Part shown: positions 1-64,000 of the stretch, in pieces
Numbering within the stretch: position 1 is the stretch's first letter
Layout of the letters: each line of letters starts with the position of its first letter
From: Orbicella franksi
Lineage: Eukaryota
Direction: 5' to 3'
Assembly (NCBI GenBank): GCA_964199315.1
Contig: OZ116699.1
Span: 13,020,001-13,084,000 of the forward strand
DNA: 64,000 nt
Program-made: the position numbers and the translations under genes
Notes under the pieces: generated by a model
What the model was told of the DNA's origin: nothing
Database searches by the model: none
Seen by the model: the letters and a program-made list of their open reading frames with translations, nothing else

Positions 1-220
1 AATCTCGCTGTGAATGTATAATATCTGCTCGCACTAGTTGTTCGCTTAAGCTTTTGCATTTCTTCTGACTTAAAAATAAGGCTTATGCAAAAAAACTCTC
101 TATTCTTGCGTCGAATTAATTTGTGAGTTTCTCAGAGCATGTTGTCGATAGTTTCTTATTATTTCTACTTGTTTGGTGAGTTTGCAGAAGTTTTTGGAAG
201 TAAAATCTGCCACGTACAAG

Positions 221-1184
221 CACAGGTCACCCAAGCGTAATATAAGAGTTTGTATAGAGAACTGTGCTAAAGTATAAGAGTTTGTATGGACATCAGGAGT
301 TGACATTAAATTCGTTCAATATAAGGACATGCCCCTTACATCCATTTGAGGGGCAAATCAGTTTCCGCTTCCTCTTGACTGTTTTTTTTTTTCTTTCGAA
401 GGTAATTTTTCCGGTTGACTGCAATTTTTGCGTCAGCCATATTTTTTCGAAACTCGGCTCAGTTTTTAGACTTAAAACTACATCTATTTTAATCGTGGAC
501 CATTACTATTTTTTTGAAGTAAAATTTATTTAATCGACCTCATTTTTTTATTTCTCACTGTTTATTTCTCCTAAGTCACTTCTTTTTGTTAGGGGGATTT
601 TTGTCCGCAACGAAACGCCATAAGTTTGTAAGTCTTAGATTAAAAATTTCTTGCCCTCCACCCGTGAGGTGAGAAATTGACCACGTTCCCAGTCTCGACC
701 GAGCGATGACGACAGCAAACTGATCAACTTAGCCGCGTCAAGCATAAATTGCCGCTATTTTGGCCGTCATATTTCAAGTTTTTGCCCAGCTAACACGGTG
801 AAAACTGAATGTGTACTTCATTGGACAGCAGAGAGAGAAACTACAGGCCTTACATCGTGAGTTCAGGGAGAAATATTGTGAGTAAATGCTATTTTTGTGT
901 GCAAATTTGACTCGTTTTCGAAGAGTGTTTTGTCGTCAAACTGGCCAAAGTTTCCTACCTTGTCTCCTATTTTAACACCGTAGGATAAACATATCAAAAT
1001 TCGCTCAAATCTCGTTTTAACTCTCCAGGATGAGAAAAAATGACATCATTGAATGTTCAAGAGTCTTTATTTGGTAAATTATCCATACATTGAACGAATT
1101 TAATGTCAACTCCTGATCTCCATAGAAACTCTTATATTTTAGCGACATTTCTCCATACAAACTCTCATACTTGGGTGATCTGTG
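221..1184. mobile_element. Non-autonomous TIR DNA transposon with ~110-bp inverted ends and a 7-bp TSD (P-element-like)
   Basis: The left end CACAGGTCACCCAAG...ATCAGGAGTTGACATTAAATTCGTTCAAT (221-320) is the reverse complement of 1087-1184. Subterminal TATAAGAGTTTGTAT repeats are present. Flanks are GTACAAG at 214-220 and 1185-1191. Confidence 0.75.
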
Positions 1185-1468
1185 GTACAAGTATCTAATT
1201 TACATTGTGCAGCGTGTGCACTTTCAAGTCAAAGACTTTTTTCCCAGTTTTTTTTTCTTTTTTTGCTGAGATGCTTCAACAATTTTCCCCAACGCTAATA
1301 GGCTATTGACATCATGTGTGGTTCTTCAACATATTGAAATTTCAGATTACGAAATGAAATCGGCAAGGAGTTTTGAGAACTCAAACAACAAAATCGAATT
1401 TGTTATTGGGGTTGATTAAAGAAAGTGCTACCGTAACTTTGCTGATTATGTTTGCTGTCTTCACATAT

Positions 1469-1823
1469 TAGAGAAAACCACGACGGCAACGGGAACGTCG
1501 CTAAACAAAAGGTTTAATGAGCAAAACAATGGTTCTGCACGTGCGTTATAATTCTTGCTACATTTCTTTGCCGTCCTTTGCAAAACAACAACGTGAAATG
1601 ACCAAATTCTGCGTTGTCCTGAGACCGTGAACCACGACGGCTATTTTTTAAATGTTTTTTAAATATTTCGCCCTGTCCCAGATTCAATTCCGTGATAATT
1701 TTGACACGAAGAAACAAAGGAAAATGACTTTAGAGTATCGCGAGATTCGCAGGTAAAAATATAAACTCATTTTTTTATAATGGACGTTGTCCTCGGCGCC
1801 GCATCCTGGTTTCTTATACTCCC
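1469..1823. mobile_element. MITE of the same family as 20508-20859 (degenerate left end)
   Basis: Shares ~150 bp (CCACGACGGCAAC...GTTTAATGAGCAAAACAATGG...GTGAAATGACCAAAT) with the 20508 copy and ends CTTATACTCCC|TA. Confidence 0.7.
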
Positions 1824-2369
1824 TATTTCTAGCTAAACTTCAATATGTTCTCAAACATTTATCAGTCTTAAACCTGGTATTTAAAAGCTAGAGATATTGT
1901 TTGAGTCCGATGTACGTTTTTATGCGAAAGAGAGGAAGTCCAACTTGTCATGTTTACCTGCAAAACACGCATCGGCGGACTCTCTTTTTCATCGACAAGC
2001 GGCCATTTATTAAATATTTGCACAAACAAAACTGCAGAGCTGTACTTGTATTGTATTCTCAGCCAAACAGATTTGTCAGAACGAGAATCGTGCACAGCTG
2101 GTGGGGTCGTTATTCTAGCCCAAGTTAGACTCCAGTAGGTGGCTTCCCTCTTTCAGTTCTGCTTTTTTAATCATATGACCAAATGACTGTACACCTACTG
2201 GCTTCAAATCTTGGTACATGGCACTCAGTTTGTCTCGTGCGCTTCAACGTAGTGCACTGAAGTTCACTCTAGTTCTCAAGCAACCTAGTTTTAGCCGGGA
2301 AAAAGTGTTTTCACTGCCTGACTGACGGGACAGTGTTTTAAAAGTGAAGTAGCGAATTTTTGTACTCAC

Positions 2370-2775
2370 CATTCTGTTATTTAATTCTTTCCTCGAGTCT
2401 CACATAACAATTCTTCTGCAGCAAGAAGACGCCACTGGTCCGCCATGTTGGAGCACTGCACGCGTCACGAACGGCTAGTCCTTTTTTTCGGGCGGTTTTT
2501 TTCACATCTTACTTCTGTTCACAAAAGTTGGCGGAGAGATACGCCGAAAGCTAGTCAGAGGTTTTCTCCTTTGCCACATAATTATTCTCGGTGACTGATC
2601 GGTTCCTCCGAGCATTTGCTTATTTTCCCGGCCGTCGAAACTACCTAATTTTTCGTTGCCAGAGTTTGCGCTTTCGGACCGCTTATTTAAAATTCAAAAT
2701 GGCCGCCACAAATTAAAACACAAGACACAAACAATAAAGTTCAGTTTATCTTTTATTCAAATTCTTAACGTAAGT
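2370..2775. promoter_or_regulatory. Possible bidirectional promoter with two outward-facing short first exons
   Basis: AACATGGCGG on - (2441-2449) with donor GTGAGT at 2369-2364, and AAAATGGCCGCC on + (2696-2707) with donor GTAAGT at 2770; CpG-rich spacer between them. Confidence 0.35.
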
Positions 2776-4269
2776 GTCGGAAGTGGCATAACGCGCGAAT
2801 GGCGCGCGCTCAGAGACATTTTGAATTTGTAAGTTACACGAACGATAATCGTGTGTAAGAGTGACAGTTTTTATGACACGTTGATAGAGAGTTTTTTTTC
2901 TTGTTAATTTATTGTTTAGCAACTCTAATATAAGAGTGAGCAATCATCAAGTACATGCATGTACTCAGTGGCTGACGGGCTCGGCCCATGATCGTGGTAA
3001 AATCTTCTTTTTCCGTCCGCTTAGTCGGCCTTCTAGCACGAGAACAATTTCTTTGGTGAAACGAAGGTGACTGTGCTCACGCCATAAGTACGTATCACTG
3101 GATTATGATGCCGGCTTACGAGTACTGAGTTTTTTTAGGGCGGCTTTAACGTACTTTAAAGATTCGCATGTGTAATACAGCTTCACTCTCGGCAGTCTGT
3201 ATTTCTTCCAGTCTCTAACGCTCCAACTGGCACTCGCGGTTCGAGTTTAGGCTTACTGAGGACTCTCTGAGAACCTCTCCTCTTCATTTTGAGGAAACGG
3301 AATGGTTGCGAACAATTGCATTTTTTTTATTTTGAACGAGGCATCGATCATGTGAGGACGCAACTGGGGGGCTGTCTGAAAGGAGGTTGGCTACTGTATA
3401 AGTATTCTGCGGAAGTCTGGGTTCTGGACCGCGCGAAGAGTAATTGTTGCCATGGTGCGTTGTTATGGTTTCAAGTTCGCCCACGTAGCAAAACAAAGAT
3501 AATGGCCGCTCGGTTTTCGGAAAATTGAGCAAAACGTATTATCTTCTGTTTCTTTTCTTGTCGAATTTTATGGATATTGTAATCTCGTTAGCAGCCAGTA
3601 CTTCTGCGTTTGTCGCGATTTTTTTTTTGTTATAAGTTCTTTTATTTTTCTTTTAAAAGATATAAGTAGTTCTTTTTAATCTATAAGAAGGATTATCAAA
3701 ACAACGCGGGAAAACAAAACACAACAACAACAAATAGTAGAATATATAATTTAACTACTCCAGAACTTTCAAAAATCACTTCAGAGACTAATGAAACAGA
3801 TGCACACAATCCCTCAGTGTCGCAGGCATGTGTTAGGCAGACTTTGGTGAAAGTTTTTGTCTTGTTCAAAATTATTTGTTCGATGCACAAATTCCTCTGA
3901 CCAAGACCAGAAAGTACAACCGCCATATAAACGTATGCTGACTTACCTTGCGCTTTCGCGGTTCGCGTGGATTTTTTAGCTTGATACATTTTTCCAGCAA
4001 TTCGAATTTCTCTCCAAGGATAAGATTTGTCTCTCTCTGTCTGAAATGGCCGTCTGAAAGATTTCTTTTATGACGTAGGTAAATATTGTCTGATTACCTG
4101 CGCGTGCCGGTAAAGCCCAGTCTCCCGCGCGATTTTACACCTGAATATTTCGCCGCGGTAAATCCTTTGAGACCACCTGCTCCGAGAGAGAGAGAGAAAA
4201 AAATACGAAAGCGAGTCAACTGACTTTTGACTGAGTCGATTTCGTATTGCGATAAATTTCAGTATGTTC

Positions 4270-4600
4270 AGAACACACCTGCACGGGTTGAATCTAAGAT
4301 TACCCCTGTTTTGATTGGCCTTCATTGGCTTCCATGCGATGCAATCAATTATCGCAATATTTTTAAGGTTTTATTAATAATTTATAAGTCGCTTAAGGTG
4401 AATCCCCTAGCTACTTGATTGATAGTCTTCATTATCGCTTTGGATCTTCGATATCTGTCAATGAACTGTTAGATCAGCTGAGGTCTTTCTCAAAAACCTC
4501 TGGTGACAGCATAAAAAACGGGTCATTTTGCAATTTATGTGCGCTGGCTCTTGGGCTGGCCTTACATATCTTCGCTACACAGTGCTGACGAGTCCCAAGA
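4270..4600 (+). mobile_element. Degenerate 3' fragment of an L2/CR1-type LINE ORF2
   Basis: ITPVLIGLHWLP...IFKVLLIIYKSL matches the HITPxLxxLHWLP...FKxLxLxYKxL C-terminal motif of L2/CR1-group ORF2. Confidence 0.6.
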
Positions 4601-5070
4601 AGAACGAAACAGCTATCCACTGTTGCGATCCTGCTTTATCGGTTCTGCGTTATATATATCCATATATTTTTGGCTGATCAGATCTCTTGTAGATCCTACG
4701 TTGGTAGCGTTTATCGTATGCGTTCCCTTGCAGTTTCTGGCTCAACTAAGAGACCGTTGTATGGATGTTGAACCATGTTTCAAGGTCTATAACTTGGTCT
4801 CTGTTTACTCTAAAAGCTTCAAACTTGGTCAAATGAATACTCTCAACGTGATCTTTCATGTGGTGGTGTCAGCTATATGCTAACTAACCTTTGGCTCCAA
4901 GCATTGGCGTGATGCATGTTTTGATAATATCGATCAATCATGAGAGCAAGCTCTTCCTTAGCTCACCGAAGAGAGAAAAGATCTGACAGATTACTTTTAT
5001 GACGTGGGTTAATATTGTCTAATCGGTCTAATCATCTCCACGAGCGCCCAGTCTCCTGCGCGGCCGTAAT

Positions 5071-5586
5071 TAGGCCTGTCCGGATTGTGCTCGTAAATCG
5101 CTGGAAAGTTGCTCCCTGGAATGCAAAAAAGTTGCTAAAAATTTGCCAAAAATCCAAAAAGTTGCTATTTAAATTTTATGATATTTTTATATAAAAGTTA
5201 ATTGAAAGCTTTGTTTTTCGTTCTTCAAAATAATTGCTAACATCGATCAAGGAAAATAGCTTGAATCTTAGCTTAAATATGGGCGAAATTTAAGGATACT
5301 CTAAAGTCTAACAGAATAAAACAATAGGCATGAGAAACGTTGTCAAGGCTATGACGGGCTGTGTGTTCAATCTTCGAAAGGTAGATAAATATTCAAGAAA
5401 TCGGCAAAAATTGAAGTTTTCTATGAAATCGTTGACTTTTTCGTGCTTGATATGTGCTCTAAACCTATATTTTGCTCAAAAGTTGTTCAGAAAGGCAAAA
5501 CTTTCTCGAAGTTGCTAGAAACGCAAAAAGTTGCTGCAAACGCCTAAAGTTGCTCAAAAGTTGCCGAGGCAATCTGGACAGGCTTA
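5071..5586. mobile_element. hAT-type MITE with an 8-bp TSD and internal AAAAGTTGCT arrays
   Basis: TIRs TAGGCCTGTCCGGATT / AATCTGGACAGGCTTA; perfect flanking duplication GCCGTAAT at 5063-5070 and 5587-5594. Confidence 0.8.
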
Positions 5587-5680
5587 GCCGTAATTGGATT
5601 ATCATAGAACAGTATACTTTTCTTTTACCCATCTACAAACCTACCTCGCAGGCTATCTACCTGCCTGCGTGACTCACTGT

Positions 5681-5683
5681 CAA

Positions 5684-5718
<35 letters not shown>

Positions 5719-5781
5719 TGCATGCAGGCCAGCCAGCCAGTTATCCAGCCAGCAACTCACCAGCCAGCAAGCTAGCCAGCC
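5681..5781. repeat. (CCAG)n microsatellite, degenerating to the right
   Basis: About eight perfect CCAG units followed by interrupted units. Confidence 0.95.
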
Positions 5782-6704
5782 TGTACAGTCAGTCTGCCTG
5801 TGTTTCCCGCTTACTTGTTTGTTTTCTTACCCACCTCCCAGTTTGCTTTCTTGCTAACCTACTGATTTTAAAAATATTTTCTTGCTTCCTTACTTATCCT
5901 AGATATTTCATTATCAGTATAGGCCATATGGTATGTGCAACACCAACTGAATGCATTTATCTATTCTTTCCCCACGACAAAAAATCAACTAAATAGTATA
6001 GTTCTGGAGTGATTTTGGTCTAAACCTGCTCCATGCGTTTAATAAGGTCTGTTTTATGCACTCCGGTCAGGAATTAAGAAGACTCTTTTTGAAGAAACAC
6101 GAGAAAAAATGTTACATCCGCCCCATGCCCCACCTAGCCAACCTCCGCGGGCTCCGGTCTCTCCGGTCTCTCCGAGCTTGGTTACAAAGTTTCTCGTAAT
6201 GGCGGCGGAATGATTTGAAAGTTTACTGTGTTTTCTTTTTGGAGACATGACCCTCTAGTTTTTAGTGCTATTGGAAATGAAAATGTGGTTTCAGACGTTA
6301 AAAGCAAGACACTCTGTGCGTGCTTTTACAACGGAAAACAGCCAAGGGCTTGTGGCTGGCCTTGAATACACGGACAGGAAAACAGAAATTCACGCTCTGA
6401 AGGTGAGAAACCCTGGGAGCAATAACCAATTGTGATTATATATCACCTAAAGAAATTGTTTCATATACATGCTGCTTTAGTGGACAAGCTAAAACAGTTC
6501 ATTCTCAGCTAGAAAATGATCAAGACATAGTAACAAAGCGATTGCAAAGATGGCATTTATGTCGAAGAAACAGCTTGGAGTGCTACCATGATACCGTACT
6601 TCTGACTTATTTCAATGCCGCATTGTTAATTTAAGCTTAATAATTTCGGTTTCACATTGGGAAAGCAACAAAGTGAAAAAATGCTGCCATTAGTCCCCGC
6701 GTGT

Positions 6705-7530
6705 GGGTGACCCGAAAACACTGACCCCCGGTCCGCGGACCCCCACAACGGACCAGGTCCGCAGACTACCCTACGGACCGGTCCATGGACTACTCCTACA
6801 GACCCCCTCTATGTACCACCCTAAAATAGTGTAAAAATGATAAATAAAAATTTCACTTATGGGTTGTCTAATAGATTCAGACTCATGTCGGTGCTTTTTC
6901 GAGTGTTACACTGTGTAAATGTAACAGACTTGGGTTTTTAACACCCCGCCCCCGTCCCTGCCTCTCAAAAAAAAAAAATGCCTGAAAGCTGTTTTCAGCA
7001 TAAGGAGATGCCAATGGTAAGGAGGAAAGTTCTTACCTTCCATTCGTGGCTCAATCTGGCTTTGGAAGATATATTTTTAGGCCGTTAATTGTTGTTGTAA
7101 CTGTTATTCCGCTGAGCAAATTGTGAAGCCTGGAACGAGTTCATAAACCCACGGGAGAATGGGCTGAACAAAATGGCAGAGGGGAAAGAACACAAATTTC
7201 GAGGCTTTCCGAAGGCTTCCCTGTATGCATCTTTCGTATACTTCCTTGCCACAGCAAAGGAAATGGCAATGTGTAATGATTTAAATTGCACCCGAGCCTG
7301 AATCTGGGTCTGTTACATTTGCAGAATGTAACGTTCGAAATTTCGCTGTCACGAGTAATCTATTAGACAACCCGTAACTGAAATATTTATTTGTTATTTT
7401 TATTATATTTTGGGGGGTGGTCCGTAGAGTGGGTCCGTAGGGGGAGTCCGTGGACCGGTCCATAGGTAGTCCGCGGACGCGGTCGGTAGTGGGGGTCCGT
7501 GGACCAGGCGTCAGTGTTTTCAGGTTACCC
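6705..7530. mobile_element. Foldback/Mutator-like non-autonomous element with ~230-bp TIRs and a 9-bp TSD
   Basis: GGGTGACCCGAAAACACTGAC... is mirrored by ...GTCAGTGTTTTCAGGTTACCC, and the internal GGGTTGTCTAATAGATT and GTAACAGAC segments are also mirrored. Flanks are CCCGCGTGT / CCCGCATGT (1 mismatch). Confidence 0.75.
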
Positions 7531-7548
7531 CCCGCATGTGAATGCTAC

Positions 7549-7608
7549 TTAACAATTAGACCCGTAGTCTGCAAGGGCCACAGGCCAATAGCCCATGAGG
7601 CAATGCCA

Positions 7609-7639
<31 letters not shown>

Positions 7640-7864
7640 AAAGGGTCTAGTTGTTTTAGTATCACCTAACTAGTCGGACAGAAAAGGCAATAATAAAGTT
7701 AGCTGATGCAAGTTGAAGAAATATTTACTTGAGAATAAAACGAAAGAAAGCTTCACGCTTGAGTGCACAAATTTTGCTACTCATGGACTATTACTAATAG
7801 CCTTCTAGTAGTGTAGCCAATTAAAATGCAGGATTTGCATTAGTCCACTAGTTGGGTGATACTA
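7549..7864. mobile_element. Composite interspersed repeat: ~100-bp hairpin plus a MITE-like unit with TIRs
   Basis: TAGACCC...AATAGCCCAT / ATGGGCTATT...GGGTCTA palindrome at 7557-7650; TIR TAGTATCACCTAACTAGT (7657) / ACTAGTTGGGTGATACTA (to 7864). Confidence 0.65.
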
Positions 7865-9403
7865 AAAGGGACTAGTCCTTTGCAACTAGTCCCCTAGTAG
7901 AAACTAGATCAAGGGACTTGATGTGGGGACTAATCAAAGTTACATGTTCACTAGTGCATGCCAACGTTAAAATTGATGTCTGTGGTAGCCAGGGCTGTCA
8001 TTGAATTTTAATTCACCTGTAGCCTTGATCTTCACACCTGCAGCAAACTTGTTACTTTATTGATGTGTGAATTGTATTAATTATAGGCCAGTTCACCTGT
8101 AACATCAAGGGTCCATCAAACAGACTCAGCCGTAACAGGTGTTACTGGTTACGGCCCTTACTGACAGCCCTGGGTCGGTAGCCATGGTGTGGTCTAAAGG
8201 ATGTCTCTCAGATAAATGACAACTATTTCAAAGTGTTCAGGGTTTTGTTGAATCACTAGTAAGGGCACCAGACCTGAGATGAAGAGTTTTATAGATTTAA
8301 GTCCTGTTTAATATCTAACCGATTTTCCAAAAACATGCCCGCTATTTTGGTGCAAAGTCTTCAACACGGTTTTCATAAATTCAGACATATATTGGCACAG
8401 AATGTCCTAAACTGCGCAGGGAATTCCCTAGTTTGATTCTAAATGCTTTAGAAAGATCAACAGAAATTAGACATGCTCGTTTTTCGACCATTCTGGGTCA
8501 TGCAGTTGAAATATATGTCTGGATTTATGAAAACGGTGTTAAAGACTGAATCAAGTGTTTTTGATTTATCTGTTTTTTTCATTTTTTTTTTCTGCTTTCA
8601 CTATGACAGCAGCTTGTAAATCTTACCTAGCGTGAAATGTAGAAACTCCTTGCCGCATGTTTAATTTAGGTATTTTTTTCATTATTTATCGACCACCCCC
8701 TCCAACCCCTTTTCAATTTGCATTAAGTTTAGCCTAGGCTACACTCGTCTGAATTCAGTTCACGCTGTGACTCTGACAAGGAGCGACCGATTAGCATTCT
8801 GTATTTGCTGTCTAAAGGAAGTCTGCCCGAGGACATCATTAAGTCCAATGAAGGCCCACTTCTAATGATTTGCTAGTAAGCGTCATCCATTATCGTACGT
8901 GAGGCAGGCCTGAGGAGATGTGTAAACTGTTCGGGTCACATTTAGTCCCGTAACAGTAGGCCGTTTGCCCTGTGGTGATAATGTTGTGCTTGCTATAGAC
9001 AGCAAAAATCTTTAGCCACGTCAATTTAGGACTTAGACGTGCAATGGACTAGACATTTCTAGCTGCTGTTGGCGTCATTTGCTCTGAACTTTGATGTAGC
9101 TAAAGAAAAAAAATCTGTTGAAATCTGGATGTGCCATTCTGCACTCGACAAAATTGAAGTACATCCGGGACATTGCTATTTGCGAGCAAAACATGGCCAC
9201 GAGCAGAGAGAAGAACATGAGTTCAAGTGCTGATCATGAGTAGAATTTCCTTGTTTTATCAATTTTAGGCGTTCTCAGCGTAGCTAACTAGCAGAACTGT
9301 CTGTGATTCGCTAGCCTGAAACAAATTTATTTGTGTGGCTTCTGGCGATAATTGACGTAACGAGAACACGTTGAGTGTTCGCTTACCGCTAACTATGGCC
9401 TAG

Positions 9404-11873
9404 TTTGAAGGTCAATCAATTCTCGATGTAGGAAGCTCTTGTTCAGTCCATTTAGGACGATGCAGGCCTTTAGGAAGCGATAGATTAGCTCTCCGCCGCG
9501 GTTTTGATATCTGTACGTTCGTGTTGATTTAGACTCCAATTTTATGTTGAAAGCACTCTTAATTTAATTGTACAATTCATGATTCAACAAAAAGACGGTG
9601 AATTTAGTCTTCCTGGCCTCAAAAGGCATACAGGAGAGTTATTTGCTGTTATTTGAGCTACGATAAGCCTCGTGGAAAGCTAGTTCTAGGACAGAATTAG
9701 ATCAAGGTTATCAGTGACAAGTAAAATTCTATGGCTATGTTTTTGCGAATCCGGTCAGAAATATATAATTACGTATTCTAACTGGCATTTTAATTGGTTC
9801 TCACTTATGATCTGGTGGAGGACATCTACATAACATTTTTTTGTTTTGTTATTAAATAGAACAAGTAGATTCCATTTTTTAAAAATGATTACATATGAAA
9901 TTCATTAAACACAAATAAATTACAAATTAAAGAATAAAAAACTTACAAAACAAAAAAAAACACACTACAAACACATGTTTGGATATTTGTCCGAGGTCGT
10001 TATCTGTTCTGAGAAGTGAACAGTTTTCCAAGAACATAGCTCAAGAAAAACTGTGAGCTTTGAGGAACAGATAATGTCCAAGGACAAATATCAGTTCATA
10101 CTTTCATACCAAATGGAAGCTAAATGTGTTTATTATCCTTCAAATATTTTTCACAACACATTCATGTTTAAAAATTAGGGAATGTCGCTAACTAAATTAG
10201 ACATACATGAACATACAATTTTACAAATGATATTATTTTTTAAATTCCATACTTTACAAAAATTGATTGGGTACATAACTTTGCAGATATTGGCATAAAA
10301 CATTACTCAGATTAACATCAAGTAGATTCCATGGTGCGTTTTGTCTGTTCGTCACAGAAGACCTCAAAATGTGGTACTAAGAACATTTAGTGACACACTT
10401 GGCTATTACCTTGTGTGCCACTGTTTTTGCACTTACCACATTTTGATGTCATCTGAGATCAATTATTAAACAGATACACAGCAACACAGAATCTATTATT
10501 TTCCTTTATTATATAGACATGAATGTTTTACTGGAAAATACACCATTTGTAAAATTCATTTGAAAACACGTCCAGGACTCAGGTGGCATATTTTCCATAT
10601 CCTTACTAGTGAAGAAGATCTATGATTTCATTGATATCAAGTTTGTCTCGATCGAAACATCTTTGGGTCTTCCTCAAAAGTCTTTGGCAATCTTTGGAAA
10701 TCTTTGGACATTATCGGAAAATGTTCGGCAACGTTTGTGTGACCTTTGGACAAGTTTTGGAGAATCTTCTGAAATCTTCAGAAATTGGTTGGAAATCTTC
10801 GGAAAATCGTCATCAGTCTATATTATAAAAAGAACATTACATGTTAGCTTGAAGATATATGAATTTTGTGTTCTCGTGGCGAGAACAATATCTCACTCGT
10901 TCAGAGCGCTCACTCGTAAGATATTGTTCTTGCCACTCAAACATAAAAGTCATATCTTCCCGCCACCATGTAATATCTAGGCTTGATCTTACAAGCTGCT
11001 GTTAGGGAAAGGAGCCCACGCTCCTCCCCAGAAGGCCCGATTGTACGCGTGAGGACTCTTTTGTTAGTCTTAGCCAGTCAGATAACTGCCCGCAGAATTT
11101 TGTTGGGCATAAATTATCTGATTTGTCAGTTCAATGGCGGTCCAGGATGGCGGACGATGTGTATTTGATAAATGTCCTGCAAGAGAACTTAAGAGAAGTT
11201 TAAGGTCGAAAGTTTAAAAATTCACAACGAGGAATGATGGGATAGTTGGTCAATGGCCAAGATGCGTTCCTTATTCAGCCAAGAAGATTGAGAACATTTG
11301 AATCTTGATAACAGATAACAAAGTCAACAAAGCGAGGGATGAACCTAAACAATGAGCTCAAGAGACAAAACAGTCATTCAAATAGATCTATAGCCTTCTT
11401 TAAGGATAGCGACTCCAGTCTCTGGTGAAGCCAGGCAAAATTAAATTTTTAGATGAGCTTAAGTGTGGGTAAAGCAAACCTGACTAGCAAAACTTACATG
11501 GCAAATTACAACTTAATGATGGAAACCATGCAGACCAGCATGTGACCTTTGACATGACCAGTTTGCTACAACACAGTCAAACACTGCTGCTTCCTCAGAA
11601 CACAGTGTCTACACATATAGTGCCGTTCCACAGCAGTAATGTGGAACAAACTAGGTTGGAAGAACAAAGTCTTAAAAATGAGAACAGAAAATGTACAAAT
11701 GATTCAAGTTGTAGGTGTCATGTGGGCCTGTCCAGGTTGTAATCAGATGACATTTCCAGTGACCAGGAGTGCCCCATGAATTAAATTAGGAGTATATGTC
11801 ACAGACATGCTTTGCTGCTCGTGCATCTAGGTGTTCTTCTCTGGGAGGAATGTAGACCAGACACGAGAGAGCG
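9404..11873 (+). CDS. Tentative upstream exons of the beta-propeller gene (9404-9512; 11831-11873)
   Basis: FEGQSILDVGSSCSVHLGRCRPLGSDRLALRRGFDI ends at donor T|GTACGT (phase 1), which joins TCTAG|GTGTTC to give CVLLWEECRPDTRER. The join to the next exon needs a weak donor (GTAGAA) and a GAG acceptor at 12061. Confidence 0.4.
10322..10497. repeat. Palindromic MITE-like repeat
   Basis: TAGATTCC...TCTGTT...CAAAATGTGGTA mirrored by TACCACATTTTG...AACAGA...GAATCTA. Confidence 0.6.
10505..10980. repeat. Interspersed repeat with internal (G)GAAATCTT(C/T)GG subrepeats
   Basis: Repeated AATCTTTGG/AATCTTCGG/AATCTTCTG units at 10680-10810; these account for the spurious 123-aa ORF. Confidence 0.5.
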
Positions 11874-12059
11874 GTAGAAATCAAGCCTATGTATTAATAT
11901 CCCCTATGAATTTATTTTGCATTTTGATTGGTTATTACAGGGTGTACTTGTGAGCCACCTTAAATTGACTGTTTTTGCTTGTTTTTGCATGGGAGTCAAC
12001 TTTGTAATTAATATTTTATCTAAATATTATTAATCTTAAATTATTTTTGTTTACCTCAG

Positions 12060-15000
12060 AGGGAGATCCCACCTTTATCACTGGAGGAGGGAGTAAGCAC
12101 TGCATTTGTAACACATGAAAATGGAGGGATGTCCTTATTGGGGATATCTCAATCTGGGAAAGGAAAGTGTTGTTTGGAAATCAGGGCTTGGGATGTCATG
12201 AGCTCACTTGGTTTTACTGCAAAGGAGATAACAGCTCAAGATGTTCAGAGGAATACAGTTAATGATGGCAAGTTTAAGTAAGTTAATTTGCACTACGCTG
12301 TAAGTTTGAGGCTCATGCAAATGTTCTTTGTAATGCTATTATTCAGTTTGTAAACTTGGAGTTGAAAGAGGACTCACAGGCATTGTTTAAAACGTGTATT
12401 ATGACATACAGCTGGAAATCTGAATTCTCTTGATAAAAAATATTTAATATTTAACTGCATGGTACCATACTAGTGTAACCATTTTTAGGTTACTGTAGAC
12501 TTTTGTTAAGAATTGCTTTTGTTCTCTTGGCTGCACATAAGAAACTCGCTTTTGCGCAAATTATAGTGAGTCGTACTTCATGAGTACATGTAATTTAAGG
12601 TTACTTCCCACCTTCGTGGGTGTACTTTGGGAAAAAAATCTCACGCGTGCCAGTTTCAATGAAACCCCAACAAACTATACATCAGAAGAAAGCTTACATG
12701 TAGTTTATGGTAAAAATACAATTTAAGTGAGTTTTTCTCTTAGGAAGTGCCAGGAGCCGGTAAGGCGTGAAATGACTGAAGGTTCTTCCATTGAATTTAT
12801 CGGCCATTAGATGCTTCCACACAAACGAAATGGCTGCATAGTCTTATTCACAAGGCATCAATCAACAAAAGTGTGTCTGGCTTTTTCGATATTCTGATTG
12901 GTTGTCTAGATATCCACATCTTAAGTTGGAGTAGCTAAAAATATACGAGACGTGTTGCGTAAATGGACACCACGGGAAAAATATGTTAAATATCAAAATT
13001 TTCTGACGCACTTTCGTTTGTCATTATCCCTGGAATGTTCTGGCAAAATTTCGTGACAATCTATCAATTCTGCATACCCTATAAATTTGCTCAGAGTGGA
13101 GGTATTCCTCCCAAAATTAAATGCGAGATTTTAGCTTGTTAAGATTTGTAAACAACTCGCGCCTCACCAGGAGATTATCTTGCCTTATGAAACCGCAAAC
13201 CAATGGAACAACAGGACCTCCTAGTGTCAATGACAATGGATCATGATTTCCTGGGAAAAGCATCATATTGAAGCACGTTTTCTATCTCGCTGTAGCATTG
13301 AAGAGAAAGACACTACAACGGGCAAAGTAACCAAAGGCAAAAGAGCAAATACCAGATAACATAAAACATGAGCCCCAAGATGAGCGTTTGCCGTGAAAAT
13401 TTCCCTTTGTAGTTTCATCCATTTAGCGATTATGACACCTTCTAGGTTTATAAACTTTATTTGAAAATACGTTTTTTTCTAAATAACTGGCCCACTTTTT
13501 GAGATTTTGTCAACGGTTGAAAGAAAAAACGATTTTTTGTGCCCTTATAGGTGGGAAGTAAGCTTAATAGAGAAAAGGCTGAACCATATTGACACATTAA
13601 AACTGGATGATCAAGTTTTGACTGCAAGTTGGATAAAACTTTTTACATGTGTAACTGGTGTACATTGTATACATGTACAGTTTACATGTAGTTGAGCAGA
13701 AGATGAAAAATAGACACTCACTACTGTACATATTTTTGTGGTCCTTATTTTGTTTAGAGCTGTTGTCAATCTTCCAGAGGCTCTAGGAACACACTTCTCT
13801 TTAAAGGCTGCATTTGTAAGGGAATTTGTATCGGTAGCTATCTCATCAGGATTGATTATTTTATGGAAATGTAGAAAGGTAACCAAATGCTTCTCTTTTT
13901 ACTAGGTACTGTAGTGTAACCTGATATACATGTACATCTGTATGTAGATCATATAAATTGCTTTGCTTGTTTTACTGATGATTTATTAATAATGAAAGCA
14001 GAGTGGAATATTGGTGAAGCAATGCTGTGCTGGTACATGTATTTTGTGCTTCTGTGTTGCTTTTCTTGTACTACTGTAGTAGTGGAGTGAGGGTGAGTGG
14101 GTGGTGTCATAGGTCAACCCTTGCACTGTGAGCATTAGTGCTTGATATTTTATTCTAAATATCTTCCTCTACAGGTAGAAAATCTAACAATCACCCTTGA
14201 ATTAGTTTCTGTGATGAAGTCATCTATGACCATTCAAGACATTGCATTTGTGCTGGATGAAAACACTTCAAAGAAAGGTACTTTTGATAATTGAACATTT
14301 ACATGTTAGTATAAAATTTAAAACAGAAGTGAAGCATTTCTAATCAGTTAGTTATGAGATGTCCATAGCTTTCATTTCTGTAGGTTAATTACTTGTGCAT
14401 GTATGTTGCAATCTTACTAGCGTCTAATAAGTACACTGTAATTCCTTGAAAGACATTTCCACATGTATTTCTTGGTTTATTTTGTTTTCCAAGACCTCTT
14501 AGCTGCTTTTCAAAATTAACAAATTGAGATCAGTTTTTTATATGTCTGTCCTCTTATTGATGATAAATTGTGTCATAACAGTGTCAAAGTAGCTGAGGAA
14601 CCACGAGCCACAGGTGAGTGGTTCCACAGTAAACTTTGACAATGCTATGACAAAACTGATCATCAATAAGAGGACAGATGCATAAAAAACTTTTTTTTTT
14701 TACAATAACAAGACCACAAAATGGTTAAATGCTGGGAACAAATGAGGGGAAAAGATTCCATAAACTTACCATAAACAAAGTGAATTTTAATCAAAATGAC
14801 GCAAACATTGTCAATAGCTTTTCTTGCTTTTTGATTGGCTACTTAAAAAGTCCATAAAATCTCATTGGTTAAAAAGTTGACAGTTTGGCAGCTGAAAGCT
14901 TGCATAAATTAAAATTTTATCCATCTGTACTCTTATTGATGATAAAATTAGCCAGTCAGCGCACGAGAAATTAGACAGTTATTGCAAAATTGTGTTTTGT

Positions 15001-18000
15001 CAACAATAAGGATGCAACAGGTGACATGTGTTTACTTAGAAAGTGAACAAGCCAACAGCATTTTGAGAATATCTGTGCAAACAAAGTCTGAAAAATGAGA
15101 ATGATATGTATCTTGCATCACTTTAACAATTAACCACTCAAATGTCATTTTGAAATCCAGAGCAGATTTTACTTTACATCCGCCATTTATTATATGAAGT
15201 ACCCAGGATTCATGTTAATTTACAGTAGACATCTGGAATGGCAAAAATGTCATACTGTGCTTTAACAAGGATGACATGAACAATTGCAACAACTATCCTC
15301 AGTATTATTGGGAAGCTCTTCACTTGGGTTGCACTGATGAGGCTCTAAGGACAGTACTTGTAGCAAAAGTTTACCCTGAAATGGAGTGTGGATTCCATGC
15401 AGATAGGTCCACCATTGACGTAGTCTTTTCCATCAGACAGCTACAGGAGAAATGCAGGGAACAGAGGCAGCCACTCTTTGTAGCGATCTTAAGAAAGGTC
15501 TTTGATCTTGTCGACAGGGATGCACTCTTCAAGATACTCCTCAAGACTGGATGTCCATTGAGACTCCTGAAAATCATCAGGTCTTTCCATGAAGACATGA
15601 AGGGCACTATGGTGGTTGACGGTTCAACATCAGATGCCTTTGACACCCAAAGTGGAGTGAAACAGGGCTGTGTCCTAGCGCCCACCCTGTTTGGTATCTT
15701 CTCTGCTGTTTTGCGGAAACATGCCTCTGGATCTGCCACAGCAGGTTTCTACCTCTGGGCTGGCCAGGTCAAATGGAAAGCTCTTCAACTTCTTCAGACT
15801 AAGAGCGAGGTCTAAAGGCCAGCTGAAATGCCTGCATGACTTTCTATTTGCTGAGTGCGCAGCAGTTACTGCCCACTCTGCTAAAGATCTTCAGCCCCAA
15901 GATGAACCACTTCAGCAGTGCATGCCAAGAGTTCAGGCTATCCATCAGCCTGAAGAAGACGCAAGTCATGAGACAAGATGTGGATCTGATCTGTGGATCT
16001 GGGCTCAACAATCTCAGATTCCATTACTGTTGACATGGAGCTCAACAAATGAATTGATAAGGCCTCCAACACGTTGTCCAGGCTGACAAAGAGAGTATGG
16101 TCAAACAAGAAACTGGTGGTACACACGATAACACAGGTCTTCAAAGCCTACATCGTGAGCACCCTCCTGTATGGCAGTGAGTGCTGGACCCTTTGAGCCT
16201 GGCAGAGTGAAAGCTTAGACAAAATCCGATAGGAAATCGAGTACTTTCAGTTTTAAGTGGACAAAAATCTTGTACCAGAATAATTTAAGTATATTTCAGT
16301 CCTTTTTGCATATTCAAAAAGTTTATTTAAGATATAAGTAGTTGTCTGAAATAACACCAAAAACAATTTCCCATGGGAACTCGAGGAAATAAATTAAATG
16401 ATTTTGAAGTTCAGAGAAATTGTATAAACACAGGTAAAATGTGACCCTCAATATGAAAGCACGTTATGAAACATGGCAATTTGTATAAAAGTGGGTTTCC
16501 AAAGGGTTTCAAAGTCCTAAAACCGGGTTTCCAAAGGGTTTCTAAAGAGTTTGCAGAGGGTTTCCAAAGATTTTGCAAAGGGTTTCTAAAGAGTTTGGAA
16601 AGGGTTTCTAAAGAGTTTGCAAAGGGTTTCTAAAGGGTTTCTGAAGTGTTTTCAAAGGGTTTCAAACTTCTGAAACCGGGTTTCTAAAGAGTTTCCAAAG
16701 GGTTTTTAAAAGCATTTGCAGCAGGTTTAAAAAGAGTTATCAAAGGGTGTTTTACTGTTTTTAAGGCAATCCAAATGGGTTTCCAATCCTATCATCAGTT
16801 TCATTTCACCAGTACTTTCAAGTGTTTTTCGTAGGAACTTCAAACTTTGTTTTTGATGTTTGATGTTGTTAAAAGTGATTTCTTTTGAGAAGACATTCAA
16901 AACAGTCACACTGAAGTTTGCAATACATTGTTTACAAATAATCTTGGTACAAAGTTTTTGTCCACTTGTTACTCGAACTTCTGGTGGATTCCCTCTTAAT
17001 GCTTTCCACATGCGTTATGTATACTATATATGCTACAATATACTAAATATTACCTGGCAAGACAGGTATGCGCTGGCTGGGCCATGTACATGTACAGTAT
17101 AGTGTACACGGATGATGGCTGCATCCCCAAGAATTACCCTAGAGGCAGGTCACAGCTACGTTTTAAGGACGTCTGCAAAAGGGACCTTAAGGCCCTGAGC
17201 ATCAGTGCAGTGCAGAAAGGCCTCTCCAGCCTTGAGGCAATGCCTGCCCAGCAGTCCAAGGAGAAGAGGCAGAAAAGGAAAGGTCGAAGACAGGGAGGGA
17301 GACCACCACCAGTCTTTGTCTGCAGTTGCTGTGGGAAGGACTGCTATTCCTGCATTGGTTTGTCCAGCCACACCTGGGGCTGTACCACAACCTCTATCCA
17401 GAGCACCACTCCATAGTCTCTAAGACTGACAGATGCCAATTATATACTTGTTTGTTAGATCATAAGAGCAGCTAAGAGGGCTTGTATTGTCTAGTCCTTT
17501 GAGCTGCTGTCATTCTTTTTTTGTTTTTTGCATCAGATTGTTAGATATTATCATGCCTGCAATGAATAACACTTTTTTCCTTTTTGTTAGGTCCTCCATC
17601 TTTAGTGGTTGGTGAATCAGGGGGAGTCAAACTGTATTCTGTCACACAACATACTGGTACAATACATAACTAGACTTTTTTTGCTTTAATTAAGTGCATT
17701 TTTACAGCTGGCAATGCTTTCATAGCTAAACCATGAGAAATAGAAATGTTTCAAAACATTAATGTTGTTGTTACGAATCCAGAGTACTGTGAAATTACCA
17801 GTGAAAACCACAAATTTGTAAGTTGGCATTTTCAGCCAAAAGTTATCCTACTCGTCCTGTTGTCCAGTTTAGATTCAAGTTGTTGTTGTTTTTTTAACTT
17901 CTGAGGGGTGGTTTAATTCTTGCTCTGAGTTGGGATCATAATGTTCAATTGTACCGTATATTTACACTGTGGACTGTGTGAAGTTGTTAGTAAATAATTT

Positions 18001-21000
18001 AATGTCACCCAGTAGTCAGTAAAATTACATTCCTGTACATTATTTTACACATTTTGACAGGGCTGATTAATATTTACATGTATTTCTAATGCGGCACCTT
18101 TAAGTATTTGATTTGCCATTCTCCAGTCTTTACACCTACAGGTGTAAGGTGTGTTGCTTAAGATTAGAACTTAGAGATTCTGTCCAGGACTTCAATTCAG
18201 TAAAATTACATTAACACATTTTGACAGGGCTGATTAATATTGTTTTATCTTTAATGCTGCACCTCAGCATTTGACTTGCTGTTCCCCTGTGCATACACCT
18301 ACAGGTGTAAGGGTGTTGCTTAAGGACGTTTGTGCCCAAAATTTTTTTAAAACTTGCCATGCAGTTAGTTAAAGACCAACTTTGGCCAAAAAGGCAATAA
18401 AGCGGGAGGGGGAAGGGGGGGAGGGGGGAGAGTCATCACCGGGTCCATTTTTTAGCTAAGGCACATTGAAGACCATGCGTTTTTAGAGGCTTTCATTATT
18501 TTAGGACAATCTTAGCTTACAACTATAGGGAATCTAGTAAAAGAAGCTACATTTAGTGACATTTAGATCAGGTAAACATACTCAATTCAACACAGCAAGG
18601 TCTATGAAGTACAGTAAACCTTTGCAGTTGACTCATTCCTTGAGTTAGGATAGGCCTCGGAAAAGAATCCATATTAGTCTTGCCCATCCATGTTTGAAGA
18701 AAACTTCGGTCCCACAAATACAGATAAGGCAAAATATTTTTTACTTCTTGCATATAGATTTTGTCTGTTTCTTGTTAAAATGGAGAAAATCAATGAAGGA
18801 AATGATCTGTATAAAGAAAAGACTGGTTCACTGACCATGTAAAAGGGTAAACTGCAAGTGAAGTTAATGGAACTTTTACCAAGCCCTACACTTGCTTATA
18901 TTTCTTCCCTAGTACAGGTGCCTGATGTATGAAATGGCGTGATGTTGCAACGTGAATTACGCGCGCAGTAAGCATGCGCAGATACAGTGGGCACGAACAA
19001 CCTTTAGATTAGAATGCAGTGATTCAGGCCAGGGCTTCAACCCAGAGTACTCAACCCAGAATCCAGCACATGAACTTTTAGGCCATGGTGTACCCAAACA
19101 TTGATTGTTGTTGATAGCAACATCATAATGTAACTATGGGGACGGGGATGGGGGTGGCGAGGGGGTAGTGCGGTAGTGATAATGATTGTCAGGTTAGTAC
19201 ATCATTGGTATGGCTAGCCAGAAGGGAAAGTCCAAAAGTTGGTTTTCGTTGTAGATTGTAATAGTTTACAGTTACAGTTCATTTGCTTTTCAGATGTAAA
19301 CTCTGAGGATGGTGATGTAAAGTTTGTCACTAGTCATATCCCCTTTCCTTCATCAGAAATTGGAAATACTGTGCAAGGTTGGTATTACTTTAGAGGGCGA
19401 ATAATGTACTCTCTGTGACCACTGCGTTGCTAAGATGAATCAAAGAAGTTTGGTTGAGAAAAGAAAAACAGGGTTGCTTGAGGCTTGTGTGGTTGTTGAG
19501 TGCTTGGCCTACACCTACCAACCTCTGTCCTACAAATACAGTGTGTATAGTACACTTGAAAAAAACGTTCGTGATTAACATACAAAAACTTCTTTGTGTT
19601 TGTTTATTGCTTGTTTAAAATTACTAGATTGATGTATACATGTACACCCAACGAACATCTGCAAGTTCTCTATAGATACATGTAAAACATCTTCAGTTTG
19701 AACATAGTTTGTGGAAGGGAACCTCCACTAACTATGGTTTGAACATCAGTCCTGTGTCAGGCTTTCTAATATTAACCATCATTGTATGGAGGAGGGCAGA
19801 AGCCGCTACTATATCTGTCATTTGTACATTTATTTGGTCAGGGAAATTTTATTTTTACCGGGAAAAGTCAGCGAGTTTTGACAAGTGATGTCTGTGGTAA
19901 CCATGCCTGGGTTGTTCTGCCTTATTGAAACATTTAATGGAAATTTTTGCAATGTTAGGAAATCTGAAATTATTCTGAATTTTTTTTTCCTGCTGTAGAT
20001 ATCCAGCGTGCATCGGCAGATAGTTGTGTTTTGTGTGACAGCTCTGGTGACCTGTGGTACTTTCACCCTCCTCATCTGCAACAGATCATGCTACCCAGTA
20101 GTCAAGGTGGCCACAGTGTTTTCGCTGTCCAGGCGAAACATGGTCAGACGGAAGGTTAGTTTAGTTCTGTAACAGTTTGCTATCTTTATATCATGTAACG
20201 GAGATTTTGATAGTTTCTTGCAAGGTAAGATATAAGTTATGTGGTTGAAATTGGATTTGGACCATTTTGTTTTTCTCTCTTCTACATCTAAGGAGTATCA
20301 GACAGATGAAACTGGAGGAAACTGGATAAATTACAGTAAAAACATAGTTCAAATTTAACTGACCAGAACATGCCAAAATCGTTATAGAATATGTAAGCCC
20401 CTCCTCCACCTTACGGTATGAATATGTCAGCTAATGTCCTCCTTATTGAGAATAAAGAGTTATTAGCTACATCATGTACGCTTCATGTCGTGATGAGCCA
20501 GGTAATAGGGAGCTTAAGCAAACCACGACGACGACGGCAACGAGAACGTCACCAAACAAAACGTTTAATGAGCAAAACAATGGCTGTGTGCGTGCGTTAT
20601 AAATCTTGGTACATTTCTTTGCGGTCCTCTGCAAAACAAAAGCGTGAAATGACCAAATGGAACGCGACGGATGAGGCCTAATTTTGCTTCCTTTCATTTG
20701 GACCTGAACGCTGTCATTGCATATTTAGCCTGAGTACGTTTTCAGAGCCATTGGCGTACTGAACAGATCTAGACAATAGCGAATTTCGCCTGTAAAATAC
20801 AAATTCATTTTTGAATAGGCGTCGTTCCCGGCGTCACCGTCGTCGTTGCTTAAGCTCCCTAGTATTCTTTTGTGAAGCTTGACAATTTGTTGTGTGAGAA
20901 ATGCTGTTTAGGATTATTTATTATTATTTGATCAAATGATCCCGGGTTGATTCTACGAAGCCAACAGTCTGTGTGTAGACTGTAGACAACACAATACAGG

Positions 21001-21318
21001 TGTACATCGAAACCAGCGCGGTGACGGTATTAAATCTAACAGAAACTCTGAAAGGTTCATATTCCTTCTTTAATAGGATGGCTTGCAACAGTCAATCAAG
21101 GCCAGACTATTAACCTTTACAAACTTTCTGATGTGATAAAGAGCACAGCGGCAGGATTGATTACACAGCCCTGGCATATGATTCTATCCCAACAGCCCAT
21201 TAGTGCACTGTCATTCATTGAGGACAATGTGTTAGCTGCTGGCTCAAACTCTGTCAAATCTGTCTCATTGTGGGTTGGGATTGACAACATAGGCTCCACT
21301 AGACTGGAGACTGGATGA
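12060..21318 (+). CDS. Uncharacterised WD40/beta-propeller-like protein (7 well-supported exons, ~329 aa; 5' end unresolved)
   Basis: Phase-consistent GT-AG exons 12060-12277, 13758-13878, 14175-14277, 17591-17656, 19294-19377, 19999-20154 and 21077-21318 (TGA) give a stop-free frame. WD-like blade ends: CLEIRAWDV, SSGLIILWKC, ESGGVKLYSV, CDSSGDLWYF, QGQTINLYKL, GSNSVKSVSLW. No family recognised. Confidence 0.72.
14531..14690. repeat. Long hairpin (palindromic MITE-like repeat); a third partial arm near 14920-14950
   Basis: GTTTTTTAT..TCTGTCCTCTTATTGATGAT..GTCAAAGT..GGAACCAC mirrored by GTGGTTCC..ACTTTGAC..ATCATCAATAAGAGGACAGA..ATAAAAAAC. Confidence 0.7.
15300..17450 (+). mobile_element. 5'-truncated, frameshifted RTE-clade LINE (RT domain to 3' end), interrupted by an insertion at 16218-16995
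   Basis: YPEMECGF...RSTIDVVFSIRQLQEKCREQ, SGVKQGCVLAPTLF, mutated LFA(DD)AA = LFAECAA, STLLYGSECW. After the insertion: LNAFHMR, ITWQDR, LRFKDVCKRDLK, a C-terminal CxxC...H knuckle and an RTE-like TAGTCTCTAAGACTGACAGATGCC tail. Confidence 0.9.
16218..16995. mobile_element. Foldback-type non-autonomous element nested in the RTE, TTA target duplication, internal AAGGGTTT(C/T)AAAGAGTTT tandem array (~16490-16740)
   Basis: TTA at 16215-16217 and 16996-16998; removing the insert restores AAG CTT AAT GCT TTC CAC ATG (KLNAFHM). The imperfect arm GTGGACAAAAATCTTGTACCA matches the reverse complement of TGGTACAAAGTTTTTGTCCAC. Confidence 0.75.
18017..18324. repeat. Diverged local direct duplication (~130-145 bp x2)
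   Basis: CAGTAAAATTACATT...ACACATTTTGACAGGGCTGATTAATAT...ACACCTACAGGTGTAAGG...GTTGCTTAAG occurs at ~18017-18162 and ~18198-18324. Confidence 0.85.
19026..19090 (-). mobile_element. Degenerate tRNA-derived SINE 5' fragment
   Basis: The reverse strand reads TGGCCTAAAAG...GCTGGATTCTGGGTTGAGTACTCTGGGTTGAAGCCCTGGCC, with A-box-like and B-box-like spacing. Confidence 0.4.
20508..20859. mobile_element. MITE with TA target duplication (Tc1/mariner-type ends)
   Basis: TA|GGGAGCTTAAGCAA...TTGCTTAAGCTCCC|TA; subterminal ACGACGACGG / CCGTCGTCGT. Confidence 0.85.
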
Positions 21319-21627
21319 CTCTGCTTCATCTGGTGATCTACTTTAGCTGCTTCGGCTACGGTTAAATTTAACACGGTCGCCATTTGGAACGCCCCGGAGC
21401 CATGTCTGGCCCCCTCCAGTGGAGTTATTTTACAAAACGCTGAACAAAGGTGGTAGCAGAAACCCATTACAGGCTGTCGGATGAAAGACATTAAGATACT
21501 TTTCGATACCCAATACTTCGTTCTCTTTTGTATATTTTTCTCAGCTATGTAGGTTTGACTTTTAAAATTTTGCACAGTCCCGAAAAAGAACAACGCAATT
21601 GTTGAGTATGGTGCTTCTGTTGTCATC

Positions 21628-21633
21628 AATAAA
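21628..21633 (+). terminator. Polyadenylation signal AATAAA for the beta-propeller gene
   Basis: AATAAA about 310 nt downstream of the TGA at 21318. Confidence 0.45.
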
Positions 21634-23296
21634 TATCACAGACTGAAATACAGTTTGGGTTTCTTTTGATCGTTCAGCAGGAAATGATGTGTCCGGGATC
21701 AAATTTTAAAAACTAGCCCGATGGACAACCTCGTTTCCAGTGTCTCTCATCTTACCGCCCCCTGGAGATGGAAAGATGGAAAGATCTTGGAACATGACCG
21801 AAACAGTTTTTGTTGGGGGCCTAGATCTACTCTAACCCGCCAAGGGCGAGTCAATGTTTATGGACTCCTACAAAATAAATATGCTCGTTGTTTTGTTTGC
21901 AAAGTTGTTCGTGCCAAGCAGGCGAGTTGAGGGAAGTTGGGCAAGATCCTTACGCTGAGTGCCTCTGAATGAGGAAAAGAAAGAACGTGGCAAAATGGAC
22001 ACGCCGCGGGAAAGTTGTTTATTGAAAGGTGTACCTTTATATAACGTCACAGTCCTGTAAAACCTTCTACGCAGCGAAGAAGACTAAGTCGTGTGAACTC
22101 AGCTAATTAAAGTGCTTCTGGGCATTTCATTGTTCACCACAGCCAAGCAGAACATTGAATGTTCTCGACGGGCGGTTTTATTGTTTCTTATTTGCTCAGC
22201 AACGCAAACCATGAAGGGAACTTGCAACCGTTCTAATCAGAACGTTTTGTCGAACAACTAAAATTAAACTAAGCATTGATTTTAGCTTGCTATGTTCTAT
22301 TAGTTTTTTCGTGGAATGTGAAATATGCCCTTTTAATTGCAGATGGTTGCGTGCCGAGTTCAGCTCAAGTCAATTTAACATTAAAAGGGTTAAAAAGTTA
22401 CTTTTGCGGTAACCCACTTTTTACACACTAACACGATGATAGGGTAATGGCCCATTAGTTTATTTATGAGGGTTCAATTGAAGACGTGATGAAAATGTTT
22501 TTTCACAAAGCCACATAGCTTGCGCGAGCTTGCGCAATCTTGTCATACGCAAACTCAGATCAAATCGTGACGTCATTAATGCCCACTGCAGCAGTCTCAG
22601 TTGAGCTGCATTACAATTCTTTTGTTTTCAACTGTAAACATGTTATGTCAACAAAAATCTTAAGCAATTTAAGGTGTCCTTCAAAAGCTTTGCTTATCTC
22701 ATTTCGTAGACAAGTTCCGTTTGCGCACGTTTTGAGTCGGTTCTTGAGGCTTTGCGGTGTGCGTGCGTCGCTGCATACAGATATTTTCAGGGGTCAAAAG
22801 CTACGCTCTACCTGGTGTTTTCTTAAGTTAATGGGCTACTCGAGGCTACTCATCGTGTTAAGAATATGACATTATCGCCAGGATGTGATCTGCATCCTTA
22901 TCAACCCAATTGTTTTACATAACCCTAATAAAAATATGCACTCAAATTTCTTGACCATGTCTAATCTCAATGTAAACAGGATCGAATTTAACTTCACCGG
23001 TCTATTTAAATCCATTGGCAATATACCTTAGTCTCTTTGACTTATGTCACCAGAATTGACTACACCCGGACAGGACACAGTATTCATTGATTTCGCTGCA
23101 AAGCGATTTGTTCGACTGATCGCACAATTGGATGTGACCTTTAAGCCACGGTTTATTAATTGCTTACTAAGCTGTGAAAAATTGTCAGTCTTTGAATCAC
23201 GATTTTATAAATTAAGTACACAGCGAAGATTTCAGCCGGAGACGACATTACACGACATACTCGAGAGTATTTTCCCGATTTTGCTTTCACTGCAAG

Positions 23297-23369
23297 ATGA
23301 AGAAACCGGACGAGGGCATTCTGCAAGCTGTAGCTGTTTTGTTGCTCTCTGCTCTCGCCTTAGCTCAAG
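23297..23369 (+). CDS. PKHD1L1: Exon 1: signal peptide of the fibrocystin-L-like protein
   Basis: ATG at 23297 gives MKKPDEGILQAVAVLLLSALALAQ(G): hydrophobic core plus A-x-A cleavage motif. It is followed by donor AG|GTAAC, phase 1, matching the exon at 23491. Confidence 0.85.
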
Positions 23370-26300
23370 GTAACTTGTTCTACCTTCTGTCTAATTCTTC
23401 AAAAATTGGTGTTATATGTTCATTTACAGTTCTACGATTTGAAAAAAGACCAGTACTTAAGCTAATCGATCAACATGCTTCATCTTTCAGGTGGGCGGGT
23501 AATAAAGATAACTCCAAATACTGGAAGTTTGCAAGGAGAGACAAAATTAACAATACATGGTGAAGGTAGGCCACAAATTTCCATAGCTACCAGCCCTCCA
23601 TCTGGGGCCTAAAACTGTGAATCAAAACTGTTCATTTTTACTGTCTCTGATTTCAAGTTTCGAGTTAGCGTACGTTATGAGTGCTGCGAGGTACAGAGCA
23701 GTTTTCAGGTATTTTGTGTACAATAGCACTCAAAGCTAAGAGAGGGTTAACAATGGAAATTATAACCCCCGTGTAGTGTTGGTTTTCGAAAATCCGAACC
23801 GGCCATCTGGTTTCGTCTGTGTAAACGTACCCTGTCTCAATATATCATGAACCAAACCGCCTATTATTGATCCAAAGTGTACACGTTTTTAGAAAATATC
23901 AGTTCCAGGATCTTACTTTAGGCTGCCGAGCGATTTAAAAGAGATTGACTTACACTTCTGACAGGGTCATAACAAAGATAAGAAACCTTATGAGCGGGCT
24001 GAGAATTCCAGCTTTAACTTCTAAACTGAGATTTCAATCTTTCACCAACTCAAAAGAATGGGGTGGTTTTCAAAGTCGTAAGTCACTGACGCGTCATTTT
24101 ACTGCAGAATGCAGGTGAAAAACGTTGGAAAGCTCGAATCATGGATCTGTTTTCACCGGCCGGCACTTGAGCGGAATTCAAATCAGGCTATTTATTGTGT
24201 CAGTGTTGCAGTCAACTCAGTCAGTGAAGCGTAGTGGCAAGAAAGATGATAAACAACATTATCAGTGTTATATAACAAGTTATTGTAGCCATCTTTTGCC
24301 AAATTTGATACTGAACAGGGGCTAAATTCATGCACAAAGCATTGCTTTCTATAACAGATACAGGCTTTTGTAAACGAACAATACTTACGAGACACCTTTA
24401 TCTAAAAGATCTTCATGAATCTGGCCTTAGGATATAAAATTGAACTACCAGAATTTATAAACGGTCACGTTTTACACAGAAAAGACTTGCGCTGAGCTCT
24501 GAATCGCGCCTCGCCCGCGATGTCTTTACGCAAATAAAACCGCGGGAAAAAAATTCCAGTGTTAAACGACAATGTCTGTCTACGCGCGCGTGATGAAGAT
24601 CAACCTTTTTAACAGGAAATCAAAACCATTAATTTGGCTTAATTAAACGGTCACGTTTTTGTGTACCACGTGTAAGACGCCCTTGAATCACGCTTACTCC
24701 ACTCGAACGCCCACGCTCCCTGCGTGTATACACGTAATGAAGTGCCGGAAAGCAAACGTGGCAAATGGCTGGGAAATTTTGATTCCTTGGAAGGGTCTAT
24801 CGATGCATGACTACAAAATTAATTAGCTTACATGGTTTATTGCCTTATGCCTTTTTGTTTTATTAAATTTCATTGTTTTGTCATCTTATGTATTGTACAC
24901 GTGTCGAGCTGGAGGTATAAAGTCCTCTGTCACTTATCACCTAAGATTTCAGCCGTTAATTGTGGCCATGGCAAGGAATTAAGCTAAGCTTTATAGAACT
25001 TGAATTAAGACTGTTTTTACGAGATAAGCTTATGGAAACTTTTCCAAACCACTGATAGTAACATTTTCACTGAAGCTATCTTCTGCCACCAACTTATCAA
25101 AACGGATATGATTACTTGTTGTATTTGAAGGTTTAATTCCTTGTGTATTAACATGTTTCATATAATTAAAAAAGATTATTACAAATTGACATTTTTATTA
25201 GGAACTGAAGAGTTTTTCCAGAAGGGATAATTAACCCCATTAGAGAGAAGTTCATACAACAATAAGATTAATTAAAGGTTTAGAAAAGAGCTTTTGTTGT
25301 CTATGAAGTCTTAATTGTTCTGGAATGGCACTCCAAAGCGTAAACCGATATGAAAACTATAAAACATGTTAAATATTTGCTGAGACTTGCTGCCGAATAG
25401 TAAACCGAACGAAACGTAATAACTTCTCATAAAAACCCCGTCACCATTGTTTGAACTCCAGAGCCGAGACTTCCTTCTCTGACCTACTCTCATACATAAT
25501 AAGCCTTTGACTGGTTTTTCCTGTTTTAGGATTTGCAGAGGACCAGTTTAACGAGTTTCAAAAGGAATTGGGCAATAACGTCACCCTTGTGTCAGTGTCG
25601 CGTGCCTATATCGTACCTTGTGACGTCATAACGTATTACACGACCCAGTATCAAATCGTTTGTCTGACAAGGTTGGTGAACTGTCTAAATGTTGTATCCC
25701 TATAGCAATAAGTATAATGTTTTTGTCTGGAAGAACAAAACTTATAGTTTTACGAGCTTAGAGTTAACTTTTGGTTTCATAGGAACGGTCTTAAAATAAA
25801 GGTTATTATAAACAATTTTCTTTTGTGGTGATTTACTACCGTGATCCAGTAGACGGAATATTTTTAGGAGATAATGTTGTATAATCGCTTTGTCAAGTGA
25901 ACTAGCATAACTTGTAGCTCTGTCTTGATCTCATCAATTGAACCTATTTTTGTCGTTTAAAGACCCTCATTGTCAGGAGAAGACAGTTATAACATAAGAG
26001 TGCTGGTGGATGGGAAGTGGTTGGATAACAGTGATGGAAGAGCGTATTGTGGAGGTGAATGTGTGTTTAAGGTATGGGATTTTTCAAGTTTGGATCACTT
26101 CTTTCAGTTCAAATACTATGAATTGTTTAATGATTATAACACATGAAAGCTAGTCTAAACCAGCTATTCGCTTACCTGCTTACAGTTTGTCAGAAAGCAC
26201 ATCTAAAATATTGAGTAGTTAATTAAATTACAAGATGAAGAAAATGCTATTGAGGCAAAAACCAGTCTTGCTTCTGAGGATCAAATCCTCCTTCTCTAAG

Positions 26301-29300
26301 TCTTGAGGAATTAGCATCATCACAGATCAACCTGAATATGGATTGATTTATTGCAACCATTTCAATTAACTAGCAGATAACTCTTAGTGCATCTAAGAGT
26401 CGAGCTCCCTTACATTATCAGAGTGATGTATCCAACACGGCCTTTTTTTTTCAGTATACCGAGGACAGAACTCCTACAATTACCTCATTAACACCAAGAT
26501 ATGAATTCCCAGGTAAGCGCAATTCAAGGCAATTTAGTTTTGTTGTCATTATTTCTGGGACACTCGTTGCATTTCTTGTACTCGGCCCTAGTTTTTAGAT
26601 TAAAGGAACTCAGAACTCCATCGGAAAAATCCATTAACAAGTAAGTCAACTTTGCGGTGTTATGAATAAAAAGAGCAGAACCAAAATTATCCGAATTCCA
26701 TAAACAGGCTATGAACGAGTATTTGTAGCTTTTTCATTTCTGTGCAGTTTGAAAACTGATGGAAACGAATGTAACAAATTATGCGCATACTAATTTAATC
26801 AAAAGTAACTTAACGGCTCCACTGTTTACTGGCCTTTACAGCCAAGTACCAGTCCAATTTCCCTTTGCGGAAAAGTTCAGTCTGATAGTTTGTAAGGTAG
26901 CAAAAAGGGACCCCCGGAGTAGTTTTGGATTCATTGTAATTTTCCTTCGTCAGCAATATTCGCTTTACTGCTAGCGTGATCTCATAAAACTCCTGAAACA
27001 AAAATTAATCTTCTTTAACTAGTTACCAAAAAGTAAACAAAAGGCAAAAATGTTAAAGCGGTGTTTAATACAGTGCCTGGTATCTGTTTCACCGATTTTG
27101 TAATATCACTCTACCAAAAATATGTTTGTGAAACTTAGGCGCCAAATGTTACGCGTTCTTAATTACTGTCAAAACACATATGGTATCCACTTGAAGTGAC
27201 ATCTTGAAGAACAGCAGGTAACCTTCACCAAGCGCATTCCTAAGCAAGAAAAGAAACTCTTCTGCACTTAATTATTGACCAGCAAATTTCGGGGAGAAAA
27301 ACTATAACTACCTTGGAAATTGCTTGATAAACGTTGTATTGACATTAAAACTGGTATTTGTATTCGTCTGGTTGACTACATAAGGGTTCATAAGGGTTCA
27401 TAAGCGAACAAAAATGCACCCGAGCGCACGACGGGTCACACAAAACGCGCAGTGTCAGTGCAACGTAGAATTATTTTCAAATATTCTTTTAAGATTCCGT
27501 TATATTTCTTGGATGAAATATCTCTGTAGAATAAATTTCATTTGTGTTAGATTTTTCTGAAAATACTGATCGACCGAGACGCTGATGAGTTCCCGAATCT
27601 ATCAGAAGCGCACAATGTAAAAAATTTTCAAAAGCGTTCAATATTTCATTGCCTATTGTAGCTCGAAGAAGATAGAGGCTCACCCAAGACTTACACAACC
27701 ATCAGACATGCTTGCTATTTTTATTCATAACGTTTGTCATTTACCTTTGTTAGGATGTTATTCAAACTAGTATGCTTCCCACCAAATTTGTAAGGGTTCA
27801 GTGTTTTTTGTAAACAACCCAATGGGTTATAGTTGTAGATGGAGACTTGCTGATAAAAAACTCGAGTTTCGAGTTTAATGACAGTCTATGCGCGTGCTAA
27901 ACATATATCATTGCTTGCCAATCGATCAAAGTGCTTGCACTATGCGATCTACCATTTATTTTGTCAGCCTTATGAACTAATTTTCCCTGGTTTTAGAGAT
28001 AATACGGCGCTAAATTTCTTACTAGAGATTCCATGTTAAATCCAGCTGCAGGCATAGTATAGGCAGAACCCATTAATTACGAACTAAAACAATTGAAAAA
28101 AGAAACTACATGTAGATAGAATACGAGCAAGTCAAAAGGCTTTAGTAAGGCCGGCGAAAGCTGAACACGATTGCATAATACAGCTTGAAATAAAACGTGG
28201 TCTGTAAAATGTTTTTTAAGACTAGCCGAGCTGCCTTCTTCTTGCCTCCTGATCTTGACCTTTGGGGTATTCGTTCTTTGGCAGTCTGGCATTGTGCTTA
28301 TAAATTATCAGCGTGGTATTTCTGAGGTTCTTTGAAATAGTTTCACAGGCGCGCTGTTTAATCACAGAAAATAACACTTTACCGTTATTGTGAGTGGCGG
28401 ATTGCCAGATCGGCAGTCTGGCATTGTGCTTATGAACTATCAGCGTGGTATTTCTGAGGTTCTTTGAAATAGTTTCACAGGCGCGCTGTTTAATCACAGA
28501 AAATAACACTTTACAGTTATTGTCAGTGGCGGATTGCCTTTGTGAAATGGAATGGTTGAGCGAAAGGTTTTGCGTGCTCAACTATTCTTTAGGTCTTTGC
28601 TGAGTAACAGCTTTAACCTTTGTCTATCTGCCAGTTACTTATTGTATAATCATGTACAACTCGGCTGCTAAACGATGTTTGATGTCCAAACTCTTCATCA
28701 CAGGGACGCTTTTAACAATACGTGGAAGGATGTTTACGGATCAAGTTATGGAAACAGAGGACTTTGACCCCAGCATGCCTACCATTGAAAGGTACACAAC
28801 GGGAAGAGTCTGAAACCACTTTGATTACTCTTCCCAGTTTCCCCTCACAAAATGTTTGCACAACACAGATTACTCCTGTGCCAACTGTAAAATTTTTAAT
28901 GGCTGCAAAGCTCAGAATTGAAAACTACCCCGGAAAATTTTAAATTCAACTTTGGAAAATATTGAGGAAAAATATCACCACTGATGTCAGTTACAGTACT
29001 TTTCCATAGCATTCATTTTAATGGTTACACGTACACTGACTAGACTTAGAAGTTCACGCAGAACACTTGCGCATCCTACACACACAGTACTTCATTTACA
29101 AGGTTAGAACCACATTTTCTGTGTTATTAATATAAATTGCTGATGAAATTCTAAGGAGTTAAGAGTAAGTTAAATAATAAAATGATAGTTCAGCTGAATT
29201 AATAAGGGTTTCGGAGTATTTGCCATTTGTTACATTGACCTCCAATCAAAGCTAACGAGGAGTAGGTTAAATTTCAAGTTCTGTAACAGTTCGTTTTCTC

Positions 29301-32300
29301 AGTTGTCTGTGATTTTTCTTTCAGGATATATGCTGGTGCGGGTCTTTGTGAGATAAAAGATCCAGAAACGGAACAACTGTAAGCTATGAAGTGTTGTTAT
29401 TCATGAAGTGACTCATTGTGATTTTGACCCATCCAGTAACCTATAAAATACTCAGTTGTTGTACATAACTACATAAATGGTTATTATTTACTAAACGCGA
29501 CATACTTACACAAGAAAAAAGAAATTCAATTAATGCTATAGGATAAATCCACTCCCGGAAATGTATACTCAGATTTGATCGTCTTCGCGACAATCGTACA
29601 ATAAAGGCGGAAAAACTCAAATAGGACATTGAACCAATAGGAAATGGTGCTCAAGAACTCTGTGCGTTTTTTCAGAGCACGTTATACGTACGCCAGTTGT
29701 TGGGCTCAACAAACTTGAAACAATTACTTCCAAAATCATTAATAAACGTTCCTAAAACACGCGTTTTGCCTGTGTTAATTTTTTGTACTTGTGTCAATTT
29801 TCAATTTTTAGGTATGGGATGAAAATTGAAGACAACGTGGCGAAGATTGGTTACATCAAATGTAAGCCTGCATCCACAGTGATCGGTAAGAATTGAAGTT
29901 ATATTTGGAATGTTGTGATGCGTGATTTGAGTTTGATCCTTGAATGAATTGCGCAGTACAACGAACATCCTTAAATGAGTGGCTAAGCATCAAATGTCTT
30001 GAATTTCCTTTCAAATTTTGCCTCTTATTAAACTTTATCGAATTTTAACATCGATTTGCCTTCAACGATACCCTGCGAGTAGAGTCACACGGTACGTCAA
30101 CAATTGAGGGGTCACGCCACTCGTAAACGTTTGCGTTAAAACTTTATATTTCTGAAGTTATTCCGAATAGCCTAACACTGAAAAGCTGTGACTTCTTACC
30201 AGCAGTAAAATTTCATACGACGTCAGAGGATGGGAGAAATTAGTGTGTATCTATTTTCTTTAGGATCCCAGCGAGTGTCATTCCTGGTCTCTGGATATGG
30301 GCGATCTCAGATGTTTAAGGATGTAATTTCAGTTGATTCACAGGACAAGCTTTATCTATTCCAAACTCACGCAGGTATGACGTAATGAGACCATGAATAC
30401 TTCCTTAAGAAGAAGAGCTTGAAAAAAATATCAACAAGAAGACAATTAAACCCTGTGCTTTTCTCACGATTGAAAGAAGTTTTGTGCAACTGCCTGCTGG
30501 GTTTAAGCGAAAGCTTACCGAAGTAACTACGAGAAGTTGCGGACGCAAAAAGACGTTCTTGCGCGTACATTATTTCCGGGCTGTACTGTATGCGAACAAT
30601 TTTCCTTTGGTGATATGCTGATTAAATTTCCTTACAGTTTCGCCTTACTTTTTTTTTTTTTACGTCCTAGTCAATTAAATGGCAAAACGTTTCATTTTTC
30701 AATGAAACTTTTGTTATTTTTAAAATTATCTCCAGCATTTTACTGGGCGAGCGGTTTTGATACCACCAAAGGATATTCCAAAGCGCTCATCAAACCCGAC
30801 AGTAACATTAGCTATCTGATGTTACTGATTTGAAGATAGTATTTATCCTCATGTCTCTCTTTTTATCCGTAGATATTTTAGAAGTCAGTCCTTCTATTGG
30901 TAGCACGGCAGGTGGAACAGTTCTTACCATAAAAGGCAAAGGTTTTGATGAGCGTGCCACCAAGGTTTCAGTTGAAGTAGCAGGTACTACTTGTAAAATG
31001 AACTTTGCCAATTTTGAGCGAGTCTATAGTGCATACCATATACCAGATGGACTACGAGGATTGTTATCTCACCCTAAGATACGAAGATAACTCTGTTATG
31101 TAATGTTAAGACTGTTAATTCATGACTTGATCAAGGTTAATAACTGTCTGGTCATTTATAATCGAGTCAATTTGTTATGTTCAAATGCTATTTTCTCTCT
31201 ACTAGGAGTTCCTTGTGAAATACTATTGATGGAAAATGATGCCATTAAATGCCAAACAATGGAAGCTCCTCCTGCAGATAAATATGATTTTTATTCAGGT
31301 AAGCACGATTCCAGTGAACATAGTTCAATTTACTACTTGTACATGATGTAATTAATAATGGCCAGGGACTGTAATACTGGCAATACTTCCATCAAATGAA
31401 AAGTGATTCAGCTGCTTGAATTTGAATCACTGACACACTCCAATTTGAATGTCTCAGGATCACGTGGTTTATTACGTGAAGTTTGGACTAGCACCAGACC
31501 CTTGTCTGTATCGGCTGTCGGAGGTCTGAAAACGACTGCTGCAGACTACCACTCGGAAGTGTTACCCGAGGCAAGCTCTCCAACCCAGGCCTCGTTTGGT
31601 GAATCAACGTCATTCAGCGATCGCCTCCGAGGCTTCTTCGTTCCTCCTTCGGACAATAACTACACGTTCTACATTCAAGCCGATGATCAGGCCGAGTTGT
31701 ACTTGAGTATGAATGAATCTGCGGCTGGCAAAGTAAGTTACACGTTTGCAAATTAAGGCCGCGGTGTAAGTTATTGTAGTTTACCTTGTGCGTCTTGGGG
31801 TTGATACTGAATTACTATCAACAACGTTCTTTTCTTCCGTTGATCGACTGATTGATCAATGACATGAATTGGAAAAGGTATTGCCAGCTAAGTACAGCAA
31901 GTATCTCATTTACTGAGTGCTCGATAAACGACAATGAAGAGTGCAGATTTAGAGAAATGCACCTTCTTTTAAAATGATTTTTCAGCGTTAAAATGTTTGG
32001 AAACGAATGAACATTAAGCCGAAATTTTCGTTTTTCTTTTTTTTCCAGACGAAAATCGCATCCTGTCTCAAGCCATCAACAAGCTGGTCTGCTTCACCCG
32101 AACAGAAGTCAGCGGTTTTCTTTCTCAAGAAAGGACAGCGTTACTACATCGAGGCTCTGCACGTACAGGATGGCGGGAAAAGTCACGTGATGATTGGAGT
32201 TAAAATGCAGAAAACACGTTACGTGAACTCGCAGACTGGTTCGGCAGTGAACGAAAAACAAGAAATTCTTATTAAATCATTAAAACATCCAGAAGTGCAA

Positions 32301-35300
32301 GTAAGACTTGATGCAAAATCTTCTGACAACATTATGAAAAGCTTCCTTCTAATTGATATTTTTCATGGTGTCTCTTACTAACTATTCAGCTTCACTGCAA
32401 TTCATTTATACCGACAGTTTTCAAGTAAAGATATGTAATATATAAACACGCATAGATACCGAGTTTTAAATTGTTATTAAACAGTTCCTCTTGTTCTAAT
32501 AGACTATGTCGAGAGAGTTGTGCAGAATCAGTGCTTGCTACCCGAAAAATGGTTAACACCCGTGAAGTAAAACTATTGAAGGATTTCACATAAAAAATAA
32601 AAATGTTATCATCATCTATATCTTTTTAGATAATCAACATTTCTAGCTGGGCTGACGGGAAAATGTTTGAAGTCCAAGAAATAGAGGTGACACCATGTAA
32701 CCAAAGTCAAGGTAAGTTGCACATTTCCCTTTTGTTTGAGGAAGAAACGCACAGAAAACACAGCTGTGAAACAAGACTGGGGAAATAATTCGCTTTGGTT
32801 GGAGACAAAGTTTCACAAGTTAGGTCTTGGATCGATTTATAACTGGCGTAGAAAACGCAATTATACGGAAATATAAGCTTAAAAGTCAACCCATTAAATA
32901 GGATGTCAGAAAATCGTTCAGAAACGCTGAGCAGTTACACCACGGGAAATTGAAGTTCAACTGTTAGTGAATGTAACGCGAAAGTAGCAGGATCAAAGGA
33001 ACAGATTCATGTTAATACCAGATTGTTGTATATTTTATAGGAAATGTTACTGTTTGCATCGACTTGTTTTCTCTAAGCTATGACGGAGTCAACACGACTT
33101 CTGTGTCAATGAACAATCTGACCGCTGAAACCCTTCAACAAGCACTCAACAATCTTACAAGTGTCAGGAAGCAAGGCAAAGTAAATGTGACAGAGCTCAT
33201 CAAGAGCAAAAACTCCACAGCTTATAGAGTTACCTTCTACTTCAAGAACCCTGAAGAAACACGAATGCTGTTTTATACCTCTGTGACATCCAATATGACT
33301 TCTGTTAAAATCACACGCTTACAGAAAGGTAAAATGTTGACAGAAGTGTCGTATACAGAGCCTTCCGGCTTCTTGGTCAGCAGTTTACGCTGGGGTGCTG
33401 GGGTGGGGAGCCATTAGGACCTCGATACGAGACTGTACAGCAAACAGAAAATACAGTATTCCGAACCTCCCTGCAAATACACTTTCACATAAATTTCATT
33501 TTACGTCTCGTTGTTCGTTGTTTATAAAACATTGCAGATGCTTAGCCTTGGTTTTTTAAGGTTCTACGACTGGTTTGAATTGTACGGTTTTATATTTGGA
33601 GTAGTCGGAGCTAGATAGAGCGGTTTTTAATTGAATAAAGAAAGTTATCAGGCAATTTCTTTGGTTTTGGTTTTAGTTTTACTAAGGTTTGAGATTGGCT
33701 GAGTAGTCTGATTTATCGGCAAGTAACTGATTTGTTTTTGGTTTTACGACAAACCGATTTGTACAAGAAAGCATTATAACAGAGTAATTTAATGTGAATC
33801 TTATCAATTCTGAAAGGTCTAGCCCAGAAGAGTCTATTGGCCAAGACAAAACGCCGTGTCAGACTTGCCAGGAATTTTTATTTTACTAGTATTTGACAAT
33901 TATTTTTATTCAATGTGATAACAGAGTTCCTTTTCACTTAAACAAGGTGTTCCTGGTAACTACTGGTTCAAGTTGTCCCTGGCTGGAAGAACATCAGAAC
34001 GCATTCACATCGACGCATCAGATAACGACATCCAACAACAACTAAAAAACATGACAAACTGGTACTGTAGTTACCAGACTCCACCCGGACAAGCCTACTA
34101 TTATAACGGGTTTGAGAGTTCGTCGCAGGGCCCTGAATGGGGCGAAAGAGTCTTCAAATCAAAACCTCATTGTGGTCGGTTCTCCTTGAAGAATCCTCAA
34201 TATATATTCTATAGCGGCCAGACCAAAGATATGTGGGGGAGAGTCTTAAGAGGCTACGACGTAACAAGATACCAACAGGTTCGTGTTTGTTCAATGTTAC
34301 AATAACTTGAGGCTAAAAAAGATGTAGGCTACGACGAAAAAGAACTGAATCTCTCCATTTATAACTTGGAGAATTTCTGTAAGGTTGCTTACCCAGCAAC
34401 ACGAGGCACAAAACGAGTGAGGCGAGTTGTCACTTCGCAATGCATGTGCTGAGATTAAGAGTTCATCTCGCATTCTGGCGTTTGTAATTTTGTGACTTGT
34501 CATGGATGAGTTTCGGGATTCACAGTAAAGCTTTATGTTGCCGTGAAACTAATGCGTCACTTAAGTTAGTCTGAGTAACTGTATGCTTGTCATCCATACC
34601 AGAAAAGATTAAAACTGAATTCTGACTAAAAATGGTGCAAAAATTGCAAAGCATTTTTTCTTCTCCAAGGACTACGATCTGTTCATTAAAGAGATGGCAA
34701 AAGTAGTTTCGACTATCTGTTCTTTCTAGCTCTGTAGCAAACCCGACACCAACCTTGTCACATTTTATATCAACGTTTACGAGCCCTAATCTTTGCTGTT
34801 TTCTTTTTCATTTGACAGCTTTGTTTTTCATACAAAGGAAAGATGAAAGACTTCATCAGTTTTCGTATCTCATACACAGACGAGTCCGGTGCTGACCGGC
34901 GATCATGGCGGAAGTACAGTATTGTTACTGTCCCGGATGAGAAATGGAATTCACTGTGCATGAATGTTTACGATCAGATCTTACATGATACTTATATCAA
35001 GGCCGACTTACGCTATAAGGTTTACGTGGAGCTCATCAGCGTGACACGTGATGCAGGCGTGGACCTTTATATTGACGACGTTTTCATCTGGAGGGACCCT
35101 GTAATGGGTAGGTTTTTTCATACATTAATTGCTCTTGTTATTTTCTGGCTTCTTCAAGACTCACTTTAAATATTTCATTTTCTATTTGTTCAAGTACAAA
35201 GACTGCTTCCTGCTGCCGAGCCTGGTGATAACATACTCGAAGATGTGACCGTGCAGAGCCTAGGACCAAGAGCTTGGTCTGTCTCACTAACTCCCGCTTC

Positions 35301-38300
35301 TTGTGGGACTGGGATCGAACTCCTGCAGATAGCAGAAGCCACCGTGGTCAGTGGTAACCCTACATCTGACCAGGCGATATTTAGACCAGTCAACGCGTCA
35401 GAGAGTTGCAATATTGTTGTATCACGTGATCAAGCTTCAACTCCTCCAGTTGGTGGAACGTTCGATATCTTCTTGGAAAATGAGAAAGTTAAAGGTACCT
35501 TCTCGAGCTTACCGTTATAGAGGTATAGAGGGCAGTATATCTAAGATAATTGTGCTTCGACTGGAAAAACAATCCGTTATTCAATGAGTTAGCTACACGA
35601 CAAACATGAACAGTAACGGTGAAAACCACCTTCTAACTTTGCGAAGCGTGTTGCATCTGCTAAGTTAGTTTCAATATGTTTTGTTGATTTTTTATAAAAA
35701 AAAAAGAAAAGATCGCGACAAGATTTCGGTCAACTACAACAGTATGTAAGTGTTCAATAGACGGCACAGTATTGAAACAGTTTATTATTTTTGGTGTAAT
35801 GTAATGTAGTTCTCTAAATTTAAATATTTCTTATTCCTTTTCTAGGTATCCCTGCTAACGTATCTGCAGACGAGTTCAAATCCATTCTCGAAAACAATTT
35901 CAACATCGGTAAGGTCACCGTCAGCCGTGTAGGCACATGCGCGTCCTATAACTGGATAGTGGAATGGGCCACAACAGGAGGAGATCAACCAGCCCTGACA
36001 GTTAATGGAACCGGTTTGACAGGAAACAACGTGTCAATGAAAGCTGTCACAATCGATGATGGAGGAATGTTCCTAAGACCGATACCAGGTGACATGTTGC
36101 GAGTGGCAGAAATCGAGCCACAGGTATGAAACAATTCTATACGAACGGGGCGGTCTTAGATTTATATTAAAACGTTAAGAAAATCCTCAGTTCTCATCTG
36201 GCTAATTACAAAAACACAAAGAGCGTAAGAACCAACCAGGACACAAAGTCAAGATAGCCAACTAGTCGAGAAAGGCACAATATCGGACTCTGATTAGTCA
36301 AACCTAGTTCGACAAATTAACTAACAATGAAACATTTCTTGTAAGTGAATGCTTGGAGCGTTTAGGTTTAGGTTTAAGCGGCAATCTGACGGAAAAGGAA
36401 TTTCTATGGAGCCACAAAATTTTTGCCATCAGGTTTCAAGATTCATGTTAATAACACTAAGATTGCTCCGTTACAAGATATTTGTTACATTCATTTTAGG
36501 TGACAGTCACGCTGAACAATATTCCATCGAGCTGTTCCAAAAGAAAATGTTCCTTCACATTTTCATCCCCGGATACTCCAACCCTCACCTCTATATCACC
36601 ACAAAAAGGAACTGCCGCAACCGAAATTACACTCACCGGAAGTGGCTTCAGCTCCAATATACAGGAAGTAAATGTCACCATTGGTGCAACCACCTGTCAC
36701 GTGACAAGCTCTAATGAAACTATAATTAAGTGTACCGCTGGTCAGTCAATTGGCGGATCGCATGATGTTGTCATGAAAATTGGAAATAAGGGATTTGCAA
36801 AGCCCTCAAGTGGACCAGCCAGTTTTACTTATGAAGTAAGTGTAAGCGGTATCAAACCAGCCAGGGGAGGTATTGGAGGAGGAACGCTTGTTACTATAAC
36901 AGGGAGCGGATTTGGCGTGACACCTAATGATAGCAGTGTGACAATCGGCGACTCCATCTGTGACATAGTTAATGTCACCATGACAGAAATATCGTGTGTC
37001 ACGACATCTCATGACACAAGTAACGCAAGTGTCAATGTCGCGGTCGGCAGTGAAGTTGGATCGATGTTGAACGCGTTCTGGTACGACTCTGGAATGACTC
37101 CGATAGTGTCATCACTGAGTACCTCAGAAGGCAGTGTCAGTGGAGGTGAACAGTTAATGATCCACGGCACAGGATTTGGGTCCCAACAAGGGACGGTAAA
37201 AATAGGTCCTCATCCATGTAAAGTGACTTTGTACTCCGACGTGCTTATAAAATGCACCACTCCTGCTAGTGCTCCTGGGATGTATGACGTGCTAGTCTGT
37301 GTAGAAGGCATTGGGTGTGCTGTAGAAGCCGGCTTACGTTCCAGACCACCACAGTTCAACTACATCTTGTATGTGAGCGGCATCTCTCCTGGGCACGGCT
37401 CTGTGTTTGGAGGAACAGTTCTGACTCTTGTTGGTCGTGGATTCAGTGATAACACTTCAGCAATTGCAGTAAATGTTGGTCATGTTCCCTGCAAAGTCCT
37501 GTCAAGTAGAAGCACAAACATCATGTGCAGGACGGAAGCATCGTCTACGGCTCACAATGTGGACAACACTGGAATCCACCCGAGTAAGACTTTAGACTTT
37601 TAGCTCAAACAATTAGGAAATTATGTGGCCAACGTTTATCATAGCATACATATAAAATGCGAAACGTTAGCGACGAGAGGAAGCTGACTTTCTTTCCCGA
37701 TTTCAGTTTCTTCGCTCGCTTGAGCTTTTGCTTGCTGGTGTCTCAGGATTATACCCTTTGATTCTGCTTCGCGTAATTAGATTTTGTTACCTTAAAGGTT
37801 CTTCGTAGACAGTATTTGAACTGTAATTTTGACATGTGTCTTTTTCCTCAGAGTATGGTATTGGTTACGCCTGGAATCCTCAGACCATTGTGATAAACTC
37901 TGGCGACTCTGTTCAGGTACTACTGTGTAACTGTTTTGAAGTCAATGATGTAGCAGAACTTCTCTTTAAAAGACTAACGAAGTTATGTGTTGCATTGCGA
38001 ACTGGAATGGCTTCTTAATGACTGAAGTAAGCTAAACATGGAGCAAATTAGAGCTGGAAGTAGCGCAACAAAGCAATGGAAACACAGTGTGAACACATCA
38101 ACCCAGTCTAGTCAATCTCAAAACGAATCTCTGCAGCAGCAAATAGGATGATCAACGAACAGGAGTTCTAAGCGCGGCTGGCACATAAGGAACAGCCTAG
38201 CCTGCGTAGCTGGCGGTTTAGTTGGTTAGGTTAGAGGACCGTATAGAGCGGCGTGATGCGCAAAAAACGAGCGGGTAAGCTGAGAGTGGTCTGGGCCCAT

Positions 38301-41300
38301 CGCGGCTTTGCCGCTTGTTTTCGCGACTCGCGCGCTCTACCCAACTAAACCACCAGTTCGAGTCTCATTGAACCAATGACGTGTTCACAGACACATTTTG
38401 AAAGCTGTTGTTGAGTAAAACAAAGATAACGCCTGACTGTTTTGTTCCCGGAGAAGCAAACATTTGTAGCGGCAGCGTATTGAGGTGTTTGAAGAGAATT
38501 CTGGTGAAGTCGGCAAACGGTACATGTATCTAAAAATTTGCAATACCATACCATTAAAGTTAATAATAATGTACTAAACTTTTAGTATCTATTAATAATT
38601 TTTTAATGAAGTAATTGTTGTTTCAGTGGAGATGGACGAGCCCTGAGCTATCTGGCCTACTCTTTGGTGTGCAGCAGACACGTGACTCGTCTACCTCAGA
38701 ATATGACGGGAAAGGGTTCAAGAGTGCCCGCGGTGGAAGCGGTAACTACAGTCAGCAGTTTAACATGCCAGGAACTTATTTCTATTCAAGCGGTGCAGTG
38801 GATCCTTATGGAGCTATTGTCATGAAAGGAAAAGTGATCGTGAATGGCTTCAAGACCAAGTCCCATGACATTAAGGTGTTAGTTGGGGGGGTTGAGGCAC
38901 CTTATAACTTATCAGCTGTGAAGCCCACGGCTTCTAGTTCTCCTGATTGTCAGTCGGGCGTGACTAGTGCTATCCCACTATGCTCTTCTTCAGACCCTGC
39001 GTTACCAAACAACTCGTCTTTCTTAAGTTTCTCATTTTGGAAATGTAGTACACCGGAAGTGACGTCAATTATGCCAAACAACGGACGCAGTTCAACCCTC
39101 GTCACCATAAAAGGCAAAGGCTTTGGACTTGCTAATTGCCAGAACGGGGTCAAAATCGGCTCCAGTGACTGTGTGGTTCAAAGTTCTGCAGAGGATAAAA
39201 TCACTTGCGTAGTGTCCACAGGAAACCAATTGAGTGCTGGTAAGTTGACATTCTGTAATTGTTCTTGACATTTATCTCCCATATGACGTTATACAGATTG
39301 TATGAAGTCTGGGAAGAAGAACATAATTATGGTGATATTGACGGTTAAGGGCTTCAGATGAGATTATATGTGCATCTTTGCTCATGTCTCATTTCTCTTG
39401 GTCCATTGAGTGTTTTCTTTAAAAGACTTTTTTAATAATTTAAACTTACGTTTTTATTGAAGTTAATCATTGTTGTATACATTCATTGTTTTTCTTTTAG
39501 GTCTACCGCATAGTGTCTCCGTACGAGTGAATAACAGAGGATATGCCGCCATTAGAATAGAGAACAGCTTAAACTCTTCATTCAGCCTGCTGCCCACAGT
39601 ACAGTTCGTATCTCCACAGACAGGTTCCATGATGGGCGGCTCGATCCTGACTATCAACGGAGATGGCTTCTCTCCTAATCCTGATGTAAGGATCGGCAGA
39701 GCTCCATGTCAAATTCTATCATCTTCCTATACTCAGATCAAATGCCAGACAGCCGCCACCAGTACACCGCAGTCGCTTCCTGTCGTTGTTAGAGTCCATG
39801 GTGTGGAAAGCAACTGTGCCTCCAGCTGCATGTTCACTTACTCAGCCGCCAAAACTCCCAGAGTAGATTCCTTAATACCGTCGGCTATTGTCGGAGACGA
39901 TAACACTATTCGCATATACGGATCCGGACTCCCGAGCAAAGCGTCGGATTTGGACATAAAGATCGGAAACAGCTCCTGCACAGTAACGTCATCTTCGGAG
40001 TACTCGGCTTCGTGTCGGGTTGGCTCGGTAGTGGCGGGAAAACACGATGTGAAAATTCATGTAGCGGCTGAAGGATTCGCCATGTTCGAGGCCGGGGCAT
40101 CGCCTGTGATTGACAGCCTCGCTATCCTGTTGAGTATAACGCCGACGGAAGGAAGCTTCATGGGCGGAACGGAACTGTCAATCAAAGGAAGTGGGTTTGA
40201 CCCAGTCCCTGGCCGTACCACTGTGAAGATTGGTGCTAACTTTTGTTCCATTGTACGAGTCACGTCATCGGAAGTGATATGTAGGACTTCTGTCCATGAC
40301 CCAGGATCATTTGAGGTATGCTAATATTACTAGAAGTACTGAGGGAAAACTAAATTTAGTTTAGGGCGTTCCCATTGGATAATTCGAGTCAGGTGGTAGA
40401 TTCTGGCGGGTCAGAAACCAGGTGATGAACTTCACTTCAGTACAATTGAATTAATGCCCTATGGTCACCTACGTGTCCTAACAAAAAAGCTATGCGCGAG
40501 GAACATAGCATTTGTTACTTGTGTTTTGTTTTAGATATATCAGTGTTTTACAAATTTTCCTTCACTTGCGCCAGTTTTTTTTTCGTTGTGGGGGGAATTG
40601 ACTAATATATTATGTTGAAAGGAGGAAGCAAGGGAATCACACAAACAAGCTTTCATTTGAGCTCTGATTCAAGTATTTTAATAGTTTAACCCCCCATGAT
40701 TCAGCTGCACAAATAATGCGCAAATTGTCTTTTAGGTCATTGTGACAGCAAACAGCAAAGACTTTCCTCGTCTCCGTTACGCTTACCGAACATTTACGAC
40801 ACCATATGTAAAGTCAATTTCGCCTTCCCGTGGTAAAGGAGGAAAAAACGTTACCATTTACGGGTCTGGGTTCAGTACAGATACAGCGGACATGGACGTG
40901 ACAATTGCCAACAGCTCCTGTAGTGTTGTGACCAGCAGCGAAACAAGTTTGACATGCGTGCTGGATAATAGACCAGCAGGGATATATAGCATCATTCTGC
41001 GCGTGGAAGGCAAAGGCTTATCAGCTTACCCTACATCTGAAGCCGTGACATTTGCCTACGAAATAGCTCTCGCCAGTATCTCACCGAACGACTGTGGGCT
41101 TGGAGGAGGGAGAGTTGTATCCGTTAAAGGACACGGGTTTGATTCGTCCACCACTGTAAAGATCTGTGATGTTGTTTGTGCCACCATTAACAGTTCATTA
41201 GACGAGATCTACTGCGAAGTTCCTGCTTATACCGGACAGACTGAAAACCCTGATATTGCTTGTTCAGTGAGCGTGGTCGGAAGAAATGAAGTGACGTCAT

Positions 41301-44300
41301 CCAGGCCGGGGTTGTTCACGTATCGAGAGTCTCTTACGTCACGTATTACGTCAGTAAGTCCGTCACGTGGTGGAACAGGAGGTGGAGTACAACTCACCAT
41401 AAAAGGAAATGGTAAGTGAAAACGGCAGCGGCCGTGGACTTAATACAGAAAAGTCCTTCATAGAACCAGTTTTGTAAGTGGTCCTGTTAGCAGACAGCAC
41501 ATCTTGGTCGTTTTTTTTTCCTGCCGTAGTTTCGGATTTCATTTAAATAAATTCGTTTAAGTTCAAGACAAGTGGCTTGGCAACTTTTTATGAAGATCTT
41601 ACCTAAATTCCACAACAATTTGTTCTCTTCTCATCAGGGTTCAGTTCAAACGATGACGACAACAAAGTGACAATCGCTGGAATCCCTTGTAAGATAACTT
41701 CCTTCTCTCAAACCGAAATCCACTGTACAACAGGACCGCGGACAGGCACGATACAAACCAAGGTACGGGTGGAGGTTGGTAACCGAGGTATTGCGACCCA
41801 GGATCTCGCGGACTTCCAGTACATCGATGTGTGGTCGTCGCCGTTCACCTGGAGTTACAAGAGTCCGCCTGGGAAAGGAGACTTCGTTCAGATTCCCAAA
41901 GGACAAACAATTCTTCTTGATATGGATACTCCGGTTTTCTCTATTTTGGTCATTAGTGGGGAGTTAATTTTCGATGAGAAGGACCTCACACTAAATGCTG
42001 AAAAGATTCTCGTTGCTGATGGCGGAAAACTTCAGGTCGGAACCGAAGAAAGGCCATTTCAACACAAAGCTAAGATCGTTCTGCACGGTCACATGCACAA
42101 TAAGCGGTTGCCCATTTTTGGAACTAAAGTTTTAGCGGTCAGGCAAGGGACTTTGGACCTGCATGGTAAAGTTGTGCCGATCACGTGGACAAACTTAGCT
42201 ACGACCGCTTTGCGAGGTTTGTAGGAAAAATAATACATATACGAAAACAGTTCTCTGGTCGGCATATCAATAACAATAAGTGACGTTAGTGATATCATTG
42301 CTATTCATTAGAAAAAGTACTAAAACGCCGCTGAATAAAGGAAATTCTTTATAGTACCGTTGTTAATCTTTAGCAAGAACAAACATAAGAACATTGATCG
42401 CATGATATAGAAATTTGTTTGCGTCAGCTAAACGTTGTTTTCGTTTGAAAGTTTTAATCAGACTTTCGAAGCCACGTAGTTAATAGGAATCATATGATAT
42501 TCTTTTGAAATTTATATGGTTTCCATCCATGTCAAACAGCGCAAAAAGAAAAAACCACGCGGGCGCTGTATATAGCTACTGTTAGTCTTTACAGGAGCAG
42601 ATATCTTGAATTATAACAAGTGACACGCGATTAAATCTCGCAGATTAATTTAATTTTTTATACTGAATTTAATTTATTTTGTACGTAGGTGAAAGCCAGC
42701 TCGTTTTAAAACATGCTGTGACTTGGGAGATTGGTGATCAAGTGGTACTCGCCTCAACAAGTCGAAGTCAAAAGGAAAACGAAGAATTTAACATAACGAG
42801 TGTCTCTAATGATGGTCGAACCATCGGCATCACTCCACCAGTTAAATACCGCCACATTTCTCTTGTTCAAACCATCGCTGGAAGGATTATAGAAACACGC
42901 GCGGAGGTCGGGCTTTTGACTCGAAATGTTGTTGTTGAAGGTTCGGAAAATGACGAATGGACCGAAAGCATCCCGGAATGTCCGGATGGTTTCGACCCTG
43001 GTATTTTTGCAGTTCAAACCTGTTTCCAGGGACGCTATGGTAAGGCAACGGCAAGCGAGCAGTTTGGAAGCCAGATTATGCTCAACCCAAAAATGCCGAG
43101 TGAGGGACTGGTTATTGGTAGACTTTCTTACATCGAGGTGCGCAAAGCGGGACAAGCCTTTGGACTGGGTACGAGTAAATCACTATTTTACTGTACTTCT
43201 CCGATCTAATGCAATGGGCAATCGCTTAAATTTATTTTTTTCAGTTGCATTGAGCTTTAGCGCTGGATATTTGGGAATTGTTTAAGTGGATGTACTTTTT
43301 AACAAGCACTTTTTCTCCCTTATCTCTTCATCAAAACCAAACGCACCCTTATAACTAAATTTTGCAATCCGAAAGATCGATTTGAGAATTTTTGAAAGAG
43401 GTGGGGAATGTTTCTGAAGACAAAGAAGAGCGAAAGAAAACTGGAAGTTTATATCAACTAGTGTTAAGTAATAGTCTCCAAATGACACTGCTTCCGGGAT
43501 TGTTTCAATTTGATGTTCCCCGATTCCTGTGGTTGATTAGGTCATTGTCATCGTTTCTAATCCCTTCCATGGTTCCAGAGGTTGTGGAACCAGCGGACCT
43601 TTTGCTTTTTTGGTTTTTAATGCTTCTCTCTCAGCTCTCATTTCATTAAAGTTTCACTGCAAACCTCCTTAAATTGCACACTGGCCATTGGGAGTCTTAA
43701 GACACATTATCTCGTGTTTCGTTTGTAAATGGCAATAACTCAGTGTGAAGTTGCTACTTTTACATTTGTATGATTGCTGTTTACTTTGCCTATAATCAAA
43801 TCAAGCGTGAAAATAGCCGTGGCAAAGTATTTAAATGATCTGAATTAACTTCACGTTCCAGGTCGCTACCCAATTCATTTTCACCTGAGTGGTAACGTGA
43901 CCGGATCTTACGTCCGCGGCTGCGCAATCCATCACACCTTCAACCGTGCCGTGACAGTACATGGCGTATCGGGGTTACTTGTCGAACACAACGTTGCGAA
44001 CGATGTCATGGGTCACGCATTCTTCATCGAGGATGGAATAGAAACTGGTAACACCATACAGTATAACTTGGGTGTTGCTGTGCGGACATCCAGTACACTT
44101 CTGATAACTGATGTCACGCCAGCGACATTCTGGGTGACAAACCCGAACAACACGAGTAAGTACGGTTCATATACTGATACTGTTGTCATCAATGCAATAT
44201 ATTTCTATGCTTGCGATCGTTCGCTTCCATGTGATTCTCCGGTAAATTCATGTTTTACTTGTTTCCAGTCCGTCACAATGCGGCAGCCGGCGGCAGTCAT

Positions 44301-47300
44301 CATGGATATTGGTACAATTTGCCTACCCACCCGGGGGGTCCCTCGTTCACCACCTCTGTCTGCCCAAGCAATGCACCATTAGGAGAATTTCAGAACAACA
44401 CGGCTCATTCGTTCGGAAGGTAAAATATTCTTTGATGTCATATCACTCATATGTAACATTCATTTTTAACGTTTACCTGGTAAACTGATTTTATTAAACT
44501 GTAACTTCAATCTGTTAGGTATGGCGTGTGGATCTTTAAAGAGTACTTCCCGATGCAAGGAGGAAGTTGTGTTTCGAAAACATCCGCACCCGCCAAGTTC
44601 TACACACTGCTTGCCTACAACAACCTTAAAGGCTTCGAGCTCACAAGCGGTGGAGCTATTCAGACAATTAACTTCACTGTGCTAGACAACAAAGAAGCTG
44701 GTCTTGAGTTTACCAACCTAGTCGCTCCTTGGGGAGAAAATGGACCTTTAGTGAAGGATTCTCTCGTGGTAGGACATAGCGATGTGAGCGGAGGTCCCTC
44801 AACGTGCACTCAAGGAGGGCTTGTAGCACCGCAATCTTCGCGCCTCACCGTCTCTGGGACAACGTTCGTGAACTTTGACGCGCCGTCATGCGCTGCACTT
44901 CGTGGATGCTCATTCTGCCATGCGAGAGAGGGAGGTTTCACTACGAGATTCGAAAAAACACAGCTGATAAACTCGCCAAACAAGGCAGCCTTCAAATGGG
45001 AACACGAGAGCGTCTTTGAAGATCTTGATGGAACTTTAACAGGTTAGCGTGCGATGTTGATTATTAAAGAAAGCTTAAGCTTTGATTAAGTCGACAAAAT
45101 AATAACCTCTTACTAACCGAGCGCGAGGGCCGTACTGTGGAATATTGGCCCAAGGTCGTGACATTACGGACCGAGCGAAGCGGTTGGCTTAATGGTTTAG
45201 CACGCGCCTTCTGTCAGTTGGTATTTTCAATCATGCTATAATTTGTAATAGTTGTTTCGTGTGTTCAGTTGAATGGATGCCTGACGACCAGTTACATGAA
45301 GCTCAAAGTTAAATGCGTGACTATTATGATCATACATCTGCATTTACAACTGTTATGTAGCAACTCTCCAGTGCCTTAGAGAGACTAGACAAGTTATACT
45401 TTTCATTCACAATTTTCATTAGTTTTTTTTCTAAACAGCAGCAATTTATCTTAGATTTAAAAGCAATAGAAAATTTCGCCGCAAGGCCTGGTGTTAACGA
45501 AGCTTTGCTATCACACTTCAGGTTTGTCAGGAGGAGGGAGTGTTGTCCCTTCAAACCCCAATCTTCCTCCAAATCACTGTTCTCAATCTCCCAACGCAAG
45601 TGTAATCCACGTTTCCGGAAGTGTGTGTGACTCGACGGTGCGTTTCCGCCGGATGTCCTGGAACAAAGCGCTCCCAAGTTCCCTGCTTTATCGTGACGCT
45701 CTGTTAACAAATGAACATGGAACAAGCCGAGTTCCCTGGGAATTTATGAGGCTTACTCACAATCAAGGCTGGATGGCGACCGTAATTCTGGGACAAAACT
45801 ATAATTTTAGTTTTGACAACGCTCCTCAGCTCACCAACATTTCATACAGGTATAGTTGCGTAAGAAAACTTCTCGATAGCAGATGTGCCTTGTTCATTAA
45901 TGCGTCGCCTCATAGAAACTGTAACGTAAAAAGCGACTCTATAATACTGGGTCTGTGATCAAGCAGTGGGGTAATGTAGTGGAATCGTTGGGCTGTAAAG
46001 TACATTGTTCAGGGTCGGGTTGTTCAGAAGCCGGTTAACGCTTACCCAGGATTAAAAGTTAACTGAAGTATATTTTTTTCTTGTATACAAATGTTTTTCA
46101 TTGCTTATGTTTTGTGTATTTTGAGATTATTCGAACTCAAAACAGAAGGCCAAACAATACAAACAGAAATCCTCATCGCAAAACAAAATTCTCCCTTATC
46201 CTGGGTTTGCTTAATCGGGCTTTGAGCAACCCAGCACAGTTGTGCAAGTCGTTCCCATGGTAGTTTATCCTTAACTCGTAATGAGATGTTCGTCTTTTTT
46301 GCTCAAAAGGGCCCATATTATGGGAAGATTTTCGACAAGGTAGTATCATTTATTCCTACTTTAACCTGGTTGTGACTCTGTTAAGTTCTGTTATACCTGT
46401 CTGCACCATAGTATAGCAAAGGTCGTTGACAGTCCCTCTCCATCTTACTCTATCCTGCGCAAGTTAAACCAGGTTGTGCCAACTATAGCTGCATTTCGTT
46501 ATCTCAGCCTCCACACTCCTGCGCCATATGTTTCATGCCCAGAGCCGTTCCTGGGATTCTACCTCAGTGCCTGTATTTAAACAGTACACATAAAATTGCC
46601 GTTGTATGACTATAAGAGATCAGCCTTGTTTTCTTCTATGGTTAGCCACAGCTGATGCTCCCCGTTAGTGCTAATACTTGTATTTCTTTTCTCGTGTTTC
46701 TCGTTTTAGTGGGGCACTCTATGAATTTGATGCCGAGGACTTCATCTGGATGACTCACCCCGTGAAACAGGATCCAGATATGATATCTATAACTGGCAAG
46801 TTTGTCAACATGTCCAGCGGTATACCGTCTCCAGACAATGCGTCAAATGGCGACTGGTACTACAACAACTTCACCAAAGCACTGACTTACATCGTATCAG
46901 GAAAGGGAGCAGCGGGACTTGTTGACCGAAATATTAACATGCACGTGAGTATATCGCTTCATCATCAGTCATTGGGCAGGGATAGCGACGTAATGAGAGG
47001 GCTCGCCTCCCCCAGTGTGGCTCGGGTTTAAATCCGGTTCCGTGCCATACGTGGGTTGAGTTTGTTGTTGGTTCTTGCCTTGCTCTGAGGGTATTTCTCC
47101 GTGCTCTCGGGTTTTCTTCCCTCCAAAAAAACCAACACTCCAAATTTCCAATTCGACCAGGATAGAGGACCTGCATGAAAACCAGCCAAGGCTAACGTGG
47201 CTTCCTCTCTAAATATTGTAATGTATTTATTGTTCCTTTCCTATTTTATATAAAGCACTTTGATGATATTTTTTTTGTCGAAAGGTCAGCATAAATGTCC

Positions 47301-50300
47301 TTGGTATGATCCACTGTTGACTTATCTAAGACACTTAACATCTCTAGGTTGTACGTTGCTATTTCAAGAACTGTATCAAACCAATTCCACCCCCACCCCC
47401 TGAGAAACGTCCCTTAGTATTTGCTGTGTGGTCAGACCCGGACGCCTGGTACGGAACAGAGCCTGGATATGGAGGCCACAACAAACAGCTGCCTCAAGAC
47501 GGAGATGACGTCATCATCCAACAGCGTACGTCACACAGAAAACTAGAGTTTTTTACTTATAGTTTTTTGGAAGTGTTTTTTTTTTTTCTTTTTTCTTTTT
47601 TGCAATATGGTTAAAACCAGCGAGAGGTTTGCTAAAATTTTGAAAACTTGAAAATATTGAAATTTGCGAAACCTAAGGACTATAGTATAATAAAAACTTT
47701 GTGCCATTCCATAAAGAAAGTTAAAAGCTGCGTAGGGCTAGAATTAATGGTGGTTTTACGTGAATTCGTACCTATTTATTAAGGTGTCGTTAATGGAATG
47801 CTGTCGCTTTAATTTGTACGTGCGATGATTCGACATGTTGCAATAACGTCCTGTTCGTTTTCTTATTTGAGCAATTGCTTTTGAGTTTGGTTTACTGCTA
47901 AGACAGTTTTCATAATTTAGAAACGATTTACTTTAACAGCGTTCGTGAGACAGGCAAAAAGCGTTTAAAAATAAACTTTATGTAAATTACTATGCATTGT
48001 TTAATTCCTTCATTTATTCTTAGTTAACTTGAGTGGTTAATTAATTACACGTATAAATAAATTAATTATTAATGTTTGTTTGTTTAGACTGGTGGATGGT
48101 AGCGGATACTGAACTCCCTTACATGAGAAAACTCTTCATATACGGCACACTAGAACTAGAACCTTACATGGACTTTGTCCTCAACGTAACGGACATCGTG
48201 ATTGGTCAAGGAGGTAACCTCATCATTGGCTGGGAAGATCAACCAACGACTGGCAATGTATTAATTAGTCTTAACGGAAATATGGACAACCCAGACATTC
48301 CGGTCCAAGGTGGTCCTAATATTGGTTCTAAAGCTATAGGTAAGTATTAGAGTTGCATGTTGATTCTTGTAGCAAATGAAATGACCTTATAGAGTTCTAG
48401 ATCAACTTTTAGTCAAATTCTTTAACTCTTTCCAAACGGCTTAAACACTTAAATTCCAGCGCATTAAATGGATGTTCGACTATAAACAATTGACGATTCC
48501 TCAAAAGCAACTAAATCAAAATAACCTTCTCTTTCCAAGGTGTGTTCGGGAACTTGGAGATCCACGGCCTAAATAGATCAGTGTACTGGACCCGACTTAG
48601 CAAAACCGCTGACCCAGGAAGCAACGTCATCTATTTGCAAGAGGCGGTGGACTGGAAATCAGGGGAGGAAATTGTCATTGCACCGACTTCGTTTGAACCC
48701 TACGACACTGAAATCTACAAGATAGGTACGCTGGCCACTTATTTTGGTGAATGGAAAACATAGTATGAGCCAAAGTGTTGCTTGGTTTTGGTTCTAGATA
48801 GTGGCTGTCGTATATGATCATTTCTCCCCCTTTAGTTTGCGGCTTCTCTAGTTCCCTCATGAAAAGACGTGTGAATTTCGCTTGTCAAACGCGGAATTTC
48901 AATGTCAACCCATGTTTGTTTTCTACCAAGTCGACTTCGAATTGAAGAGGGTAGAGATGGACAGTGTAACAATCCAATAAATAGGAAAGTGTTTTTGAGT
49001 AAAAATTGCATTTCGCCGTGTAATCTCGTTTTCCTTTTCAGTTAACGTCTACCATGATCGCAAAACTCTTGAACTGAATGATACCCTGAAATACAGACAC
49101 ATTGCCGAGTCATACACCACAGGGAACTGGAACTACACATTAGCCGCTGAGGTGGGACTGCTGACCAGGAACATCGTGATCGAGGGCGCTGATGATGCCG
49201 ATCAAGTGCTTGATAAACAGTCGTTTGGAGGTCGCCTCTTGATTGGTTCATTTGAAGGCATGGAGTCAACTAACCGAAGGGTTCGTGTGGAGAATGTTGA
49301 ATTTCGCCATTGTGGACAGGAAGGGTGGCCTGATTACTTTGATCCAAGGTAATAAAAAATATGGCACAGGAATGTAATGGATGTGTTGACTGGAAAGGCG
49401 CGCCTTAATTATGTGCAACGAATAACCGAAAATTTGACTTGTTTTCTTTTAAAGATATTCACTGGCAATCTTGGATGCCGGAAATCTGAAGTCATCTTAC
49501 ATCCGGGGTAATTCATTCCATGACGGATTCAATACTGCTATTGGTGTATTTGGGACAAATGAGTTAACTGTTGTCGATAACGTCATTCACCACACAGTCG
49601 GCTCGTCCGTTAGAGTCTGGGGCAGGAATAACAAAGTTCTCCATAACTTGGCTGTATTGAGCGTTTCACCAGGTATTACAATCATGTGACTGTATTGTTT
49701 GAATCATAATTCTGAGCTGTTTAAGACTGTTCACGATAACGTTGAAGATTGCGAGCGGATTATGAATCGCGTAACAACCCCTCTCCATTTACTTCATGGT
49801 CAGATGTTTCGAAAGTTTTTTTTTTTTCTTAATCAGAAAAGGTCTCTAAAATCGATCGGAACGAGTAATGTACCTGTTATGAAGAGTAGGAGAAGAACGC
49901 AAGAACTTTATGTTCACAAGAGTTTGATTCCAAAGGAGGGCTGTTATCTATTTTTATTAGTCCTAATGGCTTCCTAACATAACTTGTATAGCAACAAATC
50001 CACGGAACCTAAATTCTTGAGCTTCTATTGATCTAAATTCTCAAACTATCGATTATTCTAGTTTTAGGTCGGAGTATGCTTGTCTCTTCAACACCGTGCT
50101 GAACGTCAAATATCAAACGTATATCATATGTAGTAAAGTAACTGATGTGCTATTTTATACAATAGCGACCTACAAAGGGAGATACGAGGTGAATAACAAA
50201 CTCTGGCATGCTTCCTTTGACATCAGCAAGGCATCCAATATTGTTCTTCGAGAAAATGCGGCAGCTGGAAGCGAAAGGGTTGGGTTCCACATCCGGGGTG

Positions 50301-53300
50301 AAAGTTGCTATGGAGATAAGTCTGAGGAACGATGGGAAGCTAACTTTGCTCACACCACCCTACACGGGATCCACATTGGCTTTAACGACGGACTGCCTGA
50401 CTGTCTCAAGATCGCTCATTTTGTTCTTTGGAAAAGCTGGGATTTTGGCGTGTTTGGTTATCCAGCCTCTCGAGTTATTATTCAGGATACAGTTGTTGCT
50501 GATAATAACTTAGGTGAGGAGAGTTAAGAAGTTGCGCCAGTTTTAACGTTTTCGAAAACATGACCTCTATTTTTGCTCATTACTTCCTCCTTCTATCATT
50601 TATCGACAAAAGACAAGAAGATGACATTTCTAACTATTGGGATTGAACTATATCGGATTTTAGAGAGTTAATTAACAAAAACAAAATGTTCTGGGTTTGA
50701 TCTAATTAGCTGCCAGAGGAAACGTTTTATTCTTATGAATATTGGTTACGAAGGACATAAAAAAGGTTTTTTTTTCGTTCAGAATGGTTAATTTGAAAAC
50801 GAGGGCTATACGGTATTGAATGAGTAATCCACCCATATTAAAAGTATGATAAACGGTAGCCTTTCTCAATAGCGAAGTATTTCGGTTGTCAGCAATCGAA
50901 TCTGACAGTAAATGAGCATCTTTAGAGTAGAGTTAGCGAAGGTCTTACGCTTCCACTTTAAAATTGATTATACGCTTAATTGTATTCAAACATAATTTTA
51001 GTAATACTGTTGTTATATCCAGGAATTCACGTTAACGTCTGGAGTCCTCCCGCTCTCTCTCACAAAACCGCTGACAAGTTTGTTCGCCTTGACCGAGTCC
51101 TGATTGTCGGTACCAGTCCCAGTTTTGACTGCGTCAGTGACTCGGTTGTGCCTCGAAACTCCGCCATCACGAAGCCACTCCGCGCGCCGCGCTCAAAAGG
51201 AGGCGGCCATATTGGTTTTATGCTGACAACGTTTTCGTCATCAACTAGCCTGGCACCAAAGTCACCCTGGCACAGTGTAGAGAGTTATCCAGCAATACGA
51301 GGCGTTGTTGAACTTAACAACGTTGGATTCGCGCATTTTGGCACAAAGTGTGGTCACGACAGTGTGGCATTAACAACTAATCCTATGTCTCCAGATGCCT
51401 TCCATCCAGTCGAGACAAAAGCCATCTCTTTGTATAATGTCGATAACGACAAGTTATTTTATATAACACCATCAAATATCGGGTGGATAAACCCTTCTGA
51501 CTGTATCGATATGGACTGTGATGGCGCCAAACACGTGCTCATTAAGGATCTGGATGGAACTCTCACTGGTGCTTCCGGCGGAAGTGTCATTTCCAAGGCT
51601 GAGTACGAGTGGAATGGAGATCCAAGGAGAGGCCTAAGTATGAGATTACTACAGAAATTGTCTTATCTGCCGTGACAGGGAAACAGTGCAAACTCAGCAA
51701 TTCACACAACTCCAGCTAGTATTAGTAAAGCGATCTTTCAACATGTGATCAGGAGTTGTAGCTGGCACTGTCTTGTGTTGTTTTATCCTGTATCTGTATT
51801 TTTTTTGTGAACACATACTCAATAGAGTGGAATGGTTATGAAACTCGACAAAGTTCTTTGTCGTATGTTTTTGTTCTCTCTATTTTGGCCTTGACCGTGC
51901 ACAAACACAATAGTTGTTTACCACTGACCGAGGAACTAACCAATAGAAATGTTTTGATTACGTAACTCATGCATAGTGTATGAACGAAAAACAAAAGATT
52001 GTGCACGGTCGTGGACCTTCCAACATAAACCTTGGCATTTTGTTTGCTCCTCTTATGTTTGCCGGGCTTCATAACCATTCCCCCCTATTAACTATGGTAA
52101 ACACGTGCATTGTATTTAATTAACTTCGACTACTTCAACCGAAATGCTCCTCTTAAACTAACAAATGAAAAAGGAATTTATTAATTATCTAACAAGGTTA
52201 ATATTTCCATTTTTCAGGCGATTACCGTATACCTAGAGGTTTCCTGACGTCATTAGATGGTTCACGTCTGAACGCCTCTGTCGTTGCACCGCATCACGGG
52301 ATTGTGCGAGGAACGCGTGCGCAGAGCTTTTGCTCGTGGAATTCTGCATGGAATGCGTACAATTGTACCAGTTTGGGTAAGAAATGAATGCAGCAAGTAT
52401 TATGGTGAAGTAGCCTTGGAACAAGTATCACTCACCTTGTAACCAATTTTTGTTGAAAAGTACTTAAATTCTCTTAAGATTATTTTCCTTTGACTAAAAT
52501 TAAAATATATGGTATCCACTAACGCTGAAGTTCGACCTCACACTCACAGTTATTTTTTGTGTTTGAGGTAAATATATTCGAACTTCACAGTACATGAAGG
52601 TGAAAAGAACAGTAATTAGTGCGCAGAAAAAGTTCATACAAGTAAGAAAACAATTCTTGTTGACACCATCTCTTCTTTTCCTATAGACTATCACATGTTT
52701 GTCATCGAGAGTTTGGACGCTGACACAGAACTTCGTAGACTCTCTCCAGTTGCTTTGTCATCCAATGGCTATACCGATCTGCTGAATGGACCAATGGATC
52801 ATGGCTGTTGCTTTGGATACGCGTGCATGGAGCGAATATCCACATTCTTCTCTATTGTGGCAACCCAAAACAACTATACTGTCTATTTCACAGGTGAACA
52901 GATTTACAATCATTGAATCTCCACCGGAATCTCTTGACGTAAAGTTTACTTTCATTCCAATAAAAAGGCAGACTCAAGGATCAATTTTTGCTTTAAAACG
53001 GAAGCAGTGGTTTAGTTTGCTCCTGTTTAGTTTAAACCTGTACACTTTAACAGTGTGCAAGAACAAATGTTCAGGCTTACCCTTGGGGTAAGCTTTAGCT
53101 ATGATGTACTGGCCCGAAAATCATTTTCACTACGTAGTGTAATGTGAATTTCGTCAACATTTTCCCAACAAATATTACTTGTCCATCGGGTGACGAGCAG
53201 AATCCATTAGCCGACTAGACAATCCACTAGTCCGGGCTATCGGACAGGACTACCTTTGCACATTGTTTCGTCTACATCTTTTCGATAACATTTTTGTATA

Positions 53301-56300
53301 GCTGCTCATTGTTTGGCTGATTTTCCCTCTTCAGGCACCAATCCTCAAAGTCTCCGACTGACTTTGCTAAACGCAGACAGCTCTCAAGCCCTGCGCGTTG
53401 CCATTTGGTACACCACACCCCAACGGTTGGACGTATACCGCGCAGGTGTCTACATGTACCCGACTAATGCTAAACTCGATGAACAGAACTTCAGCTACAA
53501 AAAGAAAGACCCCAGTCTCCCGGATGACCAGTTTGAGCCTTCGCTTACAAGCAACAGCGGAGCTAACTACTACGATCGAGAAAGCCAACTGTTTTATGTA
53601 GTGGTTAAAGGAAATGTCGCTGTGGACATAAGAACTGCTCCTGTTGTACAAGTCAAACTTGGTAAGAATAGAATGAAAGCTGGAACTATCAAAAACCTCT
53701 GTATTCTCTTAATATTCCTTGATATGGCTCTCAAATTGTTTAATGCAAAGACTGAATTTTTTCTCTTAGGAAGCAAACCTGTTCATTTCAACGACTTTTT
53801 TGAAAAGAATTTAATCCAAAATCTGGCCTCTCTTCTTAATATCGACGAGTCCCGCATTCGGGTGGTCGAGATCGTAAATGCTGCCGGGAGCTCACGAAGA
53901 CGTCGAAGAGAACCCGACGATAAGACGATGACCGTCACTATCGAGATCGGTGATCCGCCGCTGCCTAGCATTGCTTACACGCCAGAGGACAAGTTTGTCC
54001 CTGAAAATTCAAGGTTAGTGAGATACCCCACCTTATGTACGAACGTTTTCATTTCCAAGTTCGTAAGCAAAATATTTCCCAAGTATTTATGTGATGTCGC
54101 TCACATTACTTTTAAGGGAGTTGACGTCAAAATCAAAGGGATTTGATGGTTTTGGTTTTTCTTCAGACTTCTCTCTCAGTTGATTTTTGGGAATCAGGAA
54201 TGGCATTTTGTAGTCATTTCAAATACCTGTTATTTACGAATTTTATTTCTCTCATAGTTTCACCACCGCTCCTCCAGTTACCATAACAACCACAGCCTTA
54301 CCAACCCAGAACCCCACAGATCAGTACGTTGCTCTCCAGTCGTTAGCGTCGAAAGCTGTCGAGGTAGCCCAGACAGGTCGCATGGCTTCCTCACTCAAAC
54401 TCGACATGGTATCGATTGAAGTCACGGATCCCGAACCTCCTCGAAAACTCCCGAAAGGATGGACACGAGCCACGCCCGCAGAGGGTAAAGACATAGAAAT
54501 AAAGAAAGAGAGCGCGCGTGTTTACATATTCTGATTCAAACAGCCGTGAAAGTTTGGGAAATTTTGAACATTAGGATTTCAAAATCATTTTCGAATTCTC
54601 CAAAACTTTCCCAAGTTTTTAAGCTGTGCAAATAAGAATGAGTGACTATATCCCATTCCTTTTAGAAATTCAACAAAATTTTACAAGGCTTCTTCAATTG
54701 TTTTCTCAAGAAAGCAATGATGTTATGGAGTTATTGACTCGCTAACTGTTTTTTTAGCGGGACCAAAGAATGGTACATGGCGGTTTGATCAGGTGGTGTC
54801 CATGAGAGAAGGCAACAAGACCAATCCAGTTCATGATTACCTGATTCCTGTTCGACTGATTGTGATGCAAGAGCCTCAAGGAGCCAATGAAACTGTTCCC
54901 TTCCAAGTTCAACCAAAGCTTATGATGGTCGACAAGCTTAACCGCACTGTACGCACGCTGGGACATGGGTACCAGGGACAGTGGTACGTAGGTCTAAGTG
55001 TTTTGTCCTCATTGCTCATCTTTTTCATTTACAGACTTTCCCATTCTTATTTCCAATGAAAACGTATCTCTTTTGCATTGCAAACTAATGAATACATCGA
55101 GCTGAGTTTGATTTTATTCTGAACATTTGACAGGTATGTGACAGCGTTCATCAAGAATGGAAGTGGAGATCCTGATGCCTTGTTAGGCGGAAATATAACT
55201 GTACCTTTCTCTGATGGCTGGGCAAACTTTACCAACCTGAACATCAGCCACAATGGCACCGATTACGTCTTAGAATACAACATAACCTTCCCCTTTAAAG
55301 CAAACTTTACAGCTCTGTCAGAGCCGTTTGAGGTCAAGGAGCGAGTCTTGTACTTCACACTTGTTAGTCACCCACGTGATGTCAACGAAACTGTTCCTTT
55401 TGGTCAGCAGCCTTTGGTAGAAGTCCGCGACGCTGCTAACGGAGAAGTGGTGACGAATACTGGATGGAAGGGCAGGAAGTGGATTTGCAAGGCGTCTTTA
55501 GTGAATCCTCAGAACCATAAAGGTAAACTTTATGAACACATTTTAAGACAGAAATCACATGCAGGTAAACTCACTGGTGAGAATGTTTGACCTTAATAGA
55601 ATCCACTGCATAGTCTGAGGTACTCTGTCTGATAACACCAATCTTTTGTAGCGAGTTGGTAATAGAATAACCACCATTTATAAGAGACAACGACGTGAAA
55701 AAGTTTTTTTTTTCATTTAATTTATGGAATTTATTCTTTTGTAAAAGTAGCCGTTTATCCACAGAAAGGGATAAATTCGATTTTCGTCTTGTTTCGTTTT
55801 GTTGTCCATTAACAGGAAAGCTGCACGGATTAGCCAGTGTAGAGTTTTCCGTCGGTATTGCGTCCTTCAGTGATCTCTCTATTGATCATGAAGATAAGAA
55901 CTATATCCTTAACTTTGAAGCTTTCACTGTTGCACCATCTCGATACCAGTTCTCTATCAATGCTACTCCATTTGATGTGAAAGAGAGGGTCCTGGAACTG
56001 GTTATAACTCAACAACCAGGTAAGGCCTGTGCTAAAACGCTCTCTTCTCTTGTTATTTCAAGTACAGTTGCACCTCCACTAAAGGTCACCACTTAAAAGC
56101 AGCTAGGATTTCTTTTTCACTTTAACCTTAATGAAATATCACTCTACCGCCTGATCTCTTCAGCGGCCGGTTGATTCTGCCTCCGTTTGGACGTTGAGCA
56201 AGGTTTATTTCTAGTATTTCAAAAATGCTGTGCTTCTAAGGATGATTACACCCATTGCTCAGCTTATACCGGTTGTTCACATATATTCTTCTGATGTTTA

Positions 56301-59300
56301 ATAAAGAGAGGCAGTTATCATAACTTAGTTTTATCTAATAATTCGGAGATTCGCTTTAACTGTTAAGTCACTGTTATTCTTAGCTGTGATCAACATTAAA
56401 TGTGTCCGTTTTCCGCCTTTGGCAGTCAGGCGATACTTCTCGTGTCAGACTCCGTCGCTTGTCTTGTCGATTATGTTTCGCACTTCAAGGCAAGTCTTCA
56501 TTGTGTACAATTGTAACTTCTTTCTCCCATTGGTTAACTGTATAGGTACATAGAGCCTTTGTGTCCTCTTACGTTAAAAACTTGTGTTTTTAAAAATCCT
56601 CCAGGTGACTGTAATGACACCGTTCTATGTGGTTCTCAACCTATCCTCGAAATCCGAGACACAGCTACGAACACTCTGGTTGGGAATTTAGGCTGGCGCA
56701 ATAGAACCTGGACGATTCGAGCATCCATGGAACAGGGAGCTGGAAACGAGGTACTAATCGGCGAAACTCAATTCCAGATCCCAAGCTCTGGACGCGCGGA
56801 GATTTCAAACCTGAGTTTTTATGACGTTGCGTCAGGCTATCGAATGAAATTTAACGTGACTGTCACTCCGTACTCTCAAGCTTACTCGGGACTCTTTGCC
56901 ATATCAAAAACTTTCGATGTAACACCACGGCAGTTCTATCTGAAGGTTGTCACGCAAGTGGCGAATGCGAATCAGTCAGTGGTATTTGGCACGCAACCTG
57001 TTGTGGAGGTACGCGACTTGGGGACAGGAAGAAAAGCCACGCCCCTGAAGTCTCCTTGGTGGGTGGCCGTGTCACTTTACTCTAATCCGAAGCTGGGACA
57101 GTCATTCCTAAATGGAACATTCAATGTTTCAGTAGTCAACGAGCGAGCTGTGTTTACAGACCTTCTTGTGACATTGTATGGGCTTGGTTATGTGTTGAAG
57201 TTTGAGTCAAGGTACGGCCACAGTGTACTGTCAGCTCCTTTTGAGGTAAGTGACTTTGGCTCAGTTCAAGCACCGTTCAGTCTTCTGCAGCAAGTACATT
57301 TTACAACAATACCTTGCGAACCTAACACAGCCTACTACGCAAGATATTTCTGCAGTACTTTTCCTTGCGTATGCTAGGTTTGTAGTTGTTTGAACGTTTG
57401 AGCGTCGTTGAGGCTTTTGTGCATTAATGGAGTAAACAGAGTATATGTACCAGTCGCCATCTTTTTCCTAGGCTACAGGGGGATTAATAGTTGACATCAT
57501 GTGATTACAGTCGACGTTTATTTCTTGACCATGCTCACCTCAAATTCTTGTATACTTTATTGGTTAGAATGTTGATAAAAGACTCAGTTCTGATAATGAA
57601 ACTTCAAGGCATTATGTTGATTATTTATCTCCCAAAGGCCGATTCGTCCTCGTTTATTCAGTTGTCTAATTAGAAACAACGCAAACACTTTCTTTTGTAC
57701 AGGCTTATTCATCTACTTTGGTGGTGCTACTTCTGCTGTTGTTGTCACTGTTGTATTTGTAATCTAAGTAAATAGGGCTTCAAATGTGCTACTTAGAAAA
57801 CGTCTGTATAGTTTTAAAGTTAGCGTAGTTTGTTTATTGTAACAAGCGTATCCTATTTTTCTCTTTTTTTGTTTAGGTCCATTACGTCAATGACTACTCT
57901 CCAGTCTTCACCAGTCGCAATTACAGTGCTACTATCAACGAAGGTGTAGCGATCGGTTATCAGGTCATCAACATCCATGCCACGGACAATGACACAGGAA
58001 GCCAGGGTGACGTCTTCTATGCACTGAACGGGGGAAACATCGGCAGCAGCTTCAACATCAACAGAACCTCCGGTGCCATCACCACCGCCGGCAAAGTAGA
58101 CCGTGAAACAACCGCTGTATACAGCTTGATTGTAAAAGCTTTCGATGGAGCTGTTGAAGAAAAAGTTCGTTTCACCGAGGAGCACGTTATGGTGTATATT
58201 CTCGACCTTAATGACAATGCTCCAGAGTTTACCAACGATGGCCTCACTTCTTTCGTAAAGGAAACCGCTGACATCAATGACGTCATTCTTCGGGTGGACG
58301 CACTGGACCGTGACGCGGGAGAAAACGCTGTGTTGCGATTTTCAATCATATCCGGGAACAGTGATGGTTATTTTGACATCAACCCTGCTACAGGGGACAT
58401 TTTTGTGAACAGATCGCTTGACCTGGAAGGATCAGCCCTACCTCTTCTAAACTACAGCTTAGGTAAAGTTAGATTTTAAAAATATATCAGAGCAAATTGA
58501 CGTATTTACGAGTCAAGAAATGGCATTACAGTTTCTTTTTGTTAAATGCGCGTCACAGATGAGCAACGTTTGTCATTATCAGCAAAACAATGCATTTAAT
58601 GGGCCAAGTGCTCAAAGATTATTTGCATTAAAAGTTTAATTTCAAATTTAACTCTTTTGGAAGGGAAGTACAATGAATCTTCTAATTTTGATATCCGTTG
58701 TTGTTAGAATTGTAGAAATGCTAAAATAATCGTATAATCTTGCCTAAAATGAAACATTGGATCTTTCTGTGCTTGGCTCTTTATGTCGAGGAACTCCTTG
58801 AAGAAAAGCGAGCCTCAAGTATCCAGAAATTATCATGTGAAAATGTTGAGCAAAAAGGACTCTTGAAGTTGTTATCCTTTGCCGCATTTATTACAAACCT
58901 TGAATTATAAGAATTGTCTCGTATGATTCTATGCCGTGCACATAGCCAGTTATGTTTTGATATATTAAAGGTTAACTTGTTTACCGGGTCAACCCTAGCT
59001 TATCTAATATACCAATGCCAATTGGTCAATTTCAGGTATTAACGTGACCGACCAAGGCTTACCCGCGCTGAGTAACTTCACTGTCGTTACAATAAGCATC
59101 TCGCCCGTCAATGAATTCTCGCCCCAGTTTACTCACAATCAATCGGTCTCGGTTATCGTGAAGGAAAATCAGCATCCTGGAAATGGTCTGGTGTTGTTTG
59201 ACGTCAATGCTGCAGATAAAGATTTTGGAGAGCAAGGTATGTAAACTGGAAGATAGATATCAAGGTTAAAGAGAGATTTTTAATTAGCAATTACTAAACG

Positions 59301-62300
59301 GAAAACTTCTCGCCCACAAACCATACTGAAATAGAATATTTTTTCTAAGACCCTTCGAATATGATTTTTAAAAACGAGCTTTACAAACGATCAAAAACAT
59401 GATTCAGTAAATACAAAAGGTTGCAGTCCAGTTCCACTTACACCTTTTTGTGTATTTTTGATCCTTAAGAGTTTTACTAACAACACAGACTTTAGAGCAG
59501 CGATCGCTTATGCTTCGCTTGGGGTCAATATTTTGATGTTCCACTCTTTGATTACACCTACCTCGGTAAAGAGTGTACAACCTTTTTGAGTCTGTGATAA
59601 GGATGGTAAGTTATGTTCAACTCAGTTACAGTTAAGGCGCAGTCAATTTCAACTATTCCTTTTTTCTGTAATCTGTCCTCAGGAAAAGTTCAGTATTCCA
59701 TTTACGACGGTAACAATGACAGCAAATTCCAGGTGAACTCGTCTTCTGGTGTCGTCATGTTGATGTCATCACTGGATTATGAGGCCGCACCTCTCCGTAC
59801 ATTGATAATCCGTGCGTCGGACAGTGATCCTGGCGGTCATGCGCGCTACACTGATTTCTACCTGCACGTGCACGTTGATGATGTAAACGACAATGCTCCA
59901 AGGTTTGCTGGTAGTGTAGTCACTGTACTGGTGCCTGAGACTCTGTCAGTAGGTAAGGAAATTTTTTGGTTTGCTTGTTGACGCTTGACAATAATTCTAG
60001 TACTCTAAATAGGCACTACTAGTATTGTCGTATTTAGATGATGTTCGGTGTTCAAATATGCGTTTGGAAAATTTGCGTGTGGACACTGCGAAAATGACGA
60101 AGAAAGAAGAAGAAAAGAAGAAAAGAAAAGATTTGAGACAAACCTCAGTCAGAGCGCTCACAAGCTCACCGACAGTTCTTTTGTCAGGTTGTTGTCAGAT
60201 AGATCATTTAATTTGTAATTTAAGATAATTTACATGTTACGATTTGTCAGCCCGATTAGTTGGCTCACTCAAACATGCTGGGGTTTGTCGGTCTGAATTC
60301 GTGGAGACATGATACCCACTGGTCTTCAAAAACGTTGTCGAGTAAGATGGCAACATAACAATTTGTTGCTTCTTCGATGAACCACCAAATATATTTTTAA
60401 CAACGTAAGAAATGTTCCATTATATGTTTGTCTTATCCTCGTTTCTGAGTAGTAACGATTGTATTTTAATTCTTCCATGACAGGGAAAGCCGCTGCGAAG
60501 ATCCAGGCCACTGATCAAGACTCGGGTGAAAACGGCCGTGTGACTTACGTCATCGTCTCGGGAAACTCGGACGGGTATTTCAGTCTGAACTCCAACACTG
60601 GTGAACTAACAACACTAAGGAGCCTCGATCTAGAGTCCGCTCAAGCCCCTTACCCAAACTTCACGCTTGTAGTAGTAGCAAGGGATCATGGGAGTCCTCA
60701 GTTGACTAGCAATGCAACATATGTGTTGATGATCAGCAGCGTGAATGAATTCTCGCCACAATTCACACGTCCCGGGTCTTCCTTACAGATTCCGGAAGAT
60801 AATGCTGTGGGGGCCATGTTGCGTCACTTGACTGCCACAGATATGGACTTTGGTCCTGATGGATTGGTCACGTGAGTGTATTTTTTTTTTGTTTGTTTGT
60901 TTTTTTCATTTACAATTACTCAGCATTTTTTCGAGTTCAAATAAGTGTGAACAACAGTTTTAAGTTGAGGTTACCTCTTGACTTGCTATTCTTGGCTATG
61001 GAATTTTATCGTCTAGCCTGCTATTAATGAAGAGTTTAAACCGCACATAACGATGACAGAAACTCTTTTGATAGGCTACTTAGAAATCCTGATGGTAATT
61101 TTTTTCTCTTCTTCTCTTAGGGTCAAAATCTTCATACAACTGTTTTTTTGTTTGTTTGTTTGTTTCTTTTTCTTTTTCTTTTTCTTTTTCTGGTGGAAAA
61201 GGCAGAAGCTAAATGATAAATTAATCCTTTTTCATTTTACATTTCTACATCAGATACCAGATAGTTTCTGGAAACGAAGACAGACGTTTCCGTATTGAAC
61301 CAACTTCCGGAAAAATATTCATTCACGCGCCACTGGATAGAGAGACGAAATCGACATACAGCCTGAAAGTAAAGGCTTTTGATAGGCCCTGTCAAGCAGC
61401 CAATCAGAGGTCATCTATTATCTTTGTGAATGTGACACTGACGGATGTTAATGATAACAAACCAGTCTTCAACAAAGGTTCTTATTACGCCGCTGTCATG
61501 GAGACTGCGAGCATCGGTGGTGACGTCATCACGGTGAAGGCAACTGATGCTGACGCAGGTTTGGGGATGCGTTTTTTTTTTCAATTTTTTTCAAAACGTT
61601 GGACAAATTTTAAGTCAGCGAACACTTTCGAAGACGAGCTTTCATGACGTGGTCACGCAACCACTTGGTGACTATGATGACGAGAGAGGTTGTATCAGCC
61701 CATGGGAGAAGTGAACAGACTTAAAAGCTGTAAGGACTAAATATCTGCCGCAATCTACTCCAATACTTTGCTAATGGAGGCAATGAATGGTTTGAAAACT
61801 GAACAGAAAATTTGAAAATTTATGACTTGTTTATGAAGTAAACAAAGCACAAGGCAAGGTTTGGGTTTATGATGTGTACTGTGTCACTTAAAATGCACAG
61901 AATAGCTCGTTTTAGTCCTTAATATCTCTACTATGTTATGTTACAGGAGTAAATGGCCAAGTTCAATACAAAATCAAGTCTGGCAACAATCATGAGTTCT
62001 TTGACATCGACACTGACACTGGGACAATACGAGTTAAAAACAGCCTCGATCTGGAATCACAAAAACACGTGGATGATTTACTGTACACTCTGACAGTTGA
62101 AGCATCGGATAGAGGTCAAGTATCACTTAGCAACGATGTGCTGGTTACCATAGAAATAAAGTGTGTGAACGAGTTCCCGCCAAAGCTACAACATTCCGAA
62201 AGTATTTACGTGAAAATCCCAGAAGACACTGCCATTGGCGCGAGAGTTGCAGATATCAATGCGACTGATAAAGACTTTGGCCTAGATGGAATACTCACTT

Positions 62301-64000
62301 ATTCGATAATTAGTGGCAACGAAGACAATAAGTTCGATATCAACCCCAGCACCGGTATCATAACTGTTAAAAACGAGCTCGACTATGAAACTGTCGTGAG
62401 ATACTCTCTTGTGATACGAGTAAGCGACAACGCTCCACCGGCTCAGCGGCTTTCCACTGTTGCCAAGGTAACAGTTCGGTTGACGAACGTGAATGACAGC
62501 GGAGGTGTGGATGTGTTGATAGAGGATGTCCTTAGCAGAATAACGCCGCCAGGGGATCCTGCTGATGTCGCAGGGCTACCAACGAGTAGCCCGATATCTG
62601 TGGTATTGCTGTATGAAAATGGTAAGTTACAGATTGGAACCAGGGGAGAACGGGCTAGGCTTATATAACTATGACAATAGAAACTTTCATTAGAAGTGAA
62701 GAAACAGAAACTATTGCGGAACTTTATCACCAGTTTAAGTGAACAAAAATAACGAATCGATGATTAATTAGATTGCTGAATTTTCCTCTGTTTTCTTCCG
62801 GATGAGAGCCAAGACCTGACGGTTACAACTGACGAATAATTCGGTATTGGAGTGTTAGGGTAACGTTCATTAATACTTTGGAAGTGGCAAGGCTATATGT
62901 GATACCGACTGGATAAACCGATACGGTGTACTTAACTTGAGACTAGGACAGAGAACAAACTTAAATGGAAGCTGATCTATATGTTTGTCAACAGGAAACA
63001 AAGTAAAGCTCTCCTCTGATGACAGCAGACTGACATTTGACGACAAGTCCGAATCACGTGGTCTTTTCACAGTTGTCCAAGCTGACGACAAGAAGATTAT
63101 TAAAGCAAACAGCGCCGGATTGCTGGGTCAAGGTGTCCTCATTGTTCGTGTTCACAACGTTTACAATGTCCGCGTCACAGTAAATGTGGTGGGTTACTCT
63201 TCGCTACAGTTAACAGCTGTTCCTTATCCAGTCATTGAAGGATCGAATGCCACTTTGACGTCGTTGAAGCGTATAGGAAGTCTCCATGGAAACGTCCAGT
63301 TGGCTGCTCTCAAGCTATGCCTCGTTTTGACGGATAAGTCCACCACCGATGTTTCCACGATGACGTCGACATCATTTCGTGTCGTAAGCAATGACGTAGG
63401 AGTTAAAGTTTCCATGGATTCTATTCCTAAGAACGTGCTGTTTATAGACAGGACGAGCACAAGCGGGTACATGAGCTTTCGTGGGCAGTTCTCCGGTAAA
63501 GAGTCGGGGAATCTTGTTCTCGAAGTTTCAACGGAAGTAATAACAGTTAATGAAATCCTTGCCGTGGAAATAATCGGGCTCAGGAATCAAACTCTTTTGG
63601 GTCCAGTGTTGTCCACGCAGGCCCAGGTTCAAGTAGACTTTGTTATGAATGATAGCTCTGTGCTTAGAGTGCAAAATTTCTCCGCAATCTCTGGACTTGT
63701 AGCATTTAAAATCAGTCACGAAAAAGCAGCTTCGGTTGACCGCGTGACGGGGGTTGTTATGCTGCTGTCAGACTATCATGACTTGGTGACCGTGACAGTC
63801 ACTCCGTTTCAGGGTCTTGGAAAACCAAAGCATGTGCAATTGTATTGTAACACAGTCCCACCAGTGGGTGGTGTTGACATTGGACAGGAGTACGGCCCAG
63901 CAGTACCAGCATTAATAGCTAACCAGAGAGTTACCATTCCTTTACGCGTGAATCCTGGCAAATCAAAACTTCTTGCCTTTGATTTGAAGATTTTGTACGA
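23297..64000 (+). CDS. PKHD1L1: Giant fibrocystin-L (PKHD1L1)-like protein extended by cadherin repeats; at least 54 exons, at least 5695 codons, runs off the right end of the window
   Basis: Hand-traced GT-AG exons with compatible phases and no in-frame stop: 23297-23369, 23491-23565, 25530-25671, 25963-26071, 26455-26512, 28704-28791, 29325-29378, 29812-29885, 30264-30374, 30873-30983, 31206-31298, 31458-31732, 32049-32300, 32630-32711, 33041-33328, 33947-34278, 34819-35107, 35195-35494, 35846-36123, 36500-37583, 37852-37916, 38627-39239, 39501-40315, 40736-41411, 41638-42216, 42689-43168, 43862-44155, 44269-44419, 44519-45042, 45522-45849, 46710-46944, 47348-47525, 48088-48339, 48540-48725, 49042-49348, 49455-49672, 50166-50513, 51023-51637, 52218-52376, 52687-52893, 53335-53661, 53770-54013, 54258-54484, 54758-54983, 55134-55522, 55816-56019, 56605-57245, 57877-58462, 59036-59236, 59683-59952, 60484-60871, 61254-61558, 61947-62621, 62995->64000. 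The translation is collinear with vertebrate PKHD1L1 as I recall it, e.g. RAEVGLLTRN, CPDGFDPGIFAVQTC, GRYPIHFHL, FFIEDGIETGNTIQYNL, TPATFWVTNPNN, NPSDCIDMDCD, ESLDADTELRRLSPVA. Confidence 0.93.
23491..31298 (+). CDS. PKHD1L1: Exons 2-11: IPT/TIG domains 1-3
   Basis: TIG starts RVIKITPNTGSLQGETKLTIHGEGF, TPTITSLTPRYEFPGTLLTIRGRMF and DILEVSPSIGSTAGGTVLTIKGKGF, assembled from ten small phase-consistent exons. Confidence 0.85.
28280..28538. repeat. Recent tandem duplication, 132-bp period, in intron 5
   Basis: Copies start at 28280 and 28412 (GGCAGTCTGGCATTGTGCTTAT...GTGGCGGATTGCC) and differ at about 4 positions. Confidence 0.95.
31458..32300 (+). CDS. PKHD1L1: Exons 12-13: PA14 domain
   Basis: RGLLREVW...[30 protein letters not shown]...LKKGQRYYIEALHVQDGG matches the PA14 pattern, including the DD motif. 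Confidence 0.88.
32630..36123 (+). CDS. PKHD1L1: Exons 14-19: PKHD1L1-family region between PA14 and the TIG array
   Basis: HCGRFSLKNP, LCFSYKG, ASTPPVGGTFDI, SRVGTCASYNWIVEW and PIPGDMLR align in order with the equivalent PKHD1L1 segment as recalled. Confidence 0.85.
36500..41820 (+). CDS. PKHD1L1: Exons 20-25 (part): IPT/TIG domains 4-14 with an inserted cupredoxin-like domain
   Basis: Eleven repeats of the pattern P-x-[IVL]-x-x-[ISL]-x-P-x-x-G...T-I-x-G-x-G-F...C-x-V...I-x-C. The cupredoxin-like segment GYAWNPQTIVINSGDSVQW...PGTYFYSS...MKGKVIV lies at 37852-38850. Confidence 0.9.
38198..38358. mobile_element. Short MITE-like element in intron 21 (right end degenerate)
   Basis: TAGCCTGCGTAGCTGGCGGTTTAGTTGG ... 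CCAACTAAACCACCAG inverted match. Confidence 0.55.
41821..46944 (+). CDS. PKHD1L1: First G8 domain plus parallel beta-helix (PbH1) region
   Basis: VWSSPFTW...GELIFDEKDLTLNAEKILVADGGKLQVGTEERPFQHKAKIVLHG (G8), then GQAFGLGRYPIHFHL, GCAIHHTFNRAVTVHG and HNAAAGGSHHGYWY. Confidence 0.92.
46010..46239. mobile_element. MITE in intron 30
   Basis: Imperfect TIRs CAGGGTCGGGTTGTTCAGAAGCCGGTTAA / TTAATCGGGCTTTGAGCAACCCAGCACAG; no clear TSD. Confidence 0.65.
46974..47231 (+). mobile_element. tRNA-derived SINE in intron 31
   Basis: tRNA-like head (GGCAGGGATAGCG...GAGAGGGCTCGCCTCCC...GGGTTTAAATCC B-box), body GTGGGTTGAGTTTGTTGTTGGTTCT...TTCTCC...AAAAACCAACA, and AT-rich tail. Confidence 0.7.
47348..53661 (+). 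CDS. PKHD1L1: Second G8 domain, second PbH1 region and downstream PKHD1L1 ectodomain
   Basis: WSDPDAW...LFIYGTLELE...GGNLIIGWEDQP...GSKAIGVFGNLEIHG; LAAEVGLLTRNIVIEG; ENVEFRHCGQEG; GPMDHGCCFGYAC. Confidence 0.92.
53770..54484 (+). CDS. PKHD1L1: Exons 42-43: polybasic (furin-like) site and Thr/Pro-rich linker
   Basis: NLIQNLASLLNIDESRIRVVEI...SSRRRRRE...IEIGDPP, with RRRRR at 53895-53909, then FTTAPPVTITTTALPTQNPT. Confidence 0.85.
54758..57245 (+). CDS. Exons 44-47: four tandem copies of an Ig-like module (QP...F-x-x-QP...G...F-x-[ND]-L...F-[ED]-V)
   Basis: Repeats start at about 54844 (LIVMQEPQGANETVPFQVQP), 55345 (LYFTLVSHPRDVNETVPFGQQP), 55989 (LELVITQQPGDCNDTVLCGSQP) and 56931 (FYLKVVTQVANANQSVVFGTQP). 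They end PFEVKER, PFDVKER, TFDVTPR and PFE|V. Confidence 0.85.
57877..62497 (+). CDS. Exons 48-53: seven cadherin (EC) repeats
   Basis: Canonical cadherin motifs recur seven times: [IV]-x-E, A-x-D-x-D-x-G, DRE/DYE/DLE, A-x-D-x-G-x-P and D-x-N-D-N-x-P or V-N-E-F-x-P. Confidence 0.93.
62498..64000 (+). CDS. End of exon 53 plus exon 54 (open to window end): beta-rich extracellular region; last ~25 residues cohesin-like
   Basis: 62995-64000 is a 1006-nt stop-free frame after acceptor CAACAG|, phase 1, matching donor AATG|GTAAGT at 62621. It is absent from the ORF track because it runs off the window. It ends ...GGVDIGQEYGPAVPALIANQRVTIPLRVNPGKSKLLAFDLKILY. Confidence 0.85.

Follow-up and report, generated by a model that had tools for sequence, protein, structure and literature searches.

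The 64,000-nt window of Orbicella franksi DNA analysed here very probably carries most of a single gene, running on the forward strand from 23297 to beyond 64000, whose sequence predicts a giant type-I membrane protein: a fibrocystin-L orthologue with an internal cadherin/dockerin cassette (Table 1). By orthology, the full protein would measure ~6,400-6,600 aa and would be built, in order, of a signal peptide, a ~4,400-aa fibrocystin-L/PKHD1L1-type ectodomain (TIG arrays, PA14, two G8 domains with beta-helices, C-terminal Ig-like repeats), seven cadherin (EC) repeats, a coherin-like module with a dockerin-like segment, a SEA-like juxtamembrane domain, one transmembrane (TM) helix and a ~400-aa tail with a MYND zinc finger at its end. 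The window ends at 64000, and the TM helix and MYND finger are attributed to the coral gene from its orthologues.

The hallmarks of fibrocystin-L/PKHD1L1 are present in the exons of the window: Pfam detects the IPT/TIG arrays, PA14 and both G8 domains; one beta-helix is matched directly, and the second is suggested by collinearity with Nematostella. This collinearity runs exon by exon along residues ~23-5687 (X1 numbering) of the Nematostella proteins XP_048585400/401/402 at 36-79% identity, in keeping with the >5600 aa that an initial annotation of this DNA had counted within the window; at the N-terminal end, tblastn of residues 23-50 of isoform X1 matches 23484-23567. In the vertebrate form, the final Ig-like repeats are followed by one TM helix and a very short tail; in the coral gene, they are followed by seven ECs and further modules.

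Table 1. Features of the predicted fibrocystin-L/cadherin gene (positions are those of the window)
Feature	Position	Strand	Details
First coding exon	23297..23567	+	ATG, signal peptide (MKKPDEGILQAVAVLLLSALALAQG..., judged by eye), start of first TIG; ORF list
PA14 exon	31400..31753	+	Pfam PA14 5.5e-6
Four-IPT/TIG-domain exon	36500..37600	+	Pfam TIG 1.4e-58, 4 stretches
Further TIG exons	38615-41416	+	Pfam
TIG and first G8 domain	41607..42221	+	Pfam G8 2.8e-37
CEMIP-type parallel beta-helix after G8	43849..44379	+	Pfam CEMIP_beta-hel 6.4e-34
Second G8 domain	48066..48347	+	Pfam G8 1.8e-17
Last fibrocystin-type exon (exon 47 of the initial annotation)	56605..57245	+	Two Ig-like repeats ending ...GHSVLSAPFE (translation)
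Junction intron, fibrocystin/cadherin boundary	57246..57876	+	631 nt, phase 0, GTAAGT donor, polypyrimidine-TAG acceptor
Cryptic candidate terminal exon	57703..57762	+	AYSSTLVVLLLLLLSLLYL, then stop; translation; TM-like
First cadherin exon	57877..58462	+	Linker VHYVNDYSPVF, EC1, most of EC2; Pfam Cadherin 2e-33
Five further cadherin exons, completing seven ECs	59036-59236, 59683-59952, 60484-60871, 61254-61558, 61947-62621	+	Splice sites, frames checked
Start of post-cadherin module	62995..64000	+	Continues past window edge; 38% identity to Nematostella residues 5228-5550 (X2 numbering)

The two halves meet at what would be an ordinary phase-0 intron that separates the last Ig-like repeat from EC1. 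Direct reading bears out both splice sites proposed by the initial annotation: exon 56605-57245 is preceded by tccag, has its codons from 56607 and ends GCT CCT TTT GAG before GTAAGTGA, placing TTT GAG and a GTAAGT donor at 57245; the acceptor, TCTTTTTTTGTTTAG, lies directly before 57877 and opens GTC CAT TAC GTC AAT GAC TAC TCT CCA, also in phase 0. These codons begin a cadherin-type linker, as had been claimed, on an exon with its own Pfam Cadherin match, which ends 1 base into a split codon with GTAAAG next. Unspliced readthrough past the 57245 donor would meet a stop codon at 57375-57377. F-[ED]-V is indeed the ending of the three Ig-like repeats that come before the last (PFEV, PFDV and TFDV); the further proposal, of a fourth such ending completed by the V of the cadherin exon, is not backed by conservation, the residue being A in Nematostella. 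The two exons are 52% and 47% identical to Nematostella residues 4202-4423 and 4419-4614, respectively (isoform X2 numbering); used as a phmmer query, exon 56605-57245 recovers 504 relatives and no match among PDB sequences. In the intron between them, only the splice sites can be aligned with L002, a 77%-identical relative.

Spliced from exon 56605 to the window end, the product is 1356 aa long without a stop, and BLASTP carries it across the junction in a single HSP against Nematostella (X1 4341-5687, 46%), the jellyfish Rhopilema esculentum (4243-4974, 39%) and the eukaryotic relative P0018 (4162-4651, 35%). The same fusion is found in the RefSeq models of Nematostella vectensis ("fibrocystin-L", XP_048585400.1, 6560 aa, from signal peptide to MYND finger) and Rhopilema ("fibrocystin-L-like", XP_065066283.1, 5864 aa), both of which hold TIG, G8, PA14, cadherin and MYND within one protein. 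These models are automated predictions, and two kinds of evidence are independent of them: (i), P0018 carries the junction, SFEVHYVNDYMPEF, within a single unbroken ORF of 14,061 nt with TIG, G8, beta-helix and cadherin, and five 57-68% identical relatives have the same Pfam set; (ii), in six loci from other assemblies (L009, L010, L011 and the JGI contigs L066, L077 and L089) the intron lies 9 codons further upstream, which puts the final Ig strand on the same exon as the beginning of the cadherin part. Conservation extends to the junction motif F[ED]x.[YF][VK]ND[YFH]xPxF, its N, D, P and F being invariant in six aligned full-length proteins with 32-37% identity to that of Nematostella. A metagenome scan for the contiguous junction found nothing with a strict pattern; with a looser one, 120 loci were obtained, almost all of which were chance matches, the real ones being L066, L077 and L089.

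These data bear on whether the window could instead hold two neighbouring genes, a fibrocystin-L with its end at 57245 or shortly beyond and a cadherin gene with overlooked first exons, their phases agreeing by coincidence. Phase compatibility alone is expected by chance about 1 time in 3, and vertebrate PKHD1L1 does, as the initial annotation had stated, end near the junction (PMC6707252), 26-30 residues past the aligned point. We nevertheless regard two genes as highly improbable, given the continuous ORF of P0018, the single-exon junctions of L009, L010, L011 and L066, the conserved junction peptide and the fibrocystin-L-type tail after the cadherins; nor is a signal-peptide exon seen by eye in the intron, a point on which the initial annotation was right. 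Its central claim of a one-gene fusion is supported from five independent sides: Nematostella collinearity, RefSeq models in two species, the P0018 ORF, the single-exon junctions and the fibrocystin-L-type C-terminus.

In a maximum-likelihood tree (2223 columns, LG+G4, quick search), the window groups with the cadherin-bearing fibrocystin-L of Nematostella at a support of 100, inside a clade that also holds deuterostome PKHD1L1; a cadherin-bearing clade with L001 branches apart from both cnidarians and deuterostomes, though its branch is long. A recent lineage-specific exon shuffling, a decaying pseudogene or an assembly join in the coral has the unusual architecture as its sole point in favour, and deserves hardly any credence in view of the 0 stops in 1356 spliced codons, the orthologues in Anthozoa, Scyphozoa and a non-cnidarian clade, and the adjacency of the same exon pair in contigs of five further assemblies or runs.

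In one respect the junction intron is less clean than the initial annotation had it: at 57703-57762, an in-phase acceptor leads into a hydrophobic tail that closes with a stop. The gene could then have two outputs, the long fusion and a short PKHD1L1-like isoform, the latter made through this cryptic acceptor, a good one (ttcttttgtacag, then AYSSTLVVLLLLLLSLLYL and the stop), and ending in a 19-residue hydrophobic tail much as vertebrate PKHD1L1 ends in a TM helix and a tiny cytoplasmic end, 26-30 residues past the aligned junction. At a similar place, L002 has a T/G-rich stretch readable as a hydrophobic peptide. Such an isoform is nonetheless unlikely: a candidate at least as good turns up in 36/500 dinucleotide-shuffled versions of the intron, 15.5 kb of the remaining introns of this gene contain two look-alikes (both T-rich and of low complexity), L002 is without a comparable acceptor, and the three Nematostella RefSeq isoforms differ at the N-terminus only. 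Phase lends the cryptic exon no support because any AG after a phase-0 donor counts as in phase, and the junction intron of the relative L006, at only ~70 nt, leaves no room there for an extra exon. Barely above chance, the cryptic exon is probably not used.

Downstream of the junction, the long fusion continues into seven EC repeats with a spacing of ~109 aa; every second linker carries DxNDNxP, and DRE and DxD motifs are also present. Pfam Cadherin reaches 1.9e-36 on exon 61947-62621. These tandem ECs with Ca2+-binding linker motifs place the segment in the cadherin superfamily by sequence. An AlphaFold2 model of the Nematostella junction region (input alignment without the Rhopilema row) has three consecutive beta-sandwich domains (pLDDT 76), and Foldseek aligns it with crystal structures of three ECs over ~340 columns. 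The window takes in only the first part of the following module, which in the orthologues leads on to a dockerin-like segment, a SEA-like domain, the TM helix and the MYND tail. The helix is found at ~5997-6020 in Nematostella and also in Rhopilema; its position in the coral gene would be beyond the window. Dockerin_1 is matched by Pfam at 8.2e-8 in Rhopilema and at 0.039 in Nematostella; a family profile of the module matches the PDB dockerin 4fl4_A at 9.9e-5, and this profile search of the PDB returned dockerins only. By BLASTP, the Nematostella module matches an ENA cadherin with Dockerin_1 and TMEM132 Pfam domains at 1e-21. A Dockerin/TMEM132-type membrane-proximal module is thus present in the orthologues. 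Pfam Cohesin gave no match in it at E up to 5, and the AlphaFold2 model of the module has a pLDDT of only 50, too low for judging whether a cohesin fold is present.

The initial annotation had pictured a fibrocystin head set on a cadherin stalk. This has to be corrected: the SEA-like/TM/MYND part, in Nematostella as in Rhopilema, has its counterpart at the C-terminal end of a cadherin-less fibrocystin-L-like protein of the hemichordate Ptychodera (1e-23; 5e-21 and 6e-13). Both ends of the protein are of fibrocystin-L type and the cadherin/dockerin block is therefore an internal cassette. For the comparison of architectures, homologues were collected with the fibrocystin part as query. The Nematostella and Rhopilema proteins, each an orthologue or paralogue of the window gene, share its junction and its domain order through TM and MYND; the Rhopilema junction differs in sequence (PFDVRFKNDYRPVF), and this protein represents a second paralogue type. 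Ambulacrarian fibrocystin-L-like proteins, for example that of Ptychodera flava (P0278, 4665 aa), are alike in ectodomain, SEA-like domain, TM, pre-MYND region and MYND, but have neither cadherin repeats nor the post-cadherin module. Vertebrate PKHD1L1, a deafness gene, shares the signal peptide, IPT/TIG arrays, PA14, two G8 domains with parallel beta-helices and C-terminal Ig-like repeats, and lacks cadherin, dockerin-like module, SEA-like domain and MYND; the mouse protein is a stereocilia coat protein of 4249 aa with one TM helix and an 8-aa cytoplasmic end (PMC6707252).

The cassette is kept in cnidarians and one other lineage; deuterostome orthologues are without it, the MYND tail being retained in ambulacrarians and chordates keeping neither. 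This series, from cadherin and MYND to MYND only to neither, bears on the origin of the present PKHD1L1 form. More tentatively, the ancestral animal fibrocystin-L may have been the long form (head, cadherin rod, cohesin/dockerin-type module, SEA-like domain, TM, MYND) and bilaterian PKHD1L1 its stepwise-truncated derivative; the cassette would then have been lost before deuterostomes and the MYND tail in chordates.

As to function, it is quite possible, if somewhat short of probable, that the protein is a surface adhesion or sensory-coat receptor, in which the Ca2+-stiffened cadherin segment spaces the fibrocystin head from the membrane and the MYND tail recruits cytoplasmic partners. At the usual EC length, seven ECs would span roughly 30 nm, and a segment of this kind would hold the carbohydrate-binding-type head off the membrane. 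On the more tentative reading of an ancestral long form, one cnidarian polypeptide would unite the PKHD1L1 coat and the cadherin links that are separate molecules in vertebrate hair cells, and the gene could for this reason belong to the surface links of cnidarian hair bundles or ciliary cones.

The coherin family of cadherins is reportedly owed to Nichols et al. in 2012. The coral gene resembles coherins in having cadherin repeats followed by a membrane-proximal module, with a dockerin-like segment supported in the cnidarian orthologues; their defining cohesin domain is not detected in the cnidarian module by Pfam at the threshold given above. In PMC6030884 and PMC8164589, only choanoflagellates and sponges are named as sources of coherins, and neither a fibrocystin ectodomain nor cnidarian members enter the descriptions; within that scope, the present data extend dockerin-bearing cadherins to cnidarians. 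Another ancient non-cadherin ectodomain joined to a cadherin array and lost in bilaterians is Hedgling (Hedgehog N-domain and cadherins; sponges, cnidarians; PMC6030884), whose N-terminal domain differs from fibrocystin and for which we claim no homology.

A conserved architecture thus joins two families usually treated apart, fibrocystin-L/PKHD1L1 and coherin-type cadherins, in Cnidaria and at least one other lineage; in line with the initial annotation, it is absent from every bilaterian fibrocystin-L among the matches listed. No description of a fibrocystin-L/cadherin chimera was found in the literature searchable as full text. The architecture is already in RefSeq under the name "fibrocystin-L", which covers the fibrocystin half only, as had been anticipated for automated annotation. 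This name hides the cadherin half, and catalogues drawn from names or from old fragmentary models would therefore miss the chimera; the 2007 Nematostella models cover only residues 835-3268 and 3616-3976.

The splice that joins the fibrocystin-type and cadherin exons can be read directly. Exon 47, the last fibrocystin-type exon, opens after tccag/ (codons from 56607) with a stop-free translation finishing ...YGHSVLSAPFE, and it ends TTT GAG/GTAAGT in phase 0, as the initial annotation had it. Exon 48, behind a 631-nt intron with the acceptor TCTTTTTTTGTTTAG/, opens GTC CAT TAC GTC AAT GAC TAC TCT CCA (VHYVNDYSPVF...), again in phase 0 as first read, and matches the Pfam cadherin domain at 2e-33. 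The Ig-like repeats before the junction do terminate in PFEV, PFDV and TFDV. Reading unspliced past the donor leads to a stop at 57375-57377, while the product spliced from exon 47 to the end of the window has 1356 aa and no stops. A short isoform from within the intron seems quite unlikely. A cryptic acceptor, ttcttttgtacag/GCT..., does open a frame reading AYSSTLVVLLLLLLSLLYL and then a stop, but any AG after a phase-0 donor is in phase, an equal candidate arises in 36 of 500 shuffles of the intron, the remaining introns of the gene, 15.5 kb in total, contain two T-rich look-alikes, the corresponding intron of one relative (locus L006) is too short for such an exon, and the Nematostella isoforms are identical at the C-terminus.

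Features of the window and of the junction in related loci (slash, intron position)
Feature	Coordinates	Strand	Remarks
PASQ-type low-complexity open frames	5594-5993		
RVT_1 reverse-transcriptase fragment	15219-15812		Pfam 3.2e-10; within 23 kb upstream of the gene
First coding exon	~23297-23567	+	signal-peptide-like start MKKPDEGILQAVAVLLLSALALAQG; matches Nematostella X1 residues 23-50
Exon 47	56605-57245	+	
Cryptic acceptor in junction intron	57703	+	
Exon 48	57877-58462	+	GT/AG sites
Following exons	59036-59236, 59683-59952, 60484-60871	+	GT/AG sites
Further exons	61254-61558, 61947-62621, 62995 onward	+	GT/AG sites
Locus L009, intron	~8107		NFGHK/VVTAPFNVKFRNDYRPVF; nine codons upstream of FE/V position
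Locus L010, intron	~14104		NHAHQ/YYSVPFNVRYRNDYYPTF; nine codons upstream of FE/V position
Locus L011, intron	~1540		NYGHE/VSSSVFEVHYVNDYAPEF; nine codons upstream of FE/V position
JGI contigs L066/L077/L089			junction on one exon: VHSQPFEVRYVNDYSPVF

The proposal that one gene fuses a fibrocystin-L ectodomain to cadherins is upheld by five lines of evidence independent of Orbicella RNA. In BLASTP, the spliced 1356-aa product yields one HSP spanning the junction against Nematostella vectensis isoform X1 (residues 4341-5687, 46%), against Rhopilema (4243-4974, 39%) and against P0018, a homologue from ENA assembly ERZ20067936 (4162-4651, 35%). The Nematostella RefSeq 'fibrocystin-L' models X1, X2 and X3 (XP_048585400/401/402; 6560, 6423 and 6320 aa) are themselves fused, vary at the N-terminus only, and carry TIG, G8, PA14, beta-helix and at least seven stretches of cadherin, with a TM helix at ~5997-6020 and zf-MYND at the C-terminus. 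All of these, and Dockerin_1 besides, recur in the 'fibrocystin-L-like' protein of the scyphozoan Rhopilema esculentum (XP_065066283.1, 5864 aa). P0018 (4686 aa) is one uninterrupted 14,061-nt ORF that encodes TIG, G8, beta-helix and cadherin domains and spans the junction ...HSVISQSFEVHYVNDYMPEF. Downstream come a 266-nt GTGAGT...TAG intron and another exon, at least 9.8 kb long, which contributes further cadherins, a cohesin-like start and two paired, dockerin-like Ca2+ loops. The Pfam set of P0018 is common to five relatives at 57-68% identity. In the junction peptide, F, N, D, P and F do not vary across the six full-length proteins aligned, whose identity to the Nematostella protein is just 32-37%. 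On its contig (L001, 10001-34061) the P0018 gene has two giant exons, with thymidine kinase, acylphosphatase and PP2C genes tightly packed upstream.

The junction intron takes two positions among relatives. Loci L002-L004 (77% identical) share that of the window, with identical donor and acceptor and an otherwise unalignable intron, as do L005 (SFE/VNYVNDYSPKF) and L006 (RFQ/VRYVNDYSPQF; just ~70 nt). In L009-L011 and the three JGI contigs the intron is nine codons upstream, so a single exon holds both the final Ig-like strand and the beginning of the cadherin; this is the fifth line of evidence for one gene. The two positions probably mark two cnidarian paralogue groups. In L010 the junction-side intron measures 4.7 kb, and the Ig-like exon is preceded, at a distance of 5-7 kb, by endonuclease/reverse-transcriptase ORFs of a LINE-like element (1082-3494). 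A tree from 2223 columns of the common ectodomain groups the window with the cadherin-bearing Nematostella protein (support 100), and Rhopilema with the Nematostella paralogue that lacks cadherins (99, a grouping that the software marks as two long branches meeting). Above protist-like outgroups the tree splits three ways, into the P0018 clade, the cnidarian group and a deuterostome clade. This topology suggests two paralogue types in cnidarians and puts the P0018 organism, on a long branch, outside both cnidarians and deuterostomes.

Upstream of the junction, exons encode PA14, many TIG domains, two G8 domains and one CEMIP-type beta-helix, and the upstream part is therefore a genuine fibrocystin-L-type ectodomain. 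From the first coding exon to the window end, all tblastn segments of the Nematostella protein fall in order on the + strand (36-79% identity). Downstream, the window holds seven cadherin repeats (ECs) at ~109 aa spacing. Between 57877 and 62480 they show a two-EC period, canonical DxNDNxP linkers (LDLNDNAPEF, DDVNDNAPRF, TDVNDNKPVF) alternating with xVNEFxPxF linkers; VHYVNDYSPVF, at the Ig-like/EC1 junction, is one of the latter, so the period continues through the junction. The Nematostella canonical linkers have the same two-repeat spacing (218 aa). An AF2 model of its last Ig-like repeat plus EC1-EC2 (pLDDT 76) gives three successive beta-sandwiches, which Foldseek superposes on crystal structures of three consecutive ECs, CDH23 EC1-3 among them (~340 columns); the model fits a continuous rod, falling short of proof.

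The initial picture, with a cadherin stalk carrying the fibrocystin ectodomain, did not hold, as the post-cadherin C-terminus matches that of P0278, a cadherin-less fibrocystin-L-like protein of the hemichordate Ptychodera flava. The last ~540 Nematostella residues comprise a SEA-like juxtamembrane domain, the TM helix, a conserved pre-MYND region and the MYND finger, with an equivalent in Rhopilema, and both C-termini align to that of P0278 (1e-23; 5e-21 and 6e-13). A zf-MYND is present in several ambulacrarian fibrocystin-L-like proteins: P0278 and five further hemichordate/sea-urchin proteins (P0280, P0285, P0286, P0303, P0434) end in the finger after a conserved region, whereas vertebrate PKHD1L1 has neither finger nor pre-MYND region. 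Homologues from echinoderms and amphioxus, and even protist-like ones, have the same SEA-like motif immediately after the Ig-like repeats. Since this C-terminus is homologous to fibrocystin-L-like tails, the cnidarian protein is fibrocystin-L-type at both ends, and the cadherin block with its ~680-residue post-cadherin module is an internal cassette. The module matches P0421, an EC-less Nematostella paralogue with weak Dockerin_1 and MYND (E 2e-30), and, in several copies, ENA proteins with cadherin, Dockerin_1 and TMEM132 (E 1e-21); it has no match among the ambulacrarian or chordate proteins compared. Its profile matches cellulosomal dockerin structures (4fl4_A, 9.9e-5); Pfam gives no cohesin match and the AF2 model reaches a pLDDT of just 50. 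P0421 (XP_048575327.1, 4770 aa; isoform X1 5166 aa) retains the module, the TM helix and the weak MYND match.

Gene structure, domain order and conservation are observed directly. We infer that the protein may be a type-I surface receptor whose fibrocystin head would be held outward by a Ca2+-dependent cadherin rod and the dockerin-bearing module; contacts with cytoplasmic partners would fall to the membrane-proximal SEA-like domain and the MYND finger. According to PMC6707252, most G8/beta-helix domains bind carbohydrate, and mouse PKHD1L1, which coats stereocilia, has 4249 aa, a single TM helix and a tail of 8 aa; for the coral protein, participation in surface links of cilia or microvilli would be only an analogy with it.

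We found no description of the fibrocystin-L plus cadherin architecture in the searchable literature; PMC6030884 and PMC8164589 describe the coherin family from choanoflagellates and sponges only. The architecture is a variant combining known kinds, not categorically new, and is in RefSeq for two cnidarians, named there for the fibrocystin half, so that automated annotation has indeed labelled one half alone, as anticipated. None of the 2007 Nematostella models crosses the junction. Another MYND-tailed giant cadherin, P0407 (6368 aa, a single ORF with TIG, cadherin, REJ and MYND), clusters at 90% with RefSeq proteins of the sponge Corticium candelabrum, where its counterpart is split into two models of 2406 and 4598 aa.

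Follow-up and report, generated by a model that had tools for sequence, protein, structure and literature searches.

Cohesin-dockerin bonds belong with the strongest non-covalent links known between proteins and are regarded as a means by which microbes build cellulosomes; bacterial proteins endowed with both modules, the adaptor scaffoldins, usually do not bind themselves. Vertebrate PKHD1L1 (fibrocystin-L) is not known to contain cadherin, cohesin, dockerin or MYND parts. Coherins, described in work of 2012, are named from choanoflagellates and sponges only in those passages of PMC6030884 and PMC8164589 where this work is cited, and the relevant passage of PMC6030884 gives the module order in coherins, lefftyrins and hedglings as a conserved region followed by a cohesin and three BIG domains. 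TMEM132 keeps a cohesin homologue beside BIG-type Ig domains, no dockerin being detectable in vertebrates (PMC6030884). Among the kin of animals, these two papers describe the cohesin-dockerin pair for cadherins of choanoflagellates and sponges only.

Here, we addressed a stretch of 64,000 nucleotides from the coral Orbicella franksi (assembly GCA_964199315.1, contig OZ116699.1, positions 13,020,001 to 13,084,000; hereafter, the window). An initial annotation of its letters had noticed that the frame leaving the cadherin array runs through a long beta-rich region and reaches the window edge in a cohesin-like motif, and had proposed a coherin-type cadherin fused to fibrocystin-L. The observation is confirmed by the analysis described below, while membership of the named coherin family turned out to be only partly supported because the order of domains differs from that of the published module. 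Positions above 64000 are window-equivalent, and 13020000 has to be added for coordinates on the contig (G000:C2).

Exon structure and expression

The part of the locus considered here comprises the following elements.

62210..62497, + strand: last cadherin repeat (EC7 of the initial annotation), C-terminal NVNDSG; Pfam PF00028, 124.8 bits
62498..62621, + strand: linker of 41 codons; translation, donor GT at 62622, RNA joint in 4 runs
62622..62994, + strand: intron of 373 bases, GT..AG; joint 60 to 434 of L006 (add 62560) in X1, X6, X8 and X11
62995..63860, + strand: three Big-like beta-sandwich domains according to the AlphaFold model and Foldseek
63861..64000 in the window and onward to 64211, + strand: cohesin module, exon residues 287-403, ~117 residues
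64227-64379, + strand: first dockerin repeat with Cys410, loop DANADCVFDIRD and helix 1; exon end at 64379, phase 0
64380-64700, + strand: intron splitting the dockerin, phase 0; RNA contigs
64701-64790, + strand: second dockerin repeat, loop DFNLNGVVERND, then a helix
64791-66462, + strand: post-dockerin region, first ~190 unassigned residues, then RGSILVYFD, a 25-residue hydrophobic helix followed by RKRIKSRKDR, and the beginning of the tail
67195-67319, 67556-67835 and 68682 to a stop near 68858, + strand: last exons, with a MYND finger at the end

Upstream, on the same strand, lie exons for PA14, IPT/TIG arrays, G8 and a CEMIP-type beta-helix, and one relative keeps the order of pre-cadherin region, cadherins and cohesin exon. 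Pfam Cadherin, applied to 61916-62621, finds its best stretch at residues 99-187, placing the domain end at about 62476-62497. Behind this last repeat the frame continues for 41 codons from 62498 to the GT donor at 62622, the cadherin-side exon ending at 62621 in phase 1, and is re-entered at 62995, behind an AG acceptor, via a split GGA codon. The corresponding joint, 62620/62621 to 62994/62995 (skipping 373 bases, GT..AG), is present in RNA contigs from 4 coral runs of 4 studies; every later joint is likewise GT..AG in RNA contigs of runs X1, X6, X8 and X11 (4 studies), and the spliced frame contains no stop up to that of the MYND exon. This intron was not mentioned in the initial annotation, yet it was implied there, because the reported ~375 residues inside the window fit only the spliced frame (41 + 335 = 376). 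In the uninterrupted open reading frames P0002, P0003, P0009, P0014 and P0017, the counterpart of the 41-codon stretch is contiguous with both the cadherin and the beta-rich region, and in the coral, Big-like domain 1 probably takes its first strands from this linker.

The exon 62995-64379 (1385 bases) stays open across 64000 and runs 379 bases beyond it, the membrane helix being encoded some 690 codons further on, so a transmembrane helix or a stop just after the window edge, which would have spoken against the cohesin proposal, is ruled out. At least 90% of the words of this exon are found in 12 RNA runs, several of which carry a coral metagenome label, and RNA contigs join the cadherin exon, the cohesin exon and the exon of the hydrophobic helix into the same transcript. 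In 3 runs, an RNA contig continues past 67835 in a loose end whose sequence matches the opening 30 letters of the MYND exon. One intron has very high RNA depth, which is due to a high-copy repeat; an Rfam scan of it gave no match.

Big-like domains and cohesin module

The 459-residue AlphaFold model of the exon, built with a 71-sequence alignment, has pLDDT 92.3 and pTM 0.82 and is all-beta up to exon residue 403; together with the lack of any Pfam match on the exon, this agrees with the earlier remark that the frame enters no TM, EGF or LamG region after EC7. Three predicted Big-like domains occupy exon residues ~1-63, 64-181 and 182-286 (ends at 63191, 63545 and 63860), and their placement ahead of the cohesin is, as judged from the model, newly recognised here. 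Pfam Big_2 is matched by 3 of the 71 aligned relatives, and the TMEM132-type Ig families of Pfam gave no match on the exon or on its relatives from the 71-sequence alignment. Foldseek with the whole model returned tandem Ig arrays only, namely Big domains of LigA, S-layer proteins and chains of the nuclear pore complex; since these are generic, the cohesin was modelled separately.

The separate model, covering residues 281-459, reached pLDDT 88.9 and pTM 0.82. VIA-align against 48,161 chains placed cohesins in all of the top 18 rows (Z 11.6-8.9, rmsd 2.2-2.9 A) with 106-111 residues aligned over model residues 7-123, and in the Foldseek search of PDB the top 33 rows were all cohesins, the best being 3ul4_A (E 1e-5). 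A family cohesin HMM, from which the coral sequence itself and its 91% orthologue had been excluded, gave the coral sequence 87.8 bits, 200 shuffles of it reaching 7.6 at best; profile A1, made of family units, hit PDB cohesin 4ums_A at E 4.3e-7, and language-model features also point to cohesin. Fold, family profile and language-model features thus establish that the motif at the window edge (GGVDIG, PAL and RVTIPLRVNPGKSKLLAFDLKILY, all present at 63864-63998 as reported) opens a genuine cohesin module, and the cohesin-like call was right. The visible portion had been underestimated: not ~25 but the first ~46 of its ~117 residues lie within the window.

By conventional searches the module is inconspicuous. 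Pfam found no cohesin, dockerin or SEA at threshold when exons A and B (the cohesin exon and the following one) were searched apart, phmmer with exon A against PDB sequences gave no match even at E 10, and the 91% orthologue P0001 scores 20.1 bits on PF00963, under the cut-off of 24.1. As the gene's own sequence remains below Pfam thresholds, the pair of modules would escape catalogue annotation. That the exon has no Pfam match and that the initial annotation saw a short motif only might be taken to favour a chance resemblance to cohesin, bacterial contamination or misassembly; this explanation is nevertheless extremely improbable given that in RNA libraries, a polyA-selected run among them, splicing connects either end of the exon with animal exons, that the locus lies within a contig of 39.7 Mb, and that fold and profile evidence is strong. 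Chance motif and bacterial contamination were both rejected on the RNA joints, the cohesin top rows of VIA-align and the HMM scores compared with shuffles.

Dockerin behind the cohesin

A linker of 20 residues with one conserved cysteine separates the cohesin from a second module, which has the layout of a two-repeat type I dockerin, that is, a calcium loop and a helix, twice. The family HMM of dockerin scores 50.6 bits on the first half, 38.2 on the second and 102.4 on the spliced whole, the best of 200 shuffles attaining 3.1. Searched apart, the coral halves, encoded in separate exons, each remain below the Pfam Dockerin_1 gathering score, and relatives P0003, P0127 and P0147 pass it with 25.0, 28.2 and 24.2 bits (cut-off 22.9). 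Loop 1 is followed by helix 426-440 in the AlphaFold model, and conserved cysteines are found before this loop (C410) and within it (C422). Ligand positions 1, 3, 5, 9 and 12, read by inspection against the 4fl4_A alignment, are kept in both 12-residue loops as D-N-D-D-D and D-N-N-E-D. A two-loop dockerin with all putative calcium ligands directly after the cohesin is newly recognised here from the sequence, and its position directly behind the cohesin changes the functional reading of the locus.

Family of tandem units

The cohesin exon has 288 representative sequences as relatives (E<=1e-3), the best 150 of which contain at least 107 tandem units with adjacent cohesin and dockerin. Pfam Cohesin PF00963 is matched by 39 of 50 aligned units and by 46 of the 71 aligned relatives (a relative of the same architecture, P0002, passes with 24.9 bits), and Dockerin_1 PF00404 by 24 of the 50 units; the unit profile hits PDB dockerin 4fl4_A at E 1e-7, with cohesin and dockerin matches in the right order, and cluster matches in AlphaFold DB are proteins named cohesin or dockerin. 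Both coral modules are homologous to tandem cohesin-dockerin units that make up a large, putatively eukaryotic family. Some relatives are giant proteins of 3-8 units each, and giants that combine cadherins with matches to Pfam Cohesin (87.6 bits in P0013), to Dockerin_1 and to Ig domains of the TMEM132 type (2nd to 6th) also occur among them. In the multi-unit relatives, furin-type sites (Rx[KR]R) flank the cohesin-dockerin linker. The same genome possesses at least 3 further loci with related units, including multi-unit giants on contig 3 and a paralogue on contig 6 in which the dockerin is unsplit and whose orthologues form a graded series down to 52% identity; for the coral cohesin exon the orthologue at 91% was found.

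Such conservation bears on the proposal that the modules are structural relics, the cohesin being a mere beta-sandwich spacer, as proposed for the TMEM132 homologue, and the dockerin a calcium-binding stiffener similar to the calcium sites between cadherins. TMEM132 does retain the cohesin homologue in vertebrates without a detectable dockerin (PMC6030884), and the coral cohesin is shortened, its sequence having diverged under Pfam thresholds. However, the two modules have stayed adjacent in at least 107 units of the best 150 relatives, all putative calcium ligands are retained, and the canonical helices are used in the predicted interface (see below), making the relic proposal improbable.

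Predicted pairing and membrane-proximal part

In the predicted complex of the P0003 cohesin with its own dockerin, the score was 0.63 compared to 0.19 for the best control. Among solved complexes 51 of 78 attained that mark, among mismatched pairs 2 of 108. Contacts agreed between runs by at least 83%, partner pLDDT was at least 66, and contacts fell on both dockerin helices. P0003 is a relative 36% identical to the coral protein and the tested pieces come from one polypeptide, so that, with many solved complexes in the family, the favourable score may stem from memorised structures or from adjacency alone. In the coral model of residues 281-459 the helices have pLDDT 87-91, which suggests that the dockerin helix is packed in a defined way against the cohesin.

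Both predictions speak against the possibility that cohesin and dockerin, although real, do not bind each other, each recruiting other partners, such as the giants of contig 3 or the paralogue of contig 6, into a heterotypic extracellular scaffold resembling an adaptor scaffoldin: the own pair of P0003 exceeds its control (0.63 versus 0.19), and the packing in the 281-459 model (pTM 0.82, helices at pLDDT 87-91) appears to be defined. Such recruitment would fit with at least 3 further related loci in the genome and with giant relatives of 3-8 units each, and tandem cohesin and dockerin modules on one bacterial chain normally differ in specificity. We consider it possible, if somewhat unlikely.

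Beyond the dockerin, the SEA-like motif RGSILVY is conserved in relatives. The region between the dockerin and the membrane gave this motif and an Atlas feature lead at 0.76 as SEA signals, whereas Pfam SEA had no match there; Atlas leads for this region are weak, the best (0.81) being unnamed. The MYND finger, PF01753, scores 27.8 bits (cut-off 22.7).

Proposed role of the stalk

Taken as a whole, the data are very probably best explained by a giant type I receptor of the coral, whose membrane-proximal stalk is encoded here and contains an inferred cohesin-dockerin clasp. From the cadherin array the stalk would proceed through three Big-like Ig domains, a type-I-like cohesin of ~117 residues, the linker and a two-repeat EF-hand-type dockerin to a juxtamembrane region with the SEA-like GSILV motif, a single membrane helix and a tail that has the MYND finger at its end. 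Cohesin and adjacent dockerin may form a calcium-dependent clasp via dockerin helices 1 and 3, in the style of cellulosomes, be it inside a single chain or between neighbouring receptors arranged head-to-tail, and this clasp would give a strong, non-covalent and calcium-switchable bond from the adhesive ectodomain to the SEA/TM segment. A further step is to assume that in the giant adhesion/mechanosensory receptors of this lineage the bond serves as a force-bearing, calcium-switchable clasp, which in the coral receptor fastens the ectodomain of cadherin and fibrocystin-L parts to the SEA/TM stub or links neighbouring receptors into head-to-tail chains, and that cutting at the furin sites of multi-unit relatives leaves fragments held only by cohesin-dockerin bonds; this extension is speculative and rather doubtful.

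An expressed cnidarian receptor in which a tandem cohesin-dockerin follows a cadherin array and precedes a membrane anchor offers a system for asking whether early animals used such a clasp in adhesion or force transmission, and raises a second question as to what the cohesin of TMEM132 has lost.

Comparison with known systems

The coral protein resembles coherins in uniting cadherin repeats with a cohesin module in a single membrane-anchored chain, as follows from RNA contigs and cadherin Pfam matches, and to this extent the coherin-type label of the initial annotation holds. The order of domains does not follow the published one: three Big-like domains, cohesin and dockerin succeed each other in the coral, whereas in the published module the cohesin stands before three BIG domains. 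The putative N-terminal half of the coral protein looks fibrocystin-L-like and its tail ends in a MYND finger, both in distinction to coherins, and its source is a coral, while the literature passages concerned name only choanoflagellates and sponges and not Nematostella, which the initial annotation had also listed. Fibrocystin-L (PKHD1L1) is resembled by the PA14, IPT/TIG, G8 and beta-helix parts encoded upstream of the cadherin part, to which the coral locus adds cadherin, cohesin, dockerin and MYND parts. TMEM132 is likewise exposed at the surface of animal cells and has a cohesin homologue adjoining BIG-type Ig domains, and giant relatives of the coral protein match its Pfam domains, but it has neither dockerin nor cadherins, and the coral exon has no TMEM132 Pfam match.

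With the cellulosomal type I complexes (1OHZ, 3UL4 and 4FL4) the coral pair has in common the jelly-roll fold (Z 11.5 to 1ohz_A, rmsd 2.2 A), two EF-hand-like loops with two helices (profile E 1e-7 to 4fl4_A) and an interface predicted on helices 1 and 3. In contrast to cellulosomes, both modules reside on one animal transmembrane chain, 20 residues apart, without enzymes or scaffoldins. The coral cohesin is ~20 residues shorter than the bacterial ones (~117 versus 140 residues), the spacer between dockerin repeats is longer (~25 residues), and the conserved C410 and C422, before and inside loop 1, distinguish the coral dockerin from its cellulosomal counterparts.

Results

Cohesin exon behind the last cadherin repeat

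The last cadherin repeat (Pfam Cadherin, 124.8 bits on window:61916-62621, best stretch stopping near 62476) sets the upstream limit of the cohesin finding in the window (G000:C2:13020001-13084000, 497 Mb assembly), and the frame from 62498 runs for 41 codons before meeting a GT donor (62622). Behind an AG at 62995 the frame is picked up again, with a GGA codon split across the intron, and the exon entered there stays open through the window edge as far as 64379 in DNA of the same contig (positions past 64000 are window-equivalent, continuing the window's numbering). Since 41 codons are followed by an exon open to the edge, the ~375 post-cadherin residues counted in the initial annotation and the strings quoted there are correct; the intron 62622-62994, which it left unmentioned, is real, and ~46 cohesin residues are visible in the window instead of the ~25 stated.

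The 459-residue exon product by itself matched neither Pfam families nor PDB sequences. Exhaustive HMMER search of 1.84 billion cluster representatives with this product gave 288 matches at E<=1e-3 and 24 at E<=1e-30, the best being a 91% orthologue; several relatives of ~860-1000 residues share the layout of cadherin end, beta-rich region, the motif and membrane helix. Pfam curated cut-offs were exceeded by some of these, namely P0002 (Cohesin, 24.9 bits), P0003, P0127 and P0147 (Dockerin_1, 25.0, 28.2 and 24.2 bits, respectively). From the best 150 of the 288 matches 107 tandem units were excised, and 50 were aligned with the window sequence first (alignment A1), 39 of these 50 matching PF00963 and 24 matching PF00404. 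The A1 profile retrieved, at the positions expected, the solved dockerin 4fl4_A (1e-7) and cohesin 4ums_A (4.3e-7), while a family cohesin HMM, built like its dockerin counterpart from A1 after removal of the window sequence and its 91% orthologue, gave 87.8 bits on the window's cohesin versus at most 7.6 across 200 shuffles. Language-model features fell into Cohesin/Dockerin clusters at 0.94, with 190 features in common.

AlphaFold modeling of the whole exon on a 71-sequence alignment (pLDDT 92.3, pTM 0.82) placed a fourth beta domain (residues 287-403) after three beta-sandwich ones and also predicted two helices; Foldseek found for this model tandem-Ig arrays only (LigA Big domains, S-layer proteins, nuclear-pore-complex chains). 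Residues 281-459 modeled alone (pLDDT 88.9) gave a different result against PDB: Foldseek listed cohesins in all of its first 33 rows, and when 48,161 chains were structurally aligned to the model exhaustively, the 18 leading rows were likewise cohesins throughout, with ~110 aligned residues, Z 11.6-8.9 and rmsd 2.2-2.9 A. The AlphaFold DB clusters matched hold cohesin- or dockerin-named proteins, several alignments extending through the helices. The cohesin reading proposed in the initial annotation is thus confirmed.

Dockerin split by an intron

Outside the window, twenty residues past the cohesin, lies GDANADCVFDIRD followed by a helix (first dockerin repeat), and the following exon begins with DFNLNGVVERND, again followed by a helix (second repeat). 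Acidic or amide ligands are kept at positions 1, 3, 5, 9 and 12 of both 12-residue loops, as judged by alignment with the 4fl4_A dockerin. The family dockerin HMM gave 50.6 and 38.2 bits for the exon halves and 102.4 bits for the spliced sequence (best shuffle 3.1), so that the dockerin is complete and interrupted by a phase-0 intron. Nearly invariant across the family are two cysteines, of which one precedes loop 1 and the other lies within it.

Transcripts and downstream exons

At least 90% of the exon's sampled words are present in 12 runs on record as RNA, the runs containing the stretch including ones labelled coral metagenome. Four runs, each from a different study, yielded contigs that, aligned to window-equivalent 62561-68560, carry GT..AG joints 62621 -> 62995, 64379 -> 64701, 66462 -> 67195 and 67319/67320 -> 67556/67557, and the 30 letters of a contig loose end at 67835 match the opening of the exon that begins at 68682. 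Joined, these exons form a single open frame terminating in a MYND finger (PF01753, 27.8 bits; CPCGAVAHFQCSACCKRGYCGRDCQSKDWRHHKNTC, tail region of window-equivalent 66463-68858), the preceding exon 67556-67835 having no Pfam match. The in-frame stop at 66584 is not the tail end, since the donor at 66463 leads to two small exons and then to the finger. The initial annotation had named a stop or TM helix right after 64000 as evidence against its reading; the spliced frame is open to the MYND finger, therefore neither is present there, and the sole hydrophobic helix lies ~690 codons downstream of the window edge.

Several side observations concern the same transcripts. A minor acceptor at 67198, 3 bases past 67195, appears in run X1 only (joints skip 732 versus 735 bases), and the cytoplasmic tail would be one codon longer or shorter depending on the acceptor used. 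Low-depth contigs (4-10 versus 120-300 in exons) cross introns at window 62593-63023 and window-equivalent 66486-67224 and are unspliced precursor RNA or DNA carry-over in RNA libraries. In the last intron, RNA contig depth at window-equivalent 67940-68360 (L002:4940-5360 of a fetched stretch) reaches ~62,000 versus ~10-600 in exons; this segment is a young interspersed repeat, ~360 bases long, whose candidate copies in the genome number at least 1452 (94-96% identity), and it has no Rfam match.

Upstream context and family members

Upstream, on the same strand, lie PA14, IPT/TIG, G8 and CEMIP-type beta-helix exons. A relative's genome has, just before the cadherins, an ORF that shares 51-60% identity with window 55123-55587 and 56538-57374, a likeness consistent with conserved fusion. 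Internal repeats of ~120 residues make up the pre-cadherin region, one ORF (L007:4409-5887, a fetched stretch) aligning to the window ORF (55123-57374) in three registers; Pfam matched no family on the window ORFs of this interval.

Loci of the family on other contigs of the assembly (L008, fetched DNA)
G000:C6:31274541-31277507 (L008:2042-5008), minus strand, paralogue with one 989-residue last exon
G000:C3:6056699-6066518, minus strand, two further cohesin-region matches, open frames of 1831 and 2122 residues

The contig 6 exon encodes a cadherin end, Big-like domains, cohesin, unsplit dockerin, GSIV motif and TM helix; its identity is 98% with P0009 and 47% with P0014. Orthologues of this paralogue in other assemblies form a graded series (98% down to 52% identity), and its exon would permit folding a complete cohesin-dockerin pair of this genome. 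The contig 3 matches probably belong to a giant multi-unit family gene. Relatives of giant size (3,000-8,000 residues) contain 3-8 cohesin-dockerin units each, together with cadherins and TMEM132-type Ig domains; their Cohesin matches are strong (87.6 bits in P0013). In 36 of 41 of their long-linker units (P0005, P0013, P0025 and others; alignment A4), Rx[KR]R (furin-type) motifs, one to three per unit, flank the 20-60-residue spacer that links cohesin and dockerin, and the motif is absent from all seven short-linker units in the subfamily of this gene. The motifs suggest proteolytic processing, after which fragments may be held by cohesin-dockerin bonds.

Discussion

Binding was addressed with a relative's pair, cohesin P0003:363-482 and dockerin P0003:483-583, in an ESMFold2-based complex test. 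The pair gave 0.63 versus 0.19 for the best control; among solved complexes 51 of 78 attain this mark, among mismatched pairs 2 of 108. At least 83% of the contacts agree between runs, the partner pLDDT is at least 66, and predicted contacts lie on the helices after each calcium loop. These figures favour a clasp of cohesin and dockerin without showing one, as the pair resembles solved complexes and its two pieces adjoin in one chain. That the two modules would form a calcium-dependent, self-complementary clasp, within one chain or between neighbouring receptors, has a little under an even chance. Binding of cohesin and dockerin to other partners is a rather unlikely alternative, and their being mere structural relics appears improbable, the loop ligands being kept in both repeats.

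Regarding known systems, no paper linking dockerins to cnidarians was found. Eukaryotic cohesin cadherins in the parts of the literature reached come from choanoflagellates and sponges only; the initial annotation names Nematostella as well. Proteins of the giant-relative kind are named in this literature coherin, lefftyrin or hedgling (PMC6030884).
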